A DNA stretch of 32,837 bases from Methanotrichaceae archaeon (GTDB taxonomy: Archaea; Halobacteriota; Methanosarcinia; Methanotrichales; Methanotrichaceae): contig CAWDLW010000033.1 of assembly GCA_963803145.1 (NCBI GenBank), positions 1 to 32,837 of the forward strand, given 5' to 3'. Below the pieces are notes generated by a model. That model was not told the origin of the DNA. It saw nothing but the letters and a program-made list of their open reading frames with translations, and ran no database searches. Below are positions 1-32,837 of the stretch, in pieces (positions within the stretch are counted from its first letter, which is position 1; the number at the start of each line of letters is the position of its first letter). Both the position numbers and the translations under genes were made by a program.

Positions 1-886
1 ATTATAAACACTTTTCCAACCTGCAACGCATGCTTTTGCGCTCCGGATTCTATGTTGGCGTGCATAAATTATATTTGAGCATGTATACAAAATGAAAAGG
101 CTAAGGGAATTTTTCTGGATATATGTCAAGCGGGAAAAGAGAACCCGCTCACGTTTAGATACTTAAGCATTAATTATGTATACTAGAAATTAAAGAACAT
201 CGGAAATTTGTTTTAAAATCATAAGTAGAGTTAAGTTCTATCATTGTTCAGTGAAATTTCTTCTAATACCTTAAGCCATCATAAAATTTATCGCCAATTA
301 GGCTGCGGCATAGTTATAGCTAATGATTTCAAGCCTGATAGTACGGTAAATAATATGATCGATCGTGCGATTATCGCGAATGATTTATAAACTTCTGAAT
401 ATGCCAAAATAAAGCAAGTCGTTACAAGGTCATCGTTTAAGGATAAAACACCTCGCTGAAGTGTTTCTTAGCCAATAACTAATGGTGTGACCTGTCATAC
501 ATATATCGCCAGTTATAAATATCACTAATAATAATCATTTATTAGCGAGGGGGTGGTAGCTGGTTAGCTCAGTCTTCTTTCTATTGGATATATTCAGGTC
601 CGATGCCTCCTTCCTGGATATATTCAAATTTGATTTTCAAGAACTCCTGCCATGATAGCCTATTGGCCATGTAGAGATACGTAGTTTGGCCGGAAAATGA
701 TAGCAGCAGAGCATTTTTACAGTAAGGAAATATAGTAATTAGATAAAAGAGGGATGGTCGGATGAAGCTAAATAACTAGAAGGCCACATATCACAGCTCA
801 TGCAGAGCATAAGCCAGTTAGCATCAACGCCAAGTGAGGAAGAGATCAAGAAAAAAGGCATGTGGCGGTTCTGGCGGTGAGGTAAG

Positions 887-1216
887 ATGGATTCATTGTC
901 AATTTTCTTTATTGCTACAGCCATTTTAAGTCTGATCCTCACAGTTTACTCCATCTATTCAGCAAGGAAACAAAAATTATCGCTTGTTTTCGCGATAGGA
1001 GGATTATTGGGCTCTATAATAGGATATGCTGTTAAATATATTCCAGCGATATGGGAAAAGCCGTTTGATAGGCCCACTCCGGCATATGAAAAATTAATAA
1101 TTATTAATCTTTCGTATGGTGAATGGCTGATGGTTTTGATAATCACATTAATATGTTTATCGGTATTGAAGTTATATGAAGAGAAACAGGCAATTAACAG
1201 CTCGAGACTCCAGTGA
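887..1216 (+). CDS. Hypothetical small membrane protein (~3 TM segments)
   Basis: 109-aa ORF with three hydrophobic stretches; GAGGT RBS-like motif just before the ATG. Confidence 0.55.
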   Translation: MDSLSIFFIATAILSLILTVYSIYSARKQKLSLVFAIGGLLGSIIGYAVKYIPAIWEKPFDRPTPAYEKLIIINLSYGEWLMVLIITLICLSVLKLYEEKQAINSSRLQ

Positions 1217-1866
1217 AGGATTGAAAAAGGCGCAAATTTCATAAAGCCAAGAAAATTATTTTATTTAATGCCCTAGGATCGATCTTTAGCCCTTTCCATA
1301 TATAACTATAACTTCCCTATCTTCCAAGGGCTGATCTAAGAAGGGATACTATAGCCATGAAGAGCTGAGAGGCAATAGGAGGGGCGAAGGGAGTAATGAC
1401 TGCGATGAAGGGGAGGTGGGATAGCTTATTCAAAGAATCAAATATCCCTTCGCAATCTATCTATAATAATTATATAGGTAAATAGTTTTGCTTGCATATA
1501 GGTCGCTTGAAGGCTAATGGATTGCAGGTAGGAAGAAGCTAAGGAAATGGGCTGTAATCAAGTGGTGATTAGAGACGGATTATGTGATCACAGCCCAATT
1601 GTTTGGGCTTTGAGAGGTACAATTACAAATAGGAAAGTGTGACTTTATATTTTTTGATAATAAAGGCGTATCGGACGGCATCGTCTAGGATTATCGTTAA
1701 TGGCGCTAGGATCAACGATCTCTCTGCAGGGTGTGTCATAAGAAGTATCCATAGGAGCCGGGCTAAGATGGCTTGAAGCCTAGGACGGACAAAATTAGAA
1801 ACCTGCAAGCCAACTATTGCCGCTATTAGAAGAGGCCACAGCGGAGAGTTAGTAGTAGTTCTGGAA

Positions 1867-2830
1867 ATGATAGGAAATTCATATCTATTCGTAAAGATGA
1901 ATCTAAAAGATAAGCCTGATCAGCCTCTAGCAAAGCTATTGCTTCAATATCGAGAGATCGATAAACAGAGCAGCATGCTGACGAGCTGGCAGGAAAAGGC
2001 TGAGAATGGGAGGCTTTACCCAAAGATATCGCAGCTTGGGGCCGAGTCCGGCAGAATGATAATGAGTGCGCCTGATGCCCAGCAGATTCCAAGGAATCCA
2101 GAGTTGAAGAGCCTATTCATTGCCGCACCTGGGAATAAGCTCATTGAATGCGATTACTCTGCCATAGAGATGAGGATCGCTGCAGCCCTCTCCAGAGAGA
2201 TGAAGTTTTCCTGAGGACCTTTCAGAGAGGGTAAAGATCCCCATAGGGCTACGGCCATGGCTATATTCGCCACTGAGAATGTCAGTGATGAGCAGAGGCA
2301 GATTGCTAAGACTCTCAACTTTGGGTCCTTGTATGGAGGCGGCGCGAATATGGTTAGAAGCAAGCTACCTCATCTATCAGAGAGCGATGCCCAGGAGTTC
2401 CTGCAAAAGTTCTATGCATCCTACCCTGGCTTGAGCAAATGGCAGATGGAGATATCCGATCATGCGCCGCTCAAGATGGAAGGCGGCGAGGTCTACAAGA
2501 TCTCAAGATCAAAGTTGGGTAGAATTCGGTATATCCCTCCGAGCTACAGGACAATAATGCTCAACAATCCAGTCCGATCTACTGGAGCTAATATGCTCAA
2601 GCTCGCTCTAGGTGGGCTATATAAGGAGCTTGTGAAGCCTGGGTATGAGGATTTCAGGGTAGTTGAACCTTGTACATGACTCGATTGTAATGGAGACACC
2701 AGAAACAAGGGTAGAGGAGGCATCTGCATTGCTTCGACAATGTATGGAGCAGGCAGGGAATGAGATATTAGAGGTCATTCCGTGCAAGACTGATACTAAA
2801 GTAAGCTGCCATTGGGGTGAGAAGGAGTGA
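1867..2830 (+). pseudogene. Family A DNA polymerase (PolA-like) polymerase-domain relic
   Basis: Motif A (CDYSAIEMRIAA), motif B (RQIAKTLNFGSLYGGG) and, after a frameshift near 2660, motif C (LVHDSIVME) running to TGA at 2828-2830; in-frame TGA at 2212-2214; N-terminal domains absent. Confidence 0.85.
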
Positions 2831-3175
2831 GATTCTATCATTCTTTCTTTTTCTCAATATCCTTTCTCTAGTGTGCTAACCAATTTCCCCACAATTGTCC
2901 CAGTATTGGGGTAGTTGCTAATCAGCATTGGTAGACCTCGCAGCTTATCGATTTCCCCAAGTTTCCCAGTTTCCCCAGGTAAGCAAATCATATTTTTGCA
3001 TAATATATAAGGCGCCTTGCAATATAGTTTGCTCAACTAATGTGCTATAAATTATTCATTTTATTAGATTATCAGAAATGTTATGAGCAAGCAGCTGTTT
3101 GATCAACATTTATAAAAACATAAGTATTGGCAAAATTTATGAACTAGAAGCGGTATTATCAAAACCAGAGGGATC

Positions 3176-5350
3176 TTGGCCATGGCAAAATTCACAAAAA
3201 TAGAAAGGGATCTCATAAATCAAATTAGCGATAACAACGATCGTTTAAAAAGTAACTTAGCAAAGATCCGCGAAGCTATGGAAGATCTATGGCCAAATGA
3301 TCCGGTGAGAATCATTCAATATTATACAGATCATGGTGTCAAACATAGCGAACGATTAGTAGGGTATGCCGCTGAGCTTCTTAAGGCAAACAGCAAGGAA
3401 CCTCTTTCAGATGAAGAAATGTATTTGCTTTTAGCAAGTATCTATTTACATGATATTGGAATGCAATGCGATGTAGTTAATTTTCCAGAAATAGAACGAA
3501 ATGCAGAAGATAAATTCGGCGCAAAATTTAATATTGAATTTAAATTAACAGATGGTAATTACGGTATCGAGATGCAAAAAGCTATTCGTAGAAACCATCA
3601 ATACCTTACAGCAGCATGGATTGATTATGCAAATCGTACTGGTAAAACCGCTCTTGGACCGTGCGCAAAGGATATTGATCCAGGCCTTGTAGATGACTTA
3701 ATTGATATCTGTAAATATCATTCCAAATTGCCAATCAATGAATGCCCAGCTAAACTGAATTATAATTCAAAAGGTCGCAAACAACTAGTAGCAGCGCTCT
3801 TGCGATTTGCTGATGAATTAGATATCGATCAACATCGCATATCAATAGCCACTACGAAAAATTTTTCGTTAGATCCAGATAATAGTGTTTATTGGTGGTT
3901 ACATAATCGCACTACAATTGGCTTTATTACGTCTAATATAATTCTCATATCCATTCAACTTCATCCAAACGATGTTAAAAAATATGGCCACCTCATTGAA
4001 GAAATATTTATCAATAATTTTTCGAATAAAAATAGACTTGTACTAGATGTACTTGGGGAAAACGGTATTCTCATAAGGATTAGCAGTGAATCCACTGTAA
4101 AAGGAAATGATCGCTATGATTTATTGCCCCAGGATATTGTTGATGCGATAAAGAAGATGAAAACACAAAAAGAAACACATAGAGTATCCCTGCCTGTTAA
4201 TATATGCAAACCAATGATAGAAGAATATGTAACTGAATCACAAAGATCAAAGGATCAAATCGGATCAGGGAACATTCGGTTAACGAGAATTCCTTTGAAG
4301 CCACAACCTTATTTTGCACACTTTTTCTACCTTCACGCAAATTTCACCGGTAGAATTGAAGAACGCAAAATGCTAATCGATTGGTTTAATAGCGATAGGA
4401 ATCCAATACTCATTTTTGTAGCCATTGGTGGAATGGGCAAGTCTTCTCTCGCATGGTATTGGTTGAAGAACGACATAGATTCTTCATCGCTTGAAGGCAT
4501 TTTCTGGTGGTCGTTTTACGAAGGTGAAGCGTCTTTTACTAAGTTCTTGGATGACGCAATTTTATACTCAAGCAGCATGGAAATAAATCCAGCAGATACT
4601 AGATCCAACTATGAGAAATCACGAATATTACTATCATTACTCCAACGGCATAGGTTCCTTTTTATATTAGACGGGTTCGAGAGACAACTTGGAGCATATT
4701 ATGATCTAAAAGAAGAATCCTCCTACGATGAGGATTTAAATGATGACGTGGCACAGGCAAGATCGTGTGTTGACCCCTATTTTGGCCGCTTTTTATGCGA
4801 TCTAATTTCTAGTGAATCAAAAACCAAGATATTCATAACATCACGCATGAAAATACGTGACCTAGAAGATGATACTGGAAATCCATTTGATGGTTGTCGT
4901 GTAGAAGAGCTCAAACAGTTCAATCCTGATGATGCATTTTTGTTTATGGAAGCGCAGGGTGTAACAAAAGGAACACGCAAGGAGATACTTGATGCGTGTG
5001 ATGTCTATAGATATCATCCGCTTAGTCTTCGTTTGCTGTCAGGCTTGATTGTGCGTGATCTTCAAAATCCTGGTGATATAGCTATCGCCCCTCGATACGA
5101 TATACATACAGATTTGAAGGCTAGACGACACCATATTCTTGAAGCGGCTTTTAATTCATTACCTGAGAAGTTACAGAAGTTGCTATCTGAAGCATCTGCG
5201 TTTCGTAGCACCATAGCATATGATGCTTTATCTACATTCGATGATTTTGATAGTGATTTGAAGTTTGAGGAAGCACTTAAAGATCTAATTGACTGGGGAG
5301 GATTCCTATTTACTTGTATCCTAAGGGCGGTTTTTTTAAATCGACTCTAG
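3176..5350 (+). CDS. N-terminal fragment of an HD-domain (HD-CE-like) + STAND/NB-ARC NTPase + TPR protein, interrupted by IS5 at 5297
   Basis: HD motifs YTDHGVKHSERL, LASIYLHDIGM, ICKYH, LLRFADELD; Walker A AIGGMGKS, Walker B FLFILDGFE, YHPLSL (GxP-like). The last ~17 codons are read from IS sequence. Probable ATG at 3182. Confidence 0.85.
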   Translation: MAMAKFTKIERDLINQISDNNDRLKSNLAKIREAMEDLWPNDPVRIIQYYTDHGVKHSERLVGYAAELLKANSKEPLSDEEMYLLLASIYLHDIGMQCDVVNFPEIERNAEDKFGAKFNIEFKLTDGNYGIEMQKAIRRNHQYLTAAWIDYANRTGKTALGPCAKDIDPGLVDDLIDICKYHSKLPINECPAKLNYNSKGRKQLVAALLRFADELDIDQHRISIATTKNFSLDPDNSVYWWLHNRTTIGFITSNIILISIQLHPNDVKKYGHLIEEIFINNFSNKNRLVLDVLGENGILIRISSESTVKGNDRYDLLPQDIVDAIKKMKTQKETHRVSLPVNICKPMIEEYVTESQRSKDQIGSGNIRLTRIPLKPQPYFAHFFYLHANFTGRIEERKMLIDWFNSDRNPILIFVAIGGMGKSSLAWYWLKNDIDSSSLEGIFWWSFYEGEASFTKFLDDAILYSSSMEINPADTRSNYEKSRILLSLLQRHRFLFILDGFERQLGAYYDLKEESSYDEDLNDDVAQARSCVDPYFGRFLCDLISSESKTKIFITSRMKIRDLEDDTGNPFDGCRVEELKQFNPDDAFLFMEAQGVTKGTRKEILDACDVYRYHPLSLRLLSGLIVRDLQNPGDIAIAPRYDIHTDLKARRHHILEAAFNSLPEKLQKLLSEASAFRSTIAYDALSTFDDFDSDLKFEEALKDLIDWGGFLFTCILRAVFLNRL

Positions 5351-6435
5351 ATTTGCCTTACGATGTTCGCTATTCTTGGTCTAACCTGTTTTTTTTCAGT
5401 TAATTCTCGATAGCATCCGCTATCCCTAAATGACATTTGCCTTTTTAAGAGTACAAAGCTGATACAAGTTAAAAGCGAAAGCGGTAACTATCATTTTCAC
5501 ATGCACTCTTCTGACTGATGTAACAAGCACTCTTCCAGCCTCGAAAACCCTCTTGATTACAGCATGGGGCCTTTCGCCAGGCGATCTGAGGATACTGATC
5601 AACTGATTGCGTTCTTTATCAAGATCAGAAAGAGGTTTATCAGTAGTCCTGCGCTTCATTGTAAAATCAATACCTTTGGCCTTCACACCGAAATATCCTC
5701 TATCTCTGAAAACTGGCACGCCAGGGATAGAGAGATCAACCTGACTGTCATGCAGTGATGCAGTCGAGGTCTCTATATCACGTATTAGGCTGTAATCGAT
5801 ATCAGTTATTTGATGTAACTTATATCCGAAGTGAGTTTCATTGCCTTTCTTAGCCCATGTGCCATCCTTGCTGCGACGTGTCTTAGCCTCATCGCCACGT
5901 GGTTTCTTTGACTCCGATGATCCTGGATCTGCTTCTATAAAGGTAGCATCCTGAACAATTCCGCGTCTGATCTTCAATCCTTTTGCATCCAACTGTCTTT
6001 GAAGTTCAGCCCAAACAAGCCTATCTGTTCCTGTCTCCGCCATTCGTTCTTTGAATGACCATATAGTTCTGGAATCAGGGAACTGATCAGGAAAACCAAG
6101 AAATGCCATAAATGATATGCGATCAGCCATTTGCCGTTCAACAGCCAGATCGCTCAGGCCATACCACTGCTGGAGAATCAGGATCCTGAACATTAGAATA
6201 ACATCACAGTTGGGCCTTCCGCCCTTCTCGGTCTTATTAGTATACATCCCTTCCAGAAGAGGACGAAAGGGAACCCAATTGATCAATCCAGATACTTGAG
6301 CTAATTTAGACTCCTCTTGCTTTGCATTTAGACCTTTCAATACCCAAGTAGTAAAAGAATCCATAACAATAAATACTATTTGCTGTATTTAACACTTTCG
6401 ATGCTAAAGCAGGGGGTAGGTTTATAGGAATCCTC
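5298..6435 (-). mobile_element. IS5-family insertion sequence
   Basis: Terminal inverted repeats GAGGATTCCTATTTAC / GAGGATTCCTATAAAC (14/16 match); 4-bp target duplication TGGG at 5294-5297 and 6436-6439; single transposase ORF. Confidence 0.93.
5426..6364 (-). CDS. IS5-family DDE transposase
   Basis: GGRP..LMFRILILQQWYGLSD, DRISFMAFLG, PDSRTIW, IVQDATFI, HFGYKLH, DRGY motifs. Confidence 0.93.
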   Translation of the reverse strand: MDSFTTWVLKGLNAKQEESKLAQVSGLINWVPFRPLLEGMYTNKTEKGGRPNCDVILMFRILILQQWYGLSDLAVERQMADRISFMAFLGFPDQFPDSRTIWSFKERMAETGTDRLVWAELQRQLDAKGLKIRRGIVQDATFIEADPGSSESKKPRGDEAKTRRSKDGTWAKKGNETHFGYKLHQITDIDYSLIRDIETSTASLHDSQVDLSIPGVPVFRDRGYFGVKAKGIDFTMKRRTTDKPLSDLDKERNQLISILRSPGERPHAVIKRVFEAGRVLVTSVRRVHVKMIVTAFAFNLYQLCTLKKANVI

Positions 6436-6525
6436 TGGGGACTACTTTTATTTAATAAAGATAATAAACATTTTGATCTGCATCCAATCGTTCGTAGGTA
6501 CGCCTATGATAGGCTTGTTGATAAG

Positions 6526-7803
6526 ATGGATACACATGTTCGATTACAAGAATATTTTATACCTCGTCTTCCTTGGCTAGAGAAAATAGATAATCTAGAT
6601 GATATCACCCCTATCGTTGAATTATATTATCACACAGCCAAAGCCGGACAATATGAGGATGCAATAAAATTATATAAAAACCAACTTAATCAAAAACTCC
6701 GTATTTGGTTTGGCGCTTTTCAGATAATTGTAGAACTCTTACAGTTGCTATTCCCCAGAGGATTGAATGAGATTCCATGTTTGCAAAAGGAAAACGATCA
6801 AGCATATGTACTTGATGAATTGGGACAGGCCTATATTAGATTAGGGCAAACACGTCTAGCATCGCATGCTTATAATCAAGCAGTTAAAATTGCAGAGATG
6901 TATTGCAATAAAGAAGATCTTGGCTCCTATAAATGTGATCTTGCAGTCCTTCTTATGGCTATTGGAAAACTTAAAGATGCTGAAAAGTATCTAAAACATC
7001 CAATAAGGGGGTCTCAAAAAAATTTGGATCAACTCAATGTGTCACTTAATTATGCTCGTTTGCTAAAATTTAAAGGATCGTTCGCCGAATCCAGTTTTAT
7101 ATTTAATGAAATAACCAAAAACGTAAATAAATCTGATAAACCAGAACATGCTCTTTGTATTATATTCAAAGATAAGGCTGACTTATTTATGAAGATGAAT
7201 AGGCCTTCCGAAGCTTACGAAGCTGCGGCTAAATCGCTGCTTCTTTGTAATAAGATTTCTGAAAAGAGAGGACCATATGAAAACGATCGTATTAATTCGG
7301 AATGGATGATAGGGCAGTCATTGATATATAAATCATTAAATAGCCCCGATAAAAGAGATGAACTTCTGCTTGAAGCAGAGTTACATTTGAAAGAAGCAAT
7401 TATTCGATGTCATAACATAAATTTGGTAGCTACGGAGCCAAATATTTTATTAGCGATAGCACTATGGCATTATGTAAAAGGGGAGATAAATCTAGCAAAG
7501 GATCTATCAAATGAAGCGCTTTATATAGCTAATAGATGCGAGTCCCGTTTGGATCAAGCGGAAATACATAACTTCCTTGCTCAGGTTTATCTTGATCAAG
7601 ATGATAAGGCAAAAGCAGTTCAACATGCGCAAATTGCCTTTGAATGTGCTTGGTGTGATGGTCCACCCTATTGCTATAAGCTTGAGCTTAATGCTGCAAA
7701 AGAACTCCTAGGAAAACTTGGGGTAAAGGAACCAGAACCTTCCATACCATTTAACCACTGGAGTGCAGACTTAACCACCAATTCAAAAGTAAAGGATATC
7801 TAA
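6526..7803 (+). CDS. C-terminal winged-helix/TPR fragment of the IS5-interrupted STAND protein (frame open from 6440)
   Basis: Removing the IS and one target duplication gives in-frame ...LIDWGLLLFNKDNKHFDLHPIVRRYAYDRL...; helical TPR-like repeats follow. Confidence 0.82.
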   Translation: MDTHVRLQEYFIPRLPWLEKIDNLDDITPIVELYYHTAKAGQYEDAIKLYKNQLNQKLRIWFGAFQIIVELLQLLFPRGLNEIPCLQKENDQAYVLDELGQAYIRLGQTRLASHAYNQAVKIAEMYCNKEDLGSYKCDLAVLLMAIGKLKDAEKYLKHPIRGSQKNLDQLNVSLNYARLLKFKGSFAESSFIFNEITKNVNKSDKPEHALCIIFKDKADLFMKMNRPSEAYEAAAKSLLLCNKISEKRGPYENDRINSEWMIGQSLIYKSLNSPDKRDELLLEAELHLKEAIIRCHNINLVATEPNILLAIALWHYVKGEINLAKDLSNEALYIANRCESRLDQAEIHNFLAQVYLDQDDKAKAVQHAQIAFECAWCDGPPYCYKLELNAAKELLGKLGVKEPEPSIPFNHWSADLTTNSKVKDI

Positions 7804-8140
7804 TGATGATAATGTTATTATTATTGAGTAGAATCTTCGAAATTGCTACAATTTCACGAAAGAATTAACAATTCGTGAATGCACCACAGGGATTGTTAAT
7901 CCCATAGCTCCTTTACCTGCAAGCTTGGGGAATCAGGGTAGCTAGGATCTCTTATCGATTAATGCTATCGGAAAGCAATTACCTCTTGGATTGAGGATTA
8001 GTGGATAGTTGGGGTTAACTGATGCCAGACGCTTTCCATTTTGTTACATACTCAGAGGATCTCTCTAATCAAAAGTTCTTGTGATCGATGATTAAGTTAG
8101 GACCGCTATGCATCGATACTTCCGGAACTATCGAAATACT

Positions 8141-8568
8141 TCAGCAACCATTGCCATCTTCGCTGATCTTCACTTTAGTTTCCTTAAGGAAATGGCGCAT
8201 ATCCCCAAAAAGAAAAAGTAGCTTCATTAGGGAGCAAATTAAGGTAGGTATATTACCAGATGCTCCAGGTAAAACAACTAATCTAGGATTTAAACGTTGA
8301 GGAAATCGGCGGTCATCAAGAAAGTGATCATCATGTGTAAGCAGTATGCAATCCTCACGATGGGCATGAGAATAAATATCCTCGTCAGGATGGCCAGCCA
8401 ATCCAATCTCCGATACATCTTTTATATCCTACTTCTTTGTACGTAGGAATTCTGTTCCTCCTATTCCGACGTTTTCATCTACAAGGAATCGAGCCTTGCC
8501 TTTAAATTCGGTCAATGTAAGAGTAGTTTCTTCTTAGAAGGCTCATCAAGCCAACCGAAGCTCGACAT
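8141..8568 (-). pseudogene. DUF5615/Mut7-C-like PIN-domain nuclease (toxin) pseudogene
   Basis: RFLVDENV...GLAGHPDEDI...ILLTHDDHF motifs; in-frame TAG at 8429-8431 and a frameshift between ATG 8568 and the DEN motif. Confidence 0.75.
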
Positions 8569-9130
8569 TACGAGCCTTTCCACCCCAGAAATAATACTCT
8601 CTGGTAGAGTTTTCCAGCCCAGCGTTAACCGTGCTGTAACGCCAGTTTAGTGTCCTGTGACATTGAGGACTGGCTTTAATCCTCCCCGTTTAAACCGTCC
8701 GTCGACGTATAGGAAGTGTGGTGAGGACTTCGCTCCCGACCCCTGGTAGCCCACGCCTATTATAACCCGACATGTAGGGTAGAGATAGATCCAGGTAACC
8801 TATCAAGCAATAAAGATACAACTATAGTATATAAAACTTTTGTTATTTTTAATCGAAAGAGATACATCACTCTCACGCCATAATAGAGAGCCAATCTGAA
8901 TTCTAAGCAGTGGCAATGGTAGAAACAATAGTTGGAACCTTTTTGTGGCGGGCTTCATTGCTACTTTTGCCAAGAAATATATGAGATAACCTTAAGGTAA
9001 TAAAGACCGTGAGTATGCAAATCCAGCGATGAACAACTTAGCAATTGATAATAGCTACCATCTAAATCATCTGAGTTGAAACCGTTTAAGATGCAAGAAC
9101 TTTATATACATAAATGGGAATTTTTGGAAT

Positions 9131-10096
9131 ATGGGATCGTCAATAGCAGACATCATTTCCTTGATACTCGTTATTGCAGCAATAGTTACCATTGCAGCTA
9201 ACTTTCCCAACGCACTTCGTACTATAATTACCCTTCATAGCGTTTCTTCAGTTATAATCTCGTCTTATTTGAAGAATAAGGGTAATAGATTAAGATATAA
9301 GAAAAAATATAGTGAAGCTATCAAATGCTATGATAAGGCTATAGGCCATTTGAAACAATTTCCTGCGCCAGATTTAAAATCGGAGATATTAAATGAAAAG
9401 GGATTGGCTTTCTATTATATGGGTAATTACGACGATGCCCTAATGATATATAACAAGGTAATCGAGCTTAATCCAAAGTTTGCATATTCTTGGAACAACA
9501 AGGGTTTAATTTTCCATAAGCAAGGCAATTACGATGAGGCTATAAAAGCATACGACAAAGCCATTGAGCTTAATCCTAAATTCGCAAACCCTTGGGTTGG
9601 TAAAGGCAATATTTTTGATGAGCAAGGCAAGTATGATGAGGCTATAAAAGCATATGATAAAGCCATTGAGCTTGATCCAAAGTTTGCTATTTCTTGGAAC
9701 AATAAAGGGATGCTTCTTCATAAACAGGGAATGTATGACGAGGCACTTAGTGCATATGATAAGGCAATCGAGTTTGATCCGAAGTATGCAAGTCCCTGGA
9801 ATGCAAAAGGTGTTATTTTCTATCGGTGGGGAAAGTATGGCGAGGCACTCAAAGCATATGGCATGGCAATCAAGCTTGATCGGGAGTTTGTTCAATCATG
9901 GAACAACAAAGGAGATATTTTGTACGTGCAGGGTAGGTATAACGAGGCTATCAAGGCGTATGATAGAGCAATCGAGCTTGATTCGAAGTTTGCAAATCCT
10001 TGGAATGGTAAAGGCAATGCACTCAAGGCGCTAGAACGAATTATTGAAGCAGATGCAGCCTTCGCCAAGGCTAGGGAGTTGGGATATAAAATCTGA
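9131..10096 (+). CDS. TPR-repeat protein with N-terminal membrane anchor
   Basis: About 7 canonical 34-aa repeats (WNNKG...YDEAIKAYDKAIELDPK); hydrophobic N-terminus. Confidence 0.92.
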   Translation: MGSSIADIISLILVIAAIVTIAANFPNALRTIITLHSVSSVIISSYLKNKGNRLRYKKKYSEAIKCYDKAIGHLKQFPAPDLKSEILNEKGLAFYYMGNYDDALMIYNKVIELNPKFAYSWNNKGLIFHKQGNYDEAIKAYDKAIELNPKFANPWVGKGNIFDEQGKYDEAIKAYDKAIELDPKFAISWNNKGMLLHKQGMYDEALSAYDKAIEFDPKYASPWNAKGVIFYRWGKYGEALKAYGMAIKLDREFVQSWNNKGDILYVQGRYNEAIKAYDRAIELDSKFANPWNGKGNALKALERIIEADAAFAKARELGYKI

Positions 10097-10450
10097 TCCT
10101 ATCTCTATTTGGGGAAATTAGAGGAATTGATATTTGCCAAAGCCACACGCTACTGATTATCAATTCACCAAGCATAAGGCAATCGTAGGGCAATTGCCCT
10201 TCGATAGCTGCAGACCTCGAAGCCCAATGAGTGCCCCAATTTCCCCACTTTACGAGGGCCGTTGTCTTGTGAGTATTGGAGCTGGGATATTGTGGCCTTG
10301 GGTACTATAGCGTTGGATCTTGCAGCTTTCAGAATCTTGGGAAAATTGGGAAACTTGATACTGCACATGGTCACATGTTACTGATTATCAATTACCCCAG
10401 GGGTAGGTAAGTTGTGGGGCAGTTGAGGTAGTTGGCTAACCAAAAAAATA

Positions 10451-11196
10451 TCAAAGCGCCAAACACTGCTCATACATCTCTCGTTTTGTTTTATCTGATA
10501 CATGCGCATATCGCAAAGTAGTTCGGATATCGCTATGCCTAAGTATATCCTTAACTATGCGAATATCGCAGCCATTAGCGATCAGGATCGTTGCGGGAGT
10601 ATGTCTAGCGAAAACATGGAGCCCTCCAGGCTTTTCAATTTGTGCCAGATTTTTATATTTCATAAACATTCCGTATAGCTGCAATCTATCTCATCTATTT
10701 CCATAATCCGTATAGAAAAGTGGTTGTCTGCCATTTATTTCAAATAATGGCCGAACCTCTAAATACTGTCTGAGTACGCGAATACACTCATCTTTTAAAC
10801 AGACAATCCCATCTTTTCCGCATTTCCCTTCGCGGACCCTTAAAGTACGCGCATTTAGATCCAAATCTGAATCATCAAGGTTACAGAGTTCACTTGCCCT
10901 TAAACACCCATAAAATAGCGTCATTAGCATAGCATAATGCTTTAGATTATTGCATACGCTGAAAATTTTAATAATATCCTGTTCATCGAAATAATATGGT
11001 ATAGTTTGGTTAAGGGGTTGAAAAGGGAAATTAAATTCCTCGCCAAACATCTTAAAATAATTCTTAAGAGCGATTCCACTGTAGATTCTCTGAATCCTTG
11101 GTCATTCAAGTATTGCCTAAACCTTATCAGATTAGGCATAAAATCCTCGTCCTTGGTGGGCAACTCCCAATTTAGTTTAAGCCTATTTTTAGCCAT
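10451..11196 (-). pseudogene. Tyrosine integrase/recombinase pseudogene, paralogue of 25360-26238
   Basis: LFYGCLRASEL, HVFARH, ILRHSDIRTTLRY catalytic motifs; frameshifting deletion of ~43 codons near 11070 relative to the intact paralogue; W>TGA nonsense at 10691-10693. Confidence 0.9.
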
Positions 11197-11293
11197 TTTA
11201 ACTTCCTAAAGAGGGAGACATTGGCACAAACCTGTCTGCCATAATTTTGAGGTTCACAGGTTTATAGCTAAAATCAGCATCAGAAAGCGGAAA

Positions 11294-11350
11294 ACGCCGA
11301 GGGTGGGATTCGAACCCACGAGCTCCGAAGGAGCACAGGTTTAGCAAACC
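11294..11350 (-). repeat. att site: 57-bp exact copy of the tRNA-Ser 3' half (matches 26336-26392)
   Basis: ACGCCGAGGGTGGGATTCGAACCCACGAGCTCCGAAGGAGCACAGGTTTAGCAAACC is identical at both positions. Confidence 0.97.
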
Positions 11351-11463
11351 AGATAATAAAGCAAGCTTCGCTTGCTTGATGTGCAGTGGCAGAGTTGCCC
11401 GTTTCTCTCTTTTCTATCTAAGAGGCATGGCTAATAAAATATATAGCTTTTGCGGCTAGCTGG

Positions 11464-11805
11464 TTACAGCCCCGTCGCCCCCGATTTTGCAGCTACAAGC
11501 TGCTCCTGCAACCTGTGGACCGCTCGGTTTGAACATACTATAGACCCCTCGCCAGCAATCATCCCGTGCTTCATCAGACTCCCTATAACCCCGCCAACCA
11601 CCTCTGGGGGCAAACCGCAATCGGCCTGAATAGATTCGATCGTCCGGCAGCCATCCAGAGCGCCTAGGAGCGAGTCGAGGCAACCTACGCTTAATGCAGG
11701 TGCTTCAGTAGGCACTACAACAACTTCGGCAACTTCTACGGGCTGCTCGGTCTGTACTTCATTTACTTCTTCTTTTACTTCGTCTTTTATTTCGTCTTTA
11801 ACCAT
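11464..11805 (-). CDS. Hypothetical protein: acidic N-terminal tail plus probable winged-helix domain
   Basis: 113 aa; GTGGTG RBS-like motif and TTTAAA box upstream; TIESIQADCGLPPEVVGGVIGSLMKHGMI resembles a wHTH. Confidence 0.6.
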   Translation of the reverse strand: MVKDEIKDEVKEEVNEVQTEQPVEVAEVVVVPTEAPALSVGCLDSLLGALDGCRTIESIQADCGLPPEVVGGVIGSLMKHGMIAGEGSIVCSNRAVHRLQEQLVAAKSGATGL

Positions 11806-12139
11806 GGTATACCACCACTTAATATCAAGTCAAAGTCATATTTAAACAATCGCTAACAGGAACGAGAAAAAGACAAGAGCCTGCGGTACTTGGCGATAAA
11901 CAAGAAATCAAGGCAAAGACTGGAAAAGCGTGTTTATCAGACAAGGAAATTTTTCGCGTTTTCTATTATAGGAGGTAGAAGAAAAGTGTTTAGATGTTGT
12001 TATAAAAAAAGAGATAAAAGACGAAGGAAAAAAGAAGAATAATAGAAGAAGTATAGAAAAGAAGGAGAAAAAAGAAGTAACAGAATGCATAGAGAAGAAA
12101 AGAAAGAAATAAGGTCGAAAGGTCGTTCCGGCTGCAATA

Positions 12140-12292
12140 CGGCCGCGCGGCGGCCGAGCTACACACGCATGGTTCCCACAGGGGCAGCTGGGGGGGGGTG
12201 CCTGGCAAGGCTTCATGATTGTCGGGCCTTCGGCCTGGCTGCGGCCATCGCTGCTAGGAAACGCAGCGACGACAATCTGAATGCCTTGCCAG
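12140..12292. other. Large fold-back structure (multibranch stem-loop); ssDNA signal or ncRNA
   Basis: CTGGCAAGGC/GCCTTGCCAG, TTCA/TGAA and GATTGTCG/CGACAATC close three inner hairpins; separate perfect hairpin CGGCCGC-GCG-GCGGCCG at 12140-12156. Confidence 0.7.
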
Positions 12293-12336
12293 CATCGGTT
12301 GTTACTAAAAATTTAAACAAAAATATTAGGAGTTGA

Positions 12337-12771
12337 ATGTACATGAAGACCGTATCGATGTTAGTAACAATCGTAACCTGTATAGCAATGTTGGGAATTC
12401 CTGCACTCGCTGGCAATTGGATGAGTGAAGCACATACAATAGTTGACAGCACACCTTTCATAACTGCAAACCCTGGCGAGACAATCACTGCCAAGATCCT
12501 TGATAGTGAACCAGTTTCCAAGATCTCGAGCAACGGCAACGATATGTTTGTTCTCAATGTAACACAGATCAGTGCAGACGGATCTACAGGACCACAGAAG
12601 AAGCTCTACATTGTTAAGATCATAAAGAATCTGACTAGCCAGTTACTCGCAATCGGCAAGGCTCACGATGGCAATCTGGAGAATGTCATAATTGACCTCA
12701 CATATGGCACCTCAACCAAGGGTCAGACTGTAATCACAAAGATGGTTGAGAATACGACGGCTACAACGTAG
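12337..12771 (+). CDS. Signal-peptide protein with a possible OB-fold/SSB-like domain
   Basis: MKTVSMLVTIVTCIAMLGIPALA signal peptide with AxA cleavage site; beta-rich mature part; AGGAG RBS. Confidence 0.7.
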   Translation: MYMKTVSMLVTIVTCIAMLGIPALAGNWMSEAHTIVDSTPFITANPGETITAKILDSEPVSKISSNGNDMFVLNVTQISADGSTGPQKKLYIVKIIKNLTSQLLAIGKAHDGNLENVIIDLTYGTSTKGQTVITKMVENTTATT

Positions 12772-12815
12772 CTGCAATTTTTTTTCCCGCTCAGGCATTA
12801 AAGGAGGCAGTTACG

Positions 12816-13316
12816 ATGAAAATGATTGTTGAAGTACACTCTCCTGTGACACAACCCGCGCAAGCAGTTGTGGAGATGCTTAAAAGCATTGGCAGAAAGT
12901 TCGATCCTCTCCCCGACGCAGTTCACCTACCAGGGATGGCCTTAGTTCTGTCCTCAAAAAGAGACTGCTATTATGCCACGCTCCCATCCACATGCAGTTG
13001 TCCTGCCCGGACATACCATCCAGAAAAGCCGTGTAAACATATGAAGCAGTTTTTCTCTGAAGCTCAGATCCCCAAAAAGACTCTCCTTGAGGCGATGGCA
13101 GAGGAAGGCTATGAAATGAGCTTTGAGCCAGATCCAAAGTATGATCCCAGAGCAAAGATCGAAGCGGCTAAAGCTAAAATTGAGGTGGTAAAGCAGCAGG
13201 CCAGGGCATACCAGGCCAAACAGAGAGAGCTTAGGAATCTTGCAAAGCTTGGATGTGCTCAGCCAGACGGCGAAGAGATTCTGGTATCTGGCAAATTCAA
13301 GCCCGTCCTGGAGTGA
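12816..13316 (+). CDS. SWIM zinc-finger protein with C-terminal coiled coil
   Basis: CSCP-x8-CKH motif; AGGAGG RBS. Confidence 0.8.
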   Translation: MKMIVEVHSPVTQPAQAVVEMLKSIGRKFDPLPDAVHLPGMALVLSSKRDCYYATLPSTCSCPARTYHPEKPCKHMKQFFSEAQIPKKTLLEAMAEEGYEMSFEPDPKYDPRAKIEAAKAKIEVVKQQARAYQAKQRELRNLAKLGCAQPDGEEILVSGKFKPVLE

Positions 13317-13321
13317 TCCAC

Positions 13322-14149
13322 ATGGCTGACATATACACTAAAGTTACAGCCAGGATCATCCAGGCCATGGAAAAAGGAATAGTGCCCTGGAGAAAGCCTT
13401 GGCGAGCTTCCGGACCAATGAATCTAGCCAGCAAGAGGACGTACAGGGGCGTCAACCTACTTTTACTTTCCATCACTGAGTTCGAGAGCCCGTATTGGTG
13501 TTCATTCAAACAGGCCCGCCGCCTGGGAGGGTCTGTTAAAGCGGGCGAACAGGCACAGACGTTCGTTGTGTTCGCTAAAGAAAGCGTGTACGAGGCGGAG
13601 GACACAGATGGTAATAAAGTGGTAAGGAAAGGTTTCGTACTAAAGTATTCACCTATTTTCAATATCGAACAGACCAGTGGTGTTAAGCTCCCAGAGGAGC
13701 CGCCTATCGAGCACGTGGATGCCGAAGAATACCTAAGGAGAGCTACATGTAAGCCCGACATAAGGTACGGCGGGGATAAAGCCTACTACAGCCCAACCAC
13801 AGACCGCATACAGATGCCCACCCGTACTCAGTTCGTCTCCTCTGGGGGCTTCTACAGCACTCTTTTCCATGAGATAGGCCATTGGACAGGCGGCCCGAAG
13901 AGATTGAACAGAAACTTCGAGACCGTGAAAGAGACTAGGGCTAGGGAGGAGTTAACAGCAGAGATGTTCTCCACGTTTGCTCTCAACAAGGTCGGGCTGG
14001 ATGTGACGGTTGAGAATGAAGCAGCATACATTCGAAGCTGGATTCAACCATTGAAGTCAGACCCTCGAGCATTAATTGCCGCATCTCATGCAGCTGGGGA
14101 AGCAATAGAATACTTCGAACGTGGGAAACTCCCAGGAGATGCAAAGTGA
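13322..14149 (+). CDS. ardC: ArdC-family ssDNA-binding antirestriction protein with zincin-like domain
   Basis: GIVPWRKPW, YRGVNLLLL, SFKQARRLGGSVKAGE, FNIEQT, AYYSPTTDRIQMP, FHEIGHWTG, EELTAE, YIRSW; start taken at MADIY behind GGAGTGA. Confidence 0.92.
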   Translation: MADIYTKVTARIIQAMEKGIVPWRKPWRASGPMNLASKRTYRGVNLLLLSITEFESPYWCSFKQARRLGGSVKAGEQAQTFVVFAKESVYEAEDTDGNKVVRKGFVLKYSPIFNIEQTSGVKLPEEPPIEHVDAEEYLRRATCKPDIRYGGDKAYYSPTTDRIQMPTRTQFVSSGGFYSTLFHEIGHWTGGPKRLNRNFETVKETRAREELTAEMFSTFALNKVGLDVTVENEAAYIRSWIQPLKSDPRALIAASHAAGEAIEYFERGKLPGDAK

Positions 14150-14346
14150 GATCGGGCACGAGGGGCTCGATCTGGCACCGATAGTGCTTCGCAGACGACG
14201 AACGAACGGCCAGAGGGGATCAAGGTAGCGGTCCTGCGGGACTTCCCTCGCAATTGCAGAAGCTGCTCGGCGCTACCATGATCACCCTCGGCCTACAAAC
14301 TTTGTAGTGAGGCATACCTGAGAAACATGCCTTGGGGCGAGACTCG
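14149..14346. other. Second large fold-back structure immediately downstream of ardC
   Basis: Long interrupted stem GGCC-GAGGG-GATCA-GGTAGCG / CGCTACC-TGATC-CCCTC-GGCC (14208-14293) with two inner hairpins, plus flanking hairpins at 14149-14173, 14293-14307 and 14310-14332. Confidence 0.7.
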
Positions 14347-14554
14347 GCGTACGATAGAAATGAGCTGTATATTTGCCAAATAATCTTAAATATTTAATAA
14401 CAACAAAATCGCAATGTTTATATGGTCGTATCCAAATGATCGCAAAAGGAGGGTTAATACTAAAAAGGAGCATCGAAATTGTCAGGCATGCAAGATTTGG
14501 TTAATATTATTGGAATATACTTTGACTAGAATTCTGATCACGGAGGGGAATATT

Positions 14555-15340
14555 ATGAGGTTTAGTTTTGCATTCATTTTGGTAATTTTGGTATTGCTAT
14601 GCGTACCAGCATTCGGGCAAACCGCTGATGACTGGTATGATAAAGCGGCTAAAGCCTATAACATGGGTTCATACGATTTGGCCATCAAATATTTTGATAA
14701 GGTTCTGGAGCTAAGACCTTCAGATACAGATGCGTTAACCTACAAAGGCAACATTCTCAATCATCAAGGCATGTACGACGAAGCAATTCAAGCCTATGAT
14801 AGCGCTATTGAAATTAATCCGCAAGATGAATCCGCACAGTTTGGTAAAGGAGTCGCTCTTTCCAATTTGGGCAAGTACAATGTATCAGTCGAATCTTTCA
14901 ATAATGCCATTACGATCAATCCACAGGATGCGGATGCTTGGTATAACAAAGGTATTGCCCTAAATGAAATGGGCAAGTATAATGAGGCCATACAAGCTTT
15001 TGACAACGCTATTACGATTAATCCGCAATTTGCTAGTGCTTGGTATAACAAAGGCGTCATTCTAAAGAAACTGGGCAAATACAATGAGGCAATTGAAGCA
15101 TATGATAACGCAATTGCGATCAATCCCCAAGATTCAAGTGCTTGGTTTGGTAAAGGCAATGCGCTCAGTGATATAAGCAAGTTTGAGGATGCCATTCAGG
15201 CATATGATAATGCCATCAATATTGATCCACAGTTCAAAAACGCCTGGAACAACAAAGGCATTGCACTAAAAGCAATAAATCGAAACAGTGAAGCAGAGGA
15301 AGCCTTCTCCAAGGCTGGAGGGGCCAAGTACACTAGTTAA
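14555..15340 (+). CDS. Secreted TPR-repeat protein
   Basis: Signal peptide MRFSFAFILVILVLLCVPAFG behind GGAGG; ~7 TPRs. Confidence 0.9.
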   Translation: MRFSFAFILVILVLLCVPAFGQTADDWYDKAAKAYNMGSYDLAIKYFDKVLELRPSDTDALTYKGNILNHQGMYDEAIQAYDSAIEINPQDESAQFGKGVALSNLGKYNVSVESFNNAITINPQDADAWYNKGIALNEMGKYNEAIQAFDNAITINPQFASAWYNKGVILKKLGKYNEAIEAYDNAIAINPQDSSAWFGKGNALSDISKFEDAIQAYDNAINIDPQFKNAWNNKGIALKAINRNSEAEEAFSKAGGAKYTS

Positions 15341-15368
15341 TTAAAGAACCAATTAAGGAGGGAAACTG

Positions 15369-16067
15369 TTGAAAATATATTTATTCATCGTTTTGATATC
15401 ATTCGCTGTGCTGTGCGGAATTGTATTCGGACAGACTACGGCACGCGATTGGTGTGAAAAGGGCCGTATACTTTACGAACAGGGCAATTATAGCGAATCT
15501 ATTCAGGCTTTTGATAAGTCTATTGAGCTAAATGGTACCGATTCTCAATTCGCTTGTTATTTCAAGGGAATGGCTCTTGCTGAACAAAGCAAATATGATG
15601 AGGCTATTAAGGCATTAGATAAATCCACTGAACTACGGCCGAGTGATGAAGGAACTTGGATTCTGAAGGGCCAAACTTTGCTCTATCTTGGCGATCTATA
15701 TGATAATATAGGCATGTACAATGAAGCGCTTAAAACCTTCGATAAGGTTATAGAAATAAATTCAAAGTCGCACGACGCGTGGTATTTGAAGGGTCTCACT
15801 TTACACATTCTAGGTAAGTACACTGATGCTATTCAAGCATATGATACGGCTATTCAACTCGCACCTAACGATTCGCACGGATGGTATCAAAAGGGTTATG
15901 CCCTTTCTGATCTTGGCAAATATAACGAGTCCATCAACGCTTTCGATCAAGCCATTAAGATTAATCCACAAAACACACTAGCGTGGATTGGTAAGGGTAA
16001 TTCTCTTGAAGCGCTCGGGAGAAACGCCGAGGCAGCAGCGGCTTTCACCCACTCAAAGAAATCATAA
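15369..16067 (+). CDS. Secreted TPR-repeat protein
   Basis: TTG start behind AAGGAGG; signal peptide; ~6 TPRs. Confidence 0.88.
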   Translation: MKIYLFIVLISFAVLCGIVFGQTTARDWCEKGRILYEQGNYSESIQAFDKSIELNGTDSQFACYFKGMALAEQSKYDEAIKALDKSTELRPSDEGTWILKGQTLLYLGDLYDNIGMYNEALKTFDKVIEINSKSHDAWYLKGLTLHILGKYTDAIQAYDTAIQLAPNDSHGWYQKGYALSDLGKYNESINAFDQAIKINPQNTLAWIGKGNSLEALGRNAEAAAAFTHSKKS

Positions 16068-16086
16068 CACGCAAGGGTGAAGTAGA

Positions 16087-16887
16087 ATGTCTAAACAAGG
16101 CTCATCTAAAAAGAATGTTCGTGAGAGATATGCGAAAACAAAGACAACACTCATTTTATGGCTAATGCTCATGGCATTTTTTATATCAGCTTCAGGGCAG
16201 CAAACTGCCGAAGAATGGCTCAACGAAGGTCTTGCCCTCTACAACCAGAGCAGATACGATGAAGCCCTACAGGCATATGATAAGGCAATAGAGATCGATC
16301 CACAATGCGCTGAAGCGTGGTTTAATAAAGGCAATGCCCTCGATAAACAAAGTGCGTATGAATCGGCCATCAAAGCTTATGAAAAAGCTATCAAGATAAA
16401 TCCACAATTATCTGCGGCCTGGATCAATAAGGGTCTAACACTTAGGCACCAAAGAAAGGCTCGACCACAGACAGGCACCTTCTTAAGGGATACTGCAGAT
16501 CGAACTTGGTTTGGGGAACTCAATGTAATTAACGATAATCCTAAGTTCGATGCTATTGTTGTGTTGACGAAAACCGATAAGGTGCCGCTCATAGCTGTAT
16601 TTATTCGATCTAAAGAGTCTTATAAAATTAGTGCTATACCGACGGGAACTTATTATATTTACTACAAATTGGGTAATATATTTGATAGTACATCTGACGA
16701 GTTCAAAGAAAAAGGGGGCAATTATCGACTGGCTATGCCTATAGACTACAAGAGCACTGTAACCATGGAATCAAATATACAAAAGATTAGATATCCCGCT
16801 TTGACTATGGCTATAGAAGGTTCAGTGCCCAATGGAAATGTCGCCATGAAGAGGATATCGGTGCCTGAGGAGGAGTTCCCGATTTAA
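16087..16887 (+). CDS. Secreted/membrane TPR protein with C-terminal beta-rich domain
   Basis: Hydrophobic segment, 2-3 TPRs, then GELNVIN...AIPTGTYYIYY beta-sandwich-like region. Confidence 0.85.
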   Translation: MSKQGSSKKNVRERYAKTKTTLILWLMLMAFFISASGQQTAEEWLNEGLALYNQSRYDEALQAYDKAIEIDPQCAEAWFNKGNALDKQSAYESAIKAYEKAIKINPQLSAAWINKGLTLRHQRKARPQTGTFLRDTADRTWFGELNVINDNPKFDAIVVLTKTDKVPLIAVFIRSKESYKISAIPTGTYYIYYKLGNIFDSTSDEFKEKGGNYRLAMPIDYKSTVTMESNIQKIRYPALTMAIEGSVPNGNVAMKRISVPEEEFPI

Positions 16888-16916
16888 ACTTTTATGCTAT
16901 TTGCGCCTTTGACGGC

Positions 16917-17239
16917 CTAGGAAAAACTCCCCCCAAAGCTAGATTCACTAAACGCCGACCCGAAAACGCCTTTAACTTGAGCAGTATAAGTCTTGCTTCT
17001 AAGAATACTCTGACTCTCAGTACCGCCAACACCGCCCTGCCCGTCAACATTAACATCACCAACAAGCGCGTCATCCGAAGAGAAGAACCGGATAGAGGTG
17101 GTGTCGCCGGAGACATTTAAGTCATAGAGATATAGCATTGAGAGACCACGAACAGGAAGGTTTTGATACACTGAGTCAACACGGGGATTGGTGTGCCAGA
17201 ATAGCGTGGGGAGAAGAATTTCGTTATCATCGGCCGGGA
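16917..17239 (-). pseudogene. C-terminal fragment of the large adhesin-like gene split by IS200
   Basis: Frame open from the IS end (PADDNEILLPTLFWHTNPRVDSVYQN...) and joins in frame to ...EDAIDLF after IS removal. Confidence 0.78.
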
Positions 17240-17851
17240 GTCAAACTGCGGCGGCGCACCCGCGCAGCAAGCTGCGGGGCATGCGAGGCGCCGCCGCAAT
17301 AGCCCCGCTTATTCAAATTCAAACAGCTTCATTTGATTATAGCTTTCTTTCTCCTCAATCGATCCTTGCCTTTCAATATAATTTCTTATAATTTCAGCAG
17401 TTATACCCTCACCTACGGTACCAATATAGCCACCATCACTCCAAAACTCTCCACCCCAAAGTTGTTTTCTGATTTCAGGAAAGGCTCTGAAAATTTGCCT
17501 TGCAGTTATACTTTTTATAACTTGCATAACCTTAGATGGCGCATATTTTGGCGCTGATCCAACAAAAACGTGGACATGGTCTCCATCTGTCCCAATAGCA
17601 TCAAATTCAAAACAATATCTTTCACCAATCTCAATACATACATTCTTAAAAAGGTCTATCCTTTCCTGATCGATAAGTAATTTCTTTCTATATTTTACAC
17701 AAAGCACCATATGATATCTGATTCTGTAAACACAATGGCTTGCATGCCGCAATTCCAGCATTAATTCAGATAGCGCCTGCTAGAACTAAATACCTTATTA
17801 ATCCCCTGTTAGTTTGCCATCCCCACAGCAAGCTGTGGGGTATTCGTTAAA
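17240..17851 (-). mobile_element. IS200/IS605-family element, tnpA only
   Basis: Subterminal hairpins CCCCACAGC-AA-GCTGTGGGG (17821-17840) and GCAGC-AA-GCTGC inside an 11-bp inverted repeat (17247-17298); inserted 3' of TTTAT, ends in TGAC, no target duplication. Confidence 0.88.
17309..17761 (-). CDS. tnpA: IS200/IS605 Y1 HUH transposase
   Basis: YHMVLCVKYRK, DHVH (HUH), IKSITAR, LWGGEFWSDGGY, IRNYIERQ. Confidence 0.95.
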   Translation of the reverse strand: MLELRHASHCVYRIRYHMVLCVKYRKKLLIDQERIDLFKNVCIEIGERYCFEFDAIGTDGDHVHVFVGSAPKYAPSKVMQVIKSITARQIFRAFPEIRKQLWGGEFWSDGGYIGTVGEGITAEIIRNYIERQGSIEEKESYNQMKLFEFE

Positions 17852-20318
17852 ATAAATCAATCGCATCCTCACCCAGGGGCGGGGTGATGGTGCCATCCTT
17901 GGAAATATAGCGATAAACAGGATGATACATGCCAGTGTACAACCCATATCCTTTACCAGTCCATGTGCAGACGAGCCCGCCCTGGTTATCAAATGACGAT
18001 TGCCCGGCTGTCTGGTTGTATCCAGCGGCTGATTTGCCGGGAGAGAAATTAACTGGCGCTGACCACGCCCCGCCGATTCGGTTAGAGTAATAAACATCGC
18101 CAATCTTAGTATCTGGATCTGACCATTTCTTGTAGAATAAATGCGGAACACCGTTTGCATCTAAAAGCAGGTTGCCTGGAAAACCAACATAATTACCATT
18201 ACCCCCAACGATCTTTTCAATGGCGTTCCAAGTCCCCCCGACGTTGTTTATGTATTGAATCGAACTGAAGTTGGTAAAATCAAACCACGCAACATGGACA
18301 GCGTCATTTTTATCGACATCGAGAGATGGATATCGTGCGTCAATATCGTCGGCGGATAGATCTTCTCTTGCTCCCCACGCGCCGTCTTTCTCCCAGTGGC
18401 AAATCGTGCTGTAATTCGCATGGGCGATATTGACGTTCCCACATGCAGCGACTATATGCGGGTGATCATCCGGGTCGCACAAGACGGTACTTTCGAATGA
18501 CGGATACAATGAATGAAGATCGCTAATGTTTACAGGAACGCTCCAAGCTCCCTCTTTGGGCTTGTACCTATAGAAGACATCTTTACCGAACAAAGAAAGA
18601 TCGAGGTCGCTATTGACTTGCATGAAATACGGGGCAAAATATGCCGGGTAGTTGGAGGTTGCTTCAACATCAGTCACACCAACGCCGTGATAATGGTCAG
18701 TATTTGAAATCCATGCATGACCAGACCAGGGGTATTCGTAATAATCCATACCAGCGGAGCCAACAGCAGGTCCAGTATTACCGGAAAAATTATCGTGAAT
18801 ATGAGTAGTACTGCCGCCAGCATCGGAATAAGAGTTGTTTCCAACAATGCACTTATTAGAAAGTATTCCACTGCTACTGAGATCTGTGGAGAAGAGACTT
18901 GAAAGAACTGATGCGGATAGTATGATAGAATTTGCAGGAAGAGTAGTGATAGGAGACGTGACCAATCCAAGTATAGTATTGTAACTGGGTGGAATATGGC
19001 TGGATGGAGACGAGTTAATACTAAATGGGTGGGTATGGCCGCAGCCAGCAAAAGTATACGAAGGATACATTTCCATCTCACAAGTTAGGCAGCCATCGGC
19101 AGCGGCAAAAGTGCCAGAGAACGTATGGTAATTAGTAGCAGATCCGCCTAAAGTGCCGACTGTATCGCTCCCGAATATGTAATATCCATCCTGGTCTGAA
19201 TATCGAGAGAACCCGGCTGGAACAGCGTTGGTAAACGGAATCACGATGTCCGCAGGAAGAGATGGTGGAATACCTGGATATTTGAGAATTTTCATGGACC
19301 GATATGGAGGAAGACGAGACGCCAAAGACAAACTGACGGGTCCGAATGAAGAATGATGATAACCATGTAACGCAACATATGTGTAATACAAACCGACATC
19401 GTATCCCATATTGGTAGCCCCGATGGAAGCTCCACCCCAATATGAATACGAATGAGAATGATTATTGGCTGATAAATCTGGGCTATACGCGCCAGTACCG
19501 CCTGTCAATATACGCTGATTGGCATTTCCGCCCACACCTGAAACAAGGGTGAACCCGGCAGGAGTGGAAGAACCGCTGAATAACCAATAAGTGTAATCAA
19601 GAACTCCGTCCCACTTGGAATAAGTTATATGAATTCCATCATTTTTATCGACCGTGATGGATGGATTGATATATTCCACGAATGCTTCATCGGAGTCAAC
19701 GATTTCAGAAGTCCAATGTTCTCCACCATCGACGCTTTTGAGGTACACAACCCTATGCCGCCCGGCGATCTTGTAGTTGCATATGGCATGCAAAGTACCA
19801 TCAGATGTCTTAACTAAATGACGAGAAGACACTGGATACAGGACAAATTGAGCCGATCTATTATCAGGAGAATAATTGGGCAGATCGAATGTGGCAGAAG
19901 GTATTATGGTGACATCATCCGGCGCCAAGTCAGTCACATGTGTCTTATGCCACCAATCACTAATACTCTGCTCTTCTGGTTGCTCCAGATCCGTAACCGC
20001 TCCCAGGTCATCAACCCACGGACCGTCACCAACGATGATGGAGACACTGCCGCCACTATGTAAGGTCCTCTTGTGGAGAACTTCGGCTGGATCTAATTCG
20101 GTTTGATAGATAGTTATGGGAACATGGTTTTCATCGAGAACTCGCATATTAGAGATGGGATTTAGTCGGGATTTATCAAGGACAAGAGCAGGGTCGATAG
20201 CCGTCCTGTAGCACGTAACGGGATCACCCGTAGGATTTTCAAGAAGGATTACACTGATGTCACGAGATTCCGATAATGGAACTCTTGCTTTGTTTCGAAC
20301 TTCGAATAGATCGGTCAT
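17847..20318 (-). CDS. Large BNR/Asp-box beta-propeller protein with inserted tail-fibre-like HxH repeats (putative adhesin/receptor-binding protein), truncated by IS200
   Basis: Asp-box SVDGGEHW; repeated PS(I/L)xVDKNDx(I/V)H(I/V)xW/Y blades; three collar/HxH repeats; ATG at 20318 lies 1 nt after the upstream stop. Confidence 0.75.
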   Translation of the reverse strand: MTDLFEVRNKARVPLSESRDISVILLENPTGDPVTCYRTAIDPALVLDKSRLNPISNMRVLDENHVPITIYQTELDPAEVLHKRTLHSGGSVSIIVGDGPWVDDLGAVTDLEQPEEQSISDWWHKTHVTDLAPDDVTIIPSATFDLPNYSPDNRSAQFVLYPVSSRHLVKTSDGTLHAICNYKIAGRHRVVYLKSVDGGEHWTSEIVDSDEAFVEYINPSITVDKNDGIHITYSKWDGVLDYTYWLFSGSSTPAGFTLVSGVGGNANQRILTGGTGAYSPDLSANNHSHSYSYWGGASIGATNMGYDVGLYYTYVALHGYHHSSFGPVSLSLASRLPPYRSMKILKYPGIPPSLPADIVIPFTNAVPAGFSRYSDQDGYYIFGSDTVGTLGGSATNYHTFSGTFAAADGCLTCEMEMYPSYTFAGCGHTHPFSINSSPSSHIPPSYNTILGLVTSPITTLPANSIILSASVLSSLFSTDLSSSGILSNKCIVGNNSYSDAGGSTTHIHDNFSGNTGPAVGSAGMDYYEYPWSGHAWISNTDHYHGVGVTDVEATSNYPAYFAPYFMQVNSDLDLSLFGKDVFYRYKPKEGAWSVPVNISDLHSLYPSFESTVLCDPDDHPHIVAACGNVNIAHANYSTICHWEKDGAWGAREDLSADDIDARYPSLDVDKNDAVHVAWFDFTNFSSIQYINNVGGTWNAIEKIVGGNGNYVGFPGNLLLDANGVPHLFYKKWSDPDTKIGDVYYSNRIGGAWSAPVNFSPGKSAAGYNQTAGQSSFDNQGGLVCTWTGKGYGLYTGMYHPVYRYISKDGTITPPLGEDAIDLF

Positions 20319-20319
20319 A

Positions 20320-20682
20320 TTAAAACCCAGACTGTAGCTTGGGTATTGGATCACCCAGGGGCGCTGGGGCGTCGGGACTCGGGGGAGATACAACTGTTCC
20401 TCCCATCATAACGATTTGGCCACTCGACGGGTCTTTTACGACATACTGGGTGGTGCTCGTGCCGTTAGAGTCGATTGTTGTGCGAACATTTTCTATAGAT
20501 ATATCCCCGAGCCTGCTAAATTGGGGTGTGATATTTTGAGCCTTGAACACTTCAGCTATATGCGCCCTGATGTTATCAGTTATATTTTTCGAAGGCGCAG
20601 CATCGCTTGTGCTGTTAGTCTCCTGTGCCGATCCGGCTGCTAGCAAGCCCGCCAGCAGCACCAATGCCAACATTGTTTTCAT
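20320..20682 (-). CDS. Small secreted protein
   Basis: Signal peptide MKTMLALVLLAGLLAAGSAQ; AGGAG RBS; N-glycosylation sequons; Pro-rich tail. Confidence 0.75.
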   Translation of the reverse strand: MKTMLALVLLAGLLAAGSAQETNSTSDAAPSKNITDNIRAHIAEVFKAQNITPQFSRLGDISIENVRTTIDSNGTSTTQYVVKDPSSGQIVMMGGTVVSPPSPDAPAPLGDPIPKLQSGF

Positions 20683-20939
20683 TTTTTCTTCAACTCCTAT
20701 CCATTATCATGTTCCAATTCAACTGCCAACAACAAAAAATCAAAAATCGAGGGAAACCCGCTTCGCGGGAGCCCTATAATAGGAAACGCCGGAAATACCC
20801 AAAATTTGATCAAAGGTAGGTATAGAATCATCGCAAGCAGTAGGTTAATTAATATCACGCAACCCCTAGACGAAAGATCCTCACCCAGCCCGACGAACGA
20901 TCTTGGAGAGAAATCGGCATCATCCGACCCGTTAGAGGT

Positions 20940-21234
20940 GTTTACACAGGCCGTTTTCGCTATCATCAGACGCTGTTTACAACGTGTTAACATGAAGTTT
21001 ACTTTGAAAACCGATATCGGACGGATCTGTTTACCAAGTTTACCTGTTTTTGACACATATACACTAATATTCTCATTTTTTCTCGCCCCTCCCCCAGGGG
21101 AGAGGGCGGCGCCCTGAGTTATACTGTTATACTGTATATATGTATTAAATATAGGTAAACTAGTAAACACCGGGTTAACACGTAACGTTTTTTCCGATGT
21201 AAACACCCGGTAAACAGGAGTAAACAGGGTAAAC
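20940..21234. other. Putative replication origin with inverted iteron arrays
   Basis: 5x GTTTAC (20940, 20975, 20997, 21029, 21038) and 6x GTAAAC (21155, 21163, 21199, 21210, 21220, 21229) flank a GC hairpin and an AT-rich tract, directly downstream of the primase-helicase gene. Confidence 0.8.
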
Positions 21235-21239
21235 ATGCC

Positions 21240-23870
21240 CTACGCCTCCTGTTTCCACTCGGCTACAAGCACCTGCTCCAGCCCCGGCGCCCGCGCTTCC
21301 TGGGGGATCGGCGCCCGGAGATGGAGATAAAGCTGGGTCGTCCTGCTGCCACATCCTACATGGCCCTCGTCGGAATCTTCACTAACTTTCTCCGTGAAGA
21401 AGTTCGGACACTTGGACGACAAACCGCCATCACTGTTTCGCCCATTAATAAGCTGTGAGAGACGAGATTTTGTGATATCCATCTTTTTCCAGGCATCTTT
21501 GTAAGAAATACTACAGCCATGGTCGCTCACGATCTGTAGAAGTTTAAGTTCCTGTGACGAGAGTTTAGTCCTCATTTGCTGGTGGATATGCATGTACAGA
21601 GCTAAAGCATCTGAGAAATCTTGTCGGACTGCTGTTACCCTGATAATGCCGTTCGGGTCGGTCGAATTCTCTCTGACGCGGTAGCGCATTACTGCAAATG
21701 CGTAAATCAGATCCATGAAGATGTTAAAGTTTCTAACATTGGCCCGCCCGTTATTCATCTCTTTCCAATCAATTCTCTTGTCCGCATCGGGTATTGTCAC
21801 TATATATCGATTTGACTTCAGCTTTTCAAGGCAGCACCGGCAGACAGCAATATCCGGGTCGGTAGAGGGTGTAACACCAGTTGAAGCTCGTTCGAGGGCA
21901 TTTCTTATAATATTTTTGTCTCTTTCAAGACTACCTTTAACTTCCAACATCAATGTCCTGTTCAAGACTTCTGCCTCATCCTTGCTATCCACCTGGGTGC
22001 TGACGATCTGCACGCCGGGTGGTATTTGGGCCAAGAAAGCATCCTGCTCAGCGACAGTCTTGTAACTGTAACCGTTCTTGAAGTTGGTTTGGTTTCTTTT
22101 AAGGACATCGGCCAGCCTATCACTAGGCCGATTATCGTCGAGGATAACCATCATACCAGAGAAAATACTTTTTCCAGCATGATACAACAAGGCCATAGGG
22201 CTCATACCGGAGACATCTACCCATCGGCCCATTTGTTCGGCCGCTGTCAATACCGCGTGACTTTTCCCATCCCCCGAGTCACCATTCACTTGAATTACTG
22301 CTATGCCCGTGCTGTTTTCGATGTTAGCAGACAGGTTTGCAGCTAAAAGTGATGTAGCAATATGCTTGTCCTCTTCATGCCTTCTATTGTATACTTCAAC
22401 CCAAAATTCGGGGAGAGTGCAATTATTTAGTATCTCTTCAGCCTTAGTTTCGATATCTTCATCGAACTTTTCAGGCTCAAATTTGACTTCTTCATTAGCT
22501 CCCAGCGCCTTCTGGGTGGGTTTGAACACATGCGTTACTTCATTAACGTCTACACCGAGCTTGAGGAGCTGCTTTTCGTGCTTTTTGGCAATACGGTAAG
22601 CTGCTTTTTCTTCCTCTTCAGAGAAGTCCTCGCTGAGGATTTTATCTATCAGGTCTTTATAATTCTCGATATCCCATTTGGAGAAGCCTTTTCCATCTTT
22701 ACTCGTAGCACCATCACACTGCCTGCTGAGAGCCCTGAAACAGCTAATTACCGTTACCCCCGTGGGAATGACTGGGCGCTTGAGTTCCGCTACCTGCTCC
22801 TCAGTGACGTATCCCAACTCCAAGGCAGCATCTACAGCATCCCAATACTTCTTCCCCCGGAGAGCACCGCTACCAGCTTCTTCCCATTTGATGATGCCCT
22901 TCATGCAGGCGATAAAATCCAAAGGCGACCCGCCCCGGTTCAAGCCATCGTGCATGTAGGCCCAGCTATTTTTCTCGATGTTTACGAGAAGATTATGACC
23001 CGAGCTGCTTCCGAGGGTAGGATGGGGTCCCGCCAACTGCCCTGATTCCGTGTGCCAGTCCGGGCCGGTAGTGTCGATAACTTTCAGAATATCAATGTGA
23101 AGAGTCTTCTGAGGCTCCGCCTCCACATCCTGGGGGCGCGGCTTCTTCCTTTCGGCCTCTAAATCCTCAATGGTCTCTGTGCCGAAAACCTTAATTTTAA
23201 AATCTCTTATGGCGCAATGTATGACCGACTCGAGACCAAGGTAGCAGTTTGGGTTGTCAGGGAAGGAGAGTTCGGGGATCTTTTTGCCTGTGAAGACGAG
23301 AAATCTGGAGCCGATGCCTTTCTTGGTAGTCTCATTATAGACACCACCTTCATACAGCTCTACGCCGTTAAATCTGGCCTTTTCGCCCTTTATTTTTATT
23401 ATGTTGGCCTTACACTCATCAGAAAGATCATCTGGACCTTCAAAAACGAATTGATGAGAAGCAGTCAGTTTGGGGAGACCTGTAGTTGGTGCGATGAATC
23501 GCAGGCCACATTGAGAGGAGGAGTACTCTGTATATATGGGTTCAATCTTCTTTATGATATCAGCCGCGAACTTTCCTATCTCTCCTGTTTCTGGATTTAC
23601 GCAGCAATCAATGTCTCCGCCGACGAAGCCCTGACCATGCTTCATCAACATGCCAATGCCGGTGCACTTGCGGTTCTTTTCTCTGATTTCTAATGCCTCG
23701 TCAAAGCCTAGCCATCCCTTCGGGTCCTGCCAACCACTGAGAGTGAAGCCCTTGCCGCTTTTGTTTCTAACAATTGGATTCTTCTTACCGTCAAAGCATA
23801 GTGCCCACTGAGGCAGCTTTTTGATTAGATCCGGTAGTTGGGAATAGTCGGTCATCTTACATGCTGCCAT
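21240..23870 (-). CDS. Bifunctional primase-polymerase (AEP) fused to P-loop helicase and C-terminal wHTH; replication protein
   Basis: QW..K.P..W..F..A..GIG..GGDIDCC, YTEYSSSQCGLR, VELY..RF..TG prim-pol motifs; Walker A GDSGDGKS, Walker B VILDD, LNR arginine finger. Confidence 0.88.
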   Translation of the reverse strand: MAACKMTDYSQLPDLIKKLPQWALCFDGKKNPIVRNKSGKGFTLSGWQDPKGWLGFDEALEIREKNRKCTGIGMLMKHGQGFVGGDIDCCVNPETGEIGKFAADIIKKIEPIYTEYSSSQCGLRFIAPTTGLPKLTASHQFVFEGPDDLSDECKANIIKIKGEKARFNGVELYEGGVYNETTKKGIGSRFLVFTGKKIPELSFPDNPNCYLGLESVIHCAIRDFKIKVFGTETIEDLEAERKKPRPQDVEAEPQKTLHIDILKVIDTTGPDWHTESGQLAGPHPTLGSSSGHNLLVNIEKNSWAYMHDGLNRGGSPLDFIACMKGIIKWEEAGSGALRGKKYWDAVDAALELGYVTEEQVAELKRPVIPTGVTVISCFRALSRQCDGATSKDGKGFSKWDIENYKDLIDKILSEDFSEEEEKAAYRIAKKHEKQLLKLGVDVNEVTHVFKPTQKALGANEEVKFEPEKFDEDIETKAEEILNNCTLPEFWVEVYNRRHEEDKHIATSLLAANLSANIENSTGIAVIQVNGDSGDGKSHAVLTAAEQMGRWVDVSGMSPMALLYHAGKSIFSGMMVILDDNRPSDRLADVLKRNQTNFKNGYSYKTVAEQDAFLAQIPPGVQIVSTQVDSKDEAEVLNRTLMLEVKGSLERDKNIIRNALERASTGVTPSTDPDIAVCRCCLEKLKSNRYIVTIPDADKRIDWKEMNNGRANVRNFNIFMDLIYAFAVMRYRVRENSTDPNGIIRVTAVRQDFSDALALYMHIHQQMRTKLSSQELKLLQIVSDHGCSISYKDAWKKMDITKSRLSQLINGRNSDGGLSSKCPNFFTEKVSEDSDEGHVGCGSRTTQLYLHLRAPIPQEARAPGLEQVLVAEWKQEA

Positions 23871-24159
23871 CTTGACTCTCCCCCATTCTCAAAACTGACT
23901 CAGTGTATTCTGCGGTGTTGTTGATGTCGTGCAATTTTACGTTGGCCCAACCTGTTTTTTCGACTTCAGCAGTAACGAAATATTCACTGCTATCAGTGAG
24001 ATGGCAGCGGCTCAAGTTTCCATCTGCGATCAGGAGAGACACAAGCACATCCTCGGTGATCTTGAGACGCTTGCGCAGGCGGTTAAGGCGCGAGACAAGC
24101 TCTCTTTTCGAGAGCTTTAATTCAGACAAAATGATTTTTTTCTCGATATCATCGTCCAT
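23857..24159 (-). CDS. Hypothetical protein (coiled-coil N-terminus)
   Basis: Overlaps both neighbours in an operon; GGAGG RBS before MDDDIEKK. Confidence 0.6.
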   Translation of the reverse strand: MDDDIEKKIILSELKLSKRELVSRLNRLRKRLKITEDVLVSLLIADGNLSRCHLTDSSEYFVTAEVEKTGWANVKLHDINNTAEYTESVLRMGESQDGSM

Positions 24160-24760
24160 CGCCCTCGCCTCCCTCCAACATTTTTTGAACTCTTTTTTGC
24201 ACAGCCCCTTCGATATCGACAATATCAATTAACGGAGCTGGGAGCGCGAGAGACTTGATTTCGATTCTTTTGCCGTTTTGAAGAAATATTTCCTCGACGG
24301 GTAGGGCGAGAGCTTGCGCTTTCTTGGCAAATTCAGGTGTGCAGAGGCTGAAAACGATTATTCCATTGGCGCCCGTCACGATTTCCTCCTCGCATCTATC
24401 GCATCGATGGATGAAAAACTGACTTTTTGGGGCGCAGTAGATACGTTCGAACTTGCCGCCGCAAACGCAATTGCCATTTTGGGCGAATCGGTATAAATTC
24501 AGGTTAGAAAAGAATTTACCCTGGACTATCGGGGGCTGAACTTCTAGTGGTACTTTTTTCGCGCCCATTTCACATCCAGCACCTTTGACCCAAGTTCCTG
24601 TGAAACGTGTTTCTGAAGGGACTTCGTTTTCTGAAGCGTGTTTTGAAGCGTGTTTAGACTGGTCTGGAGCGAGTATATTTGGAACCAACCTGTCGCCCGG
24701 TGTTGCTTTGTTTTCGGAATTTTCAGAAAACTTTATCTCTTCAGAAGTAGATTTATCCAT
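24149..24760 (-). CDS. Hypothetical zinc-ribbon protein
   Basis: CVCGG...RCDRC motif; start at MDKSTS is uncertain (ORF open from 24841). Confidence 0.6.
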   Translation of the reverse strand: MDKSTSEEIKFSENSENKATPGDRLVPNILAPDQSKHASKHASENEVPSETRFTGTWVKGAGCEMGAKKVPLEVQPPIVQGKFFSNLNLYRFAQNGNCVCGGKFERIYCAPKSQFFIHRCDRCEEEIVTGANGIIVFSLCTPEFAKKAQALALPVEEIFLQNGKRIEIKSLALPAPLIDIVDIEGAVQKRVQKMLEGGEGDGR

Positions 24761-24868
24761 GGAGCATCGCCCCGACACGTTGAATATGCTTGGTCGAGCC
24801 ATCTGTCCTGGTTGTGTTCCTGCTCTCGGAATAGGCTGCAACCGATCCGAGGGCGCCTGATTTTTCTA

Positions 24869-25030
24869 TCATGTTCCTGCCTCGATGCCCCTTTCTATTA
24901 GTGTTCGAATAGCGGTGCTCTGTGTAACGTTTTCTTCTGCCATCATAGCCTCAATTTTATTGAGGATACTCCGTGGCACGTTCCCTTGGATATGGTTTGA
25001 ACAAGGGTCTTCCTTTTTCGGTCTAACCAA
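24869..25030 (-). CDS. Ribbon-helix-helix (CopG-like) regulator, 53 aa, not in the ORF track
   Basis: TTG start: MVRPKKEDPCSNHIQGNVPRSILNKIEAMMAEENVTQSTAIRTLIERGIEAGT; GGAG RBS and TATAAAA box upstream; first gene of the replication operon. Confidence 0.75.
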   Translation of the reverse strand: MVRPKKEDPCSNHIQGNVPRSILNKIEAMMAEENVTQSTAIRTLIERGIEAGT

Positions 25031-25359
25031 AGTTTTTCAACTCCGTGGGTTTTATAATACATATTACAATTGCCAACTATTTAATAGTTTTCCTTCCATT
25101 TGGTTTATTACTGTCAGATATATTGACCCATATACGCATATTTAGTGGAAGTCTTTAATTTTATTGTCGAAACACGTTTTACCTTTGTGCAGCATTGGTT
25201 TAAATTGTTGTCCAGAAATTGAACATTTTTGCGCTTTGCTTTATCATCATCATCGTCGTAAATCATATTGGCATGCTGATCAGGTAGATTCATTGTAAAC
25301 GCGACTTTATGGCGAGATACCCGTCGCCCGTATAACCGGTCTGTTTTCCACCTGATAAA

Positions 25360-26238
25360 TTATACACGGAGGCATTGGTCATATTTCTCCCTGAGAACTT
25401 TATCGCCGAGGTGGGAATATCTTAGCGTAGTTCTAATATCGCTATGCCGGAGGATCTTCTTAACCATCAATAAATCGCAACCATTAGCGATCAGCAGGCT
25501 AGCAGCGGAGTGACGGGCAAAAACATGTAGCCCGCCAGGTTTTTCAATGCCTGCCGACTTTTTATATCCCATAAACATATGGGCCAAGCTCCTTCTATCC
25601 CACCTATTTCCATAATCTGAAAAAAATAATGGCTTTCTGTTATCTATCTCCACAGGCGGGCGAACTCCCAGGTAGGTGCGGAGTATATGGCAGCAACTAT
25701 CAGAGATAAAAACAAGTTGTTCCGGCCCCGATTTAGTCTCTTTTAATCTTAGCGTTTGATTCTTCAGGTCCACGTCGGGCAAATCCAACCCGCACAGCTC
25801 TGAAGCCCGGAGACACCCGTAAAAGAGCGTGTTCAGCATCGTATAATGTTTCAAATTTACGGCAGAAGCCTCAAAGATCTTCAATATATCTGAAGCCCCG
25901 AAGTAATATGGAATACGGCCAGTAGGGGGAAGAAACGGAAAGTGGATCTCTTCGCCGTTCATCTCGTAGTACCGTTTGATAGCACCACAAGTGTTATTGA
26001 TAGTGCTTCTTGCTAAATGCCTTTCAATGAGAGTCTGACGATATTCATTGAAGTCATTGATGGACGGGCGGTCTGTCCCAACATGCTTGAGATACCTACG
26101 GACCCGGTCAACATGTGATAAAATCGTAGATTCCTTAAATCCATGGTCTTCGAGAAATCGTTTATATCTTATTATAGCGGGGTCAACGCATTCAGTTTGT
26201 GGTACTCGCCCCCAGTCTATGGCAAGTTTCTTTTTCAT
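25360..26238 (-). CDS. Tyrosine integrase/recombinase (XerC/D-like, with SAM-like N-domain)
   Basis: LRASEL, KETKSG, HVFARH, LRHSDIRTTLRY; adjacent to the tRNA att site. Confidence 0.95.
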   Translation of the reverse strand: MKKKLAIDWGRVPQTECVDPAIIRYKRFLEDHGFKESTILSHVDRVRRYLKHVGTDRPSINDFNEYRQTLIERHLARSTINNTCGAIKRYYEMNGEEIHFPFLPPTGRIPYYFGASDILKIFEASAVNLKHYTMLNTLFYGCLRASELCGLDLPDVDLKNQTLRLKETKSGPEQLVFISDSCCHILRTYLGVRPPVEIDNRKPLFFSDYGNRWDRRSLAHMFMGYKKSAGIEKPGGLHVFARHSAASLLIANGCDLLMVKKILRHSDIRTTLRYSHLGDKVLREKYDQCLRV

Positions 26239-26336
26239 AAACCTCTCCTGAAAAGAGAAATGGGGGCAACCCTGTCACCTCTCACTAACACCCAGATGAA
26301 AGGCGGGGCGCCATGCGCGTAGCGCATGGTGATTTA

Positions 26337-26421
26337 CGCCGAGGGTGGGATTCGAACCCACGAGCTCCGAAGGAGCACAGGTTTAGCAAACCTGCGCCAT
26401 ACCAGGCTAGGCTACCTCGAC
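26337..26421 (-). tRNA. tRNA-Ser (GCT)
   Basis: Cloverleaf: GTCGAGG acceptor stem, anticodon arm CAGGT-TTGCTAA-ACCTG, long variable arm, GGTTCGAATCC T-arm; CCA not encoded. Confidence 0.97.
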
Positions 26422-26451
26422 ATTAAACAATAGAGATAGAATTTTTCGATA

Positions 26452-26457
26452 TTTAAA
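26452..26457 (-). promoter_or_regulatory. Archaeal TATA box for tRNA-Ser
   Basis: TTTAAA about 30 nt upstream of the mature 5' end. Confidence 0.55.
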
Positions 26458-26471
26458 GCCTGCGTTAACAC

Positions 26472-26855
26472 TTATCCTTCCACGCATTTCAGAAGATCCT
26501 TGCTGGTTATTATCCCCACCAGTACGCCGTTTTCAACTACAGGCAGCCTCCTTATATCATGCTTTATCATAAGCTCCGCTGCATCCTTGGCTGATGCGTT
26601 CGGCCCAATGGTTACTAGTGGTACAGAAATCATGATCTCTCCTACATCCACTTTTGCAGGATCAATACCTACTGCTAAGATCTTTCTGAAGATCTGGCCT
26701 GTTGTAACGATACCCAGGCACTTTTTGAGGAGCCCGTCTGAGGCTACGAGAACGCAGCCCTTTCGGTCTTTTACCATGACCTGTATGGCCTCAGTTACGG
26801 CTGCATCAGGGCGCACTGAAGCAATAGGATAGCTCATCAGATTCCTGACTTTCAT
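26472..26855 (-). CDS. CBS-domain pair protein
   Basis: MKVRNLMSYP...AAELMIKHDIRRLPVVENGVLVGIITSKDLL. Confidence 0.92.
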   Translation of the reverse strand: MKVRNLMSYPIASVRPDAAVTEAIQVMVKDRKGCVLVASDGLLKKCLGIVTTGQIFRKILAVGIDPAKVDVGEIMISVPLVTIGPNASAKDAAELMIKHDIRRLPVVENGVLVGIITSKDLLKCVEG

Positions 26856-26966
26856 ATTTACTTCTGCCAATTAAGTTGAGTTCAACTTATAATATTTCCT
26901 TGTTCCGGTAATATATTTAGTGCTATAACCTGATGCTATAGCCCGGAATATATTACCGCTAGATGA

Positions 26967-27063
26967 AGCAGATCTGATGAGCGGATTTAATGAGCCGGAT
27001 TTAATGGGCAGAACAATAAGCGGATATGAGCGGATATAAGCGGATATAATAAGCAGACATAAT
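26967..27063. repeat. Degenerate short tandem repeat (AGCGGATATA-like, ~8 units of 10-14 bp)
   Basis: agcagatctgatg agcggatttaatg agccggatttaatg ... agcggatatg agcggatata agcggatataata agcagacataat. Confidence 0.7.
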
Positions 27064-27072
27064 ATAATCTGA

Positions 27073-27099
27073 GGGTCTGAGGCAGGATGCCTCAAACCC
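27073..27099 (-). terminator. Hairpin just downstream of pheT
   Basis: TGAGGCA-GGA-TGCCTCA stem extended by GGGT/ACCC. Confidence 0.4.
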
Positions 27100-27102
27100 G
27101 GC

Positions 27103-28716
27103 CTAAGCATCTAATCGTATCTCAATCGCGACCACAGGCTGCTCAAGTCCAAAGCTGCGGATAACCTCAGGATGAAGCTCTCCAAAGCATCCTATCCTTT
27201 TGCCGTCAGCAGTGAGATCGGCTCCTCTGCCTGGCATAAATGCCCTATCCTCCGATGGAGAAACTTTAGCATCGATCATAAGCTCCCTGAGGATAGCATC
27301 TGCAACAGACCTTATCTCGGAGAAGCTCGCTCCGCTATGGATCGATGCTGCTGCAAGATTCGTCTTCGTCCTCTTGTTCTCTACTACCTCGCCCACGGCA
27401 AATATTCTCTGAGGCAAAGTATGATGCTGATTCAGCGAGAAGATCTCCAGCAGGCTTGGAAGTATAGATGTCCGAATGATCGTATGAAGCTCGCTTATTG
27501 GATGTAGAACTTTTGTTGCGCCCTCAGGTTCATGTTTCATCCATTGGAAGTGGACGGCCTCATTCGTCAGAGTAAATGGCATTGTTTCAAGGTATCCAAG
27601 GCCAGTCATAACCTCCCTGACCTCGGCCTTCCTTACCTCGGAGGCGTAAGGCTTGCCTACGGTAACTGTTGCGGGAAGCTCTGCGAGCAAGTTATCATAA
27701 CCGTATGCCTTGGCAGCATCCTCAAATATATCCCATGAGTGCATTATGTCAGCCCTGTAGGCTGGGACAAGCACCTCCACATTTCCGTCAACGGCGTTTG
27801 CTCCAAATCTCATTCTCTCAAGGCAGCCTGTGAGTTCTTCCGGGGATAAATCAAAGCCTATTAACCCGTTTGCCTCATCGGCGCTCACGATCCATTTTGA
27901 GGGCTCAAGGTTCGGCGAGATGAAATTTCCTTCGCTTCTCAATACCCGAACGCCCTCAACAATGCCTCCCCGCTCTGCCAGAGAGGTCACAACTATATTC
28001 AGTGCCTTGTAGACCACTGGATCGGTGCCCGTGACATCAATGAACAGATCGTGGGAGTCCTCCTCGACCCTCGTCAGCTCACCGTTTATGACAGGCGGGA
28101 AGGAGAGAACATTGTCATGGGCATCCACAATGAGGGGATATCTATCGAAGCCTTCGAGGATATGGCCATAATCCCTGCCCTTTGGATGCCTTTCCAGTAT
28201 CTCCCTCATTGACATGCTCTCATCAAAATCCAGAGGAATGAACTCTCTAGATGGATCAGCGCCGATATATCTGAAGGGAGGTGTCACGCGAGAGATGTCG
28301 TGAACACCGATTGCCACCTTTCGCCTGTTTCTGCCCAGGCCCCAATGAAGATCCTCCTGCAGATCCATCAGAGACTCAATTGATGCATCTGAGAACTGAA
28401 GCCCTCTGACGACTGCACAGCCGATTATCGGTCTGACTGCCTTGACAGACTCCTCGACCTCTATCGCCACTGGGCCCGGCATGACATCGTATTTCCTGAG
28501 TCCGACCTTTATGTCCAAGAAGCCTTGAAGAGCGCGCGCGACACCCTCGGAGCTGTATAGATCTGGCCTATCGGGAAAGAACTCAACATCAACATAATCC
28601 TCGGCGGCGCTTTTGCCTATATCTGCACCCATCATTGGCAGCCTGACCATGATAGTATCTCTGGAAGCGCTCACCATCTCCTCAAGATCTTCGTAATAAA
28701 GTCTGACAACTGGCAT
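27103..28716 (-). CDS. pheT: Phenylalanine--tRNA ligase beta subunit (archaeal type)
   Basis: PDRPDLYSSEGVARAL, LQEDLHWGLGRNRRKVAIGVHD, VLSFPPVIN, PAYRADIMH, GELHPEV; start at MPVV directly after pheS. Confidence 0.96.
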   Translation of the reverse strand: MPVVRLYYEDLEEMVSASRDTIMVRLPMMGADIGKSAAEDYVDVEFFPDRPDLYSSEGVARALQGFLDIKVGLRKYDVMPGPVAIEVEESVKAVRPIIGCAVVRGLQFSDASIESLMDLQEDLHWGLGRNRRKVAIGVHDISRVTPPFRYIGADPSREFIPLDFDESMSMREILERHPKGRDYGHILEGFDRYPLIVDAHDNVLSFPPVINGELTRVEEDSHDLFIDVTGTDPVVYKALNIVVTSLAERGGIVEGVRVLRSEGNFISPNLEPSKWIVSADEANGLIGFDLSPEELTGCLERMRFGANAVDGNVEVLVPAYRADIMHSWDIFEDAAKAYGYDNLLAELPATVTVGKPYASEVRKAEVREVMTGLGYLETMPFTLTNEAVHFQWMKHEPEGATKVLHPISELHTIIRTSILPSLLEIFSLNQHHTLPQRIFAVGEVVENKRTKTNLAAASIHSGASFSEIRSVADAILRELMIDAKVSPSEDRAFMPGRGADLTADGKRIGCFGELHPEVIRSFGLEQPVVAIEIRLDA

Positions 28717-28718
28717 AG

Positions 28719-30185
28719 TTACACCTTCATGGAAATCGGAGTATTCCTGAGCCATTCTATATCCGGCTGGTAAAGCTCCCTCAGATCCTTGAGACCGAGC
28801 TTGAGCATCGCCACACGGCTTACACCTAATCCCCATGCAAGCACTGGGTGGTCTATGCCAAAGGGCGCAGTCACTTCCTTCCTGAAAACTCCTGCTCCTC
28901 CAAGCTCGACCCAGCCTAAACCATCTATGAAGACCTCTGGCTCTACGCTCGGCTCTGTATAAGGGAAGTAGCCTGGCCTGAACCTGATCTCCTCAAATCC
29001 CATTTTTGCATAGAACTCCTTTAGGACTCCCAAAAGATGCCTGAACGTCAGCCCCTTATCCATGATGACTCCCTCAAGCTGCTCGAACTCAGGCGTATGT
29101 GTTGCGTCTATGGCCTCTCGTCTGTAAACGCGATCTATTCCAAAGGCTTTCACAGGAGGACTCGGATGGTCTGCGAGGTAATGAATCGTCACAGCAGTTG
29201 TATGTGTTCTAAGAACCTCTTGCCTTGCGATATCCGGATTCCAAGCGCCTCCCCAGCCGGTCGATCCAACACCACCGCCACATTCGTGCATCTCCTTGAC
29301 TTTTGCGAAGTTGGGAATCTCGGCCTTTGTATCAAGGTAAAAGGTATCTTGCATCTCCCTTGCAGGGTGATCCTGCGGCTGGAAAAGGGCATCGAAGTTC
29401 CAGAAGCTTGATTGGATTATCTCTCCTTTGATCTCAGTGAACCCCATCTCAAGCATTATCTCCCTCATCTTGTCAATCAGCCGCTGGTAGGGATGACTCT
29501 TGCCAGGGTAAATTTGATCGGCCGCCAGAGTGACATCGTAAGGCCTGACTGAGCAAAGCCTGCCCTCGTAGAGGACTTTATTGCCGCTCCATTCACCCGA
29601 TTTAATCATTCCTGAGGCGACGTGGGTTATTGACTCTGCGGCAGAGCCCAAGCCCGATGCTGCCTTTCTTCCAGAATCCGTGATCTCATATCTCCAGGAT
29701 TTCGATTTGCTGGATTCTATTAGTCCACGGCTTTTGAGTGCGGCAACTGCACTGCCATCAACCTTATTCACGCTTATAGGAGCTTTAAGCAAAGCCTCCA
29801 GGGTTTCCTCATCTTTCCCACGTGCAGCGCTGCCGGCAGGCTTTAGCACACCCTTATCGATCGTTGCCCAGCTTTTCTTCTTCAGCCATCCAAGGCCAAT
29901 TTTAGCAGAGGGATCTTTTAGTTCAGCAATCGGCTTCCCGGAGCCGATAGCTTCCAGAAGCCTCCTCTCGGGAAGGCCCTCTTCCGCATACCTATGGCCC
30001 TCCTCGGTAAGCGAGACTTCCTCATCAACTGATTTGAGGACATTTACAAGGCTCTGCTCACTTAATACGTCGGCCGAGGCTCGTACCGCCTCTACCTTCA
30101 TGTTTAATTTCTGGGCAATGGTTTGAGGGTCCGAATAACCTTCAGATATAGCCTTCAGAACTTTTGCATCGCTTTCAGATAACAT
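28719..30185 (-). CDS. pheS: Phenylalanine--tRNA ligase alpha subunit (archaeal type)
   Basis: FWNFDALFQPQDHPAREMQDTF, LRTHTT, RVYRREAIDATHTPEF, FPYTEPS, WVELGGAG. Confidence 0.97.
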   Translation of the reverse strand: MLSESDAKVLKAISEGYSDPQTIAQKLNMKVEAVRASADVLSEQSLVNVLKSVDEEVSLTEEGHRYAEEGLPERRLLEAIGSGKPIAELKDPSAKIGLGWLKKKSWATIDKGVLKPAGSAARGKDEETLEALLKAPISVNKVDGSAVAALKSRGLIESSKSKSWRYEITDSGRKAASGLGSAAESITHVASGMIKSGEWSGNKVLYEGRLCSVRPYDVTLAADQIYPGKSHPYQRLIDKMREIMLEMGFTEIKGEIIQSSFWNFDALFQPQDHPAREMQDTFYLDTKAEIPNFAKVKEMHECGGGVGSTGWGGAWNPDIARQEVLRTHTTAVTIHYLADHPSPPVKAFGIDRVYRREAIDATHTPEFEQLEGVIMDKGLTFRHLLGVLKEFYAKMGFEEIRFRPGYFPYTEPSVEPEVFIDGLGWVELGGAGVFRKEVTAPFGIDHPVLAWGLGVSRVAMLKLGLKDLRELYQPDIEWLRNTPISMKV

Positions 30186-30694
30186 GATACCATCTCATAG
30201 TCGGATAAACTCTTGGGAAATCTCTTATTTAAGCTGCCCGTTATCATTCAGTTAAAAGGTGAAAAGAAAAAGACTAAGCTCATATTGCCGAAGATACTTA
30301 GGACTATCCTCTTCGGCATGATGCGCCTTTGATTGATATTGATTCTTTTTATAGGTCTCTCAGGCACGCTACATGCCGTTAAGTTGATGGCATATAAACC
30401 TATCGAATAAATCAAAAGGCGATTGTTTTTTGAGTATGATCGATTCAGCATTAGGGCCTGCAACTATAATCTAAGAGCCTTATACTTACTTTTAGGGCTA
30501 TCACTGGCGGCCTTTTAGTACACTTAGTCGCCGTGTAGGCCGATTAATCATCCATAGGACGGAAAGAAATGCTGCTGGGCATGTAGGGCTTCGTGATCTA
30601 AAGTCGAAGCAGTATCCCCCCGGCTGGGGATTTAAATAGGCACAGCGTACCCATTGAAAGGCTAGTGCATTCAGGAATATATAGCGGGTAAAAT

Positions 30695-31333
30695 ATGCTC
30701 AATATTTTCATAGATGAGGCTGGAGATCAAGGATTTAGCTTTGAAAAGGGCTCCTCAAGATATTTTATTATCGGTTTTGCATATTTTCCTACAACAGGAT
30801 ATAAAGATTGTGTGGATTCCGTTAAGAGAGAGATAACAGAAAAGGGAGGTAAAGAGCCCCAACACCTTCATTTCAACAAATCCTCGATCAATATACGAAA
30901 AGAACTACTGAAAAGAATGGTAGAGGCAAAAGGCAAATTCGGCTATATCCACGAAGATAAGAAAAAAATTTATGATTATCTCAGGGTTAATCATAATATG
31001 AACTACAATTATAATCAAATGGTATATTACTTAATTGACACTCTGATTGAGAATGAACGGATATACGAAGATATTGCCGTATTCATAAGCCAGCGATCAT
31101 CTGATAAGAGAATAAAAAAGGGAATTGCGACATATCTTTCGACCCAGATCAATAAGACTCTAGATCCGCATAGGCTATATCCAAAATTCGTCAAGCCGCA
31201 TAGTAGCCGAGGAGCAGATTGCGCCGATTTCGTGAGCGGTAGCGTTTATAAAATGATAGAGAAAAATGATTCTCAATACTACGAGATAATTAAAAACAAT
31301 ATAGTTGTAGCCAAAGAGCTTTTTAAAAAGTGA
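30695..31333 (+). CDS. DUF3800-family protein (RNase H-like fold)
   Basis: N-terminal IFIDEAGD-G, YFIIG, HLHFNK, C-terminal S..GADCADFVSG (variant of S...Q.AD). Confidence 0.85.
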   Translation: MLNIFIDEAGDQGFSFEKGSSRYFIIGFAYFPTTGYKDCVDSVKREITEKGGKEPQHLHFNKSSINIRKELLKRMVEAKGKFGYIHEDKKKIYDYLRVNHNMNYNYNQMVYYLIDTLIENERIYEDIAVFISQRSSDKRIKKGIATYLSTQINKTLDPHRLYPKFVKPHSSRGADCADFVSGSVYKMIEKNDSQYYEIIKNNIVVAKELFKK

Positions 31334-31929
31334 CACTCCCGCCGGTTCATCCTTGCACCTCAAGGTACACGTCGCCAGGGGTAACTAATTAACTAATTAG
31401 TTTTTCGAACATATATGTTTTTCGCATAACAATGTACTGATAGTGATTCCTCACCTACTTCGTCCAATCTGCTTCTTTCGCTCCTGCTAGCCTCATCGAA
31501 GGTCCTCCAGGACATTAACCAGAGATTTGATTGCAATCCAAGAGGGTACATTCAAGAACAATTCTAACTCTGCATTTGGGGCTAACGCTAGCGGCTATCT
31601 TAGCGCGCTCAGTCGCCGCGCGGGCTTCAAGTGATTGCAATTTTAAGAGCGTACATTGTGGAATCATTCTGATTTTGCGTTTGCGCTGGCTAATATAATT
31701 CAAAAGCCTTACACTTCTTCTGGGGGCTAACACTGAAGGTTTTCCTAGCGCCCTCAATCGCCGGGCGGGCTGCCCCTAACCCCTCTTCGGGGGAATGTTT
31801 TGGAAAACGCATGCTATAAGGTTGGTGGTCTTGTCTTCTATAAAATCTCCATAACTAGCAATAGAATAACCCAAAGTCTAATATGGATAGCGATAATTGG
31901 ATAAGCTATCTTTAAAGGGAGCGATATAA

Positions 31930-32509
31930 GTGGATGCACCTATTGGAGATGATAATACCTAATCAAATCGCTCTGAAAACGCGAGTGATGAAAAAAGGCA
32001 GCTTTGCTTCGATGTGACCAAAGCGGCATACGATTTTACTATCACAAATATAGATGGCTTAGATGCAAAAGCAAGTAATTTAATAACTTTTGTGGGGGTA
32101 ATATTGGGTATATATTCAGCAGTTGGTCCAAGCATTCTGGATCTATTGATAAAAAGGGTGTTTTATTAAATGGCATAACATATTACAATTTATCATTATC
32201 TATTTTAATAATTAGTTTTGGTGCCCTGATAATCTCAATTTATTTTGCGCTGCGTGCATATAATTGTATAACATAACAATCGTCCCATATCCACCCTATT
32301 TTTATGAACAGTACATCATAAACGATAAACGCACAAAAAAAGATATTCTAGATAGCCTTACTGTGGCATTTGTATCAGCATTTCAATCAAATGAGAATAA
32401 AATGGGGGAAAAATCGTTTTATATTTCATTGAGTTTCATATTGCTATTGCTAGGGTCTGCCGCTGGTGTTATATTTATGCTCCTCGCATTTATAGCTCCT
32501 AAGGTTTAA
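31930..32509 (+). pseudogene. Decayed multi-TM membrane protein gene
   Basis: Fragments IDGLDAKASNLITFVGVILG and FALRAYN...NENK...KSFYISLSFILLLLG are separated by stops/frameshifts. Confidence 0.5.
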
Positions 32510-32837
32510 TAAATGGAAAAGCGCCCAGAGAATGCCCCGAAACCCCAATCTTCTGATTCGAGACGTTCGGCCAATATAGCCGATAGAGTGGATCGCGGTC
32601 TCCTCCATGAAATTAAAAAAGAGAGACCAACAAAGTAATAGTTACTAGGCTTGATCCTTTTAATAAGCCTGAAAAATTAATTTTTAAAATGCCCCTAAAG
32701 CCATGATCTCACGCTGTGACATATCCAATTGGGCTGCCTGGAGATCCCTTAAATGCCATGGGAATAGCGCAGTAGAAGCATGCAAAACTTGATACTTGCC
32801 TCATCGGAGCTCCTCCAGGGTATTGACCAGCGTATTG

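Follow-up and report, generated by a model that had tools for sequence, protein, structure and literature searches.

A large gene of an archaeal genome, interrupted by an insertion sequence, raises two questions: which protein was encoded before the interruption, and whether this protein was an immune receptor. The window is the whole stretch of DNA analysed (32,837 nucleotides, contig CAWDLW010000033.1). Its assignment to an archaeal host agrees with the 16S genes of the genome, which score 1560 bits with the archaeal SSU model and 1122 bits with the bacterial one. The original prediction described positions 3176 to 7803 as an antiviral protein of the Avs/prokaryotic NLR design, silenced by IS5. 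The reading retained here is that the gene probably encoded a single-gene archaeal NLR-like STAND receptor, carried as cargo by an old element integrated at tRNA-Ser and put out of action recently, when an IS5-family element inserted into it.

The interrupted gene and the inserted element

Positions 3182 to 7803 (forward strand) correspond to a single gene of 1159 codons, split by a 1138-bp IS5-family element at 5298 to 6435. The ORF list gives its two halves as distinct frames (5′ half, 3176 to 5350; 3′ half, 6526 to 7803; both on the forward strand). The gene was repaired by a script that joined 3182 to 5297 with 6440 to 7803; the element and one TGGG copy were taken out. The repaired frame has 1159 codons (about 1160 amino acids had been announced) and no internal stop. 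Among 119 database homologues, 22 align across the junction in one BLASTP segment; the best of these, P0005, is 73% identical over 818 residues. The continuity of the gene after removal of the element, as predicted, is thus upheld. The alternative of two separate genes, continuous by chance, could invoke the possible start codon found on each ORF. It is refuted by the 22 homologues that cross the junction, and the frame, here well within a conserved domain, becomes exactly continuous once the element and one TGGG are taken out; its probability is negligible.

The most likely start is ATG 3182, and not TTG 3176 as proposed earlier, because all 28 aligned relatives begin at this Met. A purine run (GAGGGA) is read 7 to 12 nt upstream of this ATG, and a TATA-like box (TTTATAAAAA) is read near 3109 to 3118. 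Box and run (region 3108 to 3175, forward strand) may be a promoter and ribosome-binding region.

The inserted element (5298 to 6435, reverse strand) ends in perfect 12-nt inverted repeats (12/12; 5298 to 5309 and 6424 to 6435). It is flanked by a direct repeat, TGGG, corresponding to the target-site duplication (left copy, 5294 to 5297; right copy, 6436 to 6439). The transposase gene (5426 to 6364, reverse strand; 312 aa) matches Pfam DUF772 and DDE_Tnp_1 and scores 201 bits with NCBIfam NF033581, 'IS5 family transposase' (cut-off 140). The genome carries 13 full-length copies, 98-100% identical over 1138 bp, with identical ends in all 13; a 4-bp target duplication (one possibly of 5 bp) is found at 11 of them. 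DDE transposase, terminal inverted repeats, target duplication and many copies are all as in the IS5 family, and nothing in this element is unusual for the family.

The insertion lies inside the winged-helix domain, 15 codons upstream of the conserved LHP motif. What remains in the 5′ ORF is HD-CE and the NTPase, deprived of LHP clamp and sensor and extended by 17 residues from the element; the 3′ part is left with neither start nor promoter. Therefore, the receptor as designed is dead. Concerning the announced silencing by IS5, the disruption is observed and the silencing would be its consequence.

The STAND gene carries no further decay, because its identity to P0005 is 81% directly upstream of the element and 83% directly downstream. 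This preservation of both halves could suit another reading, in which the gene is still active: its 724-aa 5′ product would work constitutively, at a low level, as an enzyme or would interfere as a dominant-negative partner, or the insertion would have been selected because it relieves autoimmune toxicity. The 5′ ORF indeed retains a start, the putative TATA box, the Shine-Dalgarno-like run and all catalytic motifs, and stops just 17 codons into the element. Against this, a break within the winged-helix domain would be expected to leave a STAND protein misfolded or unable to assemble in a regulated way. The neighbouring integrase and PolA genes are decaying too, which points to neutral loss; a product still at work or a selected insertion is very unlikely. 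Sequencing runs were searched for the locus: one DNA run (small share, 0.09) and no RNA run were listed. Assembly of this DNA run gave a 189-nt contig on 3604 to 3792 and pieces of the element, none of which bridges or skips the insertion site.

Domains of the repaired protein

The predicted order (HD, STAND, winged helix with LHP motif, TPR) was recovered in the repaired protein. HD-CE module (residues 1-330; 3182 to 4171, forward strand): HD-superfamily phosphohydrolase core followed by a small C-terminal beta/alpha subdomain, presumed effector. Pfam HD-CE (PF24391) matches residues 47-244 with 107.3 bits (cut-off 27). The metal-ligand residues of the HD fold (H51, H90-D91, H139, H180, D211/D214) are invariant among relatives and all kept here, and the module belongs to this fold. 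A protein atlas gives the same HD-CE assignment and nothing beyond. Comparison of the HD-CE model with the PDB (Foldseek) gave no match at E ≤ 0.001; among long structural alignments, the best are with cyclic-nucleotide phosphodiesterases, GppA/PPX and the Rel/SpoT hydrolase. A poorly conserved linker follows (about residues 331-366; 4172 to 4279, forward strand). It was delimited by the alignments of relatives: those of HD-CE end at about residue 330, those of the NTPase begin at 321 or about 366-370. Residues 321-369 are only 18-37% identical to relatives.

The NB-ARC-type STAND NTPase (residues 367-705; 4280 to 5297, forward strand) was delimited from alignment A2, the structural model and Foldseek, and includes the first helices of the winged-helix domain. 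Walker A (GGMGKS, K420) and Walker B (FILDGFE, D497 and E500) are invariant in the 21 aligned sequences of A2. An HPLS motif, which we take to be the counterpart of GLPL, is found at residues 612-615. Pfam NB-ARC (PF00931) scores 16.4 bits on the 5′ part, below its cut-off of 23.5, which is exceeded by relatives of the clade (P0021, 30.8 bits; P0050, 31.6; P0060, 27.8; P0117, 26.4). The NTPase model (pLDDT 82.6) ends at the insertion, so its winged-helix domain is incomplete. Its Foldseek matches include NRC2 (5.8e-10), PH0952 (1.5e-9), CED-4 (2.7e-9), ZAR1 (7.6e-8) and Apaf-1 (1.6e-7). Despite the Pfam score below cut-off, the modelled fold is clearly of NB-ARC type.

Downstream of the insertion, the remaining winged-helix region (residues 706-780; 6440 to 6663, forward strand) is defined by the frame and by the 83% identity to P0005. 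The LHPIVR motif lies just 3′ of the element (residues 719-724; 6478 to 6495), and in A2 its L, H, P and R positions hardly vary; LHP is presumably the counterpart of MHD. TPR region (residues 781-1159 and stop codon; 6664 to 7803, forward strand): presumed sensor, identified by Pfam TPR profiles (TPR_12, 53.8 bits, cut-off 30.1; also TPR_2 and TPR_1). In solved structures, the NTPase-TPR profile matched the TPRs of LGN/Pins, the PH0952 STAND sensor (4e-15), AfsR (1e-10) and MalT (4e-6). The best 60 of its 107 matches are TPR proteins only, and single-sequence searches of solved structures with either half gave nothing at E ≤ 1 or E ≤ 0.1. The TPR region diverges faster than the NTPase: identity is 69% and 81%, respectively, with P0005, and 26-45% and 50-66% with other relatives.

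Relatives, N-terminal slot and genomic setting

The N-terminal slot was compared in 79 relatives of the NTPase-TPR chassis; L098, with only 26 codons upstream, was excluded. The slot carries TIR in 46, DUF4062/NIR in 13, Mrr in two, PNP in one, Metallophos in one and nothing recognised in 16. As 63 of the 79 carry one of these domains, HD-CE occupies an immune-effector slot. A 2026 STAND survey (PMC13581612) reports 198 defence-associated STAND clades and Avs6-21, and its effector rule asks for an effector domain in at least 50% of the representatives. With 63 of 79, the present relatives would come under this rule, provided that these Pfam families count as effectors there.

HD-CE itself was predicted to be usually fused to HSP90-like ATPases. 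This was not borne out: NACHT is carried by 49 of the 92 HD-CE relatives listed, and the NACHT-associated iREase domain by 13 more (row count). Among 18 archaeal HD-CE ORFs, seven are NB-ARC/TPR and two are HSP90-related (one with HATPase_c_3, one with a wHTH-Hsp90-associated domain without an ATPase domain match). Outside this archaeal set are L003-L014, the loci with the 12 highest HD-CE scores, which form a different HD-CE subgroup (frames between 354 and 1000 aa, ten of at least 753 aa), as well as L030 (no frame above 700 aa) and L024 (whose only such frame misses the HD-CE match). The HD-CE modules nearest to this one (up to 69% identity) are found with NACHT and pentapeptide repeats, and not with this NB-ARC-TPR chassis. 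Searches of viral contigs detected no relative of the NTPase and, for HD-CE, a single weakly similar locus (26% identity).

The pairing of HD-CE with this NB-ARC-TPR chassis was found in none of the 119 matches listed, and in two of 133 further representatives (P0129, 32% identity over residues 1-857; P0246). HD-CE, NB-ARC and TPR are found together and intact in the seven ORFs mentioned above, from the same archaeal class. The combination had been considered unrecognised: it is common at the domain level, and the exact pairing of modules has no close full-length relative. Judged from these comparisons, HD-CE–NB-ARC–TPR is a widespread domain-level architecture, of which this gene is a broken member with a putative effector function. 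No paralogue was found by protein search of the genome itself, and when an intact orthologue was sought at the DNA level in 40 relatives, only one partial match, of 67%, came up. A single-protein scan of genome contigs gave no relative; with alignment A2 as query, it gave 454 loci.

The gene is carried by a decayed integrated element at tRNA-Ser (26336 to 26422, reverse strand). The tyrosine-integrase gene of this older element is broken (10460 to 11190, reverse strand; tblastn, Pfam). It is 62% identical to an intact integrase over residues 86-290, residues 2-50 being in another frame, and Pfam Phage_integrase matches the fragment 10691 to 11050. A 57-nt direct repeat of the 3′ part of the tRNA gene (11294 to 11350; exact match to 26336 to 26392, by script) marks the att junction at which two tandem integrated elements meet. 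PADLOC on the 23 ORFs of the window found no known defence system, only generic TPR, PolA-like and candidate family PDC-M04A (30695 to 31333) matches. Thirteen bacterial loci (the first 13 of 26 loci with full flanks), considered without matched control, have CRISPR type III, a TIR protein and an SspH-like gene in three cases, kinases only in two and nothing in eight. The seven archaeal HD-CE–NB-ARC–TPR loci, likewise without matched control, have housekeeping neighbours. The proposed search for intact homologues and their neighbourhoods thus yielded intact genes and mixed evidence for defence neighbours.

These intact archaeal genes, with their housekeeping neighbours and their synteny in two genomes of one genus, suit a non-immune signalling STAND protein like MalT, AfsR or PH0952. 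In such a protein, a metabolite or protein of the cell itself would be detected by the TPR arm, and HD-CE would tune physiology by hydrolysing a nucleotide messenger or alarmone. The matches of the TPR profile to the PH0952 sensor, AfsR and MalT, the rank of PH0952 as third-best fold match of the NTPase and the nature of the enzymes that align best with HD-CE agree with it, as do fusions of HD-CE to response-regulator, histidine-kinase and GAF domains (P0046, P0085, P0096; Pfam). However, 80% of the nearest NTPase-TPR relatives carry cell-killing or nucleotide-depleting domains in the slot and not regulators, the copy of the window is a singleton on a decayed mobile element, and fusions of HD-CE with caspase and Mrr domains occur as well. 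Endogenous signalling is unlikely, and the receptor reading is kept. The antiviral role, as first proposed, is inferred from effector swapping. Mixed neighbourhoods, the lack of an Avs1-5 profile match and the housekeeping neighbours of the intact archaeal genes speak against it; a defence role of the HD–STAND–TPR protein is partly supported by these sequence comparisons.

Proposed working and known systems

The intact 1159-aa protein would behave as a tripartite STAND receptor. At rest, the NB-ARC domain would be bound to ADP, with the winged-helix His (LHP motif) and the TPR arm acting as a clamp. A ligand that docks on the TPR arm, most likely a viral protein or one from another mobile element, would open this clamp; the nucleotide would then be exchanged and the protein would oligomerise. 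In the oligomer, the HD-CE domains at the N-termini would come into proximity and become active as a metal-dependent phosphoesterase. This enzyme would most likely attack nucleotides or short nucleic acids at their phosphodiester or phosphoanhydride bonds, an activity slightly favoured over that of a plain DNA or RNA nuclease. The outcome would be arrest of the infected cell.

A broader proposal is made with reserve, at somewhat less than an even chance: HD-CE may be a true immune-effector class, i.e. an oligomerisation-activated, metal-dependent phosphoesterase of NLR-like receptors from several NTPase clades (NB-ARC, NACHT, KAP), destroying nucleotides or nucleic acids in infected cells. If so, such proteins would be archaeal pattern-recognition receptors for archaeal viruses, and the window would catch one just after its loss to an active IS. 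Literature searches on HD-CE, iHD-CE and wHTH-HSP90 found no relevant paper, nor any publication in which an HD-CE STAND is put to the test. Those on NACHT, STAND or NLR-like proteins with an HD domain found no HD effector described on a STAND, except one mention: the HD domain is named once among the possible effectors of eukaryotic TRADD-N proteins. The nucleotide- or NAD-destroying effectors of bacterial NLR-like proteins were discovered through unknown domains in the slot of known effectors, as in the work on NIR/DUF4062. HD-CE, found in a slot otherwise carrying TIR, NIR, Mrr, PNP or Metallophos, is a candidate for biochemical and phage or virus tests, and adds an archaeal example to a field studied almost only in bacteria. 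As the copy of the window is a pseudogene, it is chiefly of use in drawing attention to the family. It also illustrates cleanly how a decaying integrated element can lose a costly cargo gene to an IS.

The original likening to Avs stands for the general plan (effector, NTPase, repeats): a swappable N-terminal enzyme, a central STAND NTPase and C-terminal TPR-like repeats are shared with Avs/AVAST and other prokaryotic NLR-like receptors. It does not extend to profiles, as PADLOC v2.0.0 gave no match to an Avs/AVAST (Avs1-5) model at E ≤ 0.1 with either half of the gene. The TIR, DUF4062/NIR, Mrr and PNP effectors of chassis relatives are known from Avs and bNACHT proteins. Unlike Avs, the protein has an NB-ARC/AP-ATPase-type NTPase, an HD-CE phosphohydrolase effector and an archaeal host, and its copy is broken.

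Plant NRC/ZAR1, CED-4 and Apaf-1 are the best matches of the NTPase model (Foldseek E 6e-10 to 2e-7, probability 1.00), with 13-15% identity only. P-loop and Walker B are shared with NB-ARC proteins, as are, under the equivalences assumed above, HPLS at the place of GLPL and LHP at that of MHD. The N-terminal domain is an enzyme here, whereas it is a CC/CARD adaptor in these proteins; the repeats are TPR instead of LRR or WD40. PH0952, MalT and AfsR have a similar TPR arm and PH0952 a similar NTPase, but their outputs are DNA-binding or none, whereas an HD enzyme is found here and TIR or NADase domains in relatives. The protein is a clear member of the PF24391 HD-CE family and, like most relatives, carries the module on the N-terminal side of a large NTPase/repeat part. 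The HD fold and its metal-ligand motif are shared with SAMHD1/dGTPase, which deplete nucleotides, and with the HD nucleases of Cas3 and Cas10; these are possible precedents for the action of an HD effector.

A gene interrupted once by an IS5-family element

The HD-CE–STAND–TPR gene (3182-7803, + strand) is called as two open frames (3176..5350 and 6526..7803, both +). It is split by an IS5-family element of 1138 bp (5298-6435), which encodes a DDE transposase of 312 codons (5426..6364, - strand; NCBIfam NF033581, 201 bits for a cut-off of 140; Pfam DUF772 and DDE_Tnp_1 also match). The element is bounded by perfect 12-nt terminal inverted repeats (5298-5309 and 6424-6435), both flanked by TGGG. 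The genome (4.13 Mb, 51 contigs), archaeal according to its two 16S genes (SSU model: archaeal 1560 vs bacterial 1122 bits), contains 13 copies of this IS with 98-100% identity and identical ends, besides two relatives at 75% and two fragments. A 4-bp target duplication (one possibly of 5 bp) is found in 11 of the 13. Such near-identical copies with the same ends and target duplications indicate that the limits of the IS are exact and its activity recent. The copies C8:311726-312863 and C12:68355-69492 (C8 and C12, contigs of the same genome, G000) carry no target duplication; 'tctg' is common to the left flank of the former and the right flank of the latter, a sign that IS copies may have recombined.

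In-silico removal of 5298-6439 (IS plus one TGGG) leaves a frame of 1159 codons devoid of internal stops. The junction (residue 705/706) is spanned by a single BLASTP segment in 22 of the 119 listed homologues (the window's own protein excluded), the best being the database protein P0005 (73% identity over 818 residues). Compared with P0005, the 336 residues ahead of the IS are 81% identical and the 75 that follow it 83%; neither half has thus decayed further. The original prediction of one continuous gene interrupted by IS5 is borne out, with small corrections: the length is 1159 codons, and the start codon is almost certainly ATG 3182, since each of the 28 aligned relatives starts with this Met-Ala-Lys/Arg-Phe-Thr sequence. 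Direct reading of the sequence gives a purine-rich run 7-12 nt upstream of this ATG; the TATA-like TTTATAAAAA lies some 65 nt ahead of it.

Domains of the protein and their relatives

Residues 1-330 correspond to the HD-CE module (Pfam PF24391, 107 bits; cut-off 27). Twelve positions are invariant in 29 aligned sequences (D50, H51, R58, H90, D91, D97, N138, H139, H180, D211, E212, D214) and all are retained in the window's copy. The pattern H..HD..H..H..D is that of two-metal HD phosphohydrolases. Judging from these residues and a confident AlphaFold model (pLDDT 88.6, pTM 0.89), the module has the fold and active site of an HD enzyme.

Residues 367-705 correspond to the STAND NTPase. Its Walker A (GGMGKS), Walker B (FILDGFE) and HPLS motifs are invariant in 21 sequences; the window's copy scores 16.4 bits against Pfam NB-ARC, under the cut-off of 23.5. 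Its structural model (pLDDT 82.6) matches tomato NRC2 (5.8e-10), the archaeal STAND protein PH0952 (1.5e-9) and CED-4 (2.7e-9), and also ZAR1 and Apaf-1. The L-H-P..R motif (LHPIVR, residues 719-724) is nearly invariant. As it lies only 15 codons past the IS, the insertion is placed within the winged-helix domain, parting effector and NTPase from clamp and sensor. Residues 781-1159 are TPRs; this arm resembles those of PH0952, AfsR and MalT and diverges faster than the NTPase. The order originally proposed (HD, STAND, winged-helix motif, TPR) is therefore retained.

Of the 119 listed homologues, the HD-CE module alone is matched by 92 (50-69% identity), the NTPase-TPR part alone by 27, and both by none (BLASTP, E<=1e-3). 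HMMER over 1.84 billion representatives gives 3235 matches at E<=0.001 (623 at E<=1e-30). Nearly all of the best 150 span residues 1 to about 335 or about 340 to 706; P0145, P0192 and a few two-stretch matches extend further. Both modules are found in two of 133 new representatives (P0129, 32% over 1-857; P0246, 31% over 6-633), and three others extend to the P-loop. Because almost all homologues match one module each, the exact pairing appears to be unique so far. Pairings unique to one gene are usual among NLR-like genes.

At the domain level, HD-CE + NB-ARC + TPR is common, contrary to the initial view of an unrecognised architecture: 7 of 18 HD-CE ORFs from the same archaeal class encode intact HD-CE, NB-ARC/DUF7779 and TPRs (1001-1224 aa). 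The other 11 are HD-CE with KAP NTPases (2), with NACHT (2) or with an HSP90-type ATPase (1), HD-CE only (2), TPR only (2), caspase–iHD-CE (1) and a helicase with C-terminal HD-CE (1). HSP90-like ATPases had been expected as the more usual partners; in this branch, NACHT is instead carried by 49 of the 92 listed HD-CE relatives. The caspase–iHD-CE protein (L031:3690-8228, - strand, 1512 aa; N-terminal caspase, iHD-CE, wHTH-Hsp90-associated domains) shows that a relative has a conflict-type architecture of another kind; iHD-CE is presumably an inactive HD-CE, going by its Pfam name. A second, higher-scoring HD-CE subgroup (loci L003-L014, from relatives within the class; open frames of 753-1000 aa; E against Pfam 1e-51 to 1e-58 in 11 of 12 loci, 2e-43 in L014) is common in two genera of a sister family.

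Integrated elements in the window

A 15.1-kb element is integrated between two exact 57-nt direct repeats (26336-26392 and 11294-11350) corresponding to the 3' part of tRNA-Ser(GCT). It encodes an intact tyrosine integrase (25360-26238), an ArdC-type anti-restriction protein (13253-14149; ArdcN + MPTase-PolyVal; phrog_7245, E 1e-66), an IS200/IS605-type Y1 transposase (17309-17761; Pfam Y1_Tnp, E 2e-33) and three TPR proteins. For its large ORFs (17847-20393, 20697-21236, 21240-23870, 24149-24841), neither Pfam nor PADLOC gives a family. The 876-aa ORF has a weakly primase-like N-terminus (PHROG, E 4e-11); the 848-aa ORF has no match whatever. Directly left of the 11294 repeat, a second integrase (10460-11190; 62% identity to the first) is broken over two frames, indicating that two elements integrated in tandem at one tRNA; the older of the two makes up the left part of the window. 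Besides the STAND gene, this older element contains a TPR gene and the pseudogene of a family-A DNA polymerase (1867-2679), whose two ORFs (115 and 140 aa) correspond to successive stretches of Pfam DNA_pol_A and of the phage polymerase phrog_17; one in-frame stop separates them and the N-terminal part is missing. The IS insertion fits with decay of the whole older element. Four small TPR-only genes (232-321 aa; 9131-10096, 14414-15340, 15369-16067, 16087-16887), three of them in tandem, are distributed over both elements. A DUF3800 protein (30695-31333; PADLOC candidate family PDC-M04A, E 1.4e-6) is encoded just beyond the PheRS genes.

Possible defence role and candidate effector

Scanning one genome per species gives 454 NTPase relatives; N-terminal regions are usable in 79 of the best 80. 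Their slot holds TIR (46), DUF4062 (13), Mrr_cat (2), PNP_UDP_1 (1), Metallophos (1) or no assigned domain (16), and HD-CE in none of these 79. Among metagenomic relatives there are also Metallophos, TIR, bDLD1 and DUF4062. By this comparison, HD-CE stands where the NTPase-TPR chassis otherwise bears known immune effectors; this is the strongest argument for a defence role. DUF4062, recently renamed NIR, is reported in a preprint (10.64898/2026.09.04.749371) to be an effector that degrades NAD in Avs2 and further NLR-like proteins. In a 2026 survey of prokaryotic STAND proteins (PMC13581612), a clade is defence-associated if at least 50% of representatives bear an effector domain; the present relatives would qualify (63/79), provided these Pfam families count as effectors there. 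The effector catalogue in the supplementary discussion of the bNACHT preprint lists no HD domain; one of two eLife surveys names an HD domain as a possible effector in eukaryotic TRADD-N proteins. The literature search returned no paper mentioning HD-CE.

The STAND gene has no second copy in its genome, and DNA comparison shows it missing from 40 relatives. HD-CE has a patchy distribution: within the class it occurs in 49 of 151 genomes, representing 10 of 27 genera, and in the control genomes in 0 of 14. Single copy, absence from relatives, patchiness, fast TPR divergence and mobile-element location provide supporting evidence. On the less favourable side, viral contigs contain neither the HD-CE nor the NTPase module, beyond one weak match.

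Within 5 kb of 13 bacterial relatives (no matched control), clear defence neighbours are found in three loci: type III CRISPR-Cas (L062), a TIR protein (L044) and an SspH-like gene (L048). Two loci have kinases only and eight nothing. The seven intact archaeal HD-CE–NB-ARC–TPR genes fall in a different branch of NB-ARC; two of their loci are syntenic. Their neighbours encode class I tRNA synthetase, RNA polymerase subunits, PEP-utilising enzyme, Cdc48 and P-type ATPases. Apparent 'IetA' and 'mad' defence matches there are actually Cdc48 and a methyltransferase. These housekeeping neighbourhoods and the MalT/AfsR/PH0952-like TPRs would suit the main rival reading, in which the protein is a non-immune regulator and HD its output; this reading is rather improbable. 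The effector slot speaks for defence, and a defence role is plausible.

Domain order, intact motifs and gene break are the directly established part of the mechanism; the activation steps are modelled on established STAND/NLR behaviour. The resting protein would be an ADP-locked monomer, kept in this state by both its winged-helix His and its TPR arm. Once a ligand binds the TPRs, release, nucleotide exchange and oligomerisation would follow, and the clustered HD-CE domains would become an active metal-dependent phosphoesterase. Hydrolysis of nucleotides or oligonucleotides is marginally favoured over plain DNA/RNA cleavage: the HD-CE model gives long structural alignments with phosphodiesterases, GppA/PPX and YhaM, and in the closest chassis relatives whose enzyme is neither TIR nor NIR the slot holds Metallophos, also a metal phosphoesterase. 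This substrate choice is the mechanism's weakest step. Calcineurin-like phosphoesterases are predicted as nucleotide phosphodiesterases in the eLife surveys.

Of the Avs/NLR-like design first proposed, the Avs part is not supported, as PADLOC Avs/AVAST profiles match neither half of the protein; the NLR-like plan stands. The window's gene is a broken copy of this NLR-like design and nominates HD-CE, in an archaeon, as a candidate effector class on a chassis otherwise bearing TIR, NIR or Mrr.

Follow-up and report, generated by a model that had tools for sequence, protein, structure and literature searches.

A partly decayed, probably plasmid-type element integrated at tRNA-Ser(GCT) of a Methanotrichaceae-like methanogen

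The stretch of DNA analyzed here (the window; 32,837 nucleotides) comes from a Methanotrichaceae-like methanogen and contains a mobile element lying in the host chromosome. We read this element as an integrated plasmid of a known archaeal kind that has partly decayed, and give this reading a probability of about 60%. The first-pass annotation had described a site-specifically integrated element with its own replication genes and without recognizable packaging or conjugation genes, a description that the att sites, the integrase and the replicase (Rep) support. It had also called the element complete, which no longer holds: the largest gene is broken by a 617-bp IS200, and the element is therefore not intact.

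Integration at tRNA-Ser(GCT)

The insertion target is the 3′ end of a tRNA-Ser(GCT) gene, and the following features mark the element's ends:

11294..11350, no strand: distal att copy, 57 bp, same as the 3′ part of tRNA-Ser
26336..26422, minus: tRNA-Ser(GCT), whose 3′ 57 nt (26336-26392) are the proximal, right att copy
25360..26238, minus: tyrosine integrase, intact (Pfam, PHROGs and NCBIfam profiles)
10451..11196, minus: decayed sister integrase outside the element, with one stop and one frameshift; overlooked in the earlier annotation

Perfect 57-bp att repeats and an intact integrase had been claimed from the start, and both claims hold. The direct repeats are identical at 57 of 57 positions, and the whole 4.13-Mb genome has only these two copies of the sequence; the unit between them measures 15,042 bp, or 15,099 bp counting both att copies. 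The integrase occupies an uninterrupted frame of 292 aa and matches PF00589 (E 8e-28, profile positions 10-168 of 172) as well as the NCBIfam XerA-type profile (E 6e-40). Since tRNA-Ser(GCT) and PheRS are each single-copy in the genome, the contig is chromosomal. Integration at a tRNA 3′ end with an intact tyrosine integrase is shared with the pTN3/TKV-type and pT26-2-type integrative plasmids, elements of Thermococcales and Methanococcales that combine a tyrosine integrase with MCM or prim-pol replicases. The plasmid pSSVi integrates into a tRNA gene as well.

The decayed integrase just outside attL is 62% identical in amino acids to the element's own enzyme (residues 86-290) and is what remains of an element that entered this tRNA-Ser gene earlier, which makes this a tandem integration site with the present element the younger of at least two placed there. 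The G+C content of the element (45.6%) matches that of the genome (45.4%) and, together with the IS200 insertion, argues for long residence in the host. Neither a circular form nor an empty site was seen; the only run with any element sequence (7% of sampled words) had no joint at the att sites.

Replication module and related elements

On the integrase side of the element, the genes of a replication operon are followed by a putative origin:

24869..25030, minus: RHH (CopG-like) gene that opens the rep operon, weak PHROG matches
24149..24841, minus: orf230, zinc-ribbon-like by sequence pattern
23857..24228, minus: orf123, in the rep operon, no known family
21240..23870, minus: Rep, 876 aa, prim-pol, MCM-like AAA+ helicase and winged helix
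20939..21235, no strand: putative replication origin, GTAAACA repeats around an AT-rich stretch

The operon order is RHH, orf230, orf123, Rep, with a TATA-like ATTATAAAA about 25-30 nt upstream of the TTG start of the RHH gene. Fold and profile matches agree with the RHH-led prim-pol/helicase operon proposed earlier, the CopG-like PHROG matches of the RHH gene being weak (E 6e-5 to 8e-3). For orf230, no relative was found in the databases searched. Within Rep, the N-terminus (residues 6-229) matches the NrS-1 prim-pol by fold (6a9w, Z 16.7, rmsd 2.7, 173 aligned), and a winged helix (residues ~769-860, Z about 9) follows the helicase (~460-768). For the helicase, the ten best fold matches are all MCM (Z 17.1-19.6, 251-287 aligned), compared with Z 9.5 for SaPIbov1 Rep and 10.9 for SCCmec Cch; by fold match the helicase looks MCM-like rather than SF3. 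At the sequence level Rep matches a PHROG primase (PHROG 1829, E 4e-11). Its Walker A motif is GDSGDGKS, and G530 is invariant across 20 relatives. Homologues number 2354 representatives at E <= 1e-3; the domains carried by relatives are Prim-Pol, NrS-1 HBD, D5_N, DUF927 and DUF3987, with no Pfam match to D5_N or DUF927 in the window's own Rep.

Eight of the 12 GTAAACA copies in the window fall within the putative origin, against a chance expectation of 2.8 copies for the entire window, and lie on either side of the AT-rich core, three inverted and five direct. The iterons of the origin described earlier thus stand, but its position does not: it is downstream of rep, not beside the RHH gene. 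A 179-aa ORF across this region is probably spurious.

This replicon resembles several known ones. An RHH (CopG-like) gene also heads the operon ending in a prim-pol/helicase/winged-helix replicase in the pRN-family plasmids of Saccharolobus, while the helicase here looks MCM-like rather than of superfamily 3. The pTN3/TKV-type and pT26-2-type plasmids, likened here by features, share a size of 10-25 kb, an MCM/prim-pol replicase, mostly orphan cargo and no recognizable capsid or conjugation genes. They differ in that Rep is here a three-domain fusion of prim-pol, MCM-like helicase and winged helix, that the host belongs to a mesophilic acetoclastic-type methanogen family, and that the cargo comprises ArdC, secreted TPR proteins and a virus-type propeller protein. 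From the same host family comes pH6Ac of Methanothrix harundinacea 6Ac (NC_016637), likewise with an RHH gene, whose large Rep matches ours in the central domain only (40% over 122 aa, residues 237-358). Unlike the element, pH6Ac is free; it measures 12 kb, and its annotation lists no integrase, ArdC, TPR or propeller gene. The DUF1699 that it carries is likewise present in L042 and L043, two related integrated loci.

Of 61 related genomes, counting G000, 25 have a Rep relative (22-34% identity). Among 20 Rep neighborhoods, four contain an integrase (L042, L048, L056, L058), four contain TPR genes (L048, L049, L051, L052) and one contains orf166 with an ArdC-like gene (L043). Co-occurrence of the modules in homologous elements, which the first-pass annotation had proposed to check, is thus seen as a mosaic around Rep relatives in Methanotrichaceae genomes: integrase with Rep, Rep with ArdC, and Rep with TPR.

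ArdC block, TPR genes and fold-back DNA

The distal part of the element is made up largely of small ORFs and cargo genes:

11464..11805, minus: orf113, acidic N-terminal repeat and helix-turn-helix-like C-terminal half, no family match
11806..12336, no strand: divergent intergenic region, purine-rich tract (~12000-12110) and GC-rich compound hairpin of ~100 nt (~12196-12296)
12337..12771, plus: orf144, small, hydrophobic N-terminal segment (residues 1-28), no known family
12816..13316, plus: orf166, zinc-finger-like (CxC...CxH) by sequence pattern
13253..14149, plus: ArdC-like protein, ArdcN and MPTase-PolyVal metalloprotease with HEIGH (Pfam, PHROGs), likely start at Met 13322
14414-15340, 15369-16067 and 16087-16887, plus: three TPR-repeat genes with hydrophobic N-terminal segments

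From its sequence features, orf113 is possibly a regulator or excision factor. The ArdC assignment is borne out by PF08401 (E 2e-27), PF18818 (E 2e-35) and the HEIGH motif, and a homologue of orf166 (51% identical) adjoins an ArdC-like gene in locus L043. Large fold-back structures are likewise confirmed at 12100-12330 (z -5.4; as DNA, z -5.8) and at 14150-14420 (z -3.5). At least five proteins with signal or anchor segments had been counted; hydropathy places four above the cut-off, and the fifth, TPR3, whose C-terminal half is non-TPR, falls below it.

The ArdC-like gene and the strongly structured intergenic DNA directly upstream of the orf144-orf166-ArdC block would fit an element that is mobilizable or conjugative and moves as single-stranded DNA, with ArdC and the fold-back DNA serving single-strand entry. 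ArdC had been taken as a sign of such transfer, but the same family (PHROG 7245) also occurs in dsDNA phages, the hairpin is not kept upstream of the homologous L043 cassette (z 0.27), and neither relaxase, VirB4/VirD4 or T4SS families nor coupling protein and pilus families had a match in Pfam, PHROGs or NCBIfam. We consider this mode of transfer very improbable. The same searches, covering 17, 17 and 14 element ORFs, returned no capsid, terminase or portal, in agreement with the absences listed in the first-pass annotation, and left six ORFs without any known family.

The beta-propeller gene and its viral relatives

The largest gene of the element encodes a beta-propeller protein and is now in two parts:

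17847..20393, minus: first 823 codons of the large beta-propeller gene, start probably at 20318
16917..17240, minus: detached C-terminal ~107 codons of the same gene
17239..17855, minus: IS200/IS605-family insertion sequence with tnpA at 17309-17761 (profile matches and copies)
20320..20682, minus: orf120, small, signal-like N-terminus, its end overlapping the start of the large gene

With the insertion (617 bp, about 17239-17855), the last ~107 codons have been cut off from the 848-aa gene. The transposase is of the Y1, HUH type (PF01797 E 2e-33; NF033573 E 1e-39), and this IS200 is active; contigs C13 and C15 carry two further copies, 100% identical over 617-619 bp, with different flanks. 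Run X1 has loose ends at 17239/17240.

Earlier described as adhesin-like, the protein lacks both a signal peptide and any membrane segment by hydropathy, and its 14 full-length homologues (38-44% identity) are mostly on putative viral contigs of 67-80 kb. As the family is otherwise found mostly on these contigs, the protein looks virion-type rather than like a cell adhesin. Phage tailspike-like and other phage proteins are among its fold matches. Over the N-terminal 60 residues it shares 48% identity with the viral copies, compared with 54% among those copies. The large contigs encode PolB, helicase, primase, dCMP deaminase and HNH proteins, with no recognizable capsid or terminase.

These properties would fit a plasmid-derived virus satellite comparable to pSSVi/pSSVx and the haloarchaeal SRCEs, carried in the particles of a helper virus of 67-80 kb, on whose virion the element's own helper-type beta-propeller protein would sit and set host recognition. 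For archaeal satellites, bioRxiv 10.1101/2025.02.15.638363 gives as the signature a plasmid replicon joined to an incomplete virion module, and integrase, prim-pol/helicase and adjacent origin without a full virion module are also the layout of the bacterial phage satellites P4 and PICI. A second integrated copy of the gene lies at tRNA-Leu in locus L038, and in a quick tree the window, L038 and P0006 copies form their own clade (SH-aLRT 95), which suggests long association with small elements. The idea itself has been proposed for small prim-pol elements of methanogens by Makarova et al. 2014 (PMC4158269); like ours, those elements are small, integrated, equipped with an AEP-superfamily replicase, share genes with viruses and have no capsid genes, but their Rep (arCOG07809) has a superfamily 1 helicase and their common ORFs are with fuselloviruses.

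The satellite signature comes down here to a plasmid-type replicon plus one gene, 38-44% identical, the only one in common with the 67-80 kb contigs. No common non-coding DNA, and hence no candidate packaging signal, was found against them, and no virus, spacer, prophage or long match tied the contigs to G000 or, in a search with part of one viral genome, to 104 family genomes. As the contigs have no recognizable capsid or terminase, the protein's place on a virion is putative, and the gene is now broken. While pSSVx carries viral-origin genes and spreads with a helper virus, according to PMC4158269 and PMC1635272, the viral gene of pSSVx/pSSVi is a fusellovirus ATPase rather than a large propeller protein, and the present element is without a known helper. 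Nor were homologues of the regulatory, capsid-redirecting or packaging genes of P4 and PICI found in this archaeal element. On balance a satellite seems unlikely, albeit the strongest of the alternatives.

Capsid proteins of archaeal viruses often escape profile searches, and with six ORFs without a family and two small proteins with signal-like N-termini, the element could also be the provirus, cryptic or defective, of a small archaeal virus not yet described, with its capsid among orf144, orf120, orf113, orf123 and orf230 and the propeller as receptor-binding protein. Large glycoside-hydrolase-like adhesins do occur in spindle-shaped viruses, as bioRxiv 10.1101/2025.02.15.638363 states. By hydropathy, a crude test, no ORF of at least 50 aa has the two hydrophobic helices of a spindle-virus capsid or the signal plus C-terminal anchor of a pleolipovirus spike. 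Rep helicase aside, there is no packaging ATPase, and no candidate structural gene is common to related Rep elements. We therefore hold a provirus to be improbable.

As an integrative plasmid, the element would leave the chromosome as a circle once its integrase had recombined one att copy with the other. Rep would bind the GTAAACA repeats, open the AT-rich core and prime synthesis, and the RHH protein may repress its own operon, by analogy to CopG, which does so in pRN-type plasmids. The ArdC-like anti-restriction protein and its zinc-finger partner would guard the DNA on entry into a new cell, with three predicted secreted TPR proteins and the probably virion-type beta-propeller protein as the rest of the cargo. 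Under the plasmid reading, the retention of a virion-type gene goes unexplained; this gene is about as conserved as its viral counterparts are, and it recurs next to TPR genes at L038. Taken as a whole, the element is probably an interesting yet fairly ordinary archaeal integrative plasmid.

Integration site and left flank

We consider the element to be a plain integrative plasmid that is now decaying, with a probability of roughly 60%. Its contig is 32,837 bp in its entirety and belongs to a 4.13-Mb genome in 51 contigs. The right flank encodes a CBS-domain protein and both phenylalanyl-tRNA synthetase (PheRS) subunits; these subunits and tRNA-Ser(GCT) occur in one copy each in the genome, which places the contig in the chromosome. 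The unit is 15,042 bp long and is bounded by direct repeats of 57 bp (11294-11350 and 26336-26392) that are identical and have no further copy in the genome. Because the right repeat forms the 3' part of the tRNA gene, the tRNA is left whole. The integrase gene adjoins the tRNA, has an uninterrupted frame of 292 codons and matches the catalytic domain nearly end to end. The perfect att repeats and intact integrase described in the first-pass annotation both stand. The element equals the genome in G+C content (45.6% versus 45.4%), and the left flank has 39.4%. The tRNA gene and the main features of the left flank are as follows.

Features of the integration site and left flank
1867-2679: family A DNA polymerase, in two fragments
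3176-5350: HD-CE protein
5426-6364: DDE transposase
6526-7803: second TPR gene
9131-10096: TPR gene
10451-11196: decayed sister integrase, directly outside the distal att copy, 72% (DNA) and 62% (protein) identical to the intact integrase
26336-26422, minus strand: tRNA-Ser(GCT), 3' part forming the right att copy

The sister integrase is broken by one stop and one frameshift, and a DUF5615 fragment lies between the two TPR genes. This stretch of low G+C (39%) probably represents one or more older, decayed elements at the same tRNA. The window was searched for a third, older att copy, with a 19-nt core allowing up to three mismatches and with short BLAST, and none was found. Elsewhere the genome has three more integrase paralogues (45-47%), none accompanied by Rep (the replicase), ArdC or the large gene. 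Locus L058 (12828-15157), from a genome of the same genus, has two tandem integrases, 42-45% identical to that of the window, beside a Prim-Pol/D5_N/DUF5906 replicase, which suggests that elements of this group often integrate in tandem. Past the PheRS genes, the window has a DUF3800 gene (30695-31333); in L042, a DUF3800 gene (16723-17352) adjoins the integrase of a Rep-bearing element.

Replicon, cargo and related elements

Four closely packed genes on the minus strand point away from the integrase and encode an RHH protein (53 aa), orf230, orf123 and the 876-aa Rep. The RHH assignment is based on weak PHROG matches to CopG-like repressors, and a TATA-like ATTATAAAA can be read ~25-30 nt upstream of its TTG start. 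Database searches returned no relatives of orf230 and no usable Atlas match. Rep has no Pfam match of its own; the N-terminal part is similar to phage primases (PHROG 1829, E 4e-11), and full HMMER scoring gave 2354 representatives at E ≤ 1e-3. Identity reaches 45-61% in the helicase half and only 30-34% in full-length relatives, and a domain among Prim-Pol, NrS-1 HBD, D5_N/DUF5906, DUF927, DUF3987 and DUF6009 was found in 7 of the 15 relatives scanned. The AlphaFold model (20 input sequences, mean pLDDT 76) splits into three parts. By structure comparison, residues 6-229 resemble the NrS-1 primase-polymerase (Z 16.7, rmsd 2.7 over 173 residues, 22% identity), residues ~460-768 resemble MCM AAA+ cores, which fill all ten of the best ten rows (Z 17.1-19.6, with the next unrelated AAA+ protein at 14.1), and residues ~769-860 resemble winged-helix regulators (Z ~9). 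On these alignments, Rep is, as modeled, a fusion of a primase-polymerase, an MCM-like helicase and a winged helix, and probably not a superfamily 3 protein.

Eight of the 12 GTAAACA copies in the window lie within 297 bp directly downstream of the rep gene, three in one orientation and, after an AT-rich stretch, five in the opposite one. Judged from sequence, this is the layout expected for an origin, and we regard the region as a putative origin; a 179-aa ORF across it is probably not a gene. Cluster and array agree with the RHH-led primase-polymerase/helicase operon with iteron origin that had been annotated.

The ArdC-like protein is clear-cut, with ArdcN and MPTase-PolyVal domains and an HEIGH motif. 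Upstream of it are orf144, with a hydrophobic N-terminus, and orf166, with a CxC...CxH pattern; downstream are three TPR genes, each with an N-terminal hydrophobic segment (that of the third falling beneath the hydropathy cut-off). The 530 bp between the divergent orf113 and orf144 (11806-12336) contain a purine-rich tract (~110 nt) and, after it, a compound hairpin of ~100 nt. The hairpin is GC-rich, is far more stable than shuffled sequence (z -5.4 as RNA, -5.8 as DNA) and bears out the claim of large fold-back structures. Six element ORFs matched no known family, and searching eight such ORFs against Pfam at a permissive threshold (E up to 5) gave no credible match. ArdC had also been taken as a pointer to DNA transferred as a single strand. 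The gene is present as claimed; the pointer does not hold by itself, since this family also constitutes a PHROG of phages and ArdC alone is thus no argument for such transfer. The element encodes no recognisable transfer route, and we consider single-strand DNA transfer very improbable.

Rep relatives (22-34% identity) were found in 25 of 61 related genomes, including this one. In the sample of this family, one genome has a second contig that matches plasmid pH6Ac of Methanothrix harundinacea at identical coordinates, from which we take the family to be Methanotrichaceae. Among the 20 Rep neighbourhoods examined, many of them on short contigs, four include an integrase (L042, L048, L056 and L058, the last with two in tandem), four include TPR genes, and one (L043) has both an orf166 homologue and an ArdC-like gene; the large protein is beside Rep in none. 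Within these neighbourhoods, co-occurrence of modules applies to the integrase, the orf166/ArdC-like genes and the TPR genes, each accompanying Rep in some cases, and not to the large protein. L043 is an 8.9-kb contig from a family relative. Its positions 2044-8738 encode homologues of Rep and orf166 (the latter 51% over 79 aa) together with DUF1699 and a metalloprotease of the ArdC-like kind; the hairpin that precedes the ArdC block in the window has no conserved counterpart there. Zinc-finger and ArdC genes may together form a conserved cassette. No near copy of the element occurs in 104 other family genomes, where DNA-level matches are limited to IS200 and TPR parts. Together the related loci look like a mosaic family of plasmid-like integrative elements within this archaeal family. 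The backbone of the element is the same as that of known archaeal integrative plasmids, and the element would supply integration, replication and entry protection.

The broken large gene and its relatives on putative viral contigs

The large gene has a frame of 848 codons (17847-20393, minus strand), or 823 from the likely start at 20318. Its 14 full-length homologues are 930-979 aa long with 38-44% identity, and in alignment with them the frame is missing the last ~110 residues, whose codons are found at 16917-17240 on the same strand. The two pieces are separated by an IS200/IS605 element, which carries a Y1 transposase and whose ends are set by two other copies in the genome.

Copies of the IS200-type element
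Window, ~17239-17855: IS200-type element of ~617 bp
Contig C13, 56915-57531: IS200 copy, 100% identical to the window copy over 617-619 bp
Contig C15, 364878-365496: IS200 copy, 100% identical to the window copy over 617-619 bp

A sequencing run (X1) covering 7% of the sampled words contains scattered fragments of the element at 100% identity (151-244 nt) and IS copies with other flanks, on contigs where the match ends at 17239/17240; it shows no att joint. The identical genomic copies, together with these differently flanked contigs, indicate that the insertion is recent and the IS active. With its large gene split, the element is not intact, contrary to its annotation as complete. Relatives of the IS with 69-80% identity are present in many family genomes, where the terminal ~60 nt are often conserved alone (90-98%).

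The large protein has no signal peptide and no membrane segment. Its model (mean pLDDT 69, with residues 1-162 below 50) contains a beta-propeller with inserts across residues ~135-823. The best solved-structure matches are propellers of varied function, namely CylK (Z 27.4), bacterial lectins (~24), an ulvan lyase and a glycoside hydrolase (both ~23) and sialidases (~21). Foldseek ranks sialidases first against the PDB, and phage proteins first against a viral library, including Pas29 of phiAsp2, gp427 of phage G and the K1E endosialidase tailspike. The sequence contains a single Asp-box-like motif, SVDGGEHW. On the basis of the model, the protein plausibly binds or cleaves sugar. Segment by segment, its conservation relative to its homologues is about the same as that of the homologues among themselves.

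Homologues occur at three loci in IMG/VR, on contigs of 67.6-69.4 kb, and at 11 loci in JGI metagenomes, including contigs of 71.3, 69.1 and 69.4 kb (the last a record already among the IMG/VR contigs); the contigs with further cluster members measure 74-80 kb. The putative viral group of 67-71 kb, with cluster members up to 80 kb, comprises G125 (L025-L028), L023, L024, L029 and L033. This recurring size suggests that the contigs are near-complete genomes. The completeness label of G125 is itself weak, as 66 bp of (ACCAGC)n make up its 'terminal repeat'. G125, the one genome read entire, encodes PolB, helicase, primases, dCMP deaminase and several HNH endonucleases. Replication genes alone were found among its ORFs (PHROGs, 67 ORFs; Pfam, 24 + 31 ORFs, the 24 via L022); neither library revealed a capsid, portal or terminase, and none of the three IMG/VR records matches Terminase_6N or the HK97 capsid.

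The large gene is the only gene that these contigs have in common with the element, besides weak prim-pol similarity, and no non-coding DNA is shared. A search of the family with part of one viral genome gave no CRISPR or prophage link to the viral contigs, short matches falling outside repeat arrays. Among 100 family genomes the large protein gave just two matches, partial or weak, and in a search of one genome per species none of 20 pattern matches was confirmed. The 914-aa protein of L042 was also considered as a relative and is unrelated (probability 1.5% against the large-protein profile).

L038 offers a second integrated context. After archaeal chromosomal genes it has, at 7821-11241, a tRNA-Leu(TAA), two TPR genes and then a large-protein homologue that runs off the contig end. 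Its TPR genes are similar to those of the window and its large-protein homologue is the closest found (46%); parts of its chromosomal stretch are 82-84% identical to the genome studied here, and the tRNA-Leu 98%. A quick-search tree of 25 sequences, with L036 and two duplicates left out, groups the window with L038 (SH-aLRT 83), joined by the homologue P0006 (95), apart from the other 22.

Satellite reading and significance

That the element is a virus satellite seems unlikely to us, and we regard the provirus of an undescribed virus as more improbable than that. A published frame exists for the satellite reading: small prim-pol elements of methanogens were earlier proposed as satellites (PMC4158269), and archaeal satellites are defined, in a preprint (10.1101/2025.02.15.638363), by a plasmid replicon with an incomplete virion module. 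That preprint names pSSVi and pSSVx as the sole archaeal satellites known before its SRCEs. For this element, the support consists of one gene, and no helper was found. A more specific version is slightly less likely still: the element and the tRNA-Leu element of L038 would form a methanogen virus-satellite lineage, whose own helper-compatible beta-propeller (receptor-binding or depolymerase) would retarget virions of undescribed 67-80 kb archaeal viruses. To our knowledge, no satellite with its own host-recognition protein has been described in Archaea. If true, the satellite reading would extend virus-satellite biology to methanogens.

Methanothrix-type methanogens rank among the main sources of methane in digesters and sediments, and their mobile elements are hardly described; our literature search found no paper on integrated plasmids of this group. 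The locus, which we read as a decaying integrative plasmid, is a clean example with defined ends. It also points to uncharacterised putative viruses of 67-80 kb, tied to the element through one conserved gene, and its candidate origin and replicase could become the starting point of a genetic vector in a group that lacks such tools.
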